A stretch of 64,000 nt of DNA, taken from the NCBI GenBank assembly GCA_963703345.1, contig OY969814.1, positions 2,208,001 through 2,272,000 of the forward strand, written 5' to 3'. Shown here piece after piece: positions 1 through 64,000 of the stretch. This DNA is from an uncultured Chloroflexia bacterium. Its GTDB lineage: Bacteria > Chloroflexota > Dehalococcoidia > DSTF01 > JALHUB01. Within the stretch, counting starts at the first letter, position 1. Every line of letters starts with the position of its first letter. Below the pieces are notes generated by a model, which did no database searches, was not told the origin of the DNA, and saw only the letters and a list, made by a program, of their open reading frames with translations. Both the position numbers and the translations under genes were made by a program.

Positions 1-268
1 CTCGTCTTGAGACGGCGTTGCGGCCCTTCATAGCCAGGTTGCCAGTGTAAACGCCGAAGGACGGCGGCGTTGGCGAGGCGTCCAAGGGCCCCGAGGCGAC
101 GGGCGGCCCTGCCGGTGAAGTCGCAATTCAGGAACCTCGCTCTCCCCCTGGTCGGAAGGATCGGGCGAGATGCCCGCCCCCCGCGGGAATGTCCCCCAAA
201 TTGACCCATACATTGCCTATTGATAGCATTTCGCTGTAGGTTGCCTGCACATCTCTCATAGCGGTGAT

Positions 269-627
269 TTGTTGCAAACCCTCTTGAATAATTACGCGGC
301 CGTCCTTCTGGCCGTGGGTATCGGTGTGGGAATGGTCCTGGCAGCCCTCATCGCGGCCAGGATACTGGCGCCGTTCTCCTCGTCGAAGGCCAAGTCCACC
401 CCCTACGAGTGCGGCATGCTCCCCATTGGGCGCGTCCGCACCCAGATGAGCATTCGCTACTATCTATACGCAATCCTCTTCCTCGTCTTCGACGCGGAGG
501 CCGTGTTCCTCTTCCCCTGGGCCGTCAGCCTCGTCGGCGTGGGCAAGGCCGCCTTCTTCGAGATGGTGCTCTTCCTCTCCGTCATGGGCGCCGGCCTGAT
601 CTATGCCTGGAAGAAGGGAGCGCTGGA

Positions 628-637
<10 letters not shown>
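269..637 (+). CDS. nuoA: NADH-quinone oxidoreductase subunit A
   Basis: K-x-x-PYECG loop, [22 protein letters not shown] end; first gene of nuo operon. Confidence 0.95.
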
Positions 638-1208
<571 letters not shown>

Positions 1209-1212
<4 letters not shown>

Positions 1213-1814
1213 CCTCTCCGCACGAAGGCCCGCAGGAGGCGCCGATCGTCCCGCCCGAGCCCGGGACCATCGCCGACCTGTTCCGCGAAGCGCTGCCCGA
1301 CGTCGAATTCGTCGCCTCGCAGGGGCCCATCGACGTCATGCTCACCGTCGACCGGAAAGACATCCCGCAAGTCCTGCGCACGGCCAAGGACGACCCGAAG
1401 CTCGACCTGAAGTACCTGCGCTGCCTGCTCGGCGTTGACCACGAGGACGCGGGGCTGGAGGTCGTCTACCAGCTTTACTCCTTCACCCGCGGCCACGGCG
1501 TCACGCTGAAGACGCGTTTGCCACAGGACGACCCGCGCGTGGCGTCTGCCGCGTCGATCTGGAAGGGCGCCGACTGGCTGGAGCGGGAGACGGCGGAGAT
1601 GTTCGGCATCGTGTTCGAGGGGCACCCGAATCCCGTGCCGCTGCTGCTGCCGGACGACATGACGGACCACCATCCGCTGCGCAAGGACAACCCGCTGGCG
1701 CAGGTGGAAGAGTGGCAGGGGCTGCGCCTGGGCGCGGAGGCGGCGAAGGTCGGGCATATCCCGGCTGGCTACGAGAGCATCGCCGGCGAAGGCGGCGAGG
1801 AGAACGGCGGCTAG
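1209..1814 (+). CDS. nuoC: NADH-quinone oxidoreductase subunit C
   Basis: [24 protein letters not shown]; ATGA overlap with nuoB. Confidence 0.93.
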
Positions 1815-1817
1815 GCG

Positions 1818-2942
1818 ATGGTGACGGAACAAGAACGCGAGCTCGAGACGCTCGATATCAACGTCAACGTCGGGCCGCAGCACCCGGCGACTCACGGCGT
1901 CTTCCGCATGGTGCTCAGCGTCAGCGGCGAGAAGGTCGTCAACGTCGTGCCGCACATCGGCTACATGCACCGCGGTGCCGAGAAGCTGTCCGAGAACGTC
2001 GACTACCGTCAGGGCATCATCTACCAGGACCGCACCGAGTACCTGGCGCAGTTCAACGCTGAGATGTGCTACTGCATGGCGGTGGAGAAGCTGGCCGGCC
2101 TGGAGCCGCCGGAGCGCGCGGAGTATATCCGCGTAATCCTTACGGAGCTGAACCGCATAACGAGCCACTACATGTTCGTCGGCGCCTTCGCCACCGACAT
2201 CGGCGTCTACGGCACCGCTTTCACATACGCTTTCCGAGAGCGCGAGTACATCCAGGAGATATTCGACGCTGTGTCCGGCGACCGCATGATGTACGGCTAC
2301 TTCCGGCCCGGCGGCGTTGTCTGGGACTTGCCCGACGACTTCAGGGAGCGCGTCCGCTGGGTCTGCCGGCAAACACGCGTCGGCATCGACGACATCGACC
2401 GGCTGCTGACGACGAACGAGATATTCCTCACCCGCTGCCGCGACATCGGCGTCATCTCGCAGGATGACGCCATCGACTACGGCCTCTCCGGCCCGATGCT
2501 GCGCGCCTGCGGCCTCCCCTTCGACCTGCGCCGCAATGAGCCGTACTCCATCTATGACCGCTTCGACTTCGACATCCCGACCGGCACGCACGGCGACGTG
2601 TATGACCGCTACCTTGTGCGAATGGAAGAGATGCGGCAATCGGTGCGCATCGTTGAGCAGGCGCTGGAGCAGATGCCGGACGGCCCGATCATGCCGGAGA
2701 AGGCGCCGCGGCGGCTGCGACTGCCTCCGGGCGAGGTGTACATGCGCACCGAGAACCCGCGCGGCGAGTACGGCATCTACCTCGTCTCGAAGGGCGGCGA
2801 GAAGCCGTACCGGCTGAAGATCCGCTCCTCCTGCCTGAGCAACCTGACGGCGCTGCGGCAGATGGTTGTCGGGCACTACATCGCCGACGCCGTCGTCATC
2901 CTTGGCTCCGTGGACATCGTTCTGGGAGAGGTGGACAGGTGA
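1818..2942 (+). CDS. nuoD: NADH-quinone oxidoreductase subunit D
   Basis: GPQHPATHGV, GYMHRGAEK, ENPRGE, C-terminal DIVLGEVDR. Confidence 0.96.
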   Translation: MVTEQERELETLDINVNVGPQHPATHGVFRMVLSVSGEKVVNVVPHIGYMHRGAEKLSENVDYRQGIIYQDRTEYLAQFNAEMCYCMAVEKLAGLEPPERAEYIRVILTELNRITSHYMFVGAFATDIGVYGTAFTYAFREREYIQEIFDAVSGDRMMYGYFRPGGVVWDLPDDFRERVRWVCRQTRVGIDDIDRLLTTNEIFLTRCRDIGVISQDDAIDYGLSGPMLRACGLPFDLRRNEPYSIYDRFDFDIPTGTHGDVYDRYLVRMEEMRQSVRIVEQALEQMPDGPIMPEKAPRRLRLPPGEVYMRTENPRGEYGIYLVSKGGEKPYRLKIRSSCLSNLTALRQMVVGHYIADAVVILGSVDIVLGEVDR

Positions 2943-4051
2943 GCCAGTTGGGCGAATTCTTCGACAACGTCTGGGTGGACGCCTTCTGGCGGCTCCTGGT
3001 CGTCCTCGGCCTGATGGTGTTCGTCGTGCTTGCGCTGACTTATGTCGAGCGGAAGTTCATCGGCCGCATCCAGATGCGCCTCGGCCCGATGCGCACGGGT
3101 CCCTACGGCATCTTCCAGCCCATCGCCGACATGATGAAGATCCTGCTGAAGGAGGACCTGCGGCCCGCCACCGCCGACCGCCTGGCTTTCGAGCTGGCGC
3201 CCTTTCTGGCGTTCGTGCCCGTCTTCCTGACGCTGCTGGTCCTGCCCTTCACCGCCAGATGGAGCGTTCGCGTCCTCGACCTGGGGCTGCTCTATTTCCT
3301 CGCCGTGTCCGGTCTTACCGTGCTCGGCTATGTCATCGCCGGCTGGGCCTCCGACAGCAAGTACGGCCTCATCGGCGCTCTGCGCACGGCGGCGCAGCTC
3401 ATCAGCTACGAAGTGCCGCTCGTCCTGGCCGTGCTGGCGCTGTCGATGCTTGCCGGCTCTCTCAACCTCGTCGACATCGTCCGCGACCAGGGACGCGTGC
3501 CGTTCATCGTCTGGCAGCCGCTGGGGTTCTTCCTGTTCATGGCGGCGGCGGTATCGGACCTCTCACGCCGTCCCTTCGACGTCGCGGCGGCGGAGTCGGA
3601 GGTGGCCGGCGGGCCGTGGATCGAGTTCAGCAGCATCCGCTGGAGCATTCTCTACGCCCTCACCGAGTACACGAACATGTTCGCGCTCTGCGTCCTCGGA
3701 TCGCTCATCTTCCTCGGCGGCTGGGACTGGCCGCTGGGACTGAAGTGGGGCTGGCCCTGGCAGCTCGTCCTCATCTTCGGGAAGACGATGACCTTGATCC
3801 TCGTCATCATGTGGCTGAACGCTACTTTCCCGCGCGTCCGCGTCGACCAGCTCATGTCGTTCTGCTGGAAGCTCCTGTTGCCGCTGGCGTTCGCGCAGAT
3901 CTTCCTGAACGGCCTCATCATCGTCTATGCCTGGCCGGACTGGACATTCCTGGTGACCTCCGGCCTCACGCTGCTCGTCGCCGGCTACGTCGTCTACACG
4001 CGGCTGCCGCTGGGCTCGCCGTCGCGAATCGTCGCAAGGAGTACGGTCTGA
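2939..4051 (+). CDS. nuoH: NADH-quinone oxidoreductase subunit H
   Basis: ERK..Q.R.GP, QPIADMMK...KED, SYE, RPFD..AESE; multi-TM. Confidence 0.95.
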   Translation: MSQLGEFFDNVWVDAFWRLLVVLGLMVFVVLALTYVERKFIGRIQMRLGPMRTGPYGIFQPIADMMKILLKEDLRPATADRLAFELAPFLAFVPVFLTLLVLPFTARWSVRVLDLGLLYFLAVSGLTVLGYVIAGWASDSKYGLIGALRTAAQLISYEVPLVLAVLALSMLAGSLNLVDIVRDQGRVPFIVWQPLGFFLFMAAAVSDLSRRPFDVAAAESEVAGGPWIEFSSIRWSILYALTEYTNMFALCVLGSLIFLGGWDWPLGLKWGWPWQLVLIFGKTMTLILVIMWLNATFPRVRVDQLMSFCWKLLLPLAFAQIFLNGLIIVYAWPDWTFLVTSGLTLLVAGYVVYTRLPLGSPSRIVARSTV

Positions 4052-4515
4052 TGCTGGGAGTGCTGCGGAGCATGACGGCGACCTTCCGGACGATGGTCCG
4101 CAAGCCGGTGACCATCCAGTATCCGACGGTGCGCCGCGCGATACCGGAGCGCGAGCGAGGATACCCCCTGCTCCTCTGGGACGGCGAGGTCGGCGAGCCG
4201 TTCTGCACCGGCTGCCACGCCTGCGAGCGCGCCTGCCCGACAGAGTGCATATCGGTCATTATGAAGGACAATCCGCTGGCGGCTGAAGGGAAGAGCAAGC
4301 GGCGCAAGATCGTCGACCAGTTCCTGCTGGACTACGGGCGCTGCATTCGCTGCCGCATCTGCGTCGAGACGTGCAACTTCAGCGCCATCGCCATGAACAA
4401 CACCTGGGCGGGCCACGAGATGTCGCGCTACGACCGCGGCGAGCTGGTGATGGACCTGGAGCAACTGCTGGCCGCCTCGCGCGAGGGCGGATTCATGCCC
4501 TGGGTGGCGCCATGA
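4051..4515 (+). CDS. nuoI: NADH-quinone oxidoreductase subunit I (2x[4Fe-4S])
   Basis: TIQYP, CTGCHACERACP and CIRCRICVETC; ATG at 4051 within ORF 2866..4515. Confidence 0.93.
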   Translation: MLGVLRSMTATFRTMVRKPVTIQYPTVRRAIPERERGYPLLLWDGEVGEPFCTGCHACERACPTECISVIMKDNPLAAEGKSKRRKIVDQFLLDYGRCIRCRICVETCNFSAIAMNNTWAGHEMSRYDRGELVMDLEQLLAASREGGFMPWVAP

Positions 4516-5018
4516 CCGTAACGGAAGTGCTGTTCTACTTCATCGCGGGGGCCACCGTGCTCAGCGCGCTGGGCGTCGTGGCGACGGGGAAGGTGGCATA
4601 CGCCGCCATCTCGCTCGTCTTCACGCTGCTGGCGGTGGCGGCGCTGTACATCCTGCTCGCCAGCGAGTTCCTGGCGCTGGTGCAGGTGCTTCTCTACGCC
4701 GGCGGCGTCGCGGTGCTGCTGCTGTTCGCGCTGATGCTGACGCGCGCCCGCGAGCTTGTGCCGGAGCTGGACGGTGCGCAGAAGCCCTTCGCGGTTGTGG
4801 CCGCACTGAGCCTGATGGGCGTGCTCATCGCCACCGTCTTTCTAACTACGTGGCCGCGGAAGGCCGACGAGCCAACGATCGTGAACCTCAGCGCTATCGG
4901 CGACGCGCTGTTCCGGACGTGGACGCTTCCTTTCGAGGTCGTATCGCTGGTGCTGCTGGTCGCGCTCGTCGGCGCGATAGTGCTGGCGCGGTCGGAGGAG
5001 GAGGAGGAAGACCTGTGA
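4512..5018 (+). CDS. nuoJ: NADH-quinone oxidoreductase subunit J
   Basis: EFLALVQVLLYAGGVAVLLLF, LPFEVVSLVLLVALVGA. Confidence 0.94.
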   Translation: MTVTEVLFYFIAGATVLSALGVVATGKVAYAAISLVFTLLAVAALYILLASEFLALVQVLLYAGGVAVLLLFALMLTRARELVPELDGAQKPFAVVAALSLMGVLIATVFLTTWPRKADEPTIVNLSAIGDALFRTWTLPFEVVSLVLLVALVGAIVLARSEEEEEDL

Positions 5019-5323
5019 TCCCGCTTCAGAGCTTCCTCGTGCTCAGCGCCATCCTCTTCTCGCTCGGCGTCTACGGCGTCCTTGTCCGAAGGCACGCGGT
5101 GCTGATCCTGATGTCGGTTGAGCTGATGCTTAACGCCGCCAGCATCAACATGGTCGCCTTCGCCGCCTATACGTCGCCGGAGCGATTCGCCGGCATCATC
5201 TTCGCAATCTTCATCATCACCATCGCCGCCGCCGAAGTCGGGCTGGCGCTGGCGATAGTCCTGCGCATCTTCCGCAACCGCACGACAGCGAACGTCGATG
5301 AGGTGCACGAGCTGAAATGGTAG
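5015..5323 (+). CDS. nuoK: NADH-quinone oxidoreductase subunit K
   Basis: MSVELMLNAA, AAAEVGLALA; GTGA overlap. Confidence 0.94.
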   Translation: MIPLQSFLVLSAILFSLGVYGVLVRRHAVLILMSVELMLNAASINMVAFAAYTSPERFAGIIFAIFIITIAAAEVGLALAIVLRIFRNRTTANVDEVHELKW

Positions 5324-5363
5324 CAACGACGGCCGTTTCGACTAGCGAGAGGGACAGATAGCG

Positions 5364-7262
5364 ATGGGCATGGAGCAGGCGTGGCTCATCCCCGCCATTC
5401 CGGCCGCTGCCGCCGCCATCCTCATCCTCTTCGGCAAGTACCTGCCGCGCAAGGGCGACTGGCTGTCGGTGCTGGCGATAAGCGCCTCGTTCGTGCTGTT
5501 CATCTTCGTCCTCAAGGACCTGACTAGCGCGCTGGCCGGCGGCGGCGAGTTCACGGCGGTCCACTCCGGCCACCAGTGGGTGAAGTTCGACGGCTTCGAG
5601 TTGCGCATCGGCTTCCAGGTCGACCAGCTCGCGGCCGTGATGCTGGCGGTCGTCAGCTTCATCAGCCTGATGGTGCAAGTCTACTCGCTCGGCTACATGA
5701 AGGGCGACAAGCGTTACGGCTGGTATTTCGCCGTGCAGTCGCTGTTCGCGGCGGCCATGCTTACGCTCGTCCTCGCCGACAACTTCCTGCTGCTGTACTT
5801 CGCCTGGGAGGGCGTCGGCCTCTGCTCGTTCCTGCTCATCGGCCACTACCACGAGCGGCGCTCCGCGGCGGAGGCGGCGAAGAAGGCGTTCATCACCACG
5901 CGCCTGGGCGATGTCGGCCTCCTGATCGGCGTCATCCTGCTCTATCGTTCCGTCGGCACGTTCGACATGTCGACCATCTTCAACGCCGCGCGCGCCGGCC
6001 AGATCGACCACGCCTACCTGACGGCGGCAGTCCTCCTCATCCTGCTGGGCGCGATGGGAAAGTCGGCGCAGTTCCCGTTCCATGTCTGGCTGCCCGACGC
6101 CATGGAGGGCCCAACGCCGGTCAGCGCCCTGATCCACGCCGCAACGATGGTCGTCGCCGGCGTCTACCTGGTGGCGCGCACGATGCCGCTCTTCCAGGAG
6201 GTGCCCGCAACGCTGATAGCCGTTACCGGTGTTGGTCTGATCACCACCTTCATGTCGGCGACGATGGGCCTGGTGATGACGGACATCAAGCGCGTCGTCG
6301 CCTACTCGACGCTGAACAGCCTCGGGCTCATGTTCATCGCCCTGGGCGCGGGCTCCGTGACCGTCGCGCTGCTATACGTGTTCACGCACGCCTTCTTCAA
6401 GGCGCTGCTCTTCCTCGCCTCGGGATCGGTCTACCACGCGACGGATGAGCTGGAGGTGACGCGGATGGGCGGCCTGGCGAAGAAGATGCCGGTCACAGCG
6501 ACGGTCTTCACGCTCGGCGCTCTGTCGATGGCCGGCCTGGTGCCTCTGGCCGGCTTCTGGGCGAAGGACGAGCTTCTACTGACGACCTTCAACAACCACA
6601 ACTTCGTCATCTACCTGCTCGTGCTGGCAAGCGTGCTCATCACCGCCCTATACATGACGCGACTGGTCCTGCTGGTCTTCACGGGCAAGCCGCGCGACGA
6701 GCATGTCTACGAGCACGCGCATGAGCCCGGCCCGGCGATGCGCCTGCCCATCATCCTGCTGGGCGTGCTGACGGTGTTCGCCGGTTTCGTCGTCTTCAAC
6801 GGCGTCGGGCGGCTGATGGGCTTCCCGGGCGGCTTCGGCGAGTTCCTGTTCACGAGCGAGCCGGAGGCGCTCCGGATAAACGTCGGCGTCACCGCCTCGT
6901 CGATCCTGCTGGTGCTGCTCGGAATCGCCGGCGGCTTCTACTTCTGGGGCGGAGCGTCGGAGCGCGCCAGGGCCGCAGGCGCGGCCGCGCCGCAGCTTTA
7001 CCGCCTCTTCCGCAATAAGTACTACATGGACGACGCCTACCAGTGGGCCATCAATCACGTCGTGCTTGTCGTGGCGGGCGCAGTTTCCTGGTACGACCGC
7101 GCGGTAGTGAACGACACCGGCGTCAACGGGCCGGCCGATGTCACGCGCTTCGGCGGCTTCCTGCTGAAGTTCCACGAGACGGGCCGGATGCCCAACTACG
7201 CCCTGCTCATGGCCGTCGGCGTGGTCGTCCTGTCGATAGCTGCTTTGATCGTAGGGACGTAG
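5364..7262 (+). CDS. nuoL: NADH-quinone oxidoreductase subunit L
   Basis: WEGVGLCS, GKSAQFPFHVWLPDAMEGPTPVSALIHAATMV, HAFFKALLF. Confidence 0.97.
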   Translation: MGMEQAWLIPAIPAAAAAILILFGKYLPRKGDWLSVLAISASFVLFIFVLKDLTSALAGGGEFTAVHSGHQWVKFDGFELRIGFQVDQLAAVMLAVVSFISLMVQVYSLGYMKGDKRYGWYFAVQSLFAAAMLTLVLADNFLLLYFAWEGVGLCSFLLIGHYHERRSAAEAAKKAFITTRLGDVGLLIGVILLYRSVGTFDMSTIFNAARAGQIDHAYLTAAVLLILLGAMGKSAQFPFHVWLPDAMEGPTPVSALIHAATMVVAGVYLVARTMPLFQEVPATLIAVTGVGLITTFMSATMGLVMTDIKRVVAYSTLNSLGLMFIALGAGSVTVALLYVFTHAFFKALLFLASGSVYHATDELEVTRMGGLAKKMPVTATVFTLGALSMAGLVPLAGFWAKDELLLTTFNNHNFVIYLLVLASVLITALYMTRLVLLVFTGKPRDEHVYEHAHEPGPAMRLPIILLGVLTVFAGFVVFNGVGRLMGFPGGFGEFLFTSEPEALRINVGVTASSILLVLLGIAGGFYFWGGASERARAAGAAAPQLYRLFRNKYYMDDAYQWAINHVVLVVAGAVSWYDRAVVNDTGVNGPADVTRFGGFLLKFHETGRMPNYALLMAVGVVVLSIAALIVGT

Positions 7263-7263
7263 C

Positions 7264-8772
7264 ATGCCGCACAACTACCTCCTCCTGCCGTTCATCGTCC
7301 TGCCGCTGGCGACGTCGCTGGTGCTGCTGGCCGTGCCGGCGCGCCACAAGGACGTCGTGCGCTACATCGCCGCGGCATCCGGCCTGGCGCTGCTTGGGCT
7401 GGCGCTCTACGTCTTCTTCGCCTACCAGTTCGGCGACGGCGACAGTGTCATCCAGTTCGAGGGGCGCTGGCCGTGGCTGGAGAACGTGGGCTTCCTGGGC
7501 GCGAACGGCATCACGCTGCACCTGGGCGTCGACGGCGTTTCCGCGCCGATGGTGCTCTTGAATGGAATCGTCGCTTTCACCGGCGTTCTGATCTCCTGGA
7601 AGATCGACTATCGCAACAAGGACTTCTTCGTCCTCTTCTTCGCGCTGGTGGCGGGCGTCTTCGGCACGTTCATCTCGCTCGACCTCTTCTTCTTCTTCTT
7701 CTTCTACGAGCTGGCCGTCCTCCCGATGTTCCTGCTCATCGCCGTTTGGGGCTCCAGCAGCCGCTTCCCAACCTTCGTCCGCACGAAGGAGTACGGCGCG
7801 ATGAAGCTGACGCTCTACCTGGTGGCCGCGAGCGTTCTCATCTTCATCGGCATCTTCGCCATCTTCGTCAAGGCGAACATCGGCACCTTCGACCTGCCGG
7901 CGCTGTACAACGTCCACTTCTCAGAGGGCTTCCAGAAGGCGCTCTTCCCCGTGTTCGTCCTCGGCTGCGGCGTGCTGGCGGGCCTGTGGCCGTTCCACAC
8001 CTGGTCGCCGGACGGCCATGTCGCCGCGCCGACGGCCGTCAGCATGCTCCACGCCGGCGTGTTAATGAAGCTGGGCGCCTTCGGGATCATCCGCCTGGGC
8101 ATCCAGCTCCTGCCAGCGGGCGCCCAGTTCTGGATGCCGGCCGTGATGGTGCTGGCGACGACGAACGTCATCTACGGTTCGATCTCGGCGATGGCCCAGC
8201 GCGACTTCAAGTACATGGTGGGCTACTCCAGCGTAAGCCACATGGGCTACGTTCTGATGGGCCTGGCGACGCTGAACCCCATCGGCGTGAACGGCGCTGT
8301 GCTCCAGATGTTCTCCCACGGCGTCATGACGGCCCTCATGTTCGCCATGGTCGGTGCCGTCTACGACCAGGCGCACGTCCGCGACATGTCGGTCTTCGGT
8401 GGGCTGGCGAACAAGATGCCGCGCTTCACGGCCTTCTTCGCCATCGCCGGGCTGGCGTCGTTAGGGCTGCCAGGGCTCTCCGGCTTCGTCGCCGAGTTCC
8501 ACATCTTCGTGGGGACGTTCCAAACGTATCCGGCGTTCGGAGCCCTGGCGATCTTCGGCGCGGCGATAACGGCGGTCTACATCCTGCGCATGCTGGCGAT
8601 GGCTTTCTTCGGGCCGCTCAATGAGCGCTGGTCGAACCTGGTGGAGATGACGCGCTACGAGCAGGCAGCGGGCGCCGTGCTCATCTTCTTCCTGCTGTTC
8701 ATGGGCACGTGGCCGGCGCCCTTTATCGACCGCATCTCCCACACCGTACTGACGATGGCGGCGGTGCGATGA
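7264..8772 (+). CDS. nuoM: NADH-quinone oxidoreductase subunit M
   Basis: PFHTWSPDGHVAAPT, MKLG, YSSVSHMG, LPGLSGFVAEF. Confidence 0.96.
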   Translation: MPHNYLLLPFIVLPLATSLVLLAVPARHKDVVRYIAAASGLALLGLALYVFFAYQFGDGDSVIQFEGRWPWLENVGFLGANGITLHLGVDGVSAPMVLLNGIVAFTGVLISWKIDYRNKDFFVLFFALVAGVFGTFISLDLFFFFFFYELAVLPMFLLIAVWGSSSRFPTFVRTKEYGAMKLTLYLVAASVLIFIGIFAIFVKANIGTFDLPALYNVHFSEGFQKALFPVFVLGCGVLAGLWPFHTWSPDGHVAAPTAVSMLHAGVLMKLGAFGIIRLGIQLLPAGAQFWMPAVMVLATTNVIYGSISAMAQRDFKYMVGYSSVSHMGYVLMGLATLNPIGVNGAVLQMFSHGVMTALMFAMVGAVYDQAHVRDMSVFGGLANKMPRFTAFFAIAGLASLGLPGLSGFVAEFHIFVGTFQTYPAFGALAIFGAAITAVYILRMLAMAFFGPLNERWSNLVEMTRYEQAAGAVLIFFLLFMGTWPAPFIDRISHTVLTMAAVR

Positions 8773-10265
8773 ACCCGGACTACTCGCTGCTGATCCCGGA
8801 GTACCTGCTGGCGACGCTGGCGGCCATCGTCGTCGCCCTCGGCCTCTACGACACGCGGCGCGCCCGCACGTACCTGCCGTACGTTTCGGCGGCCGGCCTC
8901 GGCGGCATACTCGTCGTCTCGCTGTTTTATGTTAACAAGGGACCGCTGGATTTCGCCGGCCTCGTCCAGGTCGACAACTACACGACGTTCTTCCGCGTCC
9001 TGTTCATCGCCATCACCGCCGTCGTCTGCCTGGCGTCGGCGCACTTCGTGCGGGCGAACCTGCGCCACGCCGGCGAGTACTACGGGCTGCTCATCCTCTC
9101 GACCATCGGCGCGATCTACATGGCCGCCGCCCGCGATCTCATCGCCGCCTACGTTTCGCTGGAGCTGCTGAGCTTCAGCCTCTACGTGCTCGTCTCCTTC
9201 GCCAAGCTGGACGCGAAGTCGAACGAAGGCGGCATGAAGTATATGCTGCTCGGCGCCTTCTCCTCGGCGCTGTTCCTGTACGGCCTGAGCCTTATCTACG
9301 GCGTCGCCGGCTCGACCTCATACGGCGACATCAACGCGGCGTTCAGCGGCGGCGTCAGCAGCTTCGGCCCGGCGATGCTCATGGGGCTGGTGCTGGTAAT
9401 CGCCGGCATCGGCTTCAAAGTGTCGGCCGTGCCTTTCCACATGTGGGCGCCGGACGCTTACGAAGGCGCGCCGCTGCCGATCACCGCCTATCTGTCGGCG
9501 GCATCGAAGGCGGCGGGCGTGGCGCTTCTGCTGCGACTGTTCACGGAGGCGTTCCTGCCGGTGCTCGGCGATTGGCAGTGGATGATCGCGGCGCTGGCGG
9601 CGGCAAGCATGACGCTGGGCAACCTAGTCGCCATCCAGCAGCACAACATCAAGCGACTTCTCGCCTACTCCAGCATCGGGCAGGCCGGCTTCATGCTGAT
9701 GGGCATCGCCGCTCTCTCGCAAGCGACGGCGAGCACGCTGGTGCTGCACCTGACGGGCTACGTCATCACCAATCTGGCAGCCTTCGCGGCGGTCATCGCC
9801 TTCTACAACGCGAGCGGCAAGGACGAGATAGAGGACTTCCGCGGCCTGGCGGAGCGGGCGCCCTTCCTGGCGCTCTCCCTCACCATCGCTTTGTTCTCGC
9901 TGGCAGGAATGCCCCTGTTCGCCGGCTTCGCGACGAAGTTCCTGCTGTTCCAGGCCGTCGCCAATGAGGGGTTCCTCTGGTTGGCGGCGCTGGCGGTCGT
10001 GAACAGCCTGATATCGCTCTACTACTACCTGCTGGTCATCAGGCAAATGTACGTCGGCGAGGCGGACGACAAGCTGCGACTGCGCGTCCCTGCCGGCGTG
10101 AACGCGGTCATCCTGGCGCTGGTCATCGGCGTCTTCGTCGTCGGGCTGTACCCACAGCCGCTGTTCAAGGCGACGGACAGCGCCGTCCACGCAGTCTTCC
10201 AGACGTCGACGCAGCAGGCGGGAAGCGCGGGCGCCGCGTCCGCCGTTTCGCTCGACGGCCGCTGA
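8769..10265 (+). CDS. nuoN: NADH-quinone oxidoreductase subunit N
   Basis: EGGMKY, FKVSAVPFHMWAPDAYEGAP, KRLLAYSSI; ATG at 8769 overlapping nuoM stop. Confidence 0.96.
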   Translation: MNPDYSLLIPEYLLATLAAIVVALGLYDTRRARTYLPYVSAAGLGGILVVSLFYVNKGPLDFAGLVQVDNYTTFFRVLFIAITAVVCLASAHFVRANLRHAGEYYGLLILSTIGAIYMAAARDLIAAYVSLELLSFSLYVLVSFAKLDAKSNEGGMKYMLLGAFSSALFLYGLSLIYGVAGSTSYGDINAAFSGGVSSFGPAMLMGLVLVIAGIGFKVSAVPFHMWAPDAYEGAPLPITAYLSAASKAAGVALLLRLFTEAFLPVLGDWQWMIAALAAASMTLGNLVAIQQHNIKRLLAYSSIGQAGFMLMGIAALSQATASTLVLHLTGYVITNLAAFAAVIAFYNASGKDEIEDFRGLAERAPFLALSLTIALFSLAGMPLFAGFATKFLLFQAVANEGFLWLAALAVVNSLISLYYYLLVIRQMYVGEADDKLRLRVPAGVNAVILALVIGVFVVGLYPQPLFKATDSAVHAVFQTSTQQAGSAGAASAVSLDGR

Positions 10266-10363
10266 CGCTCTCGACGCATTCCCCTCAAAACAAAGGCCGG
10301 CAACTTTCGTCACCGGCCTTTCGATTGCTCTCTCGCGGGCAAGACGTCCACGCCAGCTAGACG

Positions 10364-11698
10364 CTACAGGATTGGCAAATAGCGCTCCAGCTCGTAGTCC
10401 GTAACCTTCGTCCGGTACTGGTCCCACTCCATCTTCTTGTTGGCGATGAGCGAGGTGAAGACGTGGTCGCCGAGGCAACGGCGCACCAGCTCGCTTCCTT
10501 CCGTCACCTCTATCGCCTCGTCCAGGCTGCCCGGCAGCACGTCGATTCCACGCGCCTTGCGCTCGTCTTCCGTCAGGTGGAAGACGTTCTCCTCCACCGG
10601 CTCTCCGAGCACGTACTCCTTCTCCATTCCCTCCAGGCCGGCCGCCAGCATAACCGAGAAGCACAGGTAGGGGTTGCAGGCCGGGTCCGGCGAGCGGTAC
10701 TCGATGCGCGTCGCCATCTCCTTGCCCGGCTTGTACTCGGGCACGCGCACCATGTCCGAGCGGTTGCGCCGCGCCCAGGTGATGTAGCAGGGGGCCTCGT
10801 AGCCGGGCACCAGGCGCTTGTAGGAGTTCACCCACTGGTTGGTGACGAGGGTGATCTCGCGCGCATGGTGCAGCAGTCCGGCGATGTAGCACTTGGCAAT
10901 CTTCGAGAGGTGGTACTTGTCGCCCTCTTCGAAGAAGGCGTTGCTCTTGCCCTTGAACAGCGACTGGTGGACGTGCATGCCGGAGCCGTTCTGCCCGGCG
11001 ATCGGCTTCGGCATGAAGGTCGCGTAGACGCCGTGCGCGAGCGCCACTTCCTTGACGACGAGGCGGTAGGTCATTGCACTGTCCGCCATCGTCAGGGCGT
11101 CCGTGTAGCGAAGGTCGATCTCGTGCTGGCTGGGCGCGACCTCGTGGTGGGAGTACTCGACGCCGATGCCCATCGCCTCCATGTAGAGGATGGTGTCGCG
11201 GCGGAGGTCGGTGGCGACGTCGAGGGGCGTGAGGTCGAAGTAGCCGCCCTGGTCGAGCGGTTGCGGGGAATCGGCGCTCTTGAAGTAGAAGTACTCGAGC
11301 TCCGGCCCCACGTAGTAGGTGAAGCCGAGGTCGGCGGCGCGCTTGATGTTCCGCTTCAGGACGTAGCGGGGGTCGCCGTCGAAGGGCGTGCCGTCGGGAC
11401 GAATGACGTCGCAGAACATGCGCGCGGCGCCCTGCTCGCGCGGCCGCCAGGGGATGACACTGAACGTCGCCGGGTCGGGCATGGCCAACATGTCGCTCTC
11501 GTCGATTCGTGCGAACCCCTCGATCGAAGACCCGTCGAAGCCCATCCCTTCCTCCAGGGCCCCCTCGAGCTCCTCGACCGTTATCGTGAAGCTCTTGAGC
11601 GAACCCAGGATGTCGGTGAACCAGAGGCGGATGAACTTTATGCCCTGCGCCTTGCAGGTCTGGAGGACGTAGTCTTTGTCTTTGCCGCTAGTGGCCAT
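10364..11698 (-). CDS. glnA: Glutamine synthetase type I
   Basis: FDGSSIEG, GPELEYF, HHEVAPSQHE, FMPKP..GQNGSGMH, KRLVPGYEAP, RIEYRSPDP. Confidence 0.97.
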   Translation of the reverse strand: MATSGKDKDYVLQTCKAQGIKFIRLWFTDILGSLKSFTITVEELEGALEEGMGFDGSSIEGFARIDESDMLAMPDPATFSVIPWRPREQGAARMFCDVIRPDGTPFDGDPRYVLKRNIKRAADLGFTYYVGPELEYFYFKSADSPQPLDQGGYFDLTPLDVATDLRRDTILYMEAMGIGVEYSHHEVAPSQHEIDLRYTDALTMADSAMTYRLVVKEVALAHGVYATFMPKPIAGQNGSGMHVHQSLFKGKSNAFFEEGDKYHLSKIAKCYIAGLLHHAREITLVTNQWVNSYKRLVPGYEAPCYITWARRNRSDMVRVPEYKPGKEMATRIEYRSPDPACNPYLCFSVMLAAGLEGMEKEYVLGEPVEENVFHLTEDERKARGIDVLPGSLDEAIEVTEGSELVRRCLGDHVFTSLIANKKMEWDQYRTKVTDYELERYLPIL

Positions 11699-11755
11699 TC
11701 TTTTCTCCTTCCGATAACATCTTTTGTTGGCTAAGGCGTCGCGACGCGGCGCCTG

Positions 11756-13081
11756 TCACTTACCGGCGGGCCGGTTGCCTTCAGGTTTGGTGGCTCCGGA
11801 CGACCGCGGAACTGTGAGCTCCGCCATCTGCACGACGCTCAGACCCTGGTACACGTAGGCGCGCTCTCCGTGCTGCGACAGGTCGAGCCCCACCTTCTCT
11901 TCTTCTTCGGAGACTCTCAGCCCGAACAGGAAGTCGAGCACATACAGGATCGCGAGCGTTGCGACAAGAGAATAGCCCAGAGTGACTGCGACGGCAAGCG
12001 CCTGCGCGCCGAACAGTCCCGCGCCGCCGTGAATCAGACCGTTCGCGCCCGCCGCGTTCACGGCGACGGTCGCGAAGAGACCCGTGGCCAGCATGCCCCA
12101 GGCGCCGCCGACGCCGTGGACCCCGACGACGTCCAGCGAGTCGTCCAGATGCAGCACGTGGCGCATCTGCACGGCCAGGTAGCAGAATGCACCCGCGCCG
12201 ACACCTATGGCGATAGCGGGGCCGACGTCGACGAAGCCGCACGCCGGCGTGATTGCCGCCAGACCGGCCACGGCGCCCGCGCCCACGCCCAGAACGCTCG
12301 CCTTCTTCGTCTGCCACCAGCCAAGCAGCAGCCAGGTCAGCGCGCCGGCGGTCGCGGAGACGTGCGTGACGACGAGGGCGTTTACGGCCAGCCCGTTGGC
12401 GGCCAGGGCGCTGCCGGCATTGAAGCCGAACCAGCCGAACCAGAGCAAGGCGACGCCCAGCATCATCATCGATACGTCATGCGGCTCCAACGCCTCCTTG
12501 CCGTACTCCAGGCGCCGCCCGTACATGATCGCGGCGACGAGCGCGGCGATGCCTGCGTTGACATGCACGACCGAACCGCCCGCGAAGTCGAGCGTGCCGA
12601 AGTCCCGCAGCCAGCCGCCCGGCGCCCACACCCAGTGCGCTATCGGCGCGTAGACCAACAGCGACCAGGCCGCCATGAAGAGCAGGAAGGTGCTGAACTT
12701 GGCTCGCTCCGCGAAGGCGCCGGTTATCAGGGCGGGGGTGATTATCGCGAACATCATCTGGAAGACCATGAAGGCTTCGTGCGGTATGGTGGAAGAGTAA
12801 TCGGGGTTCGGCGATTGGCCGACGTGTCGCAGGAACGTCCAGTCGAAGCCGCCGATGAGACCCCAGTGATCGGGGCCGAACGCCAGGCTGTAGCCGACCA
12901 CGACCCACAGCAAGCTGACGATCGCTATGACGACGAAGCTGTGCATGATTGTGCCGAGAACGTTCTTCTCGCGCACCAATCCGCCGTAAAAGAAGGCCAG
13001 GCCCGGCGTCATGAGCATGACTAGAGCCGCGGATATGAGGACCCAGGCAGTGTCACCGGCGTTGATGACGTTTGTGGGCAT
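11756..13081 (-). CDS. amtB: Ammonium transporter (copy 1)
   Basis: MTPGLAFFYGG, FQMMFA, DFAGGSVVH, WFGWFGFN, DDSLDVVGVHG; ATG at 13081 with GGAGG upstream. Confidence 0.96.
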   Translation of the reverse strand: MPTNVINAGDTAWVLISAALVMLMTPGLAFFYGGLVREKNVLGTIMHSFVVIAIVSLLWVVVGYSLAFGPDHWGLIGGFDWTFLRHVGQSPNPDYSSTIPHEAFMVFQMMFAIITPALITGAFAERAKFSTFLLFMAAWSLLVYAPIAHWVWAPGGWLRDFGTLDFAGGSVVHVNAGIAALVAAIMYGRRLEYGKEALEPHDVSMMMLGVALLWFGWFGFNAGSALAANGLAVNALVVTHVSATAGALTWLLLGWWQTKKASVLGVGAGAVAGLAAITPACGFVDVGPAIAIGVGAGAFCYLAVQMRHVLHLDDSLDVVGVHGVGGAWGMLATGLFATVAVNAAGANGLIHGGAGLFGAQALAVAVTLGYSLVATLAILYVLDFLFGLRVSEEEEKVGLDLSQHGERAYVYQGLSVVQMAELTVPRSSGATKPEGNRPAGK

Positions 13082-13133
13082 GGTCCTCCACCTCCTCAGG
13101 AACGAATCCCTGCTCGGAGTGTAGAGGCCCTCT

Positions 13134-13171
13134 GTTACAATTGCGTTACAATCGGATGACGATGCGGTTAC
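13134..13171 (-). promoter_or_regulatory. Putative GlnR box array upstream of amtB copy 1
   Basis: Minus strand GTAAC-n6-GTCAT-n6-GTAAC-n6-GTAAC (exact 11-bp period), followed by a TACACT -10-like hexamer. Confidence 0.7.
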
Positions 13172-13278
13172 GAGGGTGAAATGGGTCACAATGATCCCTC
13201 CGCCGCGTTCCATGCCGCTGCAGCTTCACGTCGGCGCTCTATCCTTCAAAGCGCCGTTGGTCGGATGCTGTCGTTACG

Positions 13279-14646
13279 CTACAAGCCGGGTTTCCGGCCG
13301 ATCTCCGTCTCTACCTTCCTTCCGACGCCCGTCGCCGGCACCTGCCCGTTGCTGGCAGCGCCGCGAGGTCGCGGGAGGGTGAGGTCCGCCACTTTCAGCA
13401 CGCTCAGTCCCTGATAGGCATAGGCGCGCTCTCCGTGCTGCGACAGGTCGAGACCCATCTCTTCTTCTTCCTCCGAGACCCGCAGCCCCAGCAGGAGGTC
13501 GATGACGCGCAGGATTACGAACGTCGCCACGAGCGAGTAGCCGAGCGTTACGCCGACCGCCACTGCCTGGGCGCCCAACTGGCCGGGGTTGCCGTGAATA
13601 AGGCCGTTCGCGCCCGCCGCGTTCACCGCGACGGTGGCGAAGATGCCGGTGGCGAGGGCGCCCCAGATGCCGCCGACGCCATGGACCCCCACGACGTCCA
13701 GCGTGTCGTCGAGATGCAGCAGGTGGCGCGCCTGCACAGCGAGGTAACAGAACGTGCCCGCGCCGATTCCGATCACGATTGCGGGACCAACGTCAACAAA
13801 ACCCGAGGCCGGCGTAATCGCCACCAGCCCGGCCACGGCGCCCGCCCCCGCGCCCAGAACGCTGGCCTTCTTAGTCTGCCACCAGCCAATCAGCAGCCAC
13901 GTCAGCGCGCCGGTCGCGGCCGCGACGTGCGTCACGACCAGCGCGTTAACCGCAAGACCGTTGGCCGCAAGAGCGCTGCCGGCGTTGAAGCCGAACCAGC
14001 CGAACCAGAGCAGCGCTACACCAAGCATCATCATCGATACGTCATGCGGCTCCAACGCCTCCTTGCCGTACTCCAGGCGCCGCCCGTACATGATCGCGGC
14101 GACGAGCGCGGCGATGCCAGCGTTTACGTGCACAACCGTCCCGCCCGCAAAGTCAAGCGTGCCCAGACTTCGCAGCCAGCCGCCCGGCGCCCATACCCAG
14201 TGGGCTATCGGCGCGTAGACAAGGAGCGACCAGGCCGCCATGAAGAGAAGGAAGGTGCTGAACTTGGCTCGCTCCGCGAAGGCGCCGGTTATCAGGGCGG
14301 GGGTGATTATCGCGAACATCATCTGGAAGACCATGAACGCTTCATGCGGTATGGTCGAAGAGTAGTCGGGGTTCGGCGCTTGGCCAACGTGCCGCAGGAA
14401 CGTCCAGTCGAAGCCGCCAATGAGGCCCCAGTGGTCCGGACCAAAGGCTAGGCTGTAGCCGACCACTACCCACAGGAGGCTGACGATCGCTATAACGACG
14501 AAGCTGTGCATTATGGTGCCGAGAACGTTCTTCTCGCGCACGAGGCCGCCATAGAAGAAGGCGAGGCCCGGCGTCATGAGCATGACGAGGGCGGCGGAAA
14601 TCAGTACCCAGGCGGTATCTCCGGGATTGATTGCGTCGGTTGGCAT
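13279..14646 (-). CDS. amtB: Ammonium transporter (copy 2)
   Basis: Same Amt motifs (DFAGGTVVH, VGVHG); close paralog of copy 1. Confidence 0.96.
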   Translation of the reverse strand: MPTDAINPGDTAWVLISAALVMLMTPGLAFFYGGLVREKNVLGTIMHSFVVIAIVSLLWVVVGYSLAFGPDHWGLIGGFDWTFLRHVGQAPNPDYSSTIPHEAFMVFQMMFAIITPALITGAFAERAKFSTFLLFMAAWSLLVYAPIAHWVWAPGGWLRSLGTLDFAGGTVVHVNAGIAALVAAIMYGRRLEYGKEALEPHDVSMMMLGVALLWFGWFGFNAGSALAANGLAVNALVVTHVAAATGALTWLLIGWWQTKKASVLGAGAGAVAGLVAITPASGFVDVGPAIVIGIGAGTFCYLAVQARHLLHLDDTLDVVGVHGVGGIWGALATGIFATVAVNAAGANGLIHGNPGQLGAQAVAVGVTLGYSLVATFVILRVIDLLLGLRVSEEEEEMGLDLSQHGERAYAYQGLSVLKVADLTLPRPRGAASNGQVPATGVGRKVETEIGRKPGL

Positions 14647-14698
14647 GGCCGTCCTCCTGCTCAGCGATGTCCCTATACCCTGAGTCTAGAGGACGCGT

Positions 14699-14736
14699 GT
14701 TGCCGTCGTATTACGCGGCGATGAATTTGCAGTTAC
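14699..14736 (-). promoter_or_regulatory. Putative GlnR box array upstream of amtB copy 2
   Basis: Minus strand GTAAC-n6-TTCAT-n6-GTAAT-n6-GCAAC, same spacing to a TAGACT -10-like hexamer as in copy 1. Confidence 0.6.
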
Positions 14737-15401
14737 GAAGGGGGATCGGAAGATGGGCAGAAGCGGTAGCCGACGTTGCGCACGGTCTCGACGAAAGTGT
14801 GGCCGCCGCGCTCGATCTTGCTGCGCAGCCGCCTGATGTGGACGTCAACGGTGCGCGCGCCGCCGAAGTAGTCGTAGCCCCAGACTTTGTCCAGCAGCGC
14901 CTCCCGCGTGTAGACACGGTCCGGGTTGGTGGCGAGAAAGCGGAGCAACTCGTACTCCTTGAACGTCAGCTCCACGAGCACGCCATCGACGAAGACGCGG
15001 TAGCCGGCGAGGTCGATCGATAGCGCGCCCTGGCGCAAAACGTCCGGCGAGTCGATAAGGCCGTGGCGGTCCAGCATCCGACGAAGTCGCACGGTCAGCT
15101 CGTTCGGCCGCAGCGGCAGGAGCGCGAACTCATCGACGGCCGGGTCGAGACGGGAGACAAGCGCCCGGGGGAGAAGTAGCGCCAGGACGGGCGTCCTATC
15201 CGCGCCGTCCGCAGGTCCCGCCAGATTGCCGAGCCCTTCGCCTTCGGAAAGGTCGACGACGATGGCCGCCGGCGTCGAGAGGTCAAGAACCTGAGCAGCG
15301 TCGGCGCGGGCGCGGACCGTCACCTGATAGCCGGCGTCCGCCAGCTCCCGCGCGAACCCCTTCGCCTGGTCTCCGTCGCCGATAACGAGTATTGCCTGCA
15401 T
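14733..15401 (-). CDS. glnR: OmpR-family regulator with atypical receiver domain, GlnR-like
   Basis: LTFKEYELL...VWGYDYFGGARTVDVHIRRLRSK winged helix; degenerate receiver; next to amtB/glnA; start set to ATG 15401. Confidence 0.8.
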   Translation of the reverse strand: MQAILVIGDGDQAKGFARELADAGYQVTVRARADAAQVLDLSTPAAIVVDLSEGEGLGNLAGPADGADRTPVLALLLPRALVSRLDPAVDEFALLPLRPNELTVRLRRMLDRHGLIDSPDVLRQGALSIDLAGYRVFVDGVLVELTFKEYELLRFLATNPDRVYTREALLDKVWGYDYFGGARTVDVHIRRLRSKIERGGHTFVETVRNVGYRFCPSSDPPS

Positions 15402-15527
15402 CAACCGTCCTGGTGAATTGTCGGACCGGCATAACACTACCGCAATGGCGCCGATAGTTCGAGTCCCCTCCGAAGGCGCCGCTCCGCCGCACGATTGAAA
15501 CGTGACCTGGAATTCCGCTGAGCAGGC

Positions 15528-15562
15528 TTGACAATGACAGGAAATCACGATACAGTCGTGAT
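15528..15562 (+). promoter_or_regulatory. Sigma70-type promoter with overlapping palindromic operator for padR operon
   Basis: TTGACA(15528)-17 bp-TACAGT(15551); perfect inverted repeat ATCACGA-n5-TCGTGAT at 15544-15562. Confidence 0.65.
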
Positions 15563-15599
15563 ATGACGTTGTATATCGAGATACAGAAGGAGAACAGTC

Positions 15600-16118
15600 A
15601 TGCAACGACCTCCCTGGTTTGACTTCGAACGACTTCACGGTCGCCTTTTCGAGAAAGGGGACCTCAAGTACGTGATCCTGCAGTTGCTCAGCGAGCGCCC
15701 GGCCCACGGCTACGAAGTGATCAAGGCGCTGGAAGAGCGCTTCGGCGGGATGTACACGCCCAGCGCCGGCGCCGTCTACCCGACGCTCCAGATGCTGGAA
15801 GACATGGGGTACGTAACGTCGGCGGCGCAGGACGGCAAGCGAGTCTACTCGATCGCGGATGAGGGGAAGACCTTCTTGGAAGAGCAGAAGGAGACCGTCG
15901 AAGGCATACGGCAGCGCACAAGCGCCTGGTGGAACCCGCACCTGCGCGGCGAGCTGCACGACATGAAGCACGAGTTGCGCGATCTGGCAGGACTGATATT
16001 CCGTCGCGGCGGAAAGCCCCTCGGCAACCCGGAGACGATCAAACGTGTGCGCGCGGTCATCGAGAACGCCCGCAAGGAGATCGAGTCCATTCTCCGCGGA
16101 CAGGACGCCGGTCAGTAG
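15600..16118 (+). CDS. PadR-family transcriptional regulator
   Basis: LL.ERPAHGYEVI, PSAGAVYPTLQML, KRVYSI. Confidence 0.92.
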   Translation: MQRPPWFDFERLHGRLFEKGDLKYVILQLLSERPAHGYEVIKALEERFGGMYTPSAGAVYPTLQMLEDMGYVTSAAQDGKRVYSIADEGKTFLEEQKETVEGIRQRTSAWWNPHLRGELHDMKHELRDLAGLIFRRGGKPLGNPETIKRVRAVIENARKEIESILRGQDAGQ

Positions 16119-16160
16119 CCGCGGCTTCGCTTAAACTGAGAAGGCGTTATAATAGATTCG

Positions 16161-17141
16161 ATGCTTTCTGTTGAAGTTTCGGACCTTCGTAAGAATTTCG
16201 GCCCCATCGCGGCCGTCGACGGCGTCAGCTTCGAGGTAGAAGAGGGGGAGGTCTTCGGCTTCCTCGGCCCGAACGGCGCCGGCAAGACGACGACGATAAA
16301 CATCCTCTGCACGCTCCTGCGTCCTACGTCCGGCCGGGCGAGGGTGGCGGGCTACGACGTGCAGACGCAGCGAAACGCCGTCCGCCAGTCGATAGGCCTC
16401 GTCTTTCAGGATCCAAGCCTCGATGTCCAGTTGACGGGCCTGGAGAACCTGCGTTTCCACGCCCACGTCTACAACGTGCCCGGCAGCGAGCGAAACAGCC
16501 GCATCGAAGAGGTGCTGCGCGTCGTCGAGCTCTGGGACCGGCGCAACGCCGTCGTGAAGACGTACTCCGGCGGCATGAAGCGCCGGCTGGAGATTGCGCG
16601 CGGCCTAATCCACCATCCGCGCGTGCTCTTCCTGGACGAGCCGACCATCGGCCTCGACCCGCAGACGCGCGAACACATCTGGACGCACATCCTCCAGCTC
16701 CAGCGCGCGCATGGCATCACGCTCTTCATGACGACGCACTACATGGAGGAGGCGGAGCACTGCCGCCGCATCGCCGTCATCGACCGCGGCAAGATTGTGG
16801 CGCTGGACACGCCCGACGCGCTCAAGCGCATGGTCGGCTGCGACATCGTTAGCCTGCGGACGCCCGACAACGAGAAGGCGGCGGCCGACATCCGCGAGCG
16901 TTACGGCCTGGAGCCCCAGAGCCAGGACGGGCGGCTGCGACTGGAGGTGCCGAACGGCGCGGAGTTCATCCCGAAGGTCGTCCACGAGTTAGCGGTGCCT
17001 GTCGAATCGGTCGACCTTCACCGGCCGACGCTGGACGACGTTTTCTTGAAGCTTACCGGCCACGTGATCCGCGACGACGAAGCGGACCCGCTGGCCACCG
17101 CTCGCACGATGGGACGCATGTGGAGAGGAGGACGGCGCTAG
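16161..17141 (+). CDS. ABC exporter ATP-binding protein (DrrA-like)
   Basis: GPNGAGKTT, YSGGMKRRL, LFLDEPT, TTHYMEEA. Confidence 0.93.
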   Translation: MLSVEVSDLRKNFGPIAAVDGVSFEVEEGEVFGFLGPNGAGKTTTINILCTLLRPTSGRARVAGYDVQTQRNAVRQSIGLVFQDPSLDVQLTGLENLRFHAHVYNVPGSERNSRIEEVLRVVELWDRRNAVVKTYSGGMKRRLEIARGLIHHPRVLFLDEPTIGLDPQTREHIWTHILQLQRAHGITLFMTTHYMEEAEHCRRIAVIDRGKIVALDTPDALKRMVGCDIVSLRTPDNEKAAADIRERYGLEPQSQDGRLRLEVPNGAEFIPKVVHELAVPVESVDLHRPTLDDVFLKLTGHVIRDDEADPLATARTMGRMWRGGRR

Positions 17142-17142
17142 A

Positions 17143-17991
17143 ATGGCTACTTACGCACCAACCATGAACGGCCAGCCGGAGCGATACGCCGGCCTGGAGG
17201 CGAACCTCCGCGGCATCTACATAATCTGGTACCGGGACGTCCTCCGCTATTCTCGCGACCGGGCGCGGATCGTCGCTTCGCTGGGGCAGCCGCTCCTCTT
17301 CCTCATCGTCTTTGGCGCCGGCCTAAGCGCGTCGCTGGGAGCCGGACTGACGCAGCAGCTTGGCAACGTCTCTTACGTGCGCTTCCTCTACCCCGGCATC
17401 ATCTCGATGGCGGTCCTGTTCACCTCCATCTTCAGCGCCATGTCCATCGTCTGGGACCGGGAGTTCGGTTTCCTGCGGGAGCTGCTGGTCGCGCCCGTCA
17501 GCCGCGCGGCCGTCGTGCTGGGCAAAGCGCTGGGCGGCAGCACAATCGCCATGTTCCAGGGCGCGATCCTCATCATCCTGGCGCCCATCATCGGCATTGG
17601 GCTCAACCCGCTTCTCATAGTCGAGCTGCTGGCGCTGATGTTCCTCGTCGCCTTCGCCATCGCCTCCGTCGGCATCCTCATCGCGTCGCGGCTCCAGACC
17701 ATGGAGTCGTTCCAGATGATCATCAACTTCCTCGTGATGCCGATGTTCTTCCTGAGCGGCGCCTTCTTCCCGCTACGACAGCTCCCCCGCTGGATGGCGG
17801 TTGTGACGCGGCTGGACCCCGTGGCCTACGGCGTCGACCCGCTGCGACGCCTGCTGCTCGGCTCGAAGCTGGCGCCGGGGATTCAGATCGGCGGCCACCA
17901 CCTGGGGACGATGGAGGACATCGGCATCCTCGCCGTCTTCGCCGTCGTCATGCTGCTGCTGGCGATGCGTTCTTTCGAAACGACGGAGTAG
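17143..17991 (+). CDS. ABC-2 type permease (DrrB-like)
   Basis: WDREFGFLRELLVAPVSR, PMFFLSGAFFP; six hydrophobic segments. Confidence 0.92.
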   Translation: MATYAPTMNGQPERYAGLEANLRGIYIIWYRDVLRYSRDRARIVASLGQPLLFLIVFGAGLSASLGAGLTQQLGNVSYVRFLYPGIISMAVLFTSIFSAMSIVWDREFGFLRELLVAPVSRAAVVLGKALGGSTIAMFQGAILIILAPIIGIGLNPLLIVELLALMFLVAFAIASVGILIASRLQTMESFQMIINFLVMPMFFLSGAFFPLRQLPRWMAVVTRLDPVAYGVDPLRRLLLGSKLAPGIQIGGHHLGTMEDIGILAVFAVVMLLLAMRSFETTE

Positions 17992-18003
17992 ACGGGCAGG
18001 CCG

Positions 18004-20298
18004 TCACTCCTTCTTCTTCCGCCTTCTCTTGGGCTTCTCCGCTGCCAGCCGCTCCAGGTTGCGGCGGGCGATCTCAGCGCCCGGGCTGCCGAGCGCTTCG
18101 AAGATGGCAAGCGCCTCCTGGTATAGCCCGCGGGCAGCCGGGATGTCGCCCTCCGCCTCAGCCACGCTGCCAAGCTGGTGCTTGCTCTGGGCAATACCCA
18201 GGCGGTCCCCCAGATCCTCCGCTATGGCCAGGCTCTCCTCGTAGAGGCGGCGGGCCTCAGCGTAGTCGCCCTGCTGATGGGCGAGCCATCCGAGCTGGTG
18301 CTTGGTATTGGCGATGCCGGAGCGGTCGCCCAGTTCCTCCTTTATGGCGAGGCTCCCCTCGTAGAGGCGGCGGGCCTCAGCGTAGTCGCCCTGCTGATGG
18401 GCGAGCCATCCGAGCTGGTGCTTGGTATTGGCGATGCCGGAGCGGTCGCCCAGTTCCTCCTTTATGGCGAGGCTCTCCTCGTAGAGGCGGCGGGCCTCAG
18501 CGTAGTCGCCCTCAAGCTGGGCAAGGATGCCGAGCTGATGTTTGGTTTGGGCGATGCCGGAGCGGTCTCCCAGTTCCTCCTTTGTGGCCAGGCTCTCCTG
18601 GTAGAGGCGACGGGCCTCAGCGTAGTCGCCCTCAAGCTGGGCAAGGATGCCGAGCTGATGTTTGGTTTGGGCGATGCCGGAGCGGTCTCCCAGTTCCTCT
18701 TTTGTGGCCAGGCTCTCCTGGTAGAGACGACGGGCCTCAGCGTAGTCGCCCTGCTGATGGGCGAGCCATCCGAGCTGGTGCTTGCTCTGGGCAATACCCA
18801 GGCGATTGCCTAGCTCTTCCTCAATGTCCAGGCTCTCCCCATAGAGGCGGCGGGCCTCGGCGTAGTCGCCCTGCTGCTGCGCCACCACTCCCAGGTTGTG
18901 GGACGAGTCGGCCAACAGAGAGCGGCTTCCGGCGCGCTCGGCTGCCTGATAGCCCCGCTCCAGCCGCTTCCTCCCCTCGCCCCACAGGCCGCGCAGGTCA
19001 AGATACTGCACGAGGGCGATGGCGAAGCAGGCCACCGTCTCCCACTCCTCCGCCTCCCAGCACCAGTCCATGGCGGCGAGAGCGTTTCCTATCTCCGCGT
19101 CAAGCCCGCCAAAGGTTGATGGGTCATACCCAAACAGCGTCACCAACGCCAAGTAGTAGGCAGCCGCCTTCTGGTAGGGCTCACGGCTCCTGCCCAGGTG
19201 ATCGCTCGCATAGCGGCGGACAAGCGGGTGGAGGGCGTAGCGTCCCTCCTCCTGCCGCAAGAGGGAGCGGCGCACTAGCCTGTCCATGCGCTGCGCGTCC
19301 GCGGCGGGCGCCACGGCCTGCAGCGCGGCCAGGTCGAAGCTGGGCCCACCGAAGACGCCGAGCATCGCGAACAGCCCGTGCTCTTCGCGTGACAGCCGCT
19401 TGTAGGCCGCGTCCAGCGAAACCCTGATAGCGCGCCCCTTGCGTCTCCTGCCCCTGAGCACGGACCACGGCGATCCCTTCAGGCCCTCGAGTATCTCCTG
19501 AGCGGAGGCATCCTCGAGCTGGGCTCCCGCAAGGGCGACGGCAAAGGGATGGCCGGCTAGGATCTCAACGATTTTGCGTGCGGGTTCCTGCTCATCCGCC
19601 CGCAGCGGTCTGATGGCGGTTCGGCGAAGTATCTCCAGGCACTGGTCGTCGGTCATGCGTGTCAATTCGACCGCCTGGGGGCCCCGCGGGCGGTGCTGGC
19701 TGGTGACCAGGGTAGCGCGGTGGCCCTCGCTGGCGAAGCGAGCGGAGGCGTCGGGGTTCTCGCAGTTGTCAAGGACGACCAGTATATTGCGCCCGCCGAT
19801 GGCCGTCCGCAGTGCGCCGACCCTGTCATCGTCGGACTTGGCTTGAGCAACCTCTGTGGTTCCAAGAGCGCTGCCAACTGTCTCGCACATGGCCCGCAGA
19901 TCCATGCCCGCCGCATCCACCCACCAGACGCCGTCCGGGAAGCGCTCCCTGATCTCCGGCCTGCCTGCGACCTGCATGGCAAGGGACGACTTGCCCATCC
20001 CCGGCTCGCCGAACGCGCATACAGCGTGACCGTCGAGGAGGAGGCCTGCTGCTTCGTCCTCTTTGTCCTGCCTGGGGACGTACTCCTCGGGCGGAGGAGG
20101 TGGAACAGTAGCGTCGGGGCTACGCGCCGGGGTGCCAGTCTTCGGTGATCCCCGGATTTTAGCCCAGGTGAAACCCACCACCGAGCCAAGGAGTCGGGCT
20201 ATGGGAGTGAACACGACTATTAAGACCAACGCTAGCGCCGCCAAGGCGCCTATGCCTAACCACCTCGGATCTGTCAGGCCTATCGCTAGCGGTTCCAT
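18004..20298 (-). CDS. Membrane-anchored STAND (NB-ARC-like) NTPase with C-terminal TPR repeats
   Basis: N-terminal TM helix, GEPGMGKS Walker A, LVVLDNCE Walker B, GHPFA (GxP), LHPLVR, seven 40-aa TPR units. Confidence 0.88.
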   Translation of the reverse strand: MEPLAIGLTDPRWLGIGALAALALVLIVVFTPIARLLGSVVGFTWAKIRGSPKTGTPARSPDATVPPPPPEEYVPRQDKEDEAAGLLLDGHAVCAFGEPGMGKSSLAMQVAGRPEIRERFPDGVWWVDAAGMDLRAMCETVGSALGTTEVAQAKSDDDRVGALRTAIGGRNILVVLDNCENPDASARFASEGHRATLVTSQHRPRGPQAVELTRMTDDQCLEILRRTAIRPLRADEQEPARKIVEILAGHPFAVALAGAQLEDASAQEILEGLKGSPWSVLRGRRRKGRAIRVSLDAAYKRLSREEHGLFAMLGVFGGPSFDLAALQAVAPAADAQRMDRLVRRSLLRQEEGRYALHPLVRRYASDHLGRSREPYQKAAAYYLALVTLFGYDPSTFGGLDAEIGNALAAMDWCWEAEEWETVACFAIALVQYLDLRGLWGEGRKRLERGYQAAERAGSRSLLADSSHNLGVVAQQQGDYAEARRLYGESLDIEEELGNRLGIAQSKHQLGWLAHQQGDYAEARRLYQESLATKEELGDRSGIAQTKHQLGILAQLEGDYAEARRLYQESLATKEELGDRSGIAQTKHQLGILAQLEGDYAEARRLYEESLAIKEELGDRSGIANTKHQLGWLAHQQGDYAEARRLYEGSLAIKEELGDRSGIANTKHQLGWLAHQQGDYAEARRLYEESLAIAEDLGDRLGIAQSKHQLGSVAEAEGDIPAARGLYQEALAIFEALGSPGAEIARRNLERLAAEKPKRRRKKKE
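18172..18875 (-). repeat. 120-bp tandem repeats encoding TPR units
   Basis: Near-identical 120-bp period visible in DNA (gtagaggcggcgggcctcagcgtagtcgcc...); boundaries approximate. Confidence 0.9.
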
Positions 20299-20725
20299 CA
20301 CTCGTACCGCATCCTAATGTTCGCCTTCGGACTCTGCGCTTGCGTGTTGGGAGCGTCATTGTATCACGGAGCGATGGGATCGTCGAGTGCCGCGAGCCCC
20401 TTACAACCGCGCCTCGACTCTGCTATCCTGACTCCAGCCCTCGATACCAATCGCCGGAGCCGCGCCATGCCGCCTTTCAACTACTTCCGCCATCGCTTCG
20501 CCGGTCCGCGAACCCGATGTTTTCGCTGCATTTCTGCGCCATCTTCCAGCCTGCCTGTAGGGATTCACTTCGCTCCCGTCCAGATTCAAAGAAATGACGA
20601 AAAAACGATTGAATTCAACTGGTCAATTAAACGCCCGTCGCCTCCCTCTCAAGGTGCATCTCCTTGCCCCTGCTCCCCGATTCGTCTAACATACTCCTGC
20701 AGCCTGGGCACAGGAGTATCCCCCC

Positions 20726-22798
20726 ATGAAAGAGTACAAGACAGAGGATATCCGTAACGTCGTCCTCATCGGCCACGGCGGCACCGGCAAGACCACCCTC
20801 GCCGAGGCCATCCTCTTCGCCGGCGGCGCCATCAACCGCCTCGGCCGCGTCGAAGACGGCACGACGACCTCCGACTACGACCCCGACGAAATCAAGCGCA
20901 CGATAAGTATCAACCTGTCGCTCCTTCCCTGCGAGTGGAAGGGCAAGAAGATAAACGTCATCGACGCGCCGGGCTACGCGGACTTCGCCGGCGAGATGCG
21001 CGCCGCAGTCCAGGCCGCCGACGCCGCCGTCGTCCTCGTCGACGCCTCTGCCGGCGTCGAGGTGGGCACCGAGACGTCGTGGGCCGCCGCCGACGCGTTG
21101 GGCTTGCCCCGCGCGGTGCTCATCGACCGCATGGACCGCGAGAACGCCGACTTCGCGCAGGCGCTCGGCCAGGTGCAGTCGTTCTTCGGCAAGAAGTGCG
21201 TCGCGCTGCAGCTTCCCATCGGCGCCCAGAGCTCGTTCAGCGGCGTCATCGACCTGCTGGCTATGAAGGGTTATTCCGGCGAGAAAGGCACGGAGGGCCC
21301 CGTGCCCGACTCGCTGTCCGAGCAGGCGACGCGCTACCGCGAGCAGCTCGTGGAGGCCATCGCGGAGACTGACGACGAGCTGCTGACGAAGTACCTAGAC
21401 GGCACGGAGCTGACGGCGGAGGAGCTGACGCGCGGCCTGCGCGGCGGCATCGCATCCGGCGCCGTAGTGCCCGTGCTCGTCGGCGCGGCGGCGAAGAACA
21501 TTGGCACGGCGCCGCTGCTCGACACGCTCGCCGCCCACTTTCCATCCCCCAAGGAAAGGTCTCCCATCAAGGCGAAGCACGCATCGACCGACCAGGAGGA
21601 GGATCTGAAGGCCGATCCCGCCGGTCCGCTGGCGGCGCTCGTCTTCAAGACGACGGCCGACCCCTACGTCGGCAAGCTCACCTACCTGCGCGTCTACTCA
21701 GGCGTCCTCAAAGGCGACTCGCAGGCCTGGAACTCGAACCGGTCCACAATGGAACGCATCGGCCAGCTCTTCGTCGTGCGGGGGAAGGCGCAGGAGCCGA
21801 TTCCCCAGCTCGTCGCCGGTGACATCGGCGCGCTGTCGAAGCTGGCGGAGACGTCAACCGGCGACACCCTGGCGACGAAGGAGAAGCCGCTCGTCCTGCC
21901 GCCGATAACCTTCCCGACGCCCGCCTACAGCGCCGCCGTCCACCCGAAGACGAAGGCGGACCTCGACAAGATGGGCACAGCGTTGAGCCGCATCGTCGAG
22001 GAGGACCCGACGCTGCGCGTCCACCGCGACGCCGACACCAACGAGACGATTCTCTCCGGGCTGGGCGAGCCGCACCTGGAGGTCGCGGTCGAGAAGGTGC
22101 AGCGCAAGTTCGGCGTTGGGCTGGAGCTGACGACGCCCAAGGTGCCATACAAGGAGACGATAACGGCGGCCAGCACTTCGGAGTACACGCACAAGAAGCA
22201 GACCGGCGGCCACGGACAGTACGCGCGTGTTGCTATCAAGCTGGAGCCTCTGCCGCGGGGAAGCGGATTCCAGTTCGAGGACAAGATCGTGGGCGGTGTG
22301 GTGCCGAAGACCTACATCCCCGCAGTCGAGAAGGGCGTCCACGAGGCGATGCAGGAGGGCGTGATCGCCCGTTACCCGCTCGTTGACGTCAAGGTGACGC
22401 TTTACGACGGCAAGGAGCACCCCGTCGACTCCTCGGAGATGGCCTTCAAGCTAGCGGGCTCGGCGGCGCTGAAGCAGGGCGTGAACCAGGGCCGGCCCAT
22501 CCTCGTCGAGCCGATCATGACCCTTCGCGTCACGGTCCCGGAGGCGAACACCGGCGACGCCATGGGCGACCTCAACAGCAAGCGGGCGAAGGTGCTGGGG
22601 ATATCGCCGCAGGAGGGCTACAGCGTCATCGAGGCGCTGGTGCCGCTGGCGGAGGTGCAGCACTACGCGACGGACTTGCGCTCCATAACGCAGGGCCGCG
22701 GCCACTACGACCTGGAGTTCGACCACTACGAAGAAGTGCCGGCGCACCTGGCGCAGAAGATCATCGACAAGGCGAAAGAGGAAACCAAGTCCTCCTGA
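20726..22798 (+). CDS. fusA: Elongation factor G paralog (EF-G2 type)
   Basis: GHGGTGKTT, DAPGYADF, KKQTGGHGQY, VDSSEMAF; RTISI for RGITI and DRMD for NKMD; outside the str operon. Confidence 0.9.
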   Translation: MKEYKTEDIRNVVLIGHGGTGKTTLAEAILFAGGAINRLGRVEDGTTTSDYDPDEIKRTISINLSLLPCEWKGKKINVIDAPGYADFAGEMRAAVQAADAAVVLVDASAGVEVGTETSWAAADALGLPRAVLIDRMDRENADFAQALGQVQSFFGKKCVALQLPIGAQSSFSGVIDLLAMKGYSGEKGTEGPVPDSLSEQATRYREQLVEAIAETDDELLTKYLDGTELTAEELTRGLRGGIASGAVVPVLVGAAAKNIGTAPLLDTLAAHFPSPKERSPIKAKHASTDQEEDLKADPAGPLAALVFKTTADPYVGKLTYLRVYSGVLKGDSQAWNSNRSTMERIGQLFVVRGKAQEPIPQLVAGDIGALSKLAETSTGDTLATKEKPLVLPPITFPTPAYSAAVHPKTKADLDKMGTALSRIVEEDPTLRVHRDADTNETILSGLGEPHLEVAVEKVQRKFGVGLELTTPKVPYKETITAASTSEYTHKKQTGGHGQYARVAIKLEPLPRGSGFQFEDKIVGGVVPKTYIPAVEKGVHEAMQEGVIARYPLVDVKVTLYDGKEHPVDSSEMAFKLAGSAALKQGVNQGRPILVEPIMTLRVTVPEANTGDAMGDLNSKRAKVLGISPQEGYSVIEALVPLAEVQHYATDLRSITQGRGHYDLEFDHYEEVPAHLAQKIIDKAKEETKSS

Positions 22799-22982
22799 CG
22801 CCTCCGCGCGGCGCTGCTCCGTCCTCCAAAGGGCCCACTTCTACCGTTTCACCCGTCACTGATACGCGGCTTCACCGGCGACGATTCAGGGAGTGCTCCT
22901 ATCGCCTGAATAAACATGCTATGATCCGTGCGACCGCCTGCTCCCGCTCGGCCTGACCTCGACCGTCGAAAGGAGCGCCTCT

Positions 22983-24272
22983 TTGCCCGACACGGCTGTC
23001 GCGGCGCTGATACTCGGCCTCACCTATCTCGCGATCGCTTCCGAGCGCGTGAACCGGACGGCCGCGGCGCTTGCCGGCGCCGTCGCCATGATCGCCGTCA
23101 AGCTCGACGGCTTCGATCAGACCGCCGCCTTCGCCGCCATCGATTTCAACGTCATCTTCCTGCTGGCCGGCATGATGATCCAGGTCAGCGTCCTCTCGCG
23201 CACGGGCGTCTTTGAGTGGCTGGCGACACATGCGGCGGCGATGACCCACGGCAGCCCGGTGCGCATCCTCATCGCCCTCTCGCTGGCGACGGCAGTGCTG
23301 TCGGCGTTGCTGGACAACGTAACGACCGTCGTGCTCATCGCCCCGGTGACGATATCCGTGGCCAGCGCGCTACGCATGAAAGCGACGCCGCTCCTCATCT
23401 CGGAGGCGATAGCCTCGAACATCGGTGGCAGCGCCACGCTTATCGGCGACCCCCCGAACATCGTCATCGGCAGCGCCGCTCACCTCGACTTCGTCTCTTT
23501 CCTGGTGAACGTGGCGCCCATCATTGTGCTCATCCTTGCCATTTACCTGGCGGTGGCGCCGCGGCTGTTCTCGTTGCATCTTCTGGAGACCGAGTCACGG
23601 CGGAAGCGCATCGAGGAGATGGAGACCAAGACACTCATCCGCGACCCGGCGCTCCTTCGCCTGTCGGGCGCCGTGCTGGGTCTGACGCTCGTCGGGTTCG
23701 GCCTGCACGGCGTCCTCGGCTACCAGCCGGCGACTGTGGCCCTTTTCGGCGCAGCGATCGTCCTGCTGCTGGGACGGCAGAACGTCCATAACGTGCTTCT
23801 GGACGTCGAGTGGTCTACGCTGCTGTTCTTTGTCGGACTGTTCATCGTCATCGGCGGCACGGAATCCGTGGGGCTGCTGAGCGACGCCGGCGACAGGCTG
23901 GCGAGCGCGACGCATGGCAACGCGACGGCAGCTTCGATGGTCGTGCTCTCGTTTTCGGCGCTGGCGTCGGGCATTATAGACAACATCCCTTGTACGACGG
24001 CAATGCTTCCTGTCGTGCGTCAGGTGGGCACGAGCATCGGCGGCGGGGGCGGCCCGGGCAACGTGCTGTGGTGGTCGCTGTCGCTGGGCGCCTGCCTGGG
24101 CGGCAATCTGACGCTAATCGCTGCATCAGCGAACGTGCTGATGGCAAATCTGGCAGCGAGGGAAGGGGAACGAATCCGCTTCTGGGAGTTCTTCCGTTAT
24201 GGCGCGCCGGTTACCGTGCTTTCGATTGCCGTCTCGGCGGTGTACTTGTGGTTGCGCTACCTGCTGTTCTAG
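22983..24272 (+). CDS. ArsB/NhaD (SLC13-like) anion permease
   Basis: SALLDNVTTV, NIGGSATLIGDPPN, IDNIP, LGGNLTLIAASAN; TTG start with GGAG RBS. Confidence 0.9.
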   Translation: MPDTAVAALILGLTYLAIASERVNRTAAALAGAVAMIAVKLDGFDQTAAFAAIDFNVIFLLAGMMIQVSVLSRTGVFEWLATHAAAMTHGSPVRILIALSLATAVLSALLDNVTTVVLIAPVTISVASALRMKATPLLISEAIASNIGGSATLIGDPPNIVIGSAAHLDFVSFLVNVAPIIVLILAIYLAVAPRLFSLHLLETESRRKRIEEMETKTLIRDPALLRLSGAVLGLTLVGFGLHGVLGYQPATVALFGAAIVLLLGRQNVHNVLLDVEWSTLLFFVGLFIVIGGTESVGLLSDAGDRLASATHGNATAASMVVLSFSALASGIIDNIPCTTAMLPVVRQVGTSIGGGGGPGNVLWWSLSLGACLGGNLTLIAASANVLMANLAAREGERIRFWEFFRYGAPVTVLSIAVSAVYLWLRYLLF

Positions 24273-24279
24273 TTATTTC

Positions 24280-25941
24280 CTAGGCGTCTTTCTTCGTTGC
24301 CGGCGGACCGGATTCGCTCGCCGAATTGGGCTTCCACGCCTCCGGCACGTCGACGCGCATGTGGTCGCGGCCGAGAAAGTAAGTCAGCCAGGACGACTGC
24401 CGCTGAAGCTCCCAGTTCCGCGTGATGACCGGCATGTTGCGCATCTCCTCTTCGCGGCCCGCCGCCTTCAGCCGGTTATAGACGCGCACGTAGAAGCAAT
24501 CGCGGTCCGGGTAGACCTCGCACTTGCCGCGGAAGGAGCCGCCGCAGGGGCCGTTGCGCAGGCCTTTCGGACAGCCCGACTCCGGACAAAGATAGGCCAA
24601 GTGCGGCAGCGCGCAGTCGCCGCACTCCTGGCAGCCAACGCCGACTTCTTTCGACAGCTTCTCGACCCACTGCACGCCGCCTCGGAGGAGTCGATTTCCG
24701 TCGGCGACGTGGGCGGCGCGCTGCATGGCGCGAAAGCCTCGCGTGCCGGGCTGGAAGACGGCGTCGTGGAGGGCGCTCATGGCGCGGAAGTGCAGGCGAG
24801 GGCCTCCCTCCGGGTTCGCCAGGCCCTTGCGATCGACGGGCGTCGCGGCGTTGAGGCCGGTGGCGGCATCGGTCTCGAAATAGTAGAACTGGCGCTCCGC
24901 CGGCTCTATCGGATAGACCATCGTCCGCATGTGCTCCTGCCAGTCGGGCTGGAACTCAGCCGCGCGGTCGATTATCTCCTTCGCCTCCTCCACCTTCAGG
25001 CCGAAGCCGCCCAGATGAACGCCCTGGTAGCCGAGCCCGCGCACCACGGCGAACATCTTCGCGGCGCGCTCCAGGAAGCGCGGCCGGCCCTCCTTACCCT
25101 TGGGAAACGACTCCAAGTAGCGCAGCAGCGCGTCGGGCACGACGGCGCCGGGCACCTGGTTCGCGTTCATCGTGCGGGCGACGCCGGCGTTGAGAACGTA
25201 GACGTTGCCGATGACCGGCACTTCGACGCCTTGCAGGTCGAGGTGCTGCTTCAGCTCCTGCACCTTGCGCATATCGTAGCCGAGCTGACTGATGACAAAG
25301 CGCGCCCCGGCGTTCAGCTTCCGGTGCAGCTTGTAGTACTGCGTCATCTGCTCGGCCTCCGTCTGCTTGAAAGGCGAGACGCAGGCGCCGACGAAGAAGT
25401 CGCAGGCGGGCGCTGGCGCCCCCTTGCGGTCGACATCGACCAGGCCGGCGTTCATGTCGCCGAGGAGCTTGATGAGCGTGACGGCGTCGAGGTCGAAGGC
25501 CGGCTTCGACGCGCCCCAGTAGCCCTCCTTCGGGTAATCGCCTGTCAGCGCGAGGATGTTCCGCAGGGCCATCCGCTCCAGCGCGTAGCCACGCGAGACG
25601 GCGCCGTTGCGCGTGAGGTCCTTGCAGGTGAAGTGGACGATGCAGTCGAGGCCGACGGCCTGTATCTCTCGCGCCAACTCGTCGGGCATAATGGCGTGGC
25701 CGCCGCCGGGGTTGTCGGTAAGGCTCATCGCGTGGATGCGGCCGTCGGCCGCAAGCTCTTCGGCATCCTTGAGGAGCGTATCGATGCCGCGACCGCTCGG
25801 CCCGGCTGCGGGCACCGCCTCCAGCGTCACGACGAACTCGCCGCGTTCCAGCGCGCTCCGAAAGCGGCTCGGACGCGATGAGGCGTCGATAGCAGATGCG
25901 TCAGGAGCTGTATTCGATAGTTCTTCCGCCACGCGCGCCAT
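24280..25941 (-). CDS. metF: Methylenetetrahydrofolate reductase fused to C-terminal MetV-like Cys-rich domain
   Basis: LTDNPGG, HFTCKD, LALTGDY, KLNAGARFVISQ; C-terminal CQECGDC..CP...CPKGLRNGPCGG...CE..C; start uncertain. Confidence 0.85.
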   Translation of the reverse strand: MARVAEELSNTAPDASAIDASSRPSRFRSALERGEFVVTLEAVPAAGPSGRGIDTLLKDAEELAADGRIHAMSLTDNPGGGHAIMPDELAREIQAVGLDCIVHFTCKDLTRNGAVSRGYALERMALRNILALTGDYPKEGYWGASKPAFDLDAVTLIKLLGDMNAGLVDVDRKGAPAPACDFFVGACVSPFKQTEAEQMTQYYKLHRKLNAGARFVISQLGYDMRKVQELKQHLDLQGVEVPVIGNVYVLNAGVARTMNANQVPGAVVPDALLRYLESFPKGKEGRPRFLERAAKMFAVVRGLGYQGVHLGGFGLKVEEAKEIIDRAAEFQPDWQEHMRTMVYPIEPAERQFYYFETDAATGLNAATPVDRKGLANPEGGPRLHFRAMSALHDAVFQPGTRGFRAMQRAAHVADGNRLLRGGVQWVEKLSKEVGVGCQECGDCALPHLAYLCPESGCPKGLRNGPCGGSFRGKCEVYPDRDCFYVRVYNRLKAAGREEEMRNMPVITRNWELQRQSSWLTYFLGRDHMRVDVPEAWKPNSASESGPPATKKDA

Positions 25942-25993
25942 CCCTTCCGATGCGCCGGCTCTCGAGGCGGTCTCCTGGCCGTCACCGCCGCAG

Positions 25994-27631
25994 CTAGATG
26001 AGACGGATCGTCTGGCCGGAGGAGTCGACCTGCATGAGCTCTGCGGCCGACACCCGCGGCAGACCGGGCATCGTAACAATGTTACCACAGAGCATGACGA
26101 TGAGCCCGGCGCCGGCGCAGAGGCGGACCTCGTTCACGCGGACTTTGAAGTCGCGGGGAACGCCGCGCAGCTCGGCGTTGTCGGAGAGGGATGCCGGCGT
26201 CTTGGCGACGCAGATGGGCAGGTTGCCGGCGCCCAGCATCTCGATCTGCTCGATGCCTGCGAGCGCCCGGCGGTCGTACTCAACGCCGGATGCACCATAC
26301 ATCCGGATCGCTATCGTTTCCATCTTTTCGCGCACCGGCAGGTCGAGCGGGTAGAGAAAGCGCAGCGACGAGGAGCCTTCGTTCGCGACCTTCATGACGC
26401 CTTCGGCAAGCTCGACGGCGCCAGCGCTGCCCCCAGCAAAGCCATCGCAGACGGTCGCAGCCACGCCCAGCGCCTCGCAGCGTCGCCGCACTTCGTCTAG
26501 CTCCGCGTCGGTGTCGTCGGCGAAGCGATTCATGGCGACGATTGGGACGACGCCGAAGGCGCGCACGTTCTCGACGTGCTTCGCCAAGTTGGCGAAACCG
26601 GCGTCCAGCGATCCGTCACCGTGGTACTTGAGAGCGCGCACGGTTGCCACGACTACGGCGGCGCTCGGCTCGAGCCCGCCGATGCGACACTTGATGTCGA
26701 AGAACTTCTCGGCGCCGAGGTCGGACCCGAAGCCCGCTTCTGCGACAGCATATTCAGTCAGCTTGAGCGCCATGCGCGTGGCGAAGAGCGTGTTGCAGCC
26801 GTGGGCGACGTTGGCGAAGGCGCCGCCGTGAATGAACGCCGGTGTATGGTCGATCGTTTGCACCAGATTGGGCTGAACGGTGTCGCGCAGGAGGATGACC
26901 ATCGCCGCGTCGCCGCTCAACTGCTCGCAAGTGACCGGCTCTCCCTTAAAGGTATAGCCGACGATTATTCGTTTGATCCGCTCGTGCAGGTCCGCCGTGT
27001 CCTGCGAGAGGCTGAGGATGGTCATGACCTCGGACGCAGGCGTTATGTCGAACCCGTCGCGCCGCGGGAAGCCGTTCGCCGTGCCGCCGAGGCCGACGAT
27101 GATGTCGCGAAGAGCGCGGTCGTTCAGGTCGATGACCCGCTTCCAGGTGACGCGGCGGGAGTCGATCTGGAGCGAATTGCCGTAGTAGAGGTGGTTATCG
27201 ATCATGGAGGCGAGGAGGTTGTTCGCCTTCGACACGCCGTACATGTCGCCGGTGAAGTGGAGGTTGATGTCTTCCGCCGGCACCACCTGGGCGTAGCCGC
27301 CGCCGGTCGCGCCGCCCTTCATCCCGAAGTAAGGTCCAAGCGACGGCTCGCGGATGCAGACGCCGGCCTTCTTGCCGAGGCGGCCTATGGCGTCGGCGAG
27401 GCTGATGGCGACGGTGGTCTTCCCTTCGCCGCTGCGGGTGGGGGTGATCGCCGTGATGAGGATGAGCTTGCCGTCGGGTCTGTCGTGGCGCTCCTGGAGG
27501 ATGGAGAGCGGAAGCTTGGCGATGTAGCGGCCGTGCGGGTTGATCGTGTCAGCGTCGAGCCCGAGGGCCCGCGCCACTTCGGCGATCGGCAGCTTCTCGA
27601 CGCTCTGTTCGATTTCCAGGTTCGTCTTCAC
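25994..27631 (-). CDS. fhs: Formate--tetrahydrofolate ligase
   Basis: TPT..GEGKTT, GMKGGATGGG, INLHFTGD, FANVAHG, EAGFGSDLGAEKF, TMPGL; start set to GTG 27631. Confidence 0.95.
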   Translation of the reverse strand: MKTNLEIEQSVEKLPIAEVARALGLDADTINPHGRYIAKLPLSILQERHDRPDGKLILITAITPTRSGEGKTTVAISLADAIGRLGKKAGVCIREPSLGPYFGMKGGATGGGYAQVVPAEDINLHFTGDMYGVSKANNLLASMIDNHLYYGNSLQIDSRRVTWKRVIDLNDRALRDIIVGLGGTANGFPRRDGFDITPASEVMTILSLSQDTADLHERIKRIIVGYTFKGEPVTCEQLSGDAAMVILLRDTVQPNLVQTIDHTPAFIHGGAFANVAHGCNTLFATRMALKLTEYAVAEAGFGSDLGAEKFFDIKCRIGGLEPSAAVVVATVRALKYHGDGSLDAGFANLAKHVENVRAFGVVPIVAMNRFADDTDAELDEVRRRCEALGVAATVCDGFAGGSAGAVELAEGVMKVANEGSSSLRFLYPLDLPVREKMETIAIRMYGASGVEYDRRALAGIEQIEMLGAGNLPICVAKTPASLSDNAELRGVPRDFKVRVNEVRLCAGAGLIVMLCGNIVTMPGLPRVSAAELMQVDSSGQTIRLI

Positions 27632-27825
27632 TCTCGGCCCGCCTGTCTCCGGCAAACGTCGCGTACCAAACGGCATCGGACGCGACGGCTTCGCTTCGTC
27701 GCCGTTAGCATACCGCATAGAGAAGGATACGTTATGATTATCGGATAGAGGAAGGCGCGCCATTCCCCCAGGACGGCGTCGACGGTCGCCCGCGCTTGCG
27801 CGACCTGGTTTGCTATAATCGCCCC

Positions 27826-28959
27826 ATGTTGAATCGGCGTTCCCTTTCACTCGGTTTGGCGGCGCTGGTCGTCCTCTTCGCTGCAGCATGCGGCAGCGGC
27901 GGGCAAACGGCGCCACCTTCGCCCACAGTCGCAATCCCCACGGATACTGCCGTCGCCAGTCCCGAGCAAGTGGCCGCGGCAAGAGCCGTCTTCAGCGTTA
28001 TCGGCGCCAACGAGCCCGGCTGCTCGGTAGCGGTCGGCGAGGATGGCAACGTCGTCTGGGCAGAGGGCTTCGGCCTGGCGAACGTAGAGACGGGCGCGCC
28101 GATAACGCCGGACACCGTCTTCGACATCGCGTCAACGTCGAAGCAGTTCACCGCGACGGCGATCCTGTTGCTCGCTCAGGAGGGGAAGGTCGACCTCGAC
28201 GCTCCGGTGCGACGTTACCTGCCGCAGCTCCCGTCGTGGGCGGACCGCGTGACCTTGCGTCAGATGATGCACCACACGGCCGGCATTCCGGAATTCATCG
28301 GTCTGCTCGAAATGCGCGGCTTCACGATCAGCTTGCCGACGACCGCGGAAGACGCGATGGCGGCGCTGGAAGCGGTCCAGGAGCTCGACTTCGAGCCCGG
28401 CACGCGCTTCAACTATTCGAACTCGAACTACTTCCTCTTGTCGCAGGTGGTCGAAGCCGTTACCGGCCAGACGCTGACGGCGTATCTCCGCGACACTATC
28501 TTCGTGCCGCTGGGCCTGAAGGCGGTGATGGACCCCGTCGCCACGATTCCGGGAAAGGCCGTGCCATACCGCCTGGAGGGCGAAACGTGGATTTCCGACG
28601 CGGTACCCTGGGGGCAAACGGGTTTCAGTGGCGTTCAGACCACCCCGAGCGAGCTCGTGCGCTGGGCCGCTCAGTACTGGGACCCGACCATCGGCGGCGA
28701 GCAATTGCTGGCGGCCCGCAGCGAGGGCGCGGTCCCCTATCCGTTCACCGATTGGCTGTACGGCGCCGGAATCTTCATCGAGCCGACGGATAGCGGCGGG
28801 AAGCTGTTTGAGCATCCCGGCGACTGGGGGGGATACGTGGCGCAGTTGCTCATCCTGCCGGAGGAGCGTCTGGCCGTGGCGGTTTCGTGCAATCGCATCG
28901 AGTCGGTTGACTCGACTGATCTAGCGCGCAAGGTGATGGCTGCTTGGCGCGGCGGGTGA
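27826..28959 (+). CDS. Serine hydrolase (class C beta-lactamase-like) lipoprotein
   Basis: Lipobox FAAAC, SxxK (STSK), YSN, HPG; TGcTATAAT 6 nt upstream of ATG. Confidence 0.88.
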   Translation: MLNRRSLSLGLAALVVLFAAACGSGGQTAPPSPTVAIPTDTAVASPEQVAAARAVFSVIGANEPGCSVAVGEDGNVVWAEGFGLANVETGAPITPDTVFDIASTSKQFTATAILLLAQEGKVDLDAPVRRYLPQLPSWADRVTLRQMMHHTAGIPEFIGLLEMRGFTISLPTTAEDAMAALEAVQELDFEPGTRFNYSNSNYFLLSQVVEAVTGQTLTAYLRDTIFVPLGLKAVMDPVATIPGKAVPYRLEGETWISDAVPWGQTGFSGVQTTPSELVRWAAQYWDPTIGGEQLLAARSEGAVPYPFTDWLYGAGIFIEPTDSGGKLFEHPGDWGGYVAQLLILPEERLAVAVSCNRIESVDSTDLARKVMAAWRGG

Positions 28960-29039
28960 GGCCGGCGGGGAAAGCAGGTCGGCGAGATGTGCTAAGTGGC
29001 GGGCCTTGGGTTGGCCGTTCTTGTGCCGTCGGGAACGCG

Positions 29040-29068
29040 TTGACAGGCGTCGAGGGCGGCAATAGAAT
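29040..29068 (+). promoter_or_regulatory. Near-consensus sigma70 promoter (likely original tRNA-Gly promoter)
   Basis: TTGACA-17 bp-TAGAAT, 11 nt before the tRNA 5' half. Confidence 0.8.
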
Positions 29069-29076
29069 TGGGAGCG

Positions 29077-29117
29077 CGAGCGGGAATAGCTCAGTTGGTA
29101 GAGCATCTGCTTCCCAA
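29077..29117 (+). repeat. Truncated tRNA-Gly 5' half (att-like direct repeat)
   Basis: 41 bp identical to 33579-33619, ending at the end of the anticodon loop. Confidence 0.92.
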
Positions 29118-29265
29118 ACATTTGTTCGCTAACGCTGTCCTTCGAACTCGCACACCCTCACCGAAAACCTCACAGTTATCAACTGTTCACGCGCCAGCCG
29201 AATAGCGCATAACTGACCGAAACTGGCGGTCGCTGGGCTTCGCGGGCGCGCGCTTCCTAACCCTG

Positions 29266-29437
29266 CTATGCGGCCCGCGCCCGCTCGTCTGCCGTGAGCA
29301 GCCGCTTTCGCAGTCGCAAGCTCTTCGGCGTCACCTCCAGCATCTCGTCCTCGGCAATCCACTCGAGCGCTTGTTCGAGCGACATTCGCACCACTGGCAA
29401 GAGTTGCACGGCGATGTCGGACGTGGACGAGTGCGTA
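29266..29437 (-). pseudogene. typA: 3' fragment of GTPase TypA/BipA
   Basis: ...[32 protein letters not shown] matches the BipA C-terminus; only about 55 codons, no GTPase domain; 5' edge approximate. Confidence 0.8.
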
Positions 29438-29603
29438 TCCCATTTTGGGACTATGGGGCGGTTCATCGGTCGTTGTTCGAGAGCCGCTTTGCAGCAACAA
29501 AACAGTCGCGATACTCCTGCCTAGCCTTCGGGCACGAGCAGGTCAAGCGCCACTCGCTTACTTAAATCCCTGCCTCGTGCGCCTGATTCCGCGGGTCCGT
29601 CAC

Positions 29604-30665
29604 TCAGTTGGGGCCGGCCTTGAAGGCGACGATCTGTCCGCGCCAGTTGGCGGACTGGCCCCCGCTTATTGTCCCGCTTGTAGAGTAGGTGCCGGTCGTG
29701 TAGACGATCAGGTCAGCGGCGCTGTAGTCGTACTTGTTATTGCCATGGCCATAGGTGTCCAGTTCCAGCGTGAACGAGTTCGACCAATCGGTTATGTGGG
29801 CGCCGCCGTCGGACGTGGAGCCGACGACGAGCAACTCGACCGACTGTGCGGTCGTCACGCTGCCCGAAGATGGGCCCCCGTCGTACCCCGTGGCGGAACC
29901 TGTCTGGTCCAGCGGGGATACCGTCTTTATTCCGCTGTATTCCAGGAGGCGAAGGCCGAGATCAGTGGCCGTGCCGACGGTAACGGTGACATTCTTATCG
30001 GCTGAGCCGGACGATATCTTGTAGAAGATAGCCTGACTCGGTGTGCCACTCTCGTTGATGGCACTGGACCAGCCTGAGGGCACGTTGATGACCGTGCTGC
30101 CAAGCCCGCCTACGATTGCGACCAGAAGGTGGTTCGCCACCGGGTTTGGCGAGAACGACGCGGATACGCTTGTCGCACCGCTCGCGTCGCCATCGGCCGT
30201 CTGGATTAGAACCGGGAGCTCCGGCACGATCACCGTCCGCTGGTTGCTCGCCTGGGAGGTCCAGTTGCCGAGCTTGCCTTCGATCTCGTAGCAGTAGTAG
30301 CCTGCGGCGCCGGGAGTGTCAGTGTAGCTCGTCGTGCCGACTGTGGTAACCGTACTGAACGATCCCGGCGGACAGGCGCTTGCCCCGCGGAGGACAATCG
30401 ACTGATTAGACGGATCGCCCGGCGGCGGCGTCCAGGAGAGGGCCACCGTGCCCGTCGCGCCGGCGCCAGAGGGAGTGGGTACAGCCAGCGTGGGCGCGCC
30501 GAGCGAGTTGTTGCCGAGCACGTTGGTGGGGTTGCCGGTCCCAGCATTGATCGAAGCATAAGTGAAGGTAATGGCGTTACTGAGCACGACGACTAGTACT
30601 ACAGTAAGCGCCGTCAGCAATCCCAACAATCGCTTGGCGCTGTTTGTGTTTCGCCCTGGTGGCAC
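29604..30665 (-). CDS. Secreted Ser/Thr/Gly-rich protein with SipW-type signal peptide and FN3-like domain
   Basis: Hydrophobic leader ending FTYAS..NPTNVLGN; VALSWT...TSYTD...YCYEI beta-sandwich pattern. Confidence 0.7.
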   Translation of the reverse strand: MPPGRNTNSAKRLLGLLTALTVVLVVVLSNAITFTYASINAGTGNPTNVLGNNSLGAPTLAVPTPSGAGATGTVALSWTPPPGDPSNQSIVLRGASACPPGSFSTVTTVGTTSYTDTPGAAGYYCYEIEGKLGNWTSQASNQRTVIVPELPVLIQTADGDASGATSVSASFSPNPVANHLLVAIVGGLGSTVINVPSGWSSAINESGTPSQAIFYKISSGSADKNVTVTVGTATDLGLRLLEYSGIKTVSPLDQTGSATGYDGGPSSGSVTTAQSVELLVVGSTSDGGAHITDWSNSFTLELDTYGHGNNKYDYSAADLIVYTTGTYSTSGTISGGQSANWRGQIVAFKAGPN

Positions 30666-30777
30666 AGCTGTACTCTCTGTGCTAAGTCATATGGCTTAGC
30701 TTGCTCCTGACTTGGGATCGGACTCCCGATGAGGGAGGAGTATTCCTCCCCCTTAGGTTATCGGCGAGTTGTACCTC

Positions 30778-31818
30778 CTATTGAGAGGCGTACCAGACGA
30801 GGTCGGTCTGAGATTGGCAGCCCTGGTAGGGATTATCAGCGGTCGTGTCGAGGTTCACGTTGATTGTGAAGACCGAGCTATCGTTAGCGACCCATTGGTC
30901 GGTGGTGCCGCTACCGTTCGTCCCGCCCTTCAAGTGCAACACAGCGCCCGTCCCGCTGTAGGTCGTGGCGAAGCCGGACAGAGTGCCGTAGCCAGAGCCG
31001 CTGGTTGGGTAGATGATCGTGCTGCCCTGCTTGATTTGAAGGTTGAGCTTGGAGGCGGGATTGGTCGCGGTGCAGAGGGAGGAGCTGCCGGCGGCCTTGC
31101 TGGAGTAGTTCGCCGCGTAAATCCCGAACGTGCCCGTCGTGATGCTGCCGAGGTAGGTGATCGTGACGGTATTGCTCTTGTCCGCCGCGCCGGGAATGAA
31201 GTTCGTTGATGACAAGCTGAATATGGTGGCGCAGGTGCCGTTGTTTGTGCCGGTGCTACAGTTGCTGCCGCTGACCACGGTCCCGGCGACGTTCGTCATG
31301 GTGAGTGAGCTGTTCCCGAAAGCGTTGTTGGGGTTGGTGGTCTGGGCGTTGAAGCTGGCCAGCGAGCGCATTCCGATTGACGCGCCAACGAGCAGAACGA
31401 TGAAGGCTGTGATGATGAGTCTTGTTCTTGCCAGGGACAGTATCCTGAGGGGCAAACCATGCCTTTCCCTGCTCCGAGGTCTTTCTGGTTGCTTATCGGA
31501 TGGCCTTCTGGTTCTTGTTCTGAATAGGATGCCGACTGGAAGGAAAGCGGTGGGGGCGAGCCTTGCTCTTGTTTGGGATAGTATCCCAATTAGAACGGAA
31601 GCCCTGGGGGCGAGCCTTGCTCTTGTTCGAGATAGTGTCTCGAATAGTATCTCGACTCGAACGGAAGCAGTGAGGATGAGCCTTGCTCTTGTTCGAGATA
31701 GTATCCCGACGGGCCGCGGCCGGGGCAAGCCGTATCCCTCGTTGCTCCGAAGTCTTCTTGACCGCTTGTCATCGGAAGGTCTTCTTTTTCGGGACAGCAT
31801 CCTGCCTGGCCTGTGCAA
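30778..31818 (-). CDS. TasA-like SipW substrate with long repetitive Arg-rich N-terminal extension
   Basis: SLASFNAQTTNPNNAFGN motif after the hydrophobic helix, YQGCQSQTDLVWYASQ end; paralog of 32456-33139; start uncertain. Confidence 0.72.
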   Translation of the reverse strand: MHRPGRMLSRKRRPSDDKRSRRLRSNEGYGLPRPRPVGILSRTRARLILTASVRVEILFETLSRTRARLAPRASVLIGILSQTRARLAPTAFLPVGILFRTRTRRPSDKQPERPRSRERHGLPLRILSLARTRLIITAFIVLLVGASIGMRSLASFNAQTTNPNNAFGNSSLTMTNVAGTVVSGSNCSTGTNNGTCATIFSLSSTNFIPGAADKSNTVTITYLGSITTGTFGIYAANYSSKAAGSSSLCTATNPASKLNLQIKQGSTIIYPTSGSGYGTLSGFATTYSGTGAVLHLKGGTNGSGTTDQWVANDSSVFTINVNLDTTADNPYQGCQSQTDLVWYASQ

Positions 31819-31841
31819 CTGCGGCAGCCACCCACATGGGC

Positions 31842-32378
31842 TTACCTTGCCCCTGACCTCCGCGGTAACCTACGGGGCAGCCACACCGGTATGAGCATTG
31901 TAAGACCAAGAGCCAGGATGGGCACGTCGATCACAGACAGCGGCCCCAGGCTCAACGCTCCGACAGACATAAGGTAGCCGATGTAGGGAAAGTGGGATAC
32001 ACAGTGCCAGCCGCTTCCAGTGGCGGGTAGGTTCCAGGGATCAGGAAGGGGATTGGCGTCTCCCTTAGTGAAAAACTCGGGACCCTCGGTGGTATCTACA
32101 ATGTCGACCACCCGGTGGGTTATGAGCTGCTGATGGTCGGGTGGGTAGAATGTGATGATGTCGCCGACCGCAACCTTGTCCGCGGCGATGGGACGGAGCA
32201 CAACGATCGAGCCCTTCGGTATAGTTGGGGCCATACTGCCGGAGGCTACCACGTCCACTCTGTATGGCAGCACACGCGGACCCACTACCAGAAGCAAGAG
32301 CGCAATTACGGCCAGCATCATGACGGCCGCGAGGAAAGCCTTCAGTAGCGCGTTGGACTTCCTGACAAGCGACCGCAA
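31842..32378 (-). CDS. sipW: Signal peptidase I, ER/SipW type (S26B)
   Basis: VASGSMAP (Ser), ITHRVV (His), TKGDAN..PD. Confidence 0.9.
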   Translation of the reverse strand: MRSLVRKSNALLKAFLAAVMMLAVIALLLLVVGPRVLPYRVDVVASGSMAPTIPKGSIVVLRPIAADKVAVGDIITFYPPDHQQLITHRVVDIVDTTEGPEFFTKGDANPLPDPWNLPATGSGWHCVSHFPYIGYLMSVGALSLGPLSVIDVPILALGLTMLIPVWLPRRLPRRSGAR

Positions 32379-32455
32379 CCGTTCCCTCCTCTGAAGGACT
32401 ATAAGCTAGCGCCACGCCTAATGGGGATGGGGATAACCCTGATTTTTCGCTTCTG

Positions 32456-33139
32456 CTACTGAGCTGTATACCAGACGAGGTCAGCCTGGGACTGGCAGCC
32501 CTCATAGGTATAGTCACCGGTGGTGTCGAGGTTCACGTTAATCGTGAAGACCGAACTGTCGTTGGGAGCCCATACGTTGACGTCGCCATCGCCATCCGTC
32601 CCGCCGGCCAAGTGCAAGAGAGAGCCTGTCCCGGTATAGGTCGCAGCGAAGTCGGCCAGAGTGCCGTAGCCGGAGCCGCTGACCGGATAGATGATCGTGC
32701 TGCCTTGCTCGATCTGAAGGTTGATCTTGGTGGCAGGATCGAGGGCGGTGCAGAGTGTGGAGCTGCCGGCGCCGTTGCTGGCGTAGTTGTCCGCGTAAAG
32801 CCCGAACGTGCCCGACGTGATGTTACCAGTGTAGGTGATCGTGACGGTGTTGTCCTTGTCCGGGTCCCCAGGAACGAAGGCCGTCGACGCGTCATCGAAT
32901 ATCGTGGCACACGTCCCGTCGTTGGTGCCGGTGGCACAGTTGCTGCCACTTATCACGGTCCCGGCAACGTTGGTCATCGACATCTGGGCGTTGCCGAAGA
33001 CGTTGTCCGGGTTCGTGGTCCGCGCGGTGAAGGTAGCCAGGGTACGAATACCGATCAACCCTCCGATTAGCAGAACGATGAAAGCCGTGATGGCTAGCCT
33101 TGTTCTTGTTCGGGATAGCATGCCGATTGAACCGAGCAT
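32456..33139 (-). CDS. TasA-like SipW substrate
   Basis: TLATFTARTTNPDNVFGN SipW-class motif; adjacent to sipW; conserved Cys pairs shared with paralog. Confidence 0.75.
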   Translation of the reverse strand: MLGSIGMLSRTRTRLAITAFIVLLIGGLIGIRTLATFTARTTNPDNVFGNAQMSMTNVAGTVISGSNCATGTNDGTCATIFDDASTAFVPGDPDKDNTVTITYTGNITSGTFGLYADNYASNGAGSSTLCTALDPATKINLQIEQGSTIIYPVSGSGYGTLADFAATYTGTGSLLHLAGGTDGDGDVNVWAPNDSSVFTINVNLDTTGDYTYEGCQSQADLVWYTAQ

Positions 33140-33170
33140 TGCGTGTTCCTCTTTGGTTGGAAGTACTTCT

Positions 33171-33285
33171 AAATGCTTATCGGACGGCCTCTTGTATAAC
33201 TAAAGTGGTATTCCCGAGGACATATGAAATGTTTATCGGACGGCCTCTTGTATAACTAAAGTGGTATTCCCGAGGACATATGAAA
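33171..33285. repeat. 56-bp tandem duplication upstream of tasA-like gene
   Basis: aaatg(c/t)ttatcggacggcctcttgtataactaaagtggtattcccgaggacatatg twice (33171, 33227), one mismatch. Confidence 0.93.
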
Positions 33286-33502
33286 GAGAAGGGAGATCGG
33301 GACGAGATCGCTCTGGGTGAGGCATACCCTGGTCCGCCAGGAATCCCGCCAATTGGCGAGCACTCTCCAAGTACGTCTCAATCTCTCGTGGAGATAGGTT
33401 CGCCGCTCGTGGGTGACGGGCGAAGCTTTCCACGTTAACAAGCACGTCGCCCCGTGCTATACTGTCGCTGGTTACAGGCTCGCGCACGGCGTCCCTCATC
33501 AT
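33233..33502 (-). pseudogene. Truncated tyrosine integrase N-terminal (SAM-like) domain
   Basis: SFARHPRAANLSPREIETYLESARQLAGFL resembles the integrase core-binding N-terminus; no catalytic domain. Confidence 0.65.
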
Positions 33503-33581
33503 TGCCAGTGCCGGTCTCGGAACCTGTGCCAGGTTATTCAGGCGCTGTTCCAGTTAGAGGCTGTAGCTAGGTTCGAAACGA

Positions 33582-33657
33582 GCGGGAATAGCTCAGTTGG
33601 TAGAGCATCTGCTTCCCAAGCAGAGGGTCGCGGGTTCGAGTCCCGTTTCCCGCTCCA
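33582..33657 (+). tRNA. tRNA-Gly(CCC)
   Basis: 76 nt; GCGGGAA/TTCCCGC acceptor stem, TCTGC-TTCCCAA-GCAGA anticodon arm, GTTCGAG T loop, encoded CCA. Confidence 0.98.
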
Positions 33658-33684
33658 ACGTTTTTCCAGGTTTCATTAGATATG

Positions 33685-33709
33685 AAGCCGGGCATTTCGC
33701 CCGGCTTTT
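33685..33709 (+). terminator. Rho-independent terminator after tRNA-Gly
   Basis: AAGCCGGGC-atttc-GCCCGGCTT followed by TT. Confidence 0.7.
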
Positions 33710-33943
33710 CTCGCCCCTCGGAATGGCCGGTTGTCGCGACCATCTGCTTTCTGGGCAGAGGGTTTGCGCTCCTCTGCCAGCTTCGGCGGTCTTGGTCTGC
33801 CACTCGCCGCTCTCCCAAATACGGATGGAGTATTGGCACGCCATAGCCCTTGCCCTCACGGCAGCTACCCGCCGGCCTCCGTCAAGACCCGCAGCGAGCC
33901 GTCGCATGGTCTCAGTGCCACCGTTTCCTTCCCCAGCGACACA

Positions 33944-33972
33944 TTGACAATCGCCATCCCGCCAATTAGTCT
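33944..33972 (+). promoter_or_regulatory. Sigma70-type promoter for druA (probably leaderless)
   Basis: TTGACA-17 bp-TAGTCT, ATG 7 nt downstream. Confidence 0.55.
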
Positions 33973-33979
33973 GTGACCG

Positions 33980-35173
33980 ATGCACAATCGCTCTGGTGAG
34001 CTCGCCGGGGCGAACTCGAACGCAGCAACTCAAGCTAGTCTCGTCGATCCGGCGAAGCTCAAACGACAAATTGTTGCCTCTCTCAGGGCGCAGGGATTTC
34101 GCATCTGTGGCGGCGAAATCCTGCCCCCGCGCGATCTCGACAAAGCCAAGATACGCGAGCTTCACACCACCGCGGTCTTTCATCGAATCGAGGTTTCCAG
34201 AAGAGGACTCGTAGGCCAAGAACCCCGCCTGCTTAGGCGGTTCGCTTCGGGGACCAACGTGGACCCGGCAAGCGTTAGGCCGCGCCTCGTCGAAGTGGAG
34301 CCGGATTCTGAGGACGAGCTGCTTTTCAGGTATGCTGCTTTGCACTGGAGTATCCCTGTCTCTTCCGGATATGGAAGGAGGATCCGATTTCTGGTTGTCA
34401 ACGAACAGAACCAGAGTCTCATCGGGCTCTTCGGACTGGGCGACCCAGTGTTCAGTCTCGCCGCCCGCGACGGATGGGTCGGGTGGGACAAAGAGTCGAG
34501 GCGCGAGAGGCTCCGCAACGTCATGGATGCTTTCGTGCTGGGTGCTGTCCCGCCCTACGCGAGTCTATTGTGCGGGAAGCTCGTTGCTATGCTCGTTTGC
34601 AGCTCAGAGGTGAGGCGGGCCTTCGAACGCAAATACGGTGGGGCAGAATCCTTCATAAGCCGCCGACCATCAGACGGTCGGCTCGCCCTTGTGACTACAA
34701 CCTCAGCGCTGGGCAGGTCTTCACTCTACAGCCGTATCAAGTACTGCGATCGCGTACTGTACGAGAGTGCCGGTTATACCAGGGGCTCCGGCGAGTTTCA
34801 CTTTGCCAACGGGCTCTATTCCGCTCTGACCAGCTATGCTCGTCTTCATTGTCAGCCAAGCGCGAAACATCCTGCATGGGGGATTGGATTCCGTAATCGG
34901 CGCGAGGTCGTGAGGAAAGCATTGAGGGAGCTCGGGTTGTCAGCCGAATGGGTCTACCACGGGGTTCGTCGGGAAGTGTTCGTCGTTCCACTGGCCCAAA
35001 ACACAAGAGAGTTTCTTCGGGGGGAGCACTCCGAGCTGCTATGGTCTGAACAATCAGCCGACGACCTGTTTAAGTGGTTCCGCGAACGGTGGCTGCTGCC
35101 CCGTGCCAGTCGCAACTGCTCGTACCGAGATTTCGACCCGCATTCATACGCAATATGGAACAACGCGACCTAG
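33980..35173 (+). CDS. druA: Druantia DruA-like protein (DUF4338)
   Basis: WSIPVSSGYGRRIRFLV, LGDPVF..AARD.WVGW, LGAVPPY..LLCGKLVA, TTTSALGRSSLY. Confidence 0.85.
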   Translation: MHNRSGELAGANSNAATQASLVDPAKLKRQIVASLRAQGFRICGGEILPPRDLDKAKIRELHTTAVFHRIEVSRRGLVGQEPRLLRRFASGTNVDPASVRPRLVEVEPDSEDELLFRYAALHWSIPVSSGYGRRIRFLVVNEQNQSLIGLFGLGDPVFSLAARDGWVGWDKESRRERLRNVMDAFVLGAVPPYASLLCGKLVAMLVCSSEVRRAFERKYGGAESFISRRPSDGRLALVTTTSALGRSSLYSRIKYCDRVLYESAGYTRGSGEFHFANGLYSALTSYARLHCQPSAKHPAWGIGFRNRREVVRKALRELGLSAEWVYHGVRREVFVVPLAQNTREFLRGEHSELLWSEQSADDLFKWFRERWLLPRASRNCSYRDFDPHSYAIWNNAT

Positions 35174-35231
35174 GGATTCGATCTCCAAAACAGGGAAGCG
35201 CGAGCATGGATGACCAGCTTTCGCGAGAGAG

Positions 35232-36383
35232 ATGAACGAATCTGAGACTCCGTTCGCTGACCTGCCCGAGGCCCTGCTTGACGAGATGCTCTCCCAAACA
35301 GAGCGGGTCGCCGAAGGCCTGTTGGGGACTTTCAGATCGGTCAACACGCAGCGGGCAGCTATGCGCGATGCCCTCAAGAGGCTCAACCTTGTCGACAATG
35401 AATCGTCTCTGGGTTATCCTCCTCTGCCGACGACCTGCGCGGTCAACGGCTCCTACGCTATAGAGAGGCTTCTTACCACCGATCTGGTGGCCTGTGCTGC
35501 CGTAGCAATCGAGGGTCTGACGCCGCCTTCAGAACAGCGGCATTGGGAGCAGCCTCGTCACCTCTCGGTCATTCAATCCGAAGTGCATCACGCCGAGACA
35601 GCTACCGTCCTTAGAGCTCTGATGCTGGGTCTTGAGTTGACGCTCGCGACAAGGGCTCCTCATGATGTTGTCATGCTCGACGCCACCCTCACCCTTCCGG
35701 TCATCTACTTCAACCAGGCCCTCCACGCTGCGGCTGGCGCGCCGGAGCTTGAGATATCGAGCGCTTTCCGCCAGCAGGCGGTCGATTTCCTGCGGTGCTA
35801 CGCCGCGATTCTTCAATCGGAACGTTCCGACCGGGACTTCGTTGGCCTGCCGAAGTACTCGACGAGGCGCGAGGTTGGCCGACAAGCCGGATGGTCGGAC
35901 CAACATGACGACAGGGGCCTACTTACACTCATTCTTGATCCTGGGGAGTTCACTAGGCCGCTTTCCCTTGAGCAGCCAGCGCAGCCCTGGCATCTAGGTA
36001 CGGGGACGCTCCCCCCCGATGTACGTGCAGATGCGGAACGCCTGGCTACGGAGATCGCGGGCCGCCTGGAGCAAGTTCGGATATTTTACTACAAGCCCCA
36101 CCGATGGTTGCCTGCCGTTAGGGTGGAAGTGCCTTCAAATGTTGCTGAAAACCAACACCGCCTGGCTAGGGTGGTCCAAGGAATAAAGCATCAGTGTGCG
36201 GCGGCCGGGATGATGGAGCCCTACCCCTTGTACATGGCGGACCGCATGGTAAAGGCCGTGGCGCGAGCGTTGCCGGCCTTCAGACAGGTGACGACGCAGC
36301 GGATTTCCGAGCAGTACGAAGGCGAGATCGCTGAAGTCTTCTTCGGCTTGCACGGCTATAGGTCAGAGTCAGGAGTTCAGTAG
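35232..36383 (+). CDS. NurA-family nuclease (first acidic motif reads VNGS)
   Basis: AVNGS (family xxDGS), VMLDATL, PK, PYPLYMADR; directly upstream of HerA-like ATPase. Confidence 0.8.
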   Translation: MNESETPFADLPEALLDEMLSQTERVAEGLLGTFRSVNTQRAAMRDALKRLNLVDNESSLGYPPLPTTCAVNGSYAIERLLTTDLVACAAVAIEGLTPPSEQRHWEQPRHLSVIQSEVHHAETATVLRALMLGLELTLATRAPHDVVMLDATLTLPVIYFNQALHAAAGAPELEISSAFRQQAVDFLRCYAAILQSERSDRDFVGLPKYSTRREVGRQAGWSDQHDDRGLLTLILDPGEFTRPLSLEQPAQPWHLGTGTLPPDVRADAERLATEIAGRLEQVRIFYYKPHRWLPAVRVEVPSNVAENQHRLARVVQGIKHQCAAAGMMEPYPLYMADRMVKAVARALPAFRQVTTQRISEQYEGEIAEVFFGLHGYRSESGVQ

Positions 36384-36385
36384 TG

Positions 36386-38191
36386 ATGGACACCGGTTCT
36401 ATGGGCCGAAGCATCGACAAACTCATCGATGACTCGGAGCGCCTTGGAGTCGTCGGCTCGCCTTCATCGACCGCCGAGCTTGCCATGGACGTCCTGGGTG
36501 CCGCTGTCAACAGGAAACTCGTCGGGGAGTTGGCTCTTTTCCGTTTCCTCCAGGACTCTGCCAGGCACTATGCACTCGGCCAGATTACGGAGGTAAAGCT
36601 GCGGAATATCTGGCACGAAGATCCAACGATGCGGAGCCTCATCAGGCAACGCGGGCGCGTCAACGCTGTGAGCGAGCGCCAAGACACGCACCTCGCTCAG
36701 ATGATTGTGAGCGCCGTGTTCAAAGACGGCGCCAGCTCCGCGACCTATGAGCCAAGCATAATGGGAACGGTACCCGCGACAGGTACGACGATTCATGTGG
36801 TAACAGACCCTATCCTGGAGGAGATTCTACGACCTTACCGCAGGCAGATCTTTTACCTTGGTCAGGTGTATGGTTCGAAGCCCAAACTGCCTCTATGGTT
36901 CAAGCACTTCGACCGAGGACCAGACGGCGCCGGAGAAGCCTATCATCTCGGCATTTTTGGCAAGACCGGTTCGGGCAAGTCGGTCCTGGCGAAGATGATT
37001 CTGCTCGCCTACGCCCGCTATCCTCAGATGGCTCTTCTCGTAATCGATCCGCAGGGCGAGTTTGCGCGCGATATCGGTGGTGGGCACACAACGGGTGAAT
37101 TCCCCTTGCCGTTAGGAGATCTCGTCAGCTCCCGAGGGAAGCCGGTCCGTGTTCTCACCGTAAAAAACCTTGTCCTCGATAGATGGGAGCTTTTCCGCCG
37201 AATTCTCTATGAGTCCCTTTTCTTTGAGCGCTTGACGATTCCGCGGAGCGAGAACCGAGAACTGGCGTGTGACATCCTTTCGGAGAAGTTGCAGAAAGCC
37301 GGGGTGAAGCTCGCTGAGCTTTGGAATCGAACTTCATTCGACCGCGCGTGGACTTTGCTTGGTGACCCCGCTGTGCAACGCAATTTCTATCGAACAGACG
37401 CGTCTCGCGCCCGCTTCGACGCCGCTCTGCACGAGGCAGATGCTGACGAGTTCTACAAGGATTACTGGCGCCCGGTGGCAGAGCTATTCCGCGCCGACAG
37501 ATCCGGAGCCACAACAGTTGAGAGTGCGCTTGGCTCCTTGTTAGATCCGCAGAAGGATCAGCGTCCGACTCTGGTAGTGGACCTGTCACGCGAACAGGCT
37601 TCCGGGATGTTCTGGAATGATACAATCCAGTCCCTAGTCATCAAGCGGCTTCTGGACGGTCTAGAGGTCACGGCAGAGCACTTCTTCAAGGGCGGAGAAA
37701 GCCTGAATGCGTTAGTAGTGATAGACGAAGCACACCGTCTCGCTCCACGAGAGTTGCCGACAGACGATGAGGCCGCGAAAGCGGTCCGAGGAGTTCTCAT
37801 TGACGCCGCACGAACAACGAGGAAGTATGGGTTAGGTTGGCTGTTCATCAGCCAAACCCTCTCGAGTTTGCACACCGAGATACTCCAGCAGCTCCGCATC
37901 ATGTTCTTCGGCTTCGGCCTCGGCCTCGGCCAGGAGTATCAGTCTCTCAGACAGTTGGTGGGCTCGTCCGGCCCCGCCCTTGACCTGTATCAGCTATTCA
38001 GAGATCCTCATTCAGCGTTTGACGCAAAGAGTCGCCAGTACTCTTTTATGACCATCGGCCCGGTGAGCCCATTGTCATTCTCCGGGAGCCCCCTTTTCTT
38101 CAACGCCTTCAACACGGTGGAGGCGTTCGTAGAAGCCAACGAGATGGAAACGAATCCAAGGCAGGACAGCGGGCAAGAACCTAGAATCTAG
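36386..38191 (+). CDS. HerA/FtsK-family ATPase (DUF87)
   Basis: N-terminal HAS-barrel-like region, GIFGKTGSGKS, VIDPQGE, VVIDEAH, RKYGLG...SQ. Confidence 0.9.
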   Translation: MDTGSMGRSIDKLIDDSERLGVVGSPSSTAELAMDVLGAAVNRKLVGELALFRFLQDSARHYALGQITEVKLRNIWHEDPTMRSLIRQRGRVNAVSERQDTHLAQMIVSAVFKDGASSATYEPSIMGTVPATGTTIHVVTDPILEEILRPYRRQIFYLGQVYGSKPKLPLWFKHFDRGPDGAGEAYHLGIFGKTGSGKSVLAKMILLAYARYPQMALLVIDPQGEFARDIGGGHTTGEFPLPLGDLVSSRGKPVRVLTVKNLVLDRWELFRRILYESLFFERLTIPRSENRELACDILSEKLQKAGVKLAELWNRTSFDRAWTLLGDPAVQRNFYRTDASRARFDAALHEADADEFYKDYWRPVAELFRADRSGATTVESALGSLLDPQKDQRPTLVVDLSREQASGMFWNDTIQSLVIKRLLDGLEVTAEHFFKGGESLNALVVIDEAHRLAPRELPTDDEAAKAVRGVLIDAARTTRKYGLGWLFISQTLSSLHTEILQQLRIMFFGFGLGLGQEYQSLRQLVGSSGPALDLYQLFRDPHSAFDAKSRQYSFMTIGPVSPLSFSGSPLFFNAFNTVEAFVEANEMETNPRQDSGQEPRI

Positions 38192-38849
38192 CAGTTTCTG
38201 ACCCGTGCTCACCGGGGCTTTCTTCCAATGACGCGAGGATCTTGTCGACCATGGGCATCAAGTCTCGCCGCAGTTCGTCCCTCGTTCCTTCGTTCTCGAT
38301 GACGGTCAGCGACAGGTCACCCCGAGCTCGTAGGGCGTCTAAATCGTCATCGCCATACCATTTCTCCATGTCAACTCGGGAGATGTATCTTGCCCGGTCA
38401 ACCTGCCCACGCGTGAGGTTGCGTTGCCATGCAATGTCCCACGATGATGAGAGGTATAGGACAAGCGATTGGTCAATGATCCGTTTCGGAAGACAATCGA
38501 ACAGGGGTGCGTAGACGTGGCGCGCAACCTCCGCTATCACCAGATCGGCCCGCTCGGTTTCCAGCTTGGCGTGCAGCCAGTTATCCAACTCCTGCCAGAT
38601 GGAGTCGTCAGTGATCTCGAATCCCCCGTCTTCAGTGGGGCGATGGCGCCTGAACGAGGGGTCTTTCTGGACCAAGACCCAGAGTACCGGGAAGTCGTGC
38701 ATGACTGCTATCTCCCCTTCGAAGCCCCGCAGACGCAGCTCATCGGTCAGGATCCTTGTCGCGAGAGACTTGCCAGTGCAGGGACGACCAACGACGAAGA
38801 CAAACCGTGCCAAAGCCCCTCTCCTTGAACTGGCACTGACGAGCGTCAC
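38181..38849 (-). CDS. P-loop nucleoside/nucleotide kinase-like protein
   Basis: FVVGRPCTGKS Walker A near the N-terminus, LYL....AWQRN..R lid-like motif, VIEN.G; about 220 aa. Confidence 0.72.
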   Translation of the reverse strand: MTLVSASSRRGALARFVFVVGRPCTGKSLATRILTDELRLRGFEGEIAVMHDFPVLWVLVQKDPSFRRHRPTEDGGFEITDDSIWQELDNWLHAKLETERADLVIAEVARHVYAPLFDCLPKRIIDQSLVLYLSSSWDIAWQRNLTRGQVDRARYISRVDMEKWYGDDDLDALRARGDLSLTVIENEGTRDELRRDLMPMVDKILASLEESPGEHGSETARF

Positions 38850-38867
38850 AACGCCACGTCAACTCGG

Positions 38868-39725
38868 TTACGACCGCCCCCGCCTTCCCCACACGGCTAT
38901 GGAGAGTGCTGCAAGCGACAAAACGAGCGAAAAAAAGGATACCGCTAGCGCGGTCATTGGCCAACCACCCAGTATATCGCCTTCCGGTTTGATAACTGGG
39001 GCTATTGCGACGACAGCTAGGGCCGCTATGACCGCGGCCAGCACCGCCACCACAATCGTGATGAAGGTGATCGACTGCGCTCTGAGTTCGTCACTTTGCC
39101 TTGTCACGCGCGCTCCGAGTTCGTCACTTTGCCTTGTCACCCTCTCGACGTTCTCGACCATCTCGCGGGGAAAACTCCGCAGCCGATGAAGATCAAAATC
39201 CCCCAGAGAATCTCGGCCCTGCTTCATCGGTATGCTGATTCCTTTCCTGAACGGGGTGGTCTTGACGAAATCCATCGCGAAAAGCTCTTTGCGATAATCG
39301 AGAACTACTTCGCGATCGGCCAGATTATATACTGGTGCGAACAGTTCTCCTGACCATCCCGGGTCAACCTGAAGAGCTCCCACCCATAGCAAGCCCTCAT
39401 AAACGCTCGACACTTTCAGAGCCCATCGTGCTATCAAGAATCTTGGCAGGTTCAACTTCTCGTAAGTACTGACAATCGCCATTTGATAAGGAGCGATTTT
39501 AAGGGGAGCGTTTTCGGCTATTACCACATCGACTCCACCCAGACGAGCGTGACTTCCCAGCGTTAGGTTGTATCTTGCTGCTCGCAGGTGTTCCTGGTGG
39601 AATGGATCGATGAGCGGCGGGACTACTTTGGTGGAGTAGTATTCGATCTCGTCAGATAGGAGCACCGCTCCGTGCCATCCCCCCCGGCTCTTTCGCTGGT
39701 CTTCTTCAAGGATGTCTTCCTGCAT
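38868..39725 (-). CDS. dCTP deaminase/dUTPase-fold protein fused to coiled coil and two TM helices
   Basis: LLSDEI, LIDPF..EHLRAARYNLTLG, E.LNLP, VDPGWSG..YN; C-terminal FITIVVAVLAAVIAALAVV and LAVSFFSLVLSLAAL. Confidence 0.82.
   Translation of the reverse strand: MQEDILEEDQRKSRGGWHGAVLLSDEIEYYSTKVVPPLIDPFHQEHLRAARYNLTLGSHARLGGVDVVIAENAPLKIAPYQMAIVSTYEKLNLPRFLIARWALKVSSVYEGLLWVGALQVDPGWSGELFAPVYNLADREVVLDYRKELFAMDFVKTTPFRKGISIPMKQGRDSLGDFDLHRLRSFPREMVENVERVTRQSDELGARVTRQSDELRAQSITFITIVVAVLAAVIAALAVVAIAPVIKPEGDILGGWPMTALAVSFFSLVLSLAALSIAVWGRRGRS
39084..39140. repeat. 33-bp-period tandem duplication (RVTRQSDEL x2)
   Basis: gagttcgtcactttgccttgtcac at 39084 and 39117. Confidence 0.9.
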
Positions 39726-40079
39726 GGATCCCTCCAGTAAGCGCGGTTCAGAGTAACGGACCCAACCCGAGGTTCATATTCGATGAGTCCGCGACAAAGC
39801 GCTTGACCCCGACGCGAAAACCAGTTGACGGCCTCCTCCCAAGGAGCCGTCCAGCCTCTTCCGGAGGCAAACGATGCCCGCTCAATCTTGGGCCGGTGCT
39901 GCGGTGCGATGCGGTTGCGATATCGACAGACCGTTGAAAGAGGGCTCCAGGCTACGTGCGCCGGGCGCCGCGATGGTAGGTGAGAACCCCTCTCGTTCTC
40001 TCAACACGGTGTGGGCAAGTCTATGCCGCCTGTCGACGATTTCCACTGCAGGGCCGACCGATTGCGAAGACAAAGCGTT

Positions 40080-41024
40080 TCAAACTGGGGCCGGAACGCT
40101 ATTCGGCGGACTCATCTCCTTTGCGGGCATTGACTTTATCGCTTCGCCACAACCGCCATCGCAGCCGTTGTCCGGTACGTGGTTTGCCTCAAAGCAGCTA
40201 GGGCACACCATTTGGCCATTGCGAGTGTAGACGCGGCGCATAAGATTCGCCAGGGTCAGCTCTTCGCCAATCAGCCTATCCAATAGTCCGTCCTCTACCA
40301 TTGCCCTGCCCAACTTATTGATTCCCTCTGCTCGAATGCCTACTTTCCGAAGGATCGAGCAGCTCCACGACACCACATCGGCCAACTCCTCGATCATGTG
40401 AGCGCGATGACGATCGATCTCTTTGCTACCTTCTGCGGGAGCATCGCAGAGTATGCGTATATCTTCCGCAACCTCGGCGACCTCCTCTAGGTAATGAAAC
40501 CCGATGTCGCTGTCTAGACGCAGCTGGTCATCCTTGTCGAAGATCTCCTTGAAGAGGCCCTCAAGGTCACAAAGGGTCTTGGGCACGTGCCCCTTGGATT
40601 TCTTTCTATTTCTGGTCAACTGGTCAGCGACGTGTTCTTTGTCAAGAGGGCCTCTTAGTGACGCGCATTGGCAGCCAGGGCTCAGGCAATGGGGACAGAT
40701 CAGCGGATATTTGTAGAACGCAATCGTCCCAAGGCCGTCAAGCGCTCCCAAATGCGGATCGGTAATAGGCTCGAATGAGGCTGGAACCTGCTCCTTCTGG
40801 CCGAGCTTCCTTACAAAGATAGTCAGCCAACACCAGGCTTGCGCTAAGCCTACTAGTTGGGCCGAAAGGACCTCCTCGCGAATCCCTTCTCCTACCGCTG
40901 CCGCATGCTCTGCGACCTTCAACCAGATTCGCTCCAGGGATCGCTTTCCGGCCAACTCCCCGTAGAGTGACCAAAGCCCATCTGCCCAGGCATCAAGGTT
41001 GTCGTCGTCAGGAGCAGTAACCAT
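40080..41024 (-). CDS. MazG-like NTP pyrophosphohydrolase with duplicated domain and Cys clusters
   Basis: LEEVAEV...EELADVVSW in second half; degenerate AEH..A / LAQAWCW in first half; KYPLICPHC...CQC and CPSC. Confidence 0.78.
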   Translation of the reverse strand: MVTAPDDDNLDAWADGLWSLYGELAGKRSLERIWLKVAEHAAAVGEGIREEVLSAQLVGLAQAWCWLTIFVRKLGQKEQVPASFEPITDPHLGALDGLGTIAFYKYPLICPHCLSPGCQCASLRGPLDKEHVADQLTRNRKKSKGHVPKTLCDLEGLFKEIFDKDDQLRLDSDIGFHYLEEVAEVAEDIRILCDAPAEGSKEIDRHRAHMIEELADVVSWSCSILRKVGIRAEGINKLGRAMVEDGLLDRLIGEELTLANLMRRVYTRNGQMVCPSCFEANHVPDNGCDGGCGEAIKSMPAKEMSPPNSVPAPV

Positions 41025-42099
41025 AGGAGAATACTCCTCTTCTCTTGCCCGCTACCTCAGGGGCGTGCGTCGTCCGTCGATCAACCAACTCTTCATTTGT
41101 GGGACCCGTTCCGATAAACACCACCGGGACCCCTAGTTCCCCCTCAATTTCTCGAGCAAATCGGCGCGCACTTTCGGTGAGGTTCGCAAAATCAGTCTGC
41201 CCCTTGTTCTCGAAATCAATGTAGTCCACCCCGTGAACGGCAATAGCCGTAGGTCGATTCACCGCCGCCGCCCGTTTCACAAGGGCGAGGTCGAAAGTCG
41301 CCACTCGCCTGGGGTTCTTGGTGACAGTAGTCAACTCCATTATTGGATAGGGATACCCGCTCAACTCCCTCAGTCGATCCCAGGAGATCTCGTCACCGAT
41401 CTCGCCGGAATTGCCGGCGACCCTTATTGGGAAAGTGCGGACCGCCATGATTACATCGTCGACGGCCAACGGACTCAATCCAACCTCGCCTAGAAATGAC
41501 GCTGCCGTAGTGTCGCGGCTCGTGCAATATGGGAACTGAGCCGTGTGGTAAAGCGAGAGGCCATAACCTTGAGTGCCTTCTACTAAGGTTTTCGCCCCGC
41601 GATCGACCGCACTGTTGACTTCGTCGGCGACGTCCGTGAGAAATAGACGCAGCTCGGGCACGTCTTTAGCGAGTCTGAAAGATTCGTCGCGAAGAGCCCT
41701 GCGAGCGACGGCTGAACCTGTCCCGGACAACGTCGAGCCGCATCTCTCCCTGAGAAGGGTGCGTGTCTCAGCAGCCCGGTCAGTCTCCTCAATGATGCCC
41801 GTGTTTCGATCGATGCCAATTCTGTCCGGGCGCACGCCGAACGTCGCTAACTCATCAAAGAACACGCCAACATCCAGCAAACCGCCAGCAGCAATCAATA
41901 GCCGGGTCCTGGAGTTTACAAGTCCGGCCGGGATGCTCCGCAGTTGAATTCTCTTGCCGCCCATGTCAACGGTGTGGCCGGAGTTGGGTCCGCCGCAGCG
42001 CACTACGTATTCGACATCATCAGTCATACTCAGGTGGGAGCAGATTTTGCCCTTGCCCTCTCCTCCGTATTGAGCGCCCACGATCACCGTCACGCCCAT
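41008..42099 (-). CDS. Adenylosuccinate synthetase homolog with PurZ/PurZ0-type signatures
   Basis: GAQYGGEGKGK, GGPNSGHT, EGTQG..L, FPYCTSRD, RTFPIRVAGNSG, ELTTVTKNPRRV, HGVDY, GTGP; 363-aa short form; GGAGG RBS. Confidence 0.85.
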   Translation of the reverse strand: MGVTVIVGAQYGGEGKGKICSHLSMTDDVEYVVRCGGPNSGHTVDMGGKRIQLRSIPAGLVNSRTRLLIAAGGLLDVGVFFDELATFGVRPDRIGIDRNTGIIEETDRAAETRTLLRERCGSTLSGTGSAVARRALRDESFRLAKDVPELRLFLTDVADEVNSAVDRGAKTLVEGTQGYGLSLYHTAQFPYCTSRDTTAASFLGEVGLSPLAVDDVIMAVRTFPIRVAGNSGEIGDEISWDRLRELSGYPYPIMELTTVTKNPRRVATFDLALVKRAAAVNRPTAIAVHGVDYIDFENKGQTDFANLTESARRFAREIEGELGVPVVFIGTGPTNEELVDRRTTHAPEVAGKRRGVFSYGYCS

Positions 42100-43673
42100 T
42101 GCAGACCTCCTGAGACACTCGTCTCTTTGGCTCGCGGCATTCGAACGCCTTCATGATGATTCGGCGCTGTCGGCACGATTAGATAGCCTTCATCGTCGTT
42201 GCCCAGCGCTTCGTAGTCACCCGCAAGATAGAAATAACCGACGATGGCCGAGGTTATTGCATCCAGTTCATCATGACTAAGCGACTGATCAGCAAGCGGC
42301 CCCGTTATCCCAAAGTCGAGGAGCGACATCCTAAGCTCCTCTCTCCCTGTACTCTTCCGCGGTATTCGAAGAATGTCTTGGGCGGCCCCGGGGAAGCTCT
42401 CGATGACTTCAAGACCCTGTTGCCGCAATCTGTTCGCCAGCGTGATGCCCCGATTCGTCAAAGCGATCATTGTCGGCAATTGACACCAGAACACGGAGAT
42501 CCCGCGCTGCTTGAGCTCCAGCTCCGAGTGCCGGTAGATCTTCCGAATGCCCCCGTCCGTGGGTGCAGGCAAATTGAGCGGAGAGTCAATAGATACTACG
42601 TCGGGTTTTGCCTGCAGCGTCAGTTCCACGAGGTCATCGTCCGTTCGCACCACTTTGGTCGTTGCGTGTCTGCCTTTGAGCAGCGCCCAGCCCGTCGGCC
42701 GCTTTGGTGATGCGGCGAGATCAATGCCGACTATCCCGCGCTCTGTTCCAGTCTTTCGGAGAAGCGACAGTATGCGGTGCTTCCGGGGAGGGGTGACAGC
42801 TCGTCCGGAAGCCAACGGGGCGAGGGCCATACGGAGTGCCTCTTCGACTTGGGTGGCCGTCATGTCCATGCCGACAATTGGCCCGGGTGGCTCACTTGGG
42901 CTGCTGCTCAGCAAACGGCGACTTGCCTCCGAGTATGCGAAGTTTAGCAGTTGAACAAGGTTGACGGTATCCCACATGTTGTAGCGCACTAGTTGTTCGA
43001 AAGCGGACTGCTGGCCACGCTTATACGCGAACCAAAGGGCGGCGGCCTGCCTTCCTGTAATGGCCTGAGATTCCGCATCTCTGGTGAGACCGAGCGCCTG
43101 CTCGATGCGCTTGAGGCCTCCCCGTAGCTCGAGGCGGGCGAGAAGAAAACGTAGATCCACATGAACCAAGGGTAGATCAAGCTTCGGGTAGGCGGACCGC
43201 AAGAAGGGGATGTCGAACTGGCTCCCATTGAATGTCACCAGGATCCCGAAACGACGCACTGCGTCAGGGAAGCGCTCCAAGTTGACGCCCTGGACGAAGC
43301 ATTCGTAGCCTTCCTTGCTGTACAGACCTACCATGGTCAGTTCGTCGTAATAGCGACTGAGCCCAGTCGTCTCGACGTCAAGGAAAGCAATGCGGTCAGA
43401 GAACTCGCGAACTAGGCGCCATCGTTCGCCAGATGGGAACAGCGGAGCAAAGTAGTCCAAACGACGGTGATCGAGAGCCTGCTTTGACTCGCGGAGCCCC
43501 GACAGCAGTCGGCGCGAAGGCCCGACCAGGCGCTCGGTCGAAATCGGGGCGGGATTCAGCGGACGGTCAACCCAAGCGAAGTAGTCCGACCAGGAATGGA
43601 TTCCCTGGGACCACAGTCGCTGCTCGGTTCGCCTGCCGACTCCGTGTAGGTGGCTGAAGGTATTGGTGAGCAT
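42090..43673 (-). CDS. YprB-like (RNase_H_2, DEDD) exonuclease fused to DUF429 domain
   Basis: HhH-like GVGRRTE, FLDVETTG, FNGSQFD, HVDL, YNMWD; then VGIDLA, SIDSPL, IESFPG, HDELDAI. Confidence 0.82.
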   Translation of the reverse strand: MLTNTFSHLHGVGRRTEQRLWSQGIHSWSDYFAWVDRPLNPAPISTERLVGPSRRLLSGLRESKQALDHRRLDYFAPLFPSGERWRLVREFSDRIAFLDVETTGLSRYYDELTMVGLYSKEGYECFVQGVNLERFPDAVRRFGILVTFNGSQFDIPFLRSAYPKLDLPLVHVDLRFLLARLELRGGLKRIEQALGLTRDAESQAITGRQAAALWFAYKRGQQSAFEQLVRYNMWDTVNLVQLLNFAYSEASRRLLSSSPSEPPGPIVGMDMTATQVEEALRMALAPLASGRAVTPPRKHRILSLLRKTGTERGIVGIDLAASPKRPTGWALLKGRHATTKVVRTDDDLVELTLQAKPDVVSIDSPLNLPAPTDGGIRKIYRHSELELKQRGISVFWCQLPTMIALTNRGITLANRLRQQGLEVIESFPGAAQDILRIPRKSTGREELRMSLLDFGITGPLADQSLSHDELDAITSAIVGYFYLAGDYEALGNDDEGYLIVPTAPNHHEGVRMPRAKETSVSGGLQWA

Positions 43674-43891
43674 CCTGCGACGGTTATTCTACGCGAGGCC
43701 CGACTCGCGTGCTAGCCTTCGCCGACGACATACGCGTGCGGGGGCCCTCTTACACAACCACGTCGTGTGCTGCCGCCGGGCATTCTGTACTCTACCATCA
43801 TGCAAGGAGTCATCATTACCATTCTGTCCGCCAGGAATTTGCCAGTCACGTCCCGTTACCCTACCATTGGCGGTTGAAAGGTTGACGTTGG

Positions 43892-45370
43892 ATGACAGAT
43901 TCCGACCCTTCAACGCATTGGCCGAGCCACATCTCGCCTCTTGAGTTCCGGTACCTGCCTTCTGGGGACCCGAGAAGCGAACGAGTCAGGCAGTATCTCA
44001 CTGAAGAAGCCTATGTCCGCTATCTCACCAGGGTCGAGTCCGAGCTGGCAAGGGCACTTGGTAGGCTGGGGGTATGCCCTCAGGAAGTTGCGGATTCTAT
44101 TTCGAGGGCAGCTGATGCTGTCAGCGCCGTGGAAGTGTACCACGAAGAGCGCACTACAGGTCATCAGATCCCGGCCCTGGTAAACTGCATACGTCGAAGG
44201 GTTCCCCCCGATGCGGCGAATTTCGTTCACCTTTTTGCCACGTCGTCTGACATCATGGACACCGCGAACGCCTTACGCTACAAAGAATTCGCCAGGGACG
44301 TTCTGCTCGTTGACCTCATTCGGCTGGAGCGAACGCTTATCGAACTAGCCGAGATGCACGCTAGCACAAGACAGGTGGGCAGAACTCATGGGATGTTTGC
44401 TGAACCCTTGACATTTGGCTTCGCGCTAGCGTTCTACGTTGATCGGCTCGGCAATCGAATCCGCAGCATTAATGACGCTCGGAACAACCTACGAGGCAAA
44501 CTCTCCGGCGCAGTGGGGGCCTACAATTCGATGTCGCTTGCGTTCCCGGACGACCCTACGGTTCTGGAATCCGACGTTCTGGGCCACCTGGGCTTGCAGC
44601 CCTCAGACACTCGCATTTCAACGCAGATTGTTCAACCTGAATACTTGACAGACTTCGTTTATTCGGTCGTGACGTGTCATTCCGTGATCGCGAATCTCGC
44701 CGATGACATGAGACACTTACACAGAAGCGAAATCGCGGAGGTGCGAGAACGTAGTGGCGAGGGCCGGGTGGGCTCTTCAACAATGCCTCGCAAGATCAAC
44801 CCCCAGTCCTTCGAGACCGTAAAGAGCATGTGGAAGGTGACGATGCCGCGCCTCACTACCGTGTTGCTCGATCAGATATCCGAGCATCAGCGAGACTTGA
44901 CGAACTCGGCCTCGATGCGCTTCATGCCCGAGATTCTGGCGGCTGTCGATTTCTCAGTTTGTCTTCTTGGCGACGCAATGCAGCGTCTGGAAGTAGGGGT
45001 TGACAGCATGAAGTCGAACCTCGCCTCTGCCTCGCGGGAGACCGTAGCAGAGCCGCTCTACATCTTGCTCGCGCTCAACGGCTGCCCGAACGGTTTCGCG
45101 AAAGCGCGCGACCTGGTAGGCCAATCTATCGCTACTGGTGTGCCGGTGTTAGACCTTTGCGAGGTTGATGAAGATGTGCGTCCGATCCTCGCCCGACTGC
45201 GCCAGGAACATGTTGCTATCCTTCAGGACCCGAGCCTCTATGTGGGAGACGCGGTGAGGAGAGGCAACGAAACGTGCGCCCTCTGGCGCGCCCAAGTCAA
45301 CCGGCTAGAGGCCGCATTGCAGCGAGAAAGAGCGGAGCGTTCGGCTTCGTCTCTTGGGCCGAGGCTGTGA
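43892..45370 (+). CDS. purB: Adenylosuccinate lyase family protein (island copy)
   Basis: ISPLEFRY, H..ATSSDI.DTA, GRTHG..AEP.TFG, GAVG, STQ, GSSTMPRKINP, EHQRDLTNS. Confidence 0.88.
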   Translation: MTDSDPSTHWPSHISPLEFRYLPSGDPRSERVRQYLTEEAYVRYLTRVESELARALGRLGVCPQEVADSISRAADAVSAVEVYHEERTTGHQIPALVNCIRRRVPPDAANFVHLFATSSDIMDTANALRYKEFARDVLLVDLIRLERTLIELAEMHASTRQVGRTHGMFAEPLTFGFALAFYVDRLGNRIRSINDARNNLRGKLSGAVGAYNSMSLAFPDDPTVLESDVLGHLGLQPSDTRISTQIVQPEYLTDFVYSVVTCHSVIANLADDMRHLHRSEIAEVRERSGEGRVGSSTMPRKINPQSFETVKSMWKVTMPRLTTVLLDQISEHQRDLTNSASMRFMPEILAAVDFSVCLLGDAMQRLEVGVDSMKSNLASASRETVAEPLYILLALNGCPNGFAKARDLVGQSIATGVPVLDLCEVDEDVRPILARLRQEHVAILQDPSLYVGDAVRRGNETCALWRAQVNRLEAALQRERAERSASSLGPRL

Positions 45371-45451
45371 CGCGTGACCCTATGCTTCGGAGACAAATAC
45401 TCTACTGGACTCGTCGGCCGTGTGCTGGCAGCGGAGCATTGCGCGCTGTTT

Positions 45452-46069
45452 TTAGGATGACGTTTTGCGGCCGCTCGTGGTGCCCGTTCTCTCGTCGGCA
45501 AGAATCTTCGCCCACTGCTCTTTGGACTCTTTCTCGCCGTAAGGCCACTCCGCGAAGGTGAGAACCAGGACCACTATCGTGTAAACCATCCCGAGAGCGA
45601 TGACGCTTACAAAACCCTCCCTGGGATTGGGCTTAAGGTCGAAGGCTACCTGTACCAGAAATGGCAGCGCACCCGCTGCGATTCCTAGAAGGAGGAAGAC
45701 CATAGCTTGCGCTCCTGAATATGCACGTATGGCTACGCGTCGCCGGAGCTTGCGGTATATCTCCCATCGCTGTTCCCATTGTGACTGGCCAGTCGCAGAG
45801 AGATAAGCAGTGATCACTCGTAATTGGACCTTCAGTGCCTGGTGCAGGCAAAACAGCGCTAGAAGAACAAGCAAGAGCAGAAGAGAGATACCGTAGGTAA
45901 TCCATCCAACATCGCTGGCTGTCGCATTAGCCTTCTCCACTATCCAGCCGGCGCCGACGCCGAAAATCGTAACTGCCAGGATGGTTATGAGAAGCCTCTG
46001 ATTCACTATTTGATTGACCTCGCCGTGAAGCTTCGTGGCATCGAGTTTCTCACCTTCTTCTGTCTGCAC
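45452..46069 (-). CDS. Four-TM membrane protein (effector-like)
   Basis: Four hydrophobic helices; GTG at 46069 with GGAGG RBS overlapping end of upstream gene. Confidence 0.7.
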   Translation of the reverse strand: MQTEEGEKLDATKLHGEVNQIVNQRLLITILAVTIFGVGAGWIVEKANATASDVGWITYGISLLLLLVLLALFCLHQALKVQLRVITAYLSATGQSQWEQRWEIYRKLRRRVAIRAYSGAQAMVFLLLGIAAGALPFLVQVAFDLKPNPREGFVSVIALGMVYTIVVLVLTFAEWPYGEKESKEQWAKILADERTGTTSGRKTSS

Positions 46070-47042
46070 GACGCGGCCTCCTGTGTGTCGAGTCCTGGCC
46101 GGAATACTTCCCCATTTCTCTCTCAAGGGCAGCAAGTGATGTCGCATTACCGAAACAGCGGGACATCGCAAGCAAGAGGCGATATCTCGACGTCGGGTGC
46201 CAGCGGTAACCGCGTCGTGTCTGCACAATTAGACGTGCCACGTTGGTCGGCAGAAGAGGGACGAATCGCAGACGTTTCAACTCTGCTCTACTACGGTCCC
46301 TTCGTTTTCTCCACGACGTCATAAGATCGCCAGACGAGAAGGCCGTCTTTAGATAGGCTACGATTGCAGGATTGGCTATCGCCGATTCGATGACCACGGC
46401 GAGGAGCGCACAATCGCTTGGTTCGGCACCTGCAGGAAAGAGTTCCTCGTTTACGCCTCGCGCTGCCGCTGCGTGAAATGCTGCATCCCCATAGGCCAAA
46501 TCCTCAGGCGAAAGTTGCTCTTCAAAGGAGGCACACCAATGGAGTGGGTGGTATTCTACCCACTCGCTCCTCTGGGCAAGCACTAGCATTTCATCCGCGG
46601 TCTCCACGATGCCGTGAATGCTGACAATGTTTGGAGTTGAGGCGGTTTTGGATTCGACGAGGGTCCGGATAAGCTCAAGCCGCGAGCCTATCCCCCCGTT
46701 CGACCTGAGATACTCGTGAATCGGTTGCACCTCGGACCATTCGGTGGCTTGGACACTGAGACGAATCTTCTCCCCCTGAGACGTGTAGGTTCGAAGCGAC
46801 AGTTTGCGTTCGCTAATCTCGTCACGGTGATGTTCAAGCCATGAATCTCTGAGTGCACGCCAACTATCCGAGATACCTCCTACTCTGCGTTGAATTCTGA
46901 CACGCGTGTCTCGAATTTCCCACCCTGGCGATAGGCTTGGCGCTCTAGTCCCTTCGATTGCTCCATCCACGATCAGCTGGGGCATAGGAATTTGGGTCGC
47001 CCTGCCGCCGCTCGGGACTGCGTAGAATTCCTGAAAATCCAT
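46050..47042 (-). CDS. Nudix-fold-like protein
   Basis: VETADEMLVLAQRS..V...P..W..SFEE...AAARGVNEEL divergent Nudix box. Confidence 0.65.
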   Translation of the reverse strand: MDFQEFYAVPSGGRATQIPMPQLIVDGAIEGTRAPSLSPGWEIRDTRVRIQRRVGGISDSWRALRDSWLEHHRDEISERKLSLRTYTSQGEKIRLSVQATEWSEVQPIHEYLRSNGGIGSRLELIRTLVESKTASTPNIVSIHGIVETADEMLVLAQRSEWVEYHPLHWCASFEEQLSPEDLAYGDAAFHAAAARGVNEELFPAGAEPSDCALLAVVIESAIANPAIVAYLKTAFSSGDLMTSWRKRRDRSRAELKRLRFVPLLPTNVARLIVQTRRGYRWHPTSRYRLLLAMSRCFGNATSLAALEREMGKYSGQDSTHRRPRRADRRR

Positions 47043-47048
47043 CGCAGT

Positions 47049-48419
47049 TCAGGAGAGATTCGTCGGTCGAATGCTATGAGCATCCATGCGTCGTGCCGCC
47101 TTTGTGATTGTGTTGATTACGCCTGCCCGATATTGCCCTCTAGTCCATTGGGCCAAGGCCTGATATCCGCCGACTAGTGCGGGAACGCTCTGTCCTACTT
47201 CATTATGCGAAATCATCGGAGCGACGGCCGCAGCCAACAGAGCCCAGGCCGGGATTGACCGAGGAGTAGAATTCGTCAATTTCTTCTCCCAAGCTCGCTC
47301 CAGCGCTGTCGCGTGCTCGCGAATTGCGTCCTCTAGTTGCTCTTCATGCCTGTCATCCTCGTGCCATCGTGCCAACGCTTCTTGATAGCGCTGGCGCGTA
47401 AGATCCGTTTCCTGGAACACTAGCGTCACTTTAGGCCACTCCAACTCCAGCGGATCCCATTTGAACAATCCCGCGACTCCCTTGAGCCAAAGACGATTCG
47501 AGGAAGACTCCCTCTGATTCTCATCGAATGGGTACAAGGCGTCGCAGGGCCTATCCAGGAAGAGGCTTACCGGCACTGAATCTGGCAGAGCCCCGACCGA
47601 AGCACCATCGGGAGCCAGCGTACGTTGCACGGCCGCATTCCACGCGTGAATAACCGTGTTCCTTATAGCTCTATATGTTGGGGCATCAAGTCCATCCCTG
47701 TGCTCCTCAAGACAGGTCATGACCGCCGACCGAATCCCACGATCTGGCACATTGTCGTCGATGAACTTTTTCGTGCTATGGACCACCGTCCAGCTACTCA
47801 CCCCTAGTTCTTCCGGCCCGCGAGCGTACAACTCTTCCAAAATGTCGTACATTGTAACCGGGGCCCGAGTCTTTGCTCGCTTCGTCGCCGAGGTTTCGTC
47901 CCGGGAGAAGTACTCAATGGCCCTTAGCGGTCCCGACAACCTCGGGTCCAGGTCGCCAATACCTCTTGGATACGGCTCAACAAGCATCCTCTCAAGGTCA
48001 ATACTCCCCGACGACAGCAAGAGGTCGGCAAATCGTGTTATGGGTTGAGCCGTTCCAAGCGAGGATGAGATCCAGCCAGGCTTGAGCGTCCGCCTCAGTC
48101 CCCAGGTCGCGATCCCAAAGTTCCCCAAGGCTCGACCGGTCTTGTCGGGATTTGCCACGAGTTCGAAAGGTGAGAATTGCGAATCCCGTGCCAAGCGCGC
48201 CAGCTCCTCGGGTAGGGCGTCATCCACGAAAAGTGCTTGCACAACGGGACTGTCGAACAGATGCACATCATTGAGCACGAGCGTGTTCCCGAAGAGCATA
48301 TGGAGCCTAACGATTCTCTGGGCATTCTCCTTAAGTTGCTGAACGTTCGGTTGCGGAAGTCCATGCCAAGATTGGGGACGGAAATACTCCCCATCGAACC
48401 ACTGAGCATAGCGACGCAT
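47049..48419 (-). CDS. Hypothetical protein (456 aa)
   Basis: Long ORF with purine-rich RBS, 6 nt from the next gene; no family recognised. Confidence 0.65.
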   Translation of the reverse strand: MRRYAQWFDGEYFRPQSWHGLPQPNVQQLKENAQRIVRLHMLFGNTLVLNDVHLFDSPVVQALFVDDALPEELARLARDSQFSPFELVANPDKTGRALGNFGIATWGLRRTLKPGWISSSLGTAQPITRFADLLLSSGSIDLERMLVEPYPRGIGDLDPRLSGPLRAIEYFSRDETSATKRAKTRAPVTMYDILEELYARGPEELGVSSWTVVHSTKKFIDDNVPDRGIRSAVMTCLEEHRDGLDAPTYRAIRNTVIHAWNAAVQRTLAPDGASVGALPDSVPVSLFLDRPCDALYPFDENQRESSSNRLWLKGVAGLFKWDPLELEWPKVTLVFQETDLTRQRYQEALARWHEDDRHEEQLEDAIREHATALERAWEKKLTNSTPRSIPAWALLAAAVAPMISHNEVGQSVPALVGGYQALAQWTRGQYRAGVINTITKAARRMDAHSIRPTNLS

Positions 48420-48541
48420 CGACCTTCTCCCAACGGATCATCGAGCCGCGTTCGGGTGGATTTTCGTTGTCCACCTGGACAAGCCCTCAATGACACTACC
48501 TGAGACGGCCCGAGCGGCCGGCCCAGACGCCTGGCAGTAGC

Positions 48542-49276
48542 TCAACCCCGCACTCCAGAAAGAGATGCGATGATTTCCTCTTGTCCCCAATTAGGATCGA
48601 TAGTCGGGACAATTCTGCCACTCTCGCCTTTTACGTACGGGCCCAAAGTCTTCCTGTGCTCCTCTGGGCAGAAAACCACCGCCACGTTGTCGAGAAGGAA
48701 ACCGAAGTCCCCGCGGTGTCGCCACTCGCGCTCCCACCAAAACTCCTTCTTCGAGTTGCGCCACGTACCCATGCCCTCGACGAACGGAGCGATACCAGCG
48801 ATAGGCTGGTCTGAGAATCGCTCACCTTCTGCGGCTTGTCTGACCAATTCCCAGACGTTCTCCGTTAGCCATTCGTGACCGCCGGTCATATCGACGTACC
48901 AAACAGGATTCACGCCCAGCTCGCGCGCCTTTCGCTTGGTGAATGCCAGTCCGAAGGGTTCGAGCTGATTGCGTCAACCCTTGATCGGACACACGAAGCT
49001 CCATGCTTGCTCCAGAGGTGCCTCAGTGAAACACACTACCCGCTGGGACTTCAACGCCGTTTGGTGGTCTTTCGGACGTAGCTTCCCTTGGCGGAGAACC
49101 TTCTCTAGCTGAATGACGGCCGCGCCCATGGGAGTACGTGCGAGCAGCGTCTGATTAGCAAGAATGCTCTGTAGGTTCTCTAGCGCCGCCTTGCCGTTCC
49201 CTTGCCGTGTCCAGTGAATAACGAAGGTGGACAGATCGGTGCGCCGGCGCAACAATTCCTCGATCTCCCATTCCAT
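48542..49276 (-). pseudogene. AbiGi-like protein interrupted by one in-frame TGA (48974-48976)
   Basis: DLS.FVIHWT, VCFTEAPL, PFGLAF.K, NPVWY, WWEREWR all in one frame across the stop. Confidence 0.78.
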
Positions 49277-49728
49277 GGATCCGCTCGTCTCCTAATGGTT
49301 GCCCGGGATGTCGGTATTCTCCCCTCTCGAAAGCAGATCGTCAAGACCCGATGTTGATCGCTTTGAGGCTTGCCGCGCGCGCGGCGTTTGGTTCGCCGAT
49401 ATCGTTCTCGACCGCAATGAAATACTTGGAGATATGTCCTAGAGCTGGCCATCCCAAATGAGTGGTGGTGGATGGGTACGAATGGGTTGACGAAGGCAAG
49501 GGGTATCGGCGTTCTTGATACCGACCGATGTCGTCAACGGCTACGGAATCAGGCGGCCCCACGACCACCCGCTTGCAGAGTGCACGACGCGCGCGTCGTG
49601 TCGCTAAAAGAGCCACCAGCCGTGGCGCCTCCGACGCCCTGCCGACTCTTGGGCAGCTCGAACGTTGGGTTCTTGCGGCGGTCTGAGTGAATGGACATGG
49701 CCCAATTCTCCTATATACTATTTCCAAG

Positions 49729-50433
49729 ATGAAGGAGCAGCCCGACGTTGCGACTCCCTTTGCATCAGCAACAACTGATGAGTTCCTGGACTGGTGGAAC
49801 GGATCCCGCCAAGCGATCCATCAGTGGCTGGAGAAGCAGTCGTCCCCGCTTGCAGAACTGTATTTCGGAGCAGGCCGCCTTCTTTGTGAAAAGACGCCAG
49901 GATGGACTCGGTTCGTCGGTCATGCAGTGCGGGAAATAGTCAACCGGCTTCCCACTGCAATCTGCGGCGAAGTGGGCGGAGGTCGTCTTGAATATCCTAA
50001 ACGCGTCGAAGCGATCGCGGTTGTGTGGCCGAGGGCAAACCTAGGGCTTGCAGAAGCACAGATAGATTACAGCGGTACGGGTGTCGTCAGAACGCTTCCC
50101 TTGCCAGTTTGGAGGGAGGTTGATCAGTTGATCCAGGATCATCGGGGCGTGCCGACTCGCAATCGAGAGCGCGCCCTGAAAATGCTACAGGTGTTGGTGC
50201 CAGAATCGTCGCCTGGCGGCGGACAGATGGCCCTGGCAGCGGGCAGGTGGGTAGAGATTGGGCGTTGGGCGGAGGGACGAGCCCACGATCAAACGCGCTG
50301 CGACGAGGAACACAACGACGGCGAAATCATTGGACAGTTCGAGGCCCTGGAAAGAATCATACTCAGTGTCACCCGGCCATTCTTCCAGAATAAGGACGAC
50401 CTAGATGAGCTCCTGGAACAAACCAACGCCTGA
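49729..50433 (+). CDS. Hypothetical protein, possibly HEPN-like
   Basis: GHAVREI.NRLP and W...RAH helical motifs; TATACT 9 nt upstream of ATG 49729. Confidence 0.6.
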   Translation: MKEQPDVATPFASATTDEFLDWWNGSRQAIHQWLEKQSSPLAELYFGAGRLLCEKTPGWTRFVGHAVREIVNRLPTAICGEVGGGRLEYPKRVEAIAVVWPRANLGLAEAQIDYSGTGVVRTLPLPVWREVDQLIQDHRGVPTRNRERALKMLQVLVPESSPGGGQMALAAGRWVEIGRWAEGRAHDQTRCDEEHNDGEIIGQFEALERIILSVTRPFFQNKDDLDELLEQTNA

Positions 50434-53200
50434 ACAGGTCGAGCGGGTCCTCCAGCTGATTACACGACCGGCTGAATTCCGGTATTTCCTAGACCGGCTA
50501 AACAATCCACTGTGGCTTCCCGTTTTCTACAAACGCGGACTCTTCGAGACACCCCCTGGCCCCATCTTGGATGAGGCGGAGGGTACAATGCAATTCCCCT
50601 CGTGGCCGCTTTCAGAGTTCCTCGCTCGGGTCGCGCATAATGTCGATGATGCGAAACTGCTCTCGGCAATAGCACACCAAATCGCGCCTGCAGACAACTT
50701 TCGTGTGCAACTTAACGTACTGGCAGTAACTCTAGTCCTCCCAGCCCGAACTTCTGCAAAGTTTGTGCGCTATGCGCAAGATTGGCTAACTGGTTGGCAT
50801 GGAGGTGTCGTAGACATGCTGGCACCTCAGCTTGGTTGTTGGCTGGAGCATTTGGCGCAAGGCAGTGAAGCAATGGCGGCAGAGCGCCTGGCCCGGCAAG
50901 TATTGTTCTTGAGCTCGGCGGATGGGGAACGCGTTGGTTGGTTGCACGATCTTGTCGGTCGTCTACGCCCTCACTGGTATGGTGAATTCCTCAAGAAATT
51001 CCCTGCGCTTGTTCGCGCGACTCCCGAAAGGGCACTTTCGGTGCTTCTCGACGTGCTGGACAATGCCCTGAAGCTTTCAAGAGACGGAGAACAGCAGACA
51101 GAATCTGGATGCCTTGAGGATTATTCGACAACATGGCGTAACAATATTGCCCGAGGCGAGGCTTGGTCGACCGAGGACTACCGGCACCACTTGATCGACG
51201 CCCTGCAGGCAGCTATGCCGCTGCTGCTGGTGAGGGCCGAGGCGAGCGTTGAGGCCACGGTACGGCGGCTGGAAGAAAAGCGTTGGGTCACCTTCCACCG
51301 AATCGCTCTGGATGCTTTGTCGCGGGCACCGCTTCCCGAATCGCTAGATTCCACTCGATCACGCTTGCTCGACCAGTCGCGTCTGCAGGATAGTTCACTC
51401 CGTCGCGAGTATGACGGCCTCCTCGCCGCACGCTTCAATGCACTCGACACTCCAGAACAGGAAGCACTTCTTCAGCTCATTGACCTGGGTCCTCGCCATT
51501 ATGATGCAGCTCAGTCGACAAAGGAGGGGGACGAGTTATGGAGATACGGACGTTTGCGTTTAATCGCCCCCCATCTGGATACGAAGCACAGCAAGAGTCT
51601 TAAGCGCTTTGAGACCAAATTTGCAGCGTTCGAGAAGACCGAAAGTGCCCTAGTCTCCGGCTGGGTAACGGATCCCAGCCCTCTAGATGCTGCGCAGCTA
51701 GCGAACATGCCAGTGCCGGAGGTAATTAGCTTCCTGCGAGCATGGGAACCTCCGACATCAGGTTTTCCCAGGCCGACTCGACGCGCGCTTGCACTCCAGA
51801 TTGAGAAGGCAATTCAGAACGAGCCGCGACGTTTCATAGAAGCGGCGGAAGGGTTCGCGGGCGTTCACCTTGAATATCAGGCGTTCATTTTGCGGGCGAT
51901 CGCGTCCGCTGTTGAGGGGGGATACGTCCCGCAGTGGACACCGTTGCTTGGCCTTTGCACGGCCATAGTGGAGAGAGACGAGTCTAACAATGAGCTAAAG
52001 CGTGCTTTGTTGCGCGTCATCGAGACGGGATTCAATTCAGGCGGTGCCGAGCTTCCCATCACGGCCCGGGAGATAGGTTGGCGAATTATCAGCCATCTTG
52101 CTCGCGACCCTAATCCAGATCCAGACGATGAACGGTCTTTCGCGTCCCCGGCACTCGATCCCATCACGATCGCCATTAATAGCGTACGCGGCGTTGCCGT
52201 CGAGGCCGTTGTCAAGTACGCGCTTTGGGTCTCTCGCGCGACGTTGGCAGCGACTACGGCTGCTCGAAGCTTCGATAGCATGCCAGAAGCGCGCGAAGTG
52301 CTTGAGGAACGACTCGATTACGCTATTGAACGAACGATCGCTGTTCGCTCCGTATTTGGCCGGTTTCTGCCGCAACTCTTCTGGCTCGACCCTGAATGGA
52401 CCCGTGAACGTATTCAGCAGATACTCCCGACTGACCCGGAACTTACCGAACTGCGAGACGCAGCATGGGAGTCGTTCGTGCTCGTCACGCCTGTTTACTC
52501 AGACCTGTTCAAAGCGCTGCGAACTCAGTACGAAGATGCAGTGCAGCGGCTAGAGACCCCTCGATTCGAGTGGCGCCTTCTCGGGGATCCCCTCGTATCA
52601 CTTGGTCGTCACCTCGTCACGCTGTACGGCAGAGGCATGTTGCCGCTCGACGACAAGTTAATGCGAACTCTCTTTTCAGGACTGAATGCAGAGAGGAGAG
52701 AAGGCGTTCTCACTTTCGTAGGACAGGCACTTCGCGGCGAAGAGGAGATCCGGGTTGATATCTTGTCGCGCTACCAAGCACTCTGGGAATGGCGGCGTCA
52801 CGAGATTGAACTCGGACGGGGAGACTCCAGCGAGCTGCGCGCGTTCGTCTGGTGGTTTTCATCAAATCGCTTCGATGATCAGTGGGCGGTCGCTCAGCTC
52901 ACGCACGCTTTGTCTCTCACGCCTTGTGAGAACCTGCTTCCGGAGGTCGCTCAGCGTCTCGCCCGTGCCACGGCGGTTCCAACCTTGGACCTCGTTAAAG
53001 CATTGGAGCAGGTAGTAATTAGCGACAGATGGGGCGTCATCTCAATGTATGAGGGGAGCGCTAGAGAGATTATTAGGCGTGCCCTTGAAGGGGGAGGCGA
53101 GGCACGAGTGCGCGCCATGGGTCTTATAGATAGACTCGCACGGTCAGGTTACTTCGGCTTCACGGATCTGGTCGGAAGACCGCCACGTCAAACGAGCTGA
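50405..53200 (+). CDS. Large all-alpha hypothetical protein (931 aa)
   Basis: Long ORF, RYFLDRLNNPLWL...GLF..PP N-terminus, helical-repeat-like composition; overlaps upstream gene by 29 bp. Confidence 0.7.
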   Translation: MSSWNKPTPEQVERVLQLITRPAEFRYFLDRLNNPLWLPVFYKRGLFETPPGPILDEAEGTMQFPSWPLSEFLARVAHNVDDAKLLSAIAHQIAPADNFRVQLNVLAVTLVLPARTSAKFVRYAQDWLTGWHGGVVDMLAPQLGCWLEHLAQGSEAMAAERLARQVLFLSSADGERVGWLHDLVGRLRPHWYGEFLKKFPALVRATPERALSVLLDVLDNALKLSRDGEQQTESGCLEDYSTTWRNNIARGEAWSTEDYRHHLIDALQAAMPLLLVRAEASVEATVRRLEEKRWVTFHRIALDALSRAPLPESLDSTRSRLLDQSRLQDSSLRREYDGLLAARFNALDTPEQEALLQLIDLGPRHYDAAQSTKEGDELWRYGRLRLIAPHLDTKHSKSLKRFETKFAAFEKTESALVSGWVTDPSPLDAAQLANMPVPEVISFLRAWEPPTSGFPRPTRRALALQIEKAIQNEPRRFIEAAEGFAGVHLEYQAFILRAIASAVEGGYVPQWTPLLGLCTAIVERDESNNELKRALLRVIETGFNSGGAELPITAREIGWRIISHLARDPNPDPDDERSFASPALDPITIAINSVRGVAVEAVVKYALWVSRATLAATTAARSFDSMPEAREVLEERLDYAIERTIAVRSVFGRFLPQLFWLDPEWTRERIQQILPTDPELTELRDAAWESFVLVTPVYSDLFKALRTQYEDAVQRLETPRFEWRLLGDPLVSLGRHLVTLYGRGMLPLDDKLMRTLFSGLNAERREGVLTFVGQALRGEEEIRVDILSRYQALWEWRRHEIELGRGDSSELRAFVWWFSSNRFDDQWAVAQLTHALSLTPCENLLPEVAQRLARATAVPTLDLVKALEQVVISDRWGVISMYEGSAREIIRRALEGGGEARVRAMGLIDRLARSGYFGFTDLVGRPPRQTS

Positions 53201-53316
53201 AGTCAGCTTCTGGCGAATAAACAGAAAGGTACGATGGATTGCCCTCTATCACACTACGCCTAGCCCGCTGGCGTCAGGGGCGGAGTGCAAAAAGCGCATG
53301 GACTAGCGCTCTGCGC

Positions 53317-53718
53317 CTAATCCCCGTGTCGGTTGGGACACGCCTCGGGAGTCGTCCCCGCTTCCGCCAAGAAGCCCTTCTTGCAGATGGTGCAGAACCA
53401 TCGCACCTTTCCCTCCGGGACACCCTTCTGGTTCGGAACTCTCACGATCAGTCGCTTGCCCCTAGCCGTCTTCGCCTCGCCTGACTCCACCACCGGCCCG
53501 GGAACATCGCTTTCCAACGACCAGAACCTCCAGCCATTGCAGGCTACGCCGCCCATCACTGCACTCCCGGCTGCTGAAGGGCTCTTGAACTCCCGGCCGT
53601 CCGCCAACCGGTAGCGCACACCCTGGTCGCTACTCACGACCTCCGCCGTATACCTTTCTCCCTTGTACCCCGCCACCAGGCGGGTACCCACTACCAGATT
53701 CCGATTCTCGATTGCCAT
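53317..53718 (-). CDS. RAMA/DUF2924-like DNA-binding protein with C-terminal Zn-ribbon-like motif
   Basis: YKG..Y.AEV...FKSPSAAG..V.G...NGWRFW; CTIC...CP..H; AAGGAGG RBS. Confidence 0.75.
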   Translation of the reverse strand: MAIENRNLVVGTRLVAGYKGERYTAEVVSSDQGVRYRLADGREFKSPSAAGSAVMGGVACNGWRFWSLESDVPGPVVESGEAKTARGKRLIVRVPNQKGVPEGKVRWFCTICKKGFLAEAGTTPEACPNRHGD

Positions 53719-53901
53719 TTGCGGCACCTCCTTTCAAGGTGACGCATACATCACTCTGCTTTGGCGCCAAGTCAACCCGGTTCTCCAGAGATAAAGGCAA
53801 AACGAGGAGAATTCGCCCCGATAGCCCCCTCTCACGCTTGACTTCGTGCGCCGTCAGAGTGATGTATGTCCATACCAGAATCGCGCGGTCGGGAGGACGC
53901 A

Positions 53902-54921
53902 GTGACCAAGAGAAACGAAGACGGCAGTAGCGACAAGGAGGACCTTCAGACCCTCGTTGACCTCTATCTCCTCCGTTGCCAGGTCGAAGGCAAGTCGCCC
54001 AACACCCTGAAGGCCTACGCCTGGACCATGAGACGTTTTGTGGAAGTAGCTCGTCAGGAGGGATTCGCCGGCCCTGTTCGCCAGATCACGCCAGTTCACC
54101 TCTACAGCTACCTTGGCCGCTTCTCGAATCTCTCCGCCGAATCGAGGCACCGCTATCATCGCGAGGTCTCCTTCTTCTTCAGTTGGCTGGAGTCGATGGG
54201 GTACGTAGACCGTTCCGCCTTCGCCCAGATCAAGAAGGTGAAGCTGCCGCAGCGGATCATCCAGCCCTTCTCTCAAGAGGACGTGCGCAAGCTGCTCGCG
54301 CTATGCGACGACTCTCCCGTCGGTCGACGCGATCGAGCGATGCTTCTGGTGATGCTCGACACGGGCGTCAGGGTTAGTGAGCTGGTTCACCTAAACTTGG
54401 CAGATGTCGATCTAGAAACAGGCCGCACTCGGGTCCTTCACGGCAAGGGCAACAAGCAGCGGGTGGTAGCCTTCGGTGACGGATGCAAGGACGGTCTATT
54501 GAGCTACCTCGAGGCGAGAGGATACGAGCCTGGCCCGCTGTTCGTGGCGGTGACGGGACATCGAAGGCTGCACCTGGGCGTCGGGCTCCAGCCGAATGGA
54601 GTGAAGCAGATGTTACGGCGCTTGGGCAGGAGGGCGGGTCTGCCCAAGGTCCATGCTCACCGCTTCCGTCACACCTTCGCCACCTGGGCCATCGAGCAAC
54701 ACGCACGAGAGCTGGATGTCCAGTACTTGCTGGGGCATTCGACCCCCGACATGGTCAGACGATACTCGTCTACGTATAATTCGGAACAGGCTGCTCGCGC
54801 TCACGCGGCCTTCAGCCCGGCAGACTGGCTGGGGCGCGCTGGCCTCCTCACTCATTCGCGCTCAATGCCCTGCCTCTCCCCGTCGTCAAGGCCCATCCTT
54901 GCCCCCGATCGCTTGAGCTAG
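53902..54921 (+). CDS. Tyrosine recombinase/integrase
   Basis: KSPNTLKAY SAM-like N-terminus; DTGVRVSEL (R), GKGNK (K), HRFRH, LLGH, RRY catalytic set. Confidence 0.93.
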   Translation: MTKRNEDGSSDKEDLQTLVDLYLLRCQVEGKSPNTLKAYAWTMRRFVEVARQEGFAGPVRQITPVHLYSYLGRFSNLSAESRHRYHREVSFFFSWLESMGYVDRSAFAQIKKVKLPQRIIQPFSQEDVRKLLALCDDSPVGRRDRAMLLVMLDTGVRVSELVHLNLADVDLETGRTRVLHGKGNKQRVVAFGDGCKDGLLSYLEARGYEPGPLFVAVTGHRRLHLGVGLQPNGVKQMLRRLGRRAGLPKVHAHRFRHTFATWAIEQHARELDVQYLLGHSTPDMVRRYSSTYNSEQAARAHAAFSPADWLGRAGLLTHSRSMPCLSPSSRPILAPDRLS

Positions 54922-55179
54922 AACGCCCCAGCAACCAAGCGCACGTCTGTCTCTCGCGGTCCTGTCGATGAGGGCTCCTCGACCCCCATCCACGGCGGCA
55001 AACTCCTCGATCACGCACTCCGCTGGCGGTCAACCATATTAATGCGGAAGAAGGCGCGTGGGAAGCAGGGCAGCAGATCTACTGGCAAATGTGGCCAATG
55101 TGAATCTGTAAGAACGGCTATTGGCTTCCGGTCGACCATATAGCTGGCAGCAGATTACACAACACGCACGGAGGCGACG

Positions 55180-56445
55180 ATGAAGAAGAATTCTCCTGAA
55201 ACAGCGCGCAAGCCCCAGGACGCGCTGGAAATCACGCACGTTCGGATCGAAGACCTGAGCTTGGCCAGCTACAATCCCCGTCGCATCGCGCCGGGCGAAC
55301 TGGCGAAACTGAAGAAATCGATCGACCGGTTCGGGATCGTGGAGCCCATCGTAGCACGCAGGGACGGAACGATAGTGGGCGGCCACCAACGCTACGAGGC
55401 CGCGCGGCAGCTTGGCATCGAAAGGGTGCCCACCGTCTTCGTGGACATTAGCGACAATGAGGCCAAGCTGCTGAACCTCGCGCTAAACAAGATCTCCGGC
55501 GAGTGGGATACGATGCGGCTGGCCTCGCTCCTCTCGGAGTTGCGAACGCTTCCCACCACCGAACTGGAGCTCAGCGGCTTCTTGAAGGACGAGACCACTG
55601 CCATCATCCGCGCCCTCGACTGGGGACGCCGTTTCAGTCCGGACAACGTCCCCGACCCACCCGAGGTACCTACCGCCAAGCCGGGCGACCTCTGGCGGCT
55701 AGGCGACCACTTCCTCCTTTGCGCTGACTCCACCGATCCCGACGCTGTCCAGCGCCTTCTGTCGGGCAGAAGCGTCAACCTGCTGCTGACGGACCCGCCG
55801 TATGGCATCTCTTATGACCCCGGAGAACGGCCGGGAGCTCGAACCCCGGCAGGCAAGATCGAGGGTGACAGCCTGCCGGATGAGGACTACAGGGCACTCC
55901 TTGAAGGTTCGCTCAAGATCGCCTTCGCTGCCGCATCAGGGGGCGCACCTGCCTACGTGTTCCACGCGAGCACCCAGGCCGACATAGCTCTCGCCGCATT
56001 CAGGGCTGCGGGGTGGCGTCTCTCGGCTTGCCTCATATGGGTGAAGGCCGCGCCTACCTTCGGCCGCGGCGACTATCACTGGCAGCACGAGCCGATTCTG
56101 TACGGATGGAAGCCGGGCGGCCACCACCACTGGTTCGGAGGACGCTCCGAGTCCACCGTGTGGCAGATCGGGACGGGAAAGGCCTTGCCGGATTCCCGCG
56201 ACGGCCATCATCTTCATCCCAATCAGAAACCGGTCGTGCTCCTCGAACGGGCCATCTCCAACAGCTCTCGCCCCGGCGACACCGTCTTCGACCCCTTCGT
56301 CGGCAGCGGCTCGACCGTTGTCGCCTGCGAGCGACTGGCTCGCCGTTGCCTTGCGATCGAGATCGAACCACGGTTCGTGGATTTGGCTGTCCGGCGATGG
56401 CAGCAGTATTCCGGCCAAGCACCGGAGCTAGTTAGGAGAGCATGA
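55180..56445 (+). CDS. ParB/Srx domain fused to N4/N6 DNA methyltransferase
   Basis: YNPR...FGIVEPI...VGGHQR; TDPPY, HPNQKP, DPFVGSGST. Confidence 0.9.
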   Translation: MKKNSPETARKPQDALEITHVRIEDLSLASYNPRRIAPGELAKLKKSIDRFGIVEPIVARRDGTIVGGHQRYEAARQLGIERVPTVFVDISDNEAKLLNLALNKISGEWDTMRLASLLSELRTLPTTELELSGFLKDETTAIIRALDWGRRFSPDNVPDPPEVPTAKPGDLWRLGDHFLLCADSTDPDAVQRLLSGRSVNLLLTDPPYGISYDPGERPGARTPAGKIEGDSLPDEDYRALLEGSLKIAFAAASGGAPAYVFHASTQADIALAAFRAAGWRLSACLIWVKAAPTFGRGDYHWQHEPILYGWKPGGHHHWFGGRSESTVWQIGTGKALPDSRDGHHLHPNQKPVVLLERAISNSSRPGDTVFDPFVGSGSTVVACERLARRCLAIEIEPRFVDLAVRRWQQYSGQAPELVRRA

Positions 56446-58418
56446 TCATGTCGCGCGGAGGCAGGAGGCCAAACTCGGGCGCGAAGAAGGGATGCAGTCG
56501 CGCCAGCATCAATCCGGCGAAGATCCAGGAGCGACGGGACCACGTCTACGAGCTGTCCCTGCTCTACCCGCGGCCGAAGGAGATCTTAAGGGCGCTCGAG
56601 CAGGAGAGGCCCGACCTTCTAGAGGGACTTAAGCGCCCCGTCGAAACCATCGCGCGAGACCTCAAGGTGAGACGCCGGGAGTACGCGGACATGCTTGGGG
56701 AGCGCAAAGCCGAGGAGGTCCGGGCCGAGCATGTCACGATGAAGATGAAGCTGTTGCGGATGGCCCTGGGCATCGGCGAGCAACTGCCTGTAGCTGCGCG
56801 CCTAGGCGTGATAAGGGAGGCCAGCCGACTCGTTGACGACATCGCAGTTGGGCATGGCCTGCCACTTGGGCGGCCATTTGGTTCGGGCCAGGCCGAAGTA
56901 GTAACGCTAGCCGATGCGCCAGCGGCGGGTGGCCTCACTGACCCCCTCACCTTTGCCATCGCCCCCCGCTTCTGCGGTCTCTCTGACATTCCAACCCTGT
57001 TCCCGATGCAGTACAAGGTGCTAAAGGAGTTCATGTCGACTAGGGCGCGGTATCGCGTGCTCGTGCTCGTGTGCGGGATGCGCTCCGGCAAGGGCGTCCT
57101 GGGCTCGATCATCGCCTGGTACGCCGCCCACGAGCTCCTCGCCATGGAAGACCCCCAGGCTTTTCTGGGACTGGCACCGAACCAGGAGATTCAGATACTC
57201 AACGTGGCTGCGAGCCGGGCGCAAGCGAAGAACAACGTCTTCAAACACATCGCTGATCGCCTGAACAGCGGCGGCGAGTGGTTCGCGGAGATTCGCAAAC
57301 AGGCGAAGATCACGGGCCTCGAGATCCGTCTTCCCAAGAACATCGTTATCCGCTGCGGCCACAGCAAGGCCAGCACTCTTGTCGGGGCCACGTCATACGT
57401 GGTGATCCTCGACGAACTAGCGCGCTTCAAAGACACGGATGGACGAGACAACGCGGACGAGGTCTATGAGAAACTGAGCGCGACAACGGCCACTTTCCCG
57501 GAGCGGGCTAGAATCCTCGTGCTGACAAGCCCCCAGTGGGAAGCGGACAAGAGCATGAGGCTACTTGAGGAGGCGCTCACGATCGACGAGGAAGACCGAC
57601 CTTTGTACCCGCACATGTACGCTCTTCAGATGGCAACCTGGGAAGCGAACCGGAATCTTGAGCAACAGGATCTCTGGGAGCGCTTCGCCGGCGCCGCCAA
57701 CCCGACGGCGTTCTGGCGAGATTTCGGCGCGCGGCCACCGCGTGCGGTCCAAGCTTACTATCCCGACCCTGACCGCTGGGTTCGTCAGGCCGATCCCGAA
57801 CGTCAGCATCCCTTCGATGAACACGGTCGCATGGCCGATTGGTTCAGACCGTGCTGCGATAGCAGGCGCTTTGTCCACGTTGACCTGGGTCTTAGCCGTG
57901 ACGCCTGCGGCTTTGCCATGGCTCACAAGCCCGTCCCCGGCTGCCCGTGCTACCAGGGGAAGGGCGCGGCGTCCAACCCCAAGGCCAAGAAGGTTGTCCT
58001 GGACCTTTGCGGCGCCTTCCGCCCGGGGCCATCGGGCGAGATCAGCTTTGAGTCCGTCCGCCAACTCATCCGCGACCTCCAGGACCGCGGCTTCAACATC
58101 AAGGGCGGCGGCGTCACCTTCGACGGCTGGCAGTCGGTCGACTCACAGCAAACGCTGAAGAGGGAGGGCTACCGCACTGCCACCCTCTCAGTCGATCGAG
58201 ACCTCGTGGCCCATGACACCTTGCAGGAGCTAATCAATACCGACCAGCTCTCGTTCTATGAACTTCCGGTCCTCATCAAGGAAGCGGGGCAACTCCAACT
58301 CCGCAAGGGAAGCAAAGTGGACCACCCGGCCGGGGGCTCCAAGGATGTCGTCGATGCGGTGGCCGGGGCGGTGTTCCAAGCCTACAGGAAGGGCGGACGC
58401 ATGGCCTTCGTCGGTTGA
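56442..58418 (+). CDS. Terminase large subunit-like protein with extended N-terminus
   Basis: GMRSGKG Walker A, VILDELA Walker B, HVDLG, TFDGWQS, DH...GSKD..DA nuclease end; N-terminal RGGRRPNSGAK plus helical region. Confidence 0.82.
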   Translation: MIMSRGGRRPNSGAKKGCSRASINPAKIQERRDHVYELSLLYPRPKEILRALEQERPDLLEGLKRPVETIARDLKVRRREYADMLGERKAEEVRAEHVTMKMKLLRMALGIGEQLPVAARLGVIREASRLVDDIAVGHGLPLGRPFGSGQAEVVTLADAPAAGGLTDPLTFAIAPRFCGLSDIPTLFPMQYKVLKEFMSTRARYRVLVLVCGMRSGKGVLGSIIAWYAAHELLAMEDPQAFLGLAPNQEIQILNVAASRAQAKNNVFKHIADRLNSGGEWFAEIRKQAKITGLEIRLPKNIVIRCGHSKASTLVGATSYVVILDELARFKDTDGRDNADEVYEKLSATTATFPERARILVLTSPQWEADKSMRLLEEALTIDEEDRPLYPHMYALQMATWEANRNLEQQDLWERFAGAANPTAFWRDFGARPPRAVQAYYPDPDRWVRQADPERQHPFDEHGRMADWFRPCCDSRRFVHVDLGLSRDACGFAMAHKPVPGCPCYQGKGAASNPKAKKVVLDLCGAFRPGPSGEISFESVRQLIRDLQDRGFNIKGGGVTFDGWQSVDSQQTLKREGYRTATLSVDRDLVAHDTLQELINTDQLSFYELPVLIKEAGQLQLRKGSKVDHPAGGSKDVVDAVAGAVFQAYRKGGRMAFVG

Positions 58419-58529
58419 CCCCAATGCGCTGGTGCTGCCTGATGCCGCCCACGCCGCCGTGGTCTTGGCAACGCTCACTAATACGAGTATTCTTTAGCCC
58501 AACCAGTTCCACAGCACGAGAGGATCTCT

Positions 58530-61500
58530 GTGTCTACTCTCCGCCTTGTTCCTTTCGGACACCCGGCAACCAGCGCTCTCCAAGAGGCCATCGCGGCCGC
58601 GAAGGGCAGCGATCCGCTGCAACCCGTAACTGTCGCTGTTCCCTCCAACTACGCCGGGCTTTCCTTGAGGAGACGTCTGGGTGCATTGGACGGCGGTCTC
58701 GTCAACGTCGGTTTCATCGTCTTTTCGCGCGTGGTGGAGTTGCTGGGCTCACCGGCTCTTGCATCAACAGGGAAGCGGCCACTGACGCCTCCAGTGCGCG
58801 CCGAGGCAGTCCGTGCGTCGCTTGCCGCCGAGCCGGGCATCTTTGCCGCGGTCGAAGGGCACACCTCAACCGAGCGCAGTCTCGAGACCACCTTCCGTGA
58901 GCTAAGGCGCGCCCCCGAAGAGTCGTTGGACCTTATCGCAGCGCAGAACGCCCGCGCGGCACATGTTGTGCGCCTCTACCGAGATTTTCGGCGCAGTACA
59001 GAAGCCTACTTTGATGACGAGGATTTGGGATTCGCGGCGGCAGGGGCTGTTGACGCAGCGCCGCTCGCCCTTAGAGACATTGGGCACGTTATCCTCTTTC
59101 TCCCCCGCCGTCTGTCCCCTGGTGAGAGCGCCCTGGTCGACGCCCTCGCCGGGGAGGGCCTTCTCTCCGCACTTATTGGTCTTAGCGGCGAGGGCGACAT
59201 TGATGCCCCGGCCCACCAGATGTCGGCCCGCCTGGCTACGCAGCTTGGACCGTTGCAGGAAGAGGAACCCGCCGAACGCGAAGGAGATTCGCGGATCGTC
59301 CTGGTGACGGACGCGGAAGAGGAAGTACGCACGGCACTGCGCCTGATCTCCGAGCGGCTCGCGGCCGGCACGCCGCTTTACCGCACCGCCGTCCTCTACC
59401 GGGCGGCGCAGCCGTATGCGCTCCTCGCCCAGGAGCAGTTCCGGGCCGCCGGCGTCCCCTTCAACGGCCCTGGCGTGCGCACGCTGGCGCAGACCGTAAC
59501 CGGCCGAACGTTACTGGGCCTCTTCCGAGTTCGTGAGTCCGGCTTCCGCCGCGAAGTTTTGGCTGATTGGCTATGCGGTGCGCCTGTGCTGGAGGAGCGA
59601 GACGGCAGCCCCGCTCCTGCCCAGCGCTGGGACCTGATCTCACGGTCTGCCGGCGTCGTTCGTGGCGTCGAACAGTGGCGCGACCGTCTCGCTCGTTACG
59701 TACGTTCACTTCGCAGCGAACGAGAGAACCTGGAAGAGCGGGAAAACGCCAGCGAAGGGAAACTCCGCTACATCGAGTCCGAGATCGGCTACACCGAGCG
59801 CCTCGCCCACTTCATCGATGGACTGGCCGCGGACCTCGCCTATTCCGGCCCGCCTACCTGGCCAGGCTTCGCTGCCTGGGCACGCGGACTGGTCGAACGC
59901 TACCTGGGTGGCGAGGGTCACCGCCGCGACTGGCCCGAAGAGGAGATTGAGGCGCACCGCTCTGTGATGGCGGGACTGGAGGCGCTGGGCGAACTCGCTG
60001 CTCTGCGGCCACAGATCGACGAGCCGACATTTCGCCGGGCCCTGGAGAGGGACCTGGAGGCGTCGGCAGGGCGCGTAGGTCGCTTTGGCGAAGGCGTGTT
60101 CATTGGCCGCCTAGCTGATGCTAGGGGCTGCGAGTTCGACACAGCGTTCGTCCTTGGCATGAGCGAAGGGCTGCTACCGCCGCGCGGGAAGGACGACCCC
60201 CTCATACCGGACCGTGAGCGGTTGGAGTCGGGTGAGGACGTACCTCTGCGCACTGCGCGTCTCGACGAAGAGCGGCGCGACTATCTCGCTGCCCTCGCCT
60301 CCGCGAGGGAGCGGATCCTCATCTTCCCGCGAGCCGACATGCGGGGCCAGCGCGGAAAGATGCCTGCCCCTTGGCTCTTACAGGAGGCCTCGCGACTGGA
60401 AGGCAAACCACTGTACAGCTCGGACCTCCTCAATCCGCCGGCACGCCCCTGGCTTGCGGTGGTTCCATCTTTCCAGTCGGCTATTGGCGGAGGCCCTGAG
60501 CCGGGCTCGCCTCAAGAATATGACCTTCGCAGCATCTTCCACTGGCGCCAGGCAGGGCACCGCCTTCTTGACCACTATCTGATCAAGGCTGATCTCACCC
60601 TTCGCGGCGGTCTGGAGGCCGACATTGAGCGGCAATCCGAGCGGTTTACGCGTTGGGACGGCTCCGTCGGACCTGGGCTGGCGGCCGTTCCATCCGCGGA
60701 ACGGCCGATCTCCGCTAGCGCCCTCCAGAACTGGTCGTCCTGCCCCTTCGGTTACTTCCTGGGTAACGTTCTCCGAGTAGCTGAGACGGAGCGGCCGGAG
60801 GACACGCTGACGATCAGTGCCGCCGACCGGGGGACGGTGATCCACAGGGCCCTGGAGCGCTTTCTGCGTGATGCGCCGTCTCCTGAGTCACCCACCGAAT
60901 CGTGGAGCGACGAGGCCCGGGCTCTCCTGCACAGGATCGGCGAGGAGTGCTGTGATGAGGCGGAGGCCGAGGGCCTCACCGGCAGCCCCCTGCTATGGAG
61001 GCTGGAACGGGCACGCATACTGCGTGACCTCGACGGCTTCCTGGCCGCAGATGAAGAGATGAGAGCCGAGTTGGGTGTGCTGCCCCTCGCTGTTGAGGTC
61101 TCCTTTGGACTTGCGGAGCCGGGTTCGAAAGAGGCGGCCCGAGTCGAGTTGAAGGACGGCAGGAGGATCGCCCTCCGGGGCAAGATCGACCGCGTGGATC
61201 GGGCATCGGACGGCTCTCGGTTGGTTGTTATCGATTACAAGAGCGGCTCGTCAACCGCCTACCGAGAGCTCCGCAAGGACCCGGTCAAACGGGGTCAGCT
61301 GCTGCAATTGCCGCTCTATGCAGTCGCCGCCGGCAGCGCCTACGGCGACTTGCCGGTCACGGCTTACTACTGGTTTGCGACCGAGCAGTACTCGTATGAA
61401 CGCATGGGATACCCGGTCGATGACGATGTCATGACCCGTTTCAGAGAGGTCCTTGGCGTAATCCTGAATGGCATTAGCGCCGGTCTCTTTCCGTCTCATC

Positions 61501-61649
61501 CGGGGCAGTGGCGCTTCGAAAACTTCGAAAGCTGTCGTTTCTGCCCTTATGACATGATGTGCGCAAGGCAACGTGACCGGGTGTGGGAACGAAAGCGCGG
61601 TGCGCCTGAGCTCAGCGCCTATGCTCAGATGGCGGAGGGCAACGACTGA
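58530..61649 (+). CDS. AddB-like inactive helicase / PD-(D/E)XK nuclease
   Basis: SASAL..W..CPF.YF, RGTVIH, LRGKIDRVD, IDYKSG, QLPLY, CRFCPY...C. Confidence 0.87.
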   Translation: MSTLRLVPFGHPATSALQEAIAAAKGSDPLQPVTVAVPSNYAGLSLRRRLGALDGGLVNVGFIVFSRVVELLGSPALASTGKRPLTPPVRAEAVRASLAAEPGIFAAVEGHTSTERSLETTFRELRRAPEESLDLIAAQNARAAHVVRLYRDFRRSTEAYFDDEDLGFAAAGAVDAAPLALRDIGHVILFLPRRLSPGESALVDALAGEGLLSALIGLSGEGDIDAPAHQMSARLATQLGPLQEEEPAEREGDSRIVLVTDAEEEVRTALRLISERLAAGTPLYRTAVLYRAAQPYALLAQEQFRAAGVPFNGPGVRTLAQTVTGRTLLGLFRVRESGFRREVLADWLCGAPVLEERDGSPAPAQRWDLISRSAGVVRGVEQWRDRLARYVRSLRSERENLEERENASEGKLRYIESEIGYTERLAHFIDGLAADLAYSGPPTWPGFAAWARGLVERYLGGEGHRRDWPEEEIEAHRSVMAGLEALGELAALRPQIDEPTFRRALERDLEASAGRVGRFGEGVFIGRLADARGCEFDTAFVLGMSEGLLPPRGKDDPLIPDRERLESGEDVPLRTARLDEERRDYLAALASARERILIFPRADMRGQRGKMPAPWLLQEASRLEGKPLYSSDLLNPPARPWLAVVPSFQSAIGGGPEPGSPQEYDLRSIFHWRQAGHRLLDHYLIKADLTLRGGLEADIERQSERFTRWDGSVGPGLAAVPSAERPISASALQNWSSCPFGYFLGNVLRVAETERPEDTLTISAADRGTVIHRALERFLRDAPSPESPTESWSDEARALLHRIGEECCDEAEAEGLTGSPLLWRLERARILRDLDGFLAADEEMRAELGVLPLAVEVSFGLAEPGSKEAARVELKDGRRIALRGKIDRVDRASDGSRLVVIDYKSGSSTAYRELRKDPVKRGQLLQLPLYAVAAGSAYGDLPVTAYYWFATEQYSYERMGYPVDDDVMTRFREVLGVILNGISAGLFPSHPGQWRFENFESCRFCPYDMMCARQRDRVWERKRGAPELSAYAQMAEGND

Positions 61650-64000
61650 TGGCCGAAGCTCTCCCCTTGCAGCCCTCTGATCAGGTGCAACGAGACCGCA
61701 TTCTGACTGATCTTGATAGCACTCTGTTCGTCGAGGCCGGCGCCGGAACGGGCAAGACTTCATCGCTGGTCGGCCGCATCGTTAGGCTCGTGGCAACGGG
61801 CCGGACGGACATGAGGCGCGTTGCGGCCATTACTTTCACGGAAAAGGCCGCCGCCGAGTTGCGCGACCGGGTGCGCGAAGAGATGGAGAAGGCGGCGCGC
61901 GACGAGGGCCTGCCCGATGACGAAGCGGCCCGAATCAGGGAGGCGATAACCGAGATTGATGCCGCAGCCATCGAGACGCTACACGGTTTCGCCCAGAGGA
62001 TATTGACCACTTACCCGCTTGAGGCTGGGCTTCCTCCGGCAGTGAGCGTCCAAGACGAGGTCGTCTCGTCAATCGCCTTCCAAGAGCGCTGGCGTGACTA
62101 CCTGGACAACCTGCTGGAGAACCCCGCTCTAGAGGAGGTCCTAGTTCGTGCCTACGTCTTAGGGCTCGATCTTGGTGAGTTGCGCACGCTGGCGCTTGCC
62201 CTGCACAGGAACTGGGACCGAGTTGAGGACGTCGACCTGGCGGCGCCGGCGCTGCCTCCGGTTGATACAGAGGCCGTTCTCGCTGCATTGGACGAGGCCT
62301 GCGGGATCCAGGCTTGCTGCGTCGACTCGAGCGACTTCCTCTACCAGCACCTGGACTGGATGAAGACCTACCGAGCGCGTCTGCAAGGAGCAGAAGATCC
62401 GTTGGACGCGCTGCGAATACTGGCTGAGCCGCGCAAGCTAAGCCACACAAAAGGACGGAAATCTAGCTGGCAGGGGATCACGCCTGACGAGATCAAGGCG
62501 ATGCTGACTGAGGCTCAGGATTCACGCCAGGCGCTTCTCGACGAGCAACGTGCGGCCGTCCTGGAGGCGCTTCTTGTCGAGCTGCGAGGGTTCGTTCTTT
62601 CCCACGCCGAGGAGCGCCAGCACGAGGGGCAACTGGAGTTTCACGACCTTCTAGTTTTGGCCCGCGACCTTCTGCGGCACCACCCATCGGTGCGCCGGGC
62701 GTTGCGGGCGCAGTTCTCTCACCTGCTCATCGACGAGTTTCAAGACACGGACCCCATCCAGATTGAACTGGCCGTCCTCCTCGCCTGCGGCGAGAGCGAG
62801 AGTGCTCCGTCCGATTGGCGCGAGGCGGAGGTTGAGGAGGGCCGCCTGTTCTTCGTCGGCGACCCGAAACAGTCGATTTACCGTTTCCGACGCGCGGACA
62901 TCACCCTTTACAGACGGGTGCAGGAGAAGTTCTCGGACCGCACTATCTACCTCACCCAGAACTTCCGGTCGTGCCCATCAGTCATCGACTGGGTGAACGG
63001 CATCTTCGGCACATTGATTGGAGAGGGTGACCCCGAGGGGCAGGCCCCCTACATAGCCCTTGATTGCAGCTGGGAGGCCGATAGCGAGTCTCCCACCGTG
63101 CGCCTCCTCGGCGAGCCAAGCGACGAGAACGTCCCCGTGATACGCCGGCGAGAGGCGCAGGAAATCGCCGCCGTAATCCGGCAGGCAAGCGCCGAAGGCT
63201 GGCCAGTGACCGGGCGGGACGAGCAGGGAGCGCGAGAAGTCCGTCCTACCTGCTACGCTGACATCGCCATCCTGTTGCCCACTCGCGCCAGCCTACAGTT
63301 GCTCGAACGGGCTCTGGACGAATCGGGAATCCCTTACCGTGTTGAGAGCCAAGACCTTCTCTACGATACGCAGGAGGTGCGCGACCTCTTGGCGATACTT
63401 CGGTCGATCGATGACCCGACAGATGAGGTCGCGCTCGTGACCGCGCTCCGGACCCCCGCCTTCGCCTGCGCAGACGACGACCTTCTCCGTTACTCCCAAG
63501 CAGGCGGCCGCTGGGATTATCGGCAACAGCCGCCGAATATCCTCGGGAGCGACCACCCTGTCATCTCGGCGATGACCGCCTTGAATGGGCTCCACAACCA
63601 GCGCTGGTGGCAGCCGCTAAACGAGGTCGTCGAGGCAGTGATCCGAGAGCGGAAACTATTTCAACTGGCTTTCGCGCACGGACGGCCCCGAGAGCGCTGG
63701 CAGCGGCTGCGATTCGTCCTCGATCAGTCGCGCGCCTTTGCCGAGGCGGGTGGTGCAACACTGCGACAGTTTGTCGAGTGGGCTGAATTGCAGGCTGAGG
63801 AGGGGATGCGCGTCGTCGAGACCGTCGTACCAGAGGCCGACGACGATGCCGTACGCATCCTAACCGTCCACGCCTCCAAGGGGCTCGAATTCCCAATCGT
63901 TATCCTGGCGGGCCTCAATTCGACTCCTCGAGGTGGCAGGCCCGGGCCAAAGGTGCTGTGGGGATCAGAGGGGCAACCGGAAGTTCAGCTGGGTTCTGCC
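61649..64000 (+). CDS. AddA/UvrD-like helicase-nuclease, runs off the window end
   Basis: Not in the ORF track; ATG overlaps upstream TGA; VEAGAGTGKT, AITFTEKAA, LIDEFQDT, VGDPKQSIYRFR, NFRS, LTVHASKGLEF. Confidence 0.92.
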   Translation, partial: MAEALPLQPSDQVQRDRILTDLDSTLFVEAGAGTGKTSSLVGRIVRLVATGRTDMRRVAAITFTEKAAAELRDRVREEMEKAARDEGLPDDEAARIREAITEIDAAAIETLHGFAQRILTTYPLEAGLPPAVSVQDEVVSSIAFQERWRDYLDNLLENPALEEVLVRAYVLGLDLGELRTLALALHRNWDRVEDVDLAAPALPPVDTEAVLAALDEACGIQACCVDSSDFLYQHLDWMKTYRARLQGAEDPLDALRILAEPRKLSHTKGRKSSWQGITPDEIKAMLTEAQDSRQALLDEQRAAVLEALLVELRGFVLSHAEERQHEGQLEFHDLLVLARDLLRHHPSVRRALRAQFSHLLIDEFQDTDPIQIELAVLLACGESESAPSDWREAEVEEGRLFFVGDPKQSIYRFRRADITLYRRVQEKFSDRTIYLTQNFRSCPSVIDWVNGIFGTLIGEGDPEGQAPYIALDCSWEADSESPTVRLLGEPSDENVPVIRRREAQEIAAVIRQASAEGWPVTGRDEQGAREVRPTCYADIAILLPTRASLQLLERALDESGIPYRVESQDLLYDTQEVRDLLAILRSIDDPTDEVALVTALRTPAFACADDDLLRYSQAGGRWDYRQQPPNILGSDHPVISAMTALNGLHNQRWWQPLNEVVEAVIRERKLFQLAFAHGRPRERWQRLRFVLDQSRAFAEAGGATLRQFVEWAELQAEEGMRVVETVVPEADDDAVRILTVHASKGLEFPIVILAGLNSTPRGGRPGPKVLWGSEGQPEVQLGSA

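Follow-up and report, generated by a model that had tools for sequence, protein, structure and literature searches.

Synthesis of 2-aminoadenine (Z) is described as a phage trait that serves restriction evasion, and the locus analyzed here, a six-gene cassette within a chromosomal stretch of 64,000 nucleotides (the window), raises the question whether a bacterium runs a Z-nucleotide pathway of its own, and for which purpose. An earlier note had read the locus as an anti-phage system making an aberrant purine nucleotide, used either as a signal or as a replication poison or mark. An ORF check of the window confirmed all six ORFs, and the gene run, the strands, the three-gene overlap and the divergent PurB were as that note had described them. 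On the minus strand, the operon begins with a gene for a YprB-DUF429 protein (42090-43673), followed by those for an adenylosuccinate synthetase homolog (41008-42099), a MazG-like protein (40080-41024), a Dcd-fold protein with two transmembrane (TM) segments (Dcd-2TM; 38868-39725) and a P-loop NMP-kinase-like protein (38181-38849). The first gene overlaps the second by 10 bp and the second overlaps the third by 17 bp, while a gap of 354 bp, whose minus strand holds no evident small gene, lies upstream of the Dcd-2TM gene. PurB is encoded divergently on the plus strand (43892-45370), across a 218-bp intergenic region (43674-43891) that presumably carries the promoters of both the operon and purB. 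This region gave a single sigma70-like match, not above chance, and promoter and terminator scans stayed at chance level.

The synthetase matched Adenylsucc_synt (4e-46), the PurZ family NF038379 with 212.7 bits (cut-off 300) and the archaeal-type PRK04293 with 346.5 (cut-off 368), and its closest PDB sequence match was the Pyrococcus-type short PurA 2d7u (E 2e-74). In a quick LG+G4 tree of 77 rows it grouped with PurZ and PurZ0, apart from PurA, in a clade of 59 rows with Ser or Gly at the position of the catalytic Asp13 of PurA (SH-aLRT 99), and not with canonical PurA. Within it, a cellular subclade that includes the window synthetase was separate from the phage enzymes (support 97), with seven viral-contig sequences nested inside. 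Asp13 is replaced by G13 in the window synthetase; the position was G or S in all of the 120 top homologs and D in all 17 PurA rows.

The features of the dGMP pocket, which in phiVC8 numbering are S14, T262, I234, W252 and a loop insertion (positions taken from papers, except I234, which was placed by an alignment made in this analysis), correspond to G13 (Gly and not Ser), T257, I225, W240 and an insertion at G229-N230 in the window protein. I225, W240 and the insertion after V227 were present in 29/29 other rows of the cellular clade and in none of the 17 PurA rows, and T or S at position 257 was likewise found in all 29; published work links these positions to the choice of dGMP. G/S, Ile and Thr of the window clade stand in place of the Asp13, Thr and Gly retained by archaeal short PurA. 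At the donor site, G290 and D292 are as in PurA (D also in PurZ0) and Y293 matches Y298, while the F295/N297-type adenine pocket of PurZ proper, which accepts ATP or dATP as donor, is absent. Judged by its residues, the window synthetase is thus PurZ0-like or basal (GTP-type) and not PurZ proper; the earlier label of a PurZ-like synthetase holds for clade and dGMP-pocket residues, and fails for PurZ proper on both profile score and donor site. In section 24 of PMC12884076, four sequences from archaea with Ser or Gly are noted as lying basal to PurZ/PurZ0, and the passages of that paper that we consulted give neither gene context nor function for the cellular homologs.

A housekeeping role was rejected, since a separate purA (C1:102272-103528) and a separate purB are encoded elsewhere in the genome, and another purA scored above the cut-off in 43 of 50 cassette genomes. 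The earlier note had also allowed that these might be the only purA and purB of the genome, which is not so. A plasmid match (H8), in which a related gene lies with folE, queC, queE, purB and IMPDH, was discarded as a model, and with it synthesis of a deazapurine antibiotic, because its enzyme is of the Asp13 type and falls outside the clade.

The linkage of the genes was surveyed in 80 related cellular loci from 15 named phyla, 40 of them from Acidobacteriota. A Dcd-fold protein was encoded in 68 loci, an NMP-type kinase in 57, and DUF429 at a distance of at most 4.5 kb in 55, the nuclease being missing from the other 25. The MazG-like family was found in 0/80, and purB in one (L058), which was dropped as linkage support because it lies within a purE-purB housekeeping run. 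In these loci, the conserved linkage that the earlier note proposed to look for was borne out for synthetase, Dcd-TM, kinase and DUF429, and not for MazG and purB. The kinase slot is taken by at least three unrelated types, the window kinase belonging to a family unlike those of the related loci, and in a sister clade kinase and synthetase form one fusion protein. Alternatives also occupy the effector slot: an AAA-ATPase protein in four loci and DUF7002 in the sister clade. Supposed likenesses of DUF7002 to DarT and of a 260-aa partner to RlmJ received no backing from PDB profile searches. A divergent HTH gene in 31/80 loci and an IrrE/M78 peptidase in seven sister-clade loci are regulators of the inducible-immunity type. 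The conserved core consists of the synthetase, Dcd-TM, an exchangeable kinase and an exchangeable nuclease or unknown partner, with MazG and PurB as optional components. The cassette is patchy and mobile, the synthetase occurring in 2/93 genomes of the order and in 8/401 of a class sample; many copies lie among housekeeping genes near dnaA, gyrB or mnmE.

Dcd-2TM consists of a dUTPase/dCTP-deaminase-fold domain (Pfam DCD, 3e-7), a long helix and TM segments at residues 224-242 and 260-278; one to three TM segments were found in 61 of 66 Dcd-fold homologs. In an alignment with E. coli Dcd, S111 and R115, which we take to be catalytic positions there, correspond to V105 and Y109. E138, named in PDB titles, corresponds to P131, and V105, Y109 and P131 are nearly invariant among the Dcd-TM homologs. 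The cellular family as a whole has lost the Ser of motif II and gained TM helices, and the window protein also lacks motif V. Dcd-TM is accordingly predicted from its residues to be a catalytically degenerate, membrane-anchored nucleotide-binding domain that acts as a sensor-effector.

The YprB-DUF429 protein joins a DEDD RNase-H-fold exonuclease-like domain to a second RNase-H-fold nuclease-like domain (Pfam RNase_H_2, 3.5e-29; DUF429, 2e-6) and is a predicted supplier of dNMPs. D99, E101, D154, Y231 and D235 were conserved in most of 50 homologs, and D318, D363, E425, D468 and D471 in most of 55. The kinase was assigned by Atlas (AAA_18, 0.97) and by hhalign to neighboring dNK kinases (83%). 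For the optional MazG-like protein, a tandem MazG/all-alpha NTP pyrophosphatase with Cys clusters that is predicted to convert dNTP to dNMP, Pfam gave MazG at only 0.0045, and the fold was also backed by Atlas and by a family of 264 members. Its AF2 model best matched dimeric dUTPase, MazG and DCTPP1 at a Z of 8.9, which is within the noise range of helical proteins, and Foldseek with this model returned nothing at E≤0.001. Only the second half shows the ExxE/ExxD acidic motif (E180, E181, E184, E213, D216) in invariant form. HMMER had collected these members of the family, which differs from MazZ and is found mostly outside such cassettes: neither synthetase nor Dcd-TM was detected at 75 of 79 family loci, and no relatives were found in 400 genomes of the phylum or in viral contigs. 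A word search returned the protein itself alone. In one lineage (L225, L227, L232, L237) the gene nevertheless again adjoins synthetase and Dcd-TM or lies between them.

The window PurB scored 242.7 bits against the purB profile (cut-off 326) and is a second-copy adenylosuccinate lyase of a distinct subfamily. An initial search, in which only three candidates were scored per genome, found this subfamily in 0/400 genomes of the class, and it was absent from all 50 cassette genomes, which suggested an accidental neighbor. This idea was overturned by three other genomes, in one of which (G124) a PurB of the window subfamily is divergent from the operon, while in the other two (G661 and G630) other second-copy purBs adjoin the synthetase, and by the confinement of subfamily and synthetase to the same 2/93 genomes of the order. 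An extra purB beside such synthetases is thus known from four genomes including that of the window, once in co-orientation with the operon; we regard the lyase as dedicated but optional.

The cassette lies in an island with a GC content of 57.2% (vs. 64.4%), on a canonical chromosome common to element and host. Its left boundary is a tRNA-Gly(CCC) gene on the plus strand (33582-33657), whose 3' end recurs as a 46-bp copy (93% identical) 35.7 kb downstream, outside the window. The island also encodes an integrase, a ParB-methyltransferase and a weak terminase-like ORF (56442-58418; TerL_ATPase, 3.8e-4), and the ORFs scanned in it yielded no polymerase or capsid family. The lack of DatZ (PF12917, HD/YfbR; no match in a genome 96% complete) and of a polymerase stated in the earlier note stood within this scope, and its stated lack of virion genes has to be qualified by the weak terminase-like ORF. 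One DNA sequencing run covers the island; it may be the source sample and was not counted as support, and no RNA sequencing run was listed as holding the island.

As for the flanking genes, profile searches confirmed DruA and HerA and supported NurA weakly, and four hydrophobic segments were seen in the 4TM protein. The neighboring "Nudix" gene received no support from Pfam, and AbiGi matched weakly (E 0.0044, C-terminal half only, with no match in a second search) in an ORF broken by an in-frame TGA. Because none of DruA-NurA-HerA, "Nudix"/4TM and AbiGi had a blastp match across the 80 loci, we rejected them as parts of the system, which the earlier note had included, and regard them as island neighbors. 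In PADLOC 2.0, the only matches were of DUF429 to PDC-S44 (2.9e-10) and, weakly, of YprB to DEDDh; the five remaining cassette genes matched nothing, and no system model fitted the core genes. Among hand-picked, related loci, PADLOC matches occurred in the flanks of 13/32 vs. 3/20 control windows (one-sided p 0.048), or 10/32 vs. 2/20 (p 0.07) when generic matches were left out, a modest defense enrichment.

We consider that the cassette is likely a nucleotide-signaling anti-phage system, in which a Z nucleotide, most likely dZTP, would confer immunity in a Kongming-like manner, and we put the probability of this reading at about one half. On infection, the normally scarce dGMP would rise as YprB-DUF429 or phage nucleases degrade DNA and as MazG acts on dGTP. 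The synthetase, as its residue signature suggests, would join dGMP and aspartate using GTP, and PurB, local here and supplied by the host in most relatives, would release dZMP. The cassette kinase and host NDK would then yield dZDP and dZTP, and a putative trimer of the Dcd-fold domain would bind the triphosphate, so that the TM helices disrupt the membrane and the infected cell is killed or arrested. In favor of this reading are the clade and residues of the synthetase, the separate housekeeping purA and purB, the patchy and mobile distribution, the anatomy of Dcd-TM, the exchangeable effector and kinase slots, the purBs beside the operon, the regulators and the Kongming precedent. Against it stand the modest enrichment of the flanks, the many copies near dnaA, gyrB or mnmE, the absence of the MazG family and of the window PurB subfamily from the related loci and cassette genomes, the 75/79 MazG-family loci outside such cassettes, the dUTPase-motif D121 kept in Dcd-TM and the large share of Acidobacteriota among the 80 loci.

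In Kongming, a base-modified dNTP, dITP, is read by a non-catalytic house-cleaning enzyme, the components being the deaminase KomA, the HAM1 protein KomB and the SIR2 protein KomC. The predicted logic is alike, with base modification of a dNMP, phosphorylation and, as reader, an effector-coupled house-cleaning fold that is catalytically dead. However, no component is homologous (none of the six cassette proteins matched the KomA, KomB or KomC families in Pfam and NCBIfam), and the cassette would aminate through aspartate where Kongming deaminates. It also has its own kinase, whereas Kongming uses the phage DNK, and its predicted membrane effector is fused to the sensor, whereas Kongming depletes NAD+. 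The PUA-Cal-HAD system (bioRxiv 10.64898/2026.01.15.699771) likewise takes dNMPs from DNA breakdown as a danger cue, and section 5 of that preprint mentions an adenylosuccinate synthetase operon beside PUA-calcineurin that matches a sister-clade locus (L204). The cassette, however, lacks PUA, calcineurin and HAD genes, and that section takes the enzyme as a maker of N6-succinyl-AMP and is silent on Dcd-TM, YprB-DUF429 and the PurZ signature. With the phage Z-cluster (PurZ/PurZ0, MazZ/DutZ, DatZ and DpoZ) the cassette shares an S/G-clade synthetase whose dGMP-pocket residues are the same, a gene of the MazG superfamily next to it, a neighbor of the dUTPase fold and the PurB and kinase steps. 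Unlike the cluster, it is chromosomal, belongs to its own subclade, lacks DatZ and DpoZ, encodes nuclease, kinase, PurB and regulators locally, and has a degenerate, membrane-anchored dUTPase-fold partner in place of an intact DutZ. No description of the cassette was found in the literature searched, which did not extend to subscription journals and bioRxiv supplements.

The most constant partner being a catalytically degenerate, membrane-anchored nucleotide-binding domain, the signal version of the earlier proposal is a better fit than that of a poison or mark, in which a flood of dZTP would enter the DNA of the invader and block it or mark it for YprB-DUF429, with Dcd-TM as a tethered DutZ-like hydrolase of dATP and dGTP. 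The latter, unlikely but deserving of weight, draws on the published toxicity of the Z-cluster in E. coli, where Z enters DNA, and on YfbR-like HD proteins near the synthetase at three alphaproteobacterial plasmid loci. Moreover, phage DutZ, encoded beside PurZ0, has the same fold and hydrolyzes dATP and dGTP, and the dUTPase-motif D121 is retained in Dcd-TM, so residual catalysis may persist. However, all 27 viral dUTPase-fold neighbors, most of 138-166 aa, end in a motif-V tail without TM extension, whereas the cellular family shows the opposite pattern of lost motif-II Ser and added TM helices; the nuclease is missing from 25/80 loci, and the genome gave no YfbR/DatZ match. We also think it improbable that PurB is an off switch and that the signal is the succinylated intermediate (dSMP in phosphorylated form), a nucleotide of the ribo-Z type or some other purine substituted at N6. 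In favor of this are the lack of a purB near 79/80 loci, the preprint's reading of such an operon as a maker of N6-succinylated AMP and the R303 equivalent, still Arg in 16/29 clade members; moreover, the cassette would require a kinase of its own if the succinylated product is no substrate of host GMP kinase. Against this, host PurB converts the intermediate in published phage infections, purB does sit with the operon in places, and the window copy carries Asn in place of R303 together with the deoxy-selecting insertion.

A role other than anti-phage defense, as a selfish or addiction module or as a DNA-damage or nucleotide-salvage cassette on integrative elements, would suit the integrase, ParB-methyltransferase and terminase-like ORF of the island, the recombinases that adjoin other copies and the modest defense enrichment. 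Salvage would leave a dead sensor with variable TM helices and effector exchange unexplained, and sister-clade copies adjoin restriction, RADAR-like and PUA-calcineurin genes, which makes this role quite unlikely. Least of all do we expect the cassette to be what is left of a prophage or satellite with a Z genome, its genes serving the replication of a Z-containing element. The terminase-like ORF and the viral-contig sequences within the cellular subclade speak for it; yet DatZ, polymerase and capsid families are missing within the scope given above, there is no lytic genome with DpoZ/PrimPol and virion genes among the ORFs scanned, the three Dcd-TM-like matches in viral contigs do not adjoin a synthetase, and element and host share one chromosome.

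Overall, the earlier interpretation is partly supported; three of the conditions that the earlier note had named as refuting it (a grouping with canonical PurA, the only purA and purB of the genome, and no linkage elsewhere) were checked, and none of them held. As its 7.2 kb contain a candidate for each step as far as dZDP, the window copy is the best construct for testing in a laboratory strain. Beyond the signaling reading, we tentatively entertain a broader possibility, that a Z-nucleotide pathway native to bacteria and archaea supplies dZTP as an immune second messenger for exchangeable sensor-effectors (Dcd-TM, the AAA-ATPase protein, DUF7002), that phage PurZ0 and PurZ arose out of the cellular clade as their reservoir, and that the same sensor could detect the dZTP of Z-genome phages. 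A widespread PurZ-clade cassette in cells, with its own kinase and lyase and a dead nucleotide-binding membrane protein, would put Z chemistry to cellular use, would add to dITP a second immune signal made from a base-modified nucleotide, and would bear on the origin of PurZ.

All six ORFs that the earlier note had assigned to the cassette (window 38181-45370) were found at the coordinates claimed. The YprB-DUF429 and synthetase genes overlap by 10 bp and the synthetase and MazG-like genes by 17 bp, gaps of 354 and 18 bp lie upstream of the Dcd-2TM and kinase genes, respectively, and purB is transcribed divergently, separated from the operon by 218 bp. GC content was 57.2% in the cassette and likewise over 33658-53300, compared with 65.1% in window 1-28000 and 64.4% in the whole genome. 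On its left this low-GC island starts at a tRNA-Gly gene (33582-33657), whose 3' end recurs as a 46-bp copy 35.7 kb downstream and as partial copies at several further genome positions. A 38-bp copy of the tRNA 5' end lies at 29080, and the gene set bracketed within 29080-33657 is presumably of the signal-peptidase and TasA-like type.

The island also carries UvrD/PD-(D/E)XK genes and a NACHT-HEAT protein. A DruA > NurA > HerA operon (33980-38191), convergent with the kinase gene, joins a Druantia subunit to NurA-HerA, an unusual pairing. At 49687-53200, an unknown 248-aa ORF accompanies a 931-aa protein that resembles Dsr1 outside its SIR2 part (E 1.5e-32), possibly a variant two-gene defence module; a tyrosine integrase, a ParB-N6/N4 methyltransferase and a weakly matching terminase-like ORF (53866-58418) may form a degenerate prophage or satellite backbone. 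The proposed Nudix neighbour received no support from Pfam, and the proposed AbiGi neighbour (48542-49276) gave a weak AbiGi-like match in an ORF broken by an in-frame TGA at 48974-48976.

The synthetase and PurB are second copies, since the genome has canonical purA and purB genes at other sites (567 and 519 bits, respectively); the possibility that the island held the only copies is thus refuted. By sequence, the nearest solved structures were archaeal short PurA (E 2e-74), PurZ0 (6e-41) and PurZ (1e-30). In a quick LG+G4 tree of 77 hand-picked rows rooted on long PurA, the synthetase stood apart from canonical PurA, with which it might have grouped, and joined PurZ and PurZ0 in an S/G clade of 59 rows (support 99), outside which 11 archaeal PurA rows fell (support 100). 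Within this clade it belongs to a mainly cellular subclade of 37 rows (support 97), the tree leaving the order among PurZ, PurZ0 and cellular groups unsettled. The Asp13 position is Gly in the island enzyme and Gly (88) or Ser (32) in its 120 best homologs. I225, W240 and an insertion of two residues following V227 were present in 29/29 other rows of the cellular clade and 0/17 PurA rows, and T/S257 in 29/29 other cellular-clade rows. D292 is shared with PurA and PurZ0 but not with PurZ, making GTP the likely donor. PurZ0 prefers GTP. Passages of bioRxiv 10.1101/2025.10.22.683976 agree, and name S14, T262 and W252 as PurZ-distinguishing residues, whereas those of PMC12884076 state the donor preference the opposite way round; the latter also report that four Ser/Gly sequences from archaea branch basal to PurZ/PurZ0, giving no gene context in these passages. 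Deoxyribose choice is linked in part of PMC8342488 to a loop insertion and a displaced R303, a position occupied by Asn in the island synthetase.

Dcd-2TM is the putative sensor-effector. Its AF2 model (pLDDT 87.6) comprises a beta domain spanning residues 20-155, then a helix of 60 residues that leads into TM1, and finally TM2. The top Foldseek match was Thermococcus dUTPase 8y1w (E 1.4e-12, rmsd 1.4); dCTP deaminases ranked next, and the fold suggests a trimer. Deaminase residues are lost: V105, Y109 and P131 align with S111, R115 and E138 of E. coli Dcd and are conserved in 57, 64 and 67 of 67 aligned rows, respectively, R100, Q119, D152 and S184 being newly conserved in the cellular family. 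D121 is retained, so some hydrolysis would be possible. One to three TM segments were predicted in 61/66 homologs. In contrast, the dUTPase-fold gene adjoining the synthetase in 27/80 viral loci ends in a motif-V tail without TM extension, as in phage DutZ.

Neighbourhoods were surveyed in species-representative genomes for the best 80 of at least 494 confirmed loci (12 bacterial and 3 archaeal named phyla; Acidobacteriota 40, Chloroflexota 18). Within 4.5 kb of the synthetase, using profiles built from these same 80 loci, some of which end at contig edges, the linkage proposed earlier held for a Dcd-fold protein (68/80), an NMP-type kinase (57/80; AAA_18-like 50, dNK-like 12), DUF429 (55/80) and YprB (49/80), but failed for purB (1/80) and the MazG family (0/80). 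An HTH gene occurred in 31/80 and an unknown 260-aa protein, never accompanied by DUF429, in 15/80. The kinase type is exchanged between loci, and so is the putative effector, an AAA-ATPase protein substituting Dcd in 4/80. A separate purA scored over the cut-off in 43/50 cassette genomes searched from this set. The distribution is rare and patchy: 0/8 other genomes of the genus, 1/60 relatives, 2/93 genomes of the order and, including the sister clade, 8/401 in the class sample.

Several variants were observed. In one supported subclade, the AAA-ATPase protein (helical domain, 720-800 aa) takes the Dcd-TM slot immediately following the synthetase (L038:9756-11921, L059, L063:10944-13358, L066:10998-13190). 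PolX-like/PHP domains fused to DUF429 and kinase replace YprB at L038:5779-8751 and L085:5891-8908. The 260-aa family (L020:11974-12768 and 14 more loci), mutually exclusive with YprB-DUF429, conserves YVGDxGDFGKY ... DPDNG and had no match in Pfam, PHROG or PDB searches. In the sister clade the kinase is fused to the synthetase, the partners are DUF7002 and an IrrE/M78 peptidase, and restriction genes often adjoin; the order is peptidase > fusion > DUF7002, with an optional 260-aa protein and second purB (L341:3321-8530, L342, L343, L344, L345, L199, L203, L204, L103, L107). RADAR-like genes flank the L204 copy on one side and PUA-calcineurin genes on the other. A viral contig lacking the synthetase (L335:4825-8714) encodes an HD protein, a DNA methylase and a kinase-Dcd fusion. 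A Rhizobium plasmid cluster (L201:4401-15722: folE, queC/D/E, nitrile hydratase, IMPDH, Asp13-type short purA, purB) we take to be a toyocamycin-like deazapurine nucleoside pathway.

The MazG-like protein has 264 relatives (24-40% identity among matches listed), Cys clusters, an ExxE/ExxD motif that is invariant in its second half, and a model suggesting an all-alpha NTP-pyrophosphatase-like fold, with a structural match of weak Z. A synthetase or Dcd-TM was present in 4/79 metagenomic loci of its family, one of which (L232) has the full order synthetase > MazG > Dcd-TM; these four MazG proteins are about 30% identical to that of the window, and the loci, which share about 84% DNA identity, amount to a single further lineage. 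Most other family loci with context held genes for nucleotide modification (radical SAM, dCMP deaminase, Nudix, ThyX, NDT). L239, L255, L257 and some 20 further metagenomic loci show a divergent Nudix gene beside a conserved operon, methylase-like > radical SAM > MazG of this family > dCMP deaminase, apparently a distinct cassette for nucleotide modification that is as yet undescribed; further copies accompany ThyX, NDT or thymidylate synthase.

Window PurB shares 33% identity with the host PurB, has relatives at 49-55% identity elsewhere and, within the order, belongs to a subfamily confined to the two synthetase-bearing genomes. A PurB 53% identical to it is divergent from a sister-clade operon in G124, whose synthetase is only 40% identical, and purB genes of other types adjoin the cassette in G661 and G630, each with another purB copy. 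The subfamily was found in 0/50 main-clade genomes, which counts against the PurB link. A divergent purB also lies within 4.5 kb of the synthetase in 16/80 viral PurZ0-like loci (L106, L108, L112 and 13 more). Because they recur in further lineages, MazG and PurB are optional boosters, each recruited on more than one occasion, and this favours a pathway through the lyase; production of some other signal molecule is a doubtful alternative.

Flanking ORFs of at least 230 aa (first 500 residues) at 32 hand-picked loci were scanned with PADLOC at E<=1e-30, one listed ORF, the synthetase itself, being omitted. Matches (type I and IIG RM, DRT4, Dsr1, Ppl, AbiU, HmaA; generic RmuC and kinases) occurred in 23/182 ORFs at 13/32 loci, against 5/120 ORFs and 3/20 windows in fixed-position 10-kb controls from cassette-bearing genomes (one-sided Fisher, p 0.048; 0.07 minus generic matches). 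This enrichment in defence genes is only suggestive, and many acidobacterial copies lie near dnaA/dnaN/gyrB/mnmE (L029, L035, L042, L043, L060, L069, L075, L077); a module outside defence seems improbable to us, less credible than another signal molecule. That the nucleotide acts as a poison or mark is unlikely, yet the foremost of the alternatives. A remnant of a Z-element is the least credible.

The cassette enzyme is a member of the PurZ/PurZ0 clade, and the cassette is distinct from PurA, PurZ proper, the phage Z-cluster, Kongming and PADLOC 2.0 systems. Kongming, in which, according to passages of PMC12967843, a non-catalytic house-cleaning enzyme reads a base-modified dNTP, is the closest working analogy. 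Full-text literature searches turned up no account of the cassette; the nearest mention is one sentence, in passages of bioRxiv 10.64898/2026.01.15.699771, about an operon with an adenylosuccinate synthetase next to PUA-calcineurin, and Figure S1 and Table S1 of that preprint may show the sister clade. We give roughly even odds (about 0.5) to a Z-nucleotide signal system, in which phage would be the trigger, the synthetase would use dGMP to yield dZMP/dZTP, and ligand binding would lead to membrane disruption. In the window copy, MazG and the dedicated PurB would complete a candidate dGTP -> dZDP route in one locus.

Follow-up and report, generated by a model that had tools for sequence, protein, structure and literature searches.

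Kongming (KomABC) signals with dITP, using a dNMP base-modifying enzyme, a kinase step and a dead housekeeping pyrophosphatase that senses dITP, as given in the accessible part of its description (PMC13434031), and the kinase is borrowed from the phage according to the available portion of a preprint (10.1101/2024.12.20.629578). In type II Metis (MisB-MisC), the effector is a transmembrane (TM) protein that responds to m6dAMP, and the accessible section of the preprint (10.1101/2025.11.05.686725) proposes that this small membrane protein opens on a modified mononucleotide from DNA breakdown. Phages with a Z genome carry clusters of PurZ/PurZ0, MazZ, DutZ, DatZ and DpoZ; in these phages, host PurB and kinases turn dSMP into dZTP (10.1101/2025.10.22.683976, available part), and the Dut-like enzymes encoded next to PurZ0 have dATP/dGTPase activity (PMC12884076, available part).

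Here we describe a gene module from an uncultured Chloroflexia bacterium, found in a window of 64,000 nucleotides, the whole stretch of DNA that was analysed (Table 1). As in Kongming, its predicted parts are an enzyme that modifies the base of a dNMP, a kinase step and a housekeeping enzyme that has lost its activity and serves as a sensor. In contrast to Kongming, neither a KomA deaminase nor a HAM1 sensor nor a Sir2 effector is among the window genes or conserved neighbours; the modifier is a PurZ-type ligase, the sensor a Dcd/dUTPase fold on TM helices (hereafter Dcd-TM), and the kinase is encoded by the module. Type II Metis shares with it the predicted small membrane protein gated by a modified mononucleotide. 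However, MisC is a three-TM protein without an annotated domain that senses the m6dAMP of host methylases, whereas the sensor here has a Dcd fold; the module also brings a synthetase, a nuclease and a kinase of its own, and no HAD gene was found among its conserved neighbours, MisB being a HAD phosphatase. The likeness to phage Z clusters lies in the PurZ signature residues and the MazG-like and Dut-fold neighbours; in contrast to those clusters, the module is cellular, neither DatZ nor a polymerase occurs among its conserved neighbours, and its Dut fold is degenerate and membrane-anchored.

A ligand-binding domain followed by TM helices is also the layout that we take the membrane effectors of CBASS, Pycsar and Thoeris to have, and a preliminary description of this DNA had used these systems as its model. 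Kongming and Metis proved the closer analogues: the operon encodes no CD-NTase, PycC cyclase or TIR partner, PADLOC matched none of the core genes apart from a weak PDC-S44 match to DUF429, and we predict a linear nucleotide with a modified base as the ligand. By analogy, the module likely works like Kongming with a Metis-II-like output while having no component in common with either, MisC being compared by its description. We found no description of the module in the literature, including the accessible parts of the Kongming and Metis preprints, PMC13069673 and 2026 reviews, subscription papers and supplements lying outside the scope of the search.

Table 1 Features of the module in the window (positions count from the first letter of the window)
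Feature	Coordinates	Strand	Remarks
P-loop protein, NMP-kinase profile match over its length	38181..38849	-	weak, E=1.3e-6, two-sequence test
Dcd/dUTPase-fold protein with helical stalk and 2 TM helices, predicted receptor-effector, 285 aa	38868..39725	-	
Predicted TM helix 2, residues 260-278	38892..38948	-	Kyte-Doolittle 2.41, model
Predicted TM helix 1, residues 224-242	39000..39056	-	Kyte-Doolittle 3.19, model
In-frame 11-aa duplication in stalk, 33-bp period	39077..39140	-	absent from closest homologs
Altered motif II segment K104-G111, KVSSVYEG (E. coli Dcd: RSSLARLG)	39393..39416	-	
MazG-like protein between synthetase and receptor	40080..41024	-	in window copy of module only
PurZ/PurZ0-type adenylosuccinate-synthetase homolog	41008..42099	-	Gly13 replaces PurA Asp; Y11, P224, W240, T257, D292
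RNase_H_2 (DEDD-type) exonuclease fused to DUF429	42090..43673	-	acidic residues conserved in both domains
Second, divergent PurB, SSTMPRKINP signature intact	43892..45370	+	divergent from exonuclease gene; accessory

A Dcd/dUTPase fold on a membrane stalk

The Dcd-TM open reading frame starts with ATG, 6 nt downstream of a GGAGG, and contigs from a sequencing run match the region at 99% identity or more. A scan for promoters and terminators at the module gave results at chance level. The protein matches Pfam DCD (PF22769) above the Pfam cut-off (E=3e-7) and the dCTP deaminase model TIGR02274 at only 40 bits (cut-off 92.8). An AlphaFold2 model built from a 46-row alignment (pLDDT 89) places a beta domain up to about residue 155, followed by helices at 185-241 and 255-282. 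In a Foldseek search with this model, the archaeal Dcd-type dUTPases 8y1w, 9ln0 and 9ln3 ranked on top and Dcd came after; the archaeal dUTPase P45 (8y1w, 9ln0) and E. coli Dcd (1xs1) have the fold in common with Dcd-TM (E 2e-12 to 3e-9) and the DPGW motif too. The monomer model agrees with a trimeric dUTPase-like beta fold, the trimer being predicted from the fold. The domain assignment of the preliminary description, a Dcd/dUTPase domain with two TM helices, is thus borne out by profile, structure search and hydrophobicity.

The same description had drawn attention to a 33-bp duplication in the linker. The duplication is real and in frame: two direct copies of 31 nt, 97% identical and spaced by 33 nt (39077-39107 and 39110-39140), translate as VTRQSDELGAR/VTRQSDELRAQ. 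It is private to this lineage, since the linker of the two closest homologs is shorter and lacks the repeat, and the stalk varies from 19 to 74 aa across the family; it is therefore incidental, and we rejected it as a functional feature.

Catalytic residues are replaced throughout the family

The segment KVSSVYEGL, previously noted as altered, aligns with RSSLARLGL of E. coli Dcd. The alignment pairs R110, S111, R115, H121, D128 and E138 of E. coli Dcd with K104, V105, Y109, W114, D121 and P131 of Dcd-TM, so the Glu position is replaced as well, by Pro131, which the preliminary description had missed. We take Ser111, Arg115 and Glu138 to be the catalytic residues of E. coli Dcd, both in numbering and in role; E138 and H121 mutants of Dcd are named in PDB titles. 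All three catalytic residues are absent from the query and from the family. Among 120 homologs, position 105 is Val in 112, Ile in 7 and Thr in 1, and Tyr109, Trp114 and Pro131 are each invariant (120/120); among 143 diverse representatives, none has Ser at 105 and the same three residues are again invariant (143/143 each). The domain described earlier as catalytically altered is therefore altered in this way family-wide.

For the dUTPase motifs II to V we presume the definitions read off Ghobes gp55 and P45. The motif II Ser and the Gly-rich tail of motif V are missing from the Dcd-TM family, the motif IV Gln (position 150) has become Thr, Ser, Ala, Val or Leu in 120/120 homologs, and the Asp of motif I is mostly gone (present in 15/143). 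What is kept is the motif III Asp121 (120/120 homologs and 141/143 representatives), the aromatic sugar gate (Trp or Tyr at 124 in 120/120 homologs) and, often, an Arg or Lys at position 104 in motif II; R100, W101, G111, G116, Q119, D152 and F153 are invariant or nearly so. Loss of the Glu alone does not make a dead enzyme, because archaeal dUTPases also lack the deaminase Glu; these do have RSS and the motif IV Gln. Set beside P45 and Dcd, Dcd-TM differs in lacking the RSS Ser, Arg115, Glu138 and the motif IV Gln and in having a stalk and TM helices. The residue pattern fits a predicted binding pocket that is under selection without chemistry, although the retained motif III Asp and the frequent motif II Arg/Lys count against a dead receptor. 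A canonical dcd is present elsewhere in the host genome.

The retained residues also bear on another reading, in which Dcd-TM is an active, membrane-tethered pyrophosphatase like DutZ that supplies dGMP to the synthetase or removes dATP, and dZTP poisons phage replication with no signalling involved. Asp121 is kept, the structures closest to the model belong to active dUTPases without the deaminase Glu, and a Dut-fold dATP/dGTPase is found in all 98 PurZ0 phage genomes, according to the available part of PMC12884076. However, Ghobes Dut (gp55), a neighbour of PurZ0, has AGFDL, GRSS, QRLAQ and the RGxxGFGSTG tail, and Dcd-TM lacks the motif II Ser, the motif IV Gln and this tail; its profile match to Ghobes Dut is just 46% over 33 columns. 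A supply role also leaves unaccounted for the conserved tail of two to four helices and the replacement of Dcd-TM by AAA proteins described below. We consider an active enzyme very unlikely.

A PurZ-type synthetase is linked to the predicted receptor

The synthetase of the module belongs to the PurA family and carries the residues expected of PurZ. At the position of the catalytic Asp of PurA, 59 aligned copies have Ser in 47, Gly in 9 (the window copy included), a gap in 3 and Asp in none. The Asp that PurA and PurZ0 have at the position of Vibrio N297 is invariant in the module synthetases; since we assume that an Asp there selects GTP as donor, the alignment suggests that GTP is used. Also common to the module synthetases are F/Y12, P233, W252 and T262 (Vibrio PurZ numbering), which match PurZ determinant residues given in the accessible parts of 10.1101/2025.10.22.683976 and PMC12884076. 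From these residues, the enzyme is predicted to be a ligase converting dGMP to dSMP. It is 27-38% identical to the phage enzymes compared and scores 212.7 bits against NCBIfam PurZ (NF038379), below the cut-off of 300.

The window synthetase is an extra copy: canonical purA and purB are also present in the host, and a second PurA-family gene was found in 5/5 other module carriers. In a quick PurA tree, the synthetases form cellular clades of their own, one of which mixes archaeal and bacterial copies; as its branches are long and archaeal PurA is not represented in it, we claim neither a donor nor an order of events. In the available part of PMC12884076, cellular PurZ-like enzymes are mentioned only as four archaeal sequences in a basal position that carry Ser or Gly.

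Linkage was seen from both directions. A PurA-like gene is present at 66/69 GTDB loci of Dcd-TM, the other three loci being truncated at a contig end. In a reverse search from the synthetase, which took the top 80 of 525 confirmed metagenome loci, Dcd-TM was found at 63/80, and at 27/33 of those with at least 2.5 kb downstream. Among the remaining 17, nine end close by, two (L087 and L150) have long flanks with neither protein, and six have, in the slot of Dcd-TM, soluble helical proteins related to one another but not to it, four with a complete AAA domain and two cut short. These six (L127:1702-3792, L139:5877-8405, L154:2189-4555, L156:8043-10262, L089 and L152) represent an undescribed family of helical-domain AAA ATPases, and a structure search with their N-terminal domain returned no match. 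Four further loci (L188-L191) belong to a subclade of kinase-fused synthetases without Dcd-TM; they encode DUF7002 (4/4), an IrrE-like protein (3, of which 2 Pfam-confirmed), PurB (2, L188 and L190) and an 8xMP membrane protein (1). A Pycsar pair lies near L189.

Genome neighbourhoods show that the genes predicted to encode the exonuclease-DUF429 fusion, the PurZ-type synthetase, an NMP kinase and Dcd-TM travel together. A kinase was counted at 50/69 loci, 49 by two profiles that were built from those same 69 loci and one as the adenylate kinase in L051. The module kinases come from unrelated families (AAA_18-type, dNK and ADK) and occur either as separate proteins or as fusions with the synthetase or the exonuclease. 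The exonuclease-DUF429 fusion is found at 37/69 loci, and an RlmJ-like protein, with a fold like that of the N6-adenine methyltransferase RlmJ (E 3e-4), at 29/69. The two mostly alternate, along lineages: 32 loci have the exonuclease only, 24 the RlmJ-like protein only, 5 both and 8 neither. The RlmJ-like protein (L023:10829-11584 and 28 other loci) has YxGDxGD and DPDNG motifs, and L140:906-3656 has kinase-fused PolX-type HhH/PHP domains in place of the DEDD exonuclease.

The preliminary description had named a PurZ-like gene and purB as the partners of Dcd-TM. The former is linked as described, while purB is not conserved: it was rejected as a core gene because it is linked at only 1/69 loci in the Dcd-TM search and 2/80 in the synthetase search, and the PurB of L011 adjoins purE and looks housekeeping. 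No other gene of the window recurs at the 69 GTDB loci. The module has a core of three or four genes and is carried by cultured strains, Rhodopseudomonas (L056) and Bradyrhizobium (L059), so that it is directly testable.

The family is widespread but patchy

A word-based search over 7999 candidates yielded 432 proteins at E<=0.001. When a profile was run against 50%-identity representatives, 378 were matched at E<=1e-30 and 2412 at 1e-10, the weaker of which will take in other Dcd proteins. Homologs in the same context keep the TM tail: at least two C-terminal hydrophobic segments are present in 116/120 best homologs (query counted), and at least two after the domain in 133/143 new representatives, where the tail has two to four helices. 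Six of the 143 have no hydrophobic segment; their tails are just 43-92 residues long and may be cut. Loci have up to two receptor genes, and extra, lone copies exist.

The 69 loci in GTDB come from Chloroflexota, Acidobacteriota, Pseudomonadota, Bacillota, Binatota and archaea. In an unselected sample of 301 genomes of the class, Dcd-TM was matched at 1e-20 in nine and strongly in four, the same four that have the strongest synthetase match; neither protein was found in a genome of the same genus. INPHARED (50,697 phage records) gave no match and IMG/VR gave 297 pattern matches, zero of them confirmed, so that a phage origin of the Dcd-TM gene is unsupported by these searches. On plasmids, only eight distant matches were found, all to another subfamily. 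No fusion of the Dcd-TM domain to a known effector was detected among 718 candidates of 500-2000 aa, which is a weak test.

Distant Dcd-TM proteins (L157, L158, L160, L161, L075 and L076) pair with other nucleotide enzymes: a thymidylate kinase and an NDT, a kinase-like fusion and an HD protein, a radical SAM protein and a UDG, or, on plasmids, a MazG-like protein.

A proposed modified-nucleotide signal

We lean, at a little better than even chance, towards a model in which Dcd-TM is a catalytically dead, dNTP-binding receptor-effector, the module makes a 2-aminoadenine-type signal from dGMP, and membrane damage aborts phage infection. In this model, the exonuclease would release dGMP as DNA is degraded during infection, perhaps with help from the MazG-like protein. 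The synthetase, going by its PurZ signature residues, would join aspartate to dGMP to give dSMP. By analogy with the phage pathway, PurB of the host or the module could then convert dSMP to dZMP, and the module kinase and host NDK could produce dZDP and dZTP. The trimeric Dcd fold with its invariant Tyr, Trp and Pro and nearly invariant Val may bind the product, with the stalk moving the TM helices; depolarisation of the membrane and cell death are the predicted last step.

The signal is probably a Z-base purine nucleotide. Because PurB is rarely linked, the pathway may end in a product other than a dZ nucleotide, and a succinylated nucleotide is an alternative ligand; PurB and the kinases that complete dSMP in phages can be supplied by every host, and the extra PurB in the window and at L188 and L190 also points to completion of dSMP. 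The preliminary description had proposed a catalytically altered sensor that binds the product of the cluster and disrupts the membrane. Our results support this in part, namely for the altered domain, the conserved TM tail and the linkage to the PurZ-like gene, while binding of a ligand, damage to the membrane and protection against phages are predictions.

Against an infection-specific signal counts the fact that all enzymes of the module are host-encoded. In a guard model, the modified nucleotide is made constantly and keeps Dcd-TM shut until the phage drains it through dNTPases, genome degradation or Z-phage enzymes and so frees the toxin. Kongming borrows the phage kinase, whereas 50/69 loci here have their own, so that synthesis could be constitutive, and the anatomy is the same as for an activating signal. 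We take Hailong to be such a guard system, with a synthase and a TM effector. A Panoptes-like system likewise combines a synthase and a TM effector as a guard. However, constantly made dZTP would enter DNA, and toxicity of a Z cluster in cells is mentioned in the accessible part of the S-2L paper (PMC8342488); an exonuclease as the usual partner better suits an input triggered by damage, and lone receptor copies also speak against a guard. We judge this model unlikely, and keep the activating signal as the preferred reading.

It is tempting to extend the activating-signal reading, although we offer this only tentatively and with considerable doubt. The Z base (2-aminoadenine) might be an immune second messenger in bacteria and archaea, made by a cellular PurZ from the dGMP of DNA breakdown and read by a dead dUTPase-fold trimer that opens the membrane; phage PurZ might have been taken from this cellular family, and Dcd-TM might represent a general class of modified-nucleotide receptors. 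The module itself gives cellular PurZ-like enzymes a role that can be put to the test, and it predicts an immune signal of a new chemistry in addition to dITP and m6dAMP. Given the distant Dcd-TM proteins that occur with other nucleotide enzymes, the Dcd/dUTPase fold may have been used repeatedly as a sensor coupled to membrane effectors.

Genomic setting and the link to defence

Across homologs, the link to defence is weak and counts against our preferred model. Defence-like PADLOC matches lie within three open reading frames at 15/67 module loci versus 2/16 controls (Fisher p=0.50), with the defence-like label assigned by judgement; with all PADLOC matches counted, the figures are 21/67 versus 4/16 (p=0.77). 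The comparison covers 67 of the 69 loci, two having no flanking reading frame, and its controls are 16 stretches from one class, the remainder of 20 requested after 4 proved too short. tRNA genes adjoin 5/60 loci versus 31/110 windows of the host genome and are thus not enriched, and an association of the homologs with tRNA islands was rejected. Many copies sit amid housekeeping genes, among them dnaA/dnaN/gyrB, purE/purB, cysK and aceA.

These neighbours, and the lack of significant defence-gene enrichment, would suit a non-defence role in nucleotide salvage or in signalling linked to stress or replication, where the membrane protein would act as a regulator or form a small channel. However, the very patchy occurrence, in four of 301 class genomes and not in the genome of the same genus, argues against it. 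Redundancy with housekeeping purA and dcd, exchange between archaea and bacteria and the swapping of partners are typical of conflict systems. We regard a non-defence role as quite improbable.

At the Acidobacteria loci L054, L058, L067, L068 and L069, the module adjoins dnaA/dnaN/gyrB, often together with a small divergent HTH gene.

In the window, the module lies inside a region of lower GC content (33-54 kb) that contains a tyrosine recombinase (53866-54921). A tRNA-Gly(CCC) gene is located at 33582-33657, and the last 46 bp at its 3' end are repeated about 36 kb downstream, just beyond the window (C1:2277373-2277418). The repeat, the lower GC content and the recombinase together suggest an integrated element. 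Several further copies of the 46-bp repeat occur elsewhere in the genome.

On the plus strand at 33980-38191 are genes for DruA (DUF4338), followed by a NurA-like nuclease and a HerA-like ATPase, without other Druantia genes; they converge on the module and are found at none of the homolog loci. On the minus strand at 45452-48419 are three open reading frames of 456, 330 and 258 aa, the last with several hydrophobic helices, that gave no Pfam, NCBIfam or PADLOC match and could be a separate sensor-plus-membrane operon. Two adjacent reading frames of 100 and 123 aa at 48542-49276, also on the minus strand and matching no family, look like halves of one gene.

Follow-up and report, generated by a model that had tools for sequence, protein, structure and literature searches.

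A PurZ-like enzyme paired with a catalytically dead dCTP-deaminase-fold membrane protein: a gene cassette with a putative role in Z-nucleotide signalling

Z (2-aminoadenine) nucleotides have so far been regarded as a phage means of evading host nucleases. Among the phage enzymes concerned, PurZ0 uses GTP. The dGMP pocket of PurZ has been characterised: its Ser23 lies 3.7 Å from the 2-amino group, beyond hydrogen-bond range, and Q308/N297 exclude guanine from the donor site (PMC8342488, accessible sections). According to the accessible sections of PMC12884076, Asp13 is 99% conserved in PurA; at the corresponding position 147/147 phage PurZ-group proteins have Ser, and four archaeal sequences have either Ser or Gly, which means that the Gly variant is already in print. 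The same source assigns 'ATP and GTP, respectively' to PurZ0 and PurZ, at odds with the ATP/dATP use of S-2L PurZ in PMC8342488; the order of the nucleotides in that sentence is probably swapped. In the Kongming system, the catalytic Asp of KomB is replaced, its binding residues are kept, and its ligand is dITP (10.1101/2024.12.20.629578, open part).

We analysed a stretch of 64,000 nucleotides (the window) from an uncultured Chloroflexia bacterium. It contains a PurZ-like gene in a run of minus-strand genes, next to a divergent lyase gene:

42090..43673, minus strand: DEDD-type exonuclease (RNase_H_2) fused to DUF429 (Pfam), acidic catalytic residues intact; overlaps the start of the PurZ-like gene by 10 nt
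41008..42099, minus strand: PurZ-group enzyme with the short adenylosuccinate-synthetase fold and Gly13, Ile225, Thr257 and Asp292; predicted signal synthase
40080..41024, minus strand: MazG-like pyrophosphohydrolase (EExxE at 180, EExxD at 212, Cys pairs), a locus-specific accessory gene; overlaps the stop of the PurZ-like gene
38868..39725, minus strand: dCTP-deaminase-fold (Dcd-like) domain without catalytic residues, with two predicted transmembrane (TM) helices; predicted receptor-effector
38181..38849, minus strand: P-loop nucleotide-kinase-like gene (P-loop at residue 21), the last of the run
43892..45370, plus strand: PurB, a second adenylosuccinate lyase in which the catalytic motifs are present; divergent from the cassette and likely accessory

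The PurZ-like protein (363 aa) carries QYGGEGKG at residues 10-17, PIRV at 224-227, TTVTKNPRR at 257-265 and HGVDY at 289-293. These are the four motifs named in a preliminary description of the locus; all were present in the translation and the alignments, and alignments to Pyrococcus PurA, PurZ0 (7vf6) and phiVC8 PurZ bore out the register. The protein matched the Pfam adenylosuccinate synthetase family (E 4e-46). Its best PDB match was Pyrococcus PurA (E 2e-74), followed by PurZ0 7vf6 (6e-41) and phiVC8 PurZ (1e-30), with identities of 44-45% to Pyrococcus PurA, 34-37% to PurZ0 and about 29% to phiVC8/S-2L PurZ. The predicted structure (pLDDT 89.5) gave Z 48.0 and rmsd 1.6 over 333 aligned residues with 5k7x (Pyrococcus PurA), and Z 42.7 and rmsd 2.5 over 337 with 7vf6; judged from this model, the overall fold does not tell PurA from PurZ. 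Scores fell below the NCBIfam cut-offs for both the archaeal-type PurA equivalog PRK04293 (346.5 bits, cut-off 368) and PurZ NF038379 (212.7 bits, cut-off 300).

Diagnostic residues were read in the best 120 of 3148 matches to the protein (55-81% identity). Position 13 was Gly in 88 of these, Ser in 32 and Asp in none, so that the Gly found in the window in place of the catalytic Asp13 of PurA (codon GGA, nt 42063-42061) is neither a sequencing error, as had been argued from the codon, nor unique to this copy. All four Gly codons were used among 17 Gly loci. The best 150 cluster representatives had Ser in 127, Gly in 7, Asp in 5, another residue in 2 and a gap in 9; the metagenome and viral loci were retrieved by patterns demanding Gly or Ser at 13, and the absence of Asp from them, being by construction, was not counted. 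Ile225, Thr/Ser257 and Asp292 were each found in 120/120 homologs, as against Asp13 in 28/30, Thr225 in 29/30 and Gly/Ala257 in 29/30 of the archaeal short-type copies (top 30 matches; 211 genomes matched); the diagnostic change of the TTVT loop is thus Thr/Ser257 versus the Gly/Ala of the archaeal short type. The pocket residues G121-S122-T123, Y191-C192-T193, R226-V227 and T257-T260 match PurZ0 and phiVC8 PurZ. Of the dGMP/aspartate pocket, both the IRV and the TTVT loop are present, and the protein shares with PurZ0 an extension of the loop that follows IRV. Gly and Ser at position 13 both drop the Asp and would leave space for the 2-amino group, and Gly is plausible there because the Ser hydroxyl is too distant for a hydrogen bond (PMC8342488, accessible sections).

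The equivalent of PurA R303, which the same sections tie to binding of the ribose 2'-OH, is position 262. The loss of this Arg from TTVTKNPRR, noted earlier, holds for the window copy (Asn262) and fails as a trait of the family, since the homologs have Arg in 73/120, Lys in 24 and Gln in 19; it was discarded as a family marker. Together with residues 40 (Ser in 118/120) and 290 (Gly in 119/120), which are unlike those of PurZ/PurZ0, and with the rarity of PurB in the cassette, the kept Arg would suit another signal in the same layout, with GMP or a different purine as substrate, or with the succinyl intermediate serving as the ligand. We hold this to be unlikely, since the partners suggest deoxynucleotides (a dNK in 21/80 metagenome loci, the Dcd fold, a DNA exonuclease) and the loop after IRV is extended in the manner of PurZ0.

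For the tree, 74 rows were picked from 151 that had already been reduced at 72% identity, with six partial rows dropped, and a quick, non-mixture LG+G4 model was used. The tree separated the 18 Asp rows from the full set of 56 Ser/Gly rows, among them phage PurZ and PurZ0 (SH-aLRT 97), and FastTree returned the same split from the 151 rows (support 0.99); this is the supported split, with no supported deeper order inside the Ser/Gly clade. On this tree 6 changes were needed for the 11 Gly rows, with starred branches forcing at least 5 of these; monophyly of the Gly rows was rejected (AU p=3e-6) in a test that left the trait columns in, a choice favouring monophyly. The Gly forms are therefore polyphyletic inside the Ser/Gly clade, and the earlier suggestion that Gly13 might mark a distinct subclade had to be given up. 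The window protein lay outside the 99-support phage PurZ0 branch (Archimedes, Ghobes, Wayne, Hiyaa), and its gene does not combine membership of that branch with a phage genome carrying dutZ. It also departs from ATP-type phage PurZ in having Gly13 rather than Ser13 and Asp292 rather than a distal Asn. The distal Asp had been likened to that of GTP-using forms; it is shared with 4 PurZ0-type phage references, its invariance among the 120 homologs points to GTP use, and ATP/dATP specificity is not expected because the distal motif is HGVDY and not NFCNY. The clade shared with phage PurZ/PurZ0, the dGMP-pocket residues and the separate purA of the host support the view, also taken earlier, that the protein belongs to the PurZ group and not to PurA, and its predicted activity is the conversion of dGMP and aspartate to 2-amino-deoxyadenylosuccinate.

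The host genome has its own long purA, purB and dcd elsewhere, and a search of 40 relatives did not recover the short paralog. A survey of 400 genomes of the phylum gave 7 with a short-type match (2 Ser forms and 5 Asp), and a separate Asp-type or long purA was present in 4/4 genomes checked (the host, two Ser-form members of the phylum and one archaeon). The GC content of the cassette is 57% against 64% for the genome, a value as low being reached by 0.5% of 829 windows. The PurZ-like gene is a second copy, horizontally acquired. It could in principle have no role in defence and act as a redundant adenylosuccinate synthetase, in a salvage module, or in a selfish addiction cassette carried by a mobile island: the nearest solved structure is an archaeal PurA, PurB adjoins the cassette, and the enrichment in the flanks given below may reflect mobility alone. 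Such a role is very doubtful, because the window protein lacks the Asp13 that is 99% conserved in PurA (PMC12884076, accessible sections), the host already has purA, purB and dcd, the paralog was missing from the relatives searched, and the dead membrane partner would be left without a metabolic role.

That partner, and not Gly13, is the main finding: a conserved and widespread cassette with a dead Dcd-fold membrane protein, which the earlier reading did not contain. The protein matched solved dCTP deaminases at a profile E of 2e-23. Ser111, Arg115 and Glu138 of E. coli Dcd, which we take to be the catalytic triad, align to V105, Y109 and P131 of the window partner, and its TM helices are predicted at residues 224-242 and 260-278. 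In an alignment of 46 copies (the window copy and 45 of 58 BLAST matches), the triad positions read V/I, Y/H and P in 46/46, and a hydropathy scan found 1-3 TM segments in 46/46; the host dcd, the intact control, reads S, R and E in the same alignment. Pairwise distances of the PurZ-like and Dcd-like proteins were correlated (rho 0.65, 44 gene pairs, 0/2000 permutations), which partly reflects shared descent of the cassette. The partner gave no match in 50,697 phage records and 1 weak match in 80 viral loci. A more distant Dcd-like protein with one TM segment and no triad was seen beside a uracil-DNA glycosylase (NZ_CP007047.1, 5980-6714), with no annotated PurZ within 6 kb; going by this case, dead-Dcd receptors may also be coupled to enzymes that produce other signals.

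The composition of the cassette was counted in the best 80 of 531 confirmed metagenome loci; a contig scan with the single PurZ-like protein as query had found only 5 distant loci. A Dcd-like partner was present in 60/80 loci, directly downstream of the PurZ-like gene in 56. An AAA protein took its place in 8/80, and the two occurred together in none; contigs ended too early in 5/80, and 7/80 carried neither partner. The mutual exclusion (hypergeometric p 4e-6, overstated since kin are not independent) goes with an AAA swap found in three parts of the tree. AAA ATPases with an N-terminal helical region replace the Dcd-TM gene in loci L035, L042, L070-L072, L074, L091, L092 and L187; the N-terminal part scored 0.77 to cyclase-type helical folds in an Atlas search, which we treat as a lead only. 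An exonuclease-DUF429 homolog was found in 48/80 loci, and among 40 full-length proteins the DEDDy residues were kept in 36-38 and the five DUF429 acids in 40; two homologs carry a PHP domain in place of DEDD. An NMP-kinase-like gene or domain was present in 47/80 loci and a dNK in 21/80. Fusions of a kinase to PurZ were paired with DUF7002 in 4/4 such loci read (L190, L195, L196, L223). This form was seen in the host's own phylum, on rhizobial plasmids and in one archaeon, with an upstream IrrE or Macro gene in two loci and a RADAR-like pair upstream in L195. The plasmid of S. medicae (CP140912) carries only the PurZ-like and Dcd-like pair (WQO70624.1, WQO70623.1); its partner has the pattern I/Y/P and no TM segment above the threshold used. 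Uncultured phages with Ser-type PurZ0-like genes had their own PurB homolog nearby in 22/80 viral loci (L116-L174).

The intact nuclease domains in the cassette core and the pairing of kinase-PurZ fusions with DUF7002 raise the alternative that Z serves as a DNA mark or poison, with dZTP entering replicating DNA, DUF429 nucleases or DUF7002 acting there, and the Dcd-TM protein being secondary. A Z cluster has a toxic effect when expressed in E. coli, and Z is incorporated into the DNA of this host (PMC8342488, accessible sections), as this alternative would have it. We consider it improbable, since it leaves unexplained the invariant dead dNTP-binding fold with TM segments directly downstream in 56/80 loci, the S. 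medicae plasmid shows the two-gene pair by itself, and the window cassette has no DatZ-like or DpoZ gene.

We give about an even chance to a Kongming-like anti-phage alarm, in which a dZ nucleotide made from dGMP sets off a membrane effector; both the signal and the defence role are putative. The level of dGMP would rise as DNA is degraded in the infected cell, or through the action of the cassette's exonuclease-DUF429, its deoxynucleoside kinase or its MazG-like gene. The PurZ-group enzyme would then use aspartate and GTP to make 2-amino-deoxyadenylosuccinate, PurB (of the host or the adjoining copy) would yield dZMP, and the cassette kinase with host NDK would give dZDP/dZTP. Binding of the Z nucleotide by the dead Dcd domain could let the TM helices damage the membrane, with growth arrest or death against the phage as the likely outcome.

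Several findings count against this alarm. By overall identity and by structural score the protein is closer to Pyrococcus PurA than to PurZ0, and it reaches 212.7 of the 300 bits of the NCBIfam PurZ cut-off. The Dcd fold natively binds pyrimidine dNTPs, and a purine ligand would need a remodelled pocket. The distant Dcd-like TM protein beside the glycosylase gene (L266) has no annotated PurZ, and the S. medicae partner no TM segment above threshold. The window's MazG-like gene matched 0/80 loci and its PurB 1/80, 7/80 had neither partner, and clear defence genes lay in only 5/23 flanks. dZTP would also enter host DNA (PMC8342488, accessible sections).

The reverse arrangement may also be considered. 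Following Panoptes-like logic, a constitutive Z-type nucleotide would silence the membrane protein, and phage enzymes that drain Z would release the toxin. The cassette does encode the enzymes for such a supply, and none of its proteins is an obvious phage sensor. We nonetheless rate this arrangement as distinctly unlikely: constitutive dZTP would be mis-incorporated, and an activating design is simpler given the low resting pool of dGMP.

The remaining genes of the window cassette appear more local. The MazG-like protein had an Atlas score of 0.90 (MazG in 15% of members), weak PDB matches (E 0.1-0.17) and a single-sequence fold prediction with pLDDT 37, and gave no BLAST match in any fetched locus, the 80 metagenome loci included. 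The kinase matched the cassette kinase HMM weakly (20 bits, E 2e-7 among 14 proteins), with no Pfam match and no BLAST match in any fetched locus. The window PurB is 33% identical to host purB, matched 1/80 metagenome loci by BLAST and had no close copy in 60 genomes of the phylum. Pfam found no DatZ or DpoZ gene in the window cassette and no folE or queC/D/E neighbours around it; Pfam and NCBIfam found no KomA deaminase, KomB HAM1 fold or KomC SIR2 among the cassette genes. A prophage Z-genome cluster was ruled out, as the cassette has no DatZ/DpoZ and phage records no Dcd-TM match. The PurZ-like, Dcd-TM, MazG-like and kinase genes are not covered by any PADLOC 2023 model, and promoter and terminator scans were at chance level. 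No RNA data set was listed as containing the sequence, and one DNA run with short, almost identical fragments of the island may come from the source sample.

The flanks of 23 cassette loci were compared by PADLOC (E 1e-20) with those of 20 purA control loci. Matches were found for 16/137 flanking proteins at 11/23 cassette loci and for 3/139 proteins (of 214 available) at 3/20 control loci (p 0.027), the controls being housekeeping DNA and not other mobile cargo. With generic mad2/mad3 matches removed, the counts were 10/23 and 0/20, and with clear defence genes only (two methyltransferases, WYL, AbiE, short pAgo) 5/23 and 0/20 (p 0.051). Four further cassette flanks with PADLOC matches are related Cas1/PolB elements; such a Cas1 and PolB (casposon-like) element lies directly downstream of the cassette in the related loci L046, L047, L053 and L059. 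The flanks show an accessory, mobile, defence-leaning setting rather than proof of function. In the window, a DruA match (E 1e-112), a HerA-type ATPase, a Dsr1-like protein and an integrase lie near the cassette, and a tRNA gene marks the border of the island:

33582..33657, plus strand: tRNA-Gly(CCC), the only one of the genome; left border of the low-GC cassette island

A 46-nt copy of the 3' end of this tRNA lies 35.8 kb downstream, beyond the window, and the right border is not fixed because five further copies occur elsewhere. The 3'-half copies (contig C1, 8436, 1028570, 1034294, 1062705, 1308653 and 2277373; not called tRNA by ARAGORN) and a 41-nt copy of the 5' part (window 29077-29117) were read as repeated use of the site by elements. 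At 33980-38191 (plus strand), the lone DruA match is followed by a 383-aa ORF without a family match, presumably NurA-like, and the HerA-type ATPase; no other Druantia gene was seen around it by Pfam and PADLOC. Three minus-strand ORFs at 45452-48419 (258 aa, hydrophobic; 330 aa, which we take to be Nudix-like; 456 aa), with no Pfam, NCBIfam or PADLOC match, could form a further defence operon of a new type. At 49687-53200 (plus strand), a 248-aa ORF and a 931-aa protein that matches the C-terminal part of Dsr1 (E 1.5e-32) with no SIR2 match are possibly a split or effector-swapped Dsr system. The tyrosine integrase, ParB-DNA methylase and terminase-large-subunit-like gene at 53866-58418 (plus strand) are a phage-derived remnant on the right side of the island.

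Three points are new here: the Dcd triad is lost without exception, the partner can be exchanged, and the Gly forms are polyphyletic. Our literature search found no description of the cassette, and two 2026 reviews were without a PurZ or aminoadenine term; earlier publications on PurZ and PurZ0 may list these cellular homologs. The open part of bioRxiv 2025.10.22.683976 makes no mention of dCTP deaminase or DUF429. Somewhat more tentatively than the alarm itself, we suggest a modular immune family of bacteria and archaea that uses 2-aminoadenine nucleotides as second messenger and dead Dcd-effectors or AAA/DUF7002 proteins as readers, with phage PurZ/PurZ0 as offshoots. If true, Z nucleotides would have a function in cells, as an immune signal, and would join the dITP of Kongming as a second base-modified messenger; this would account for cells keeping PurZ-like genes and bear on the origin of phage PurZ. 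The two-gene plasmid version in cultured S. medicae (CP140912) makes the Z-alarm reading directly testable.

Set against the known systems, the window enzyme is most like archaeal short PurA (Pyrococcus horikoshii 2d7u/5k7x) in its short fold, identity and Z score, but the Asp13, Thr225 and Gly/Ala257 of that enzyme are replaced in what is an accessory second copy. Toyocamycin-type deazapurine clusters with a short PurA have folE, queC/D/E and Asp13, none of which is found in the window. A Rhizobium plasmid (NZ_CP050089.1) carries folE, a short Asp-type purA, purB, queC/D/E and nitrile hydratase, a cluster that we take to resemble the toyocamycin/sangivamycin one. Phage PurZ (phiVC8 6fm1, S-2L 7odx), found with MazZ/DatZ, has the same dGMP-pocket residues and, as mazZ, an adjoining MazG-like gene; it differs in its distal motif NFCNY, and the window has no DatZ/DpoZ. 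PurZ0 (Gordonia phage Archimedes, 7vf6) shares the missing Asp13, the PIRVAGNSG and TTVT loops, the distal Asp and the Ser/Gly clade, but has Ser where the window enzyme has Gly, and its partners are DutZ/DmtZ rather than Dcd-TM, exonuclease-DUF429 and kinases; the window enzyme stands outside the PurZ0 branch, on a chromosomal island. Kongming has no homologous part, with a deaminase, HAM1 and SIR2 where the cassette has an AdSS, Dcd and TM/AAA, and unlike Kongming the window-type cassette, with its putative signal, holds its kinases inside. The likeness, as far as the open part of the Kongming report goes, is one of design: a base-changing enzyme, kinase steps, a catalytically replaced nucleotide fold with an effector, and modular partners. 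By analogy with Kongming, the precedent for a dead enzyme as sensor, the Dcd-TM partner may be read as a receptor.
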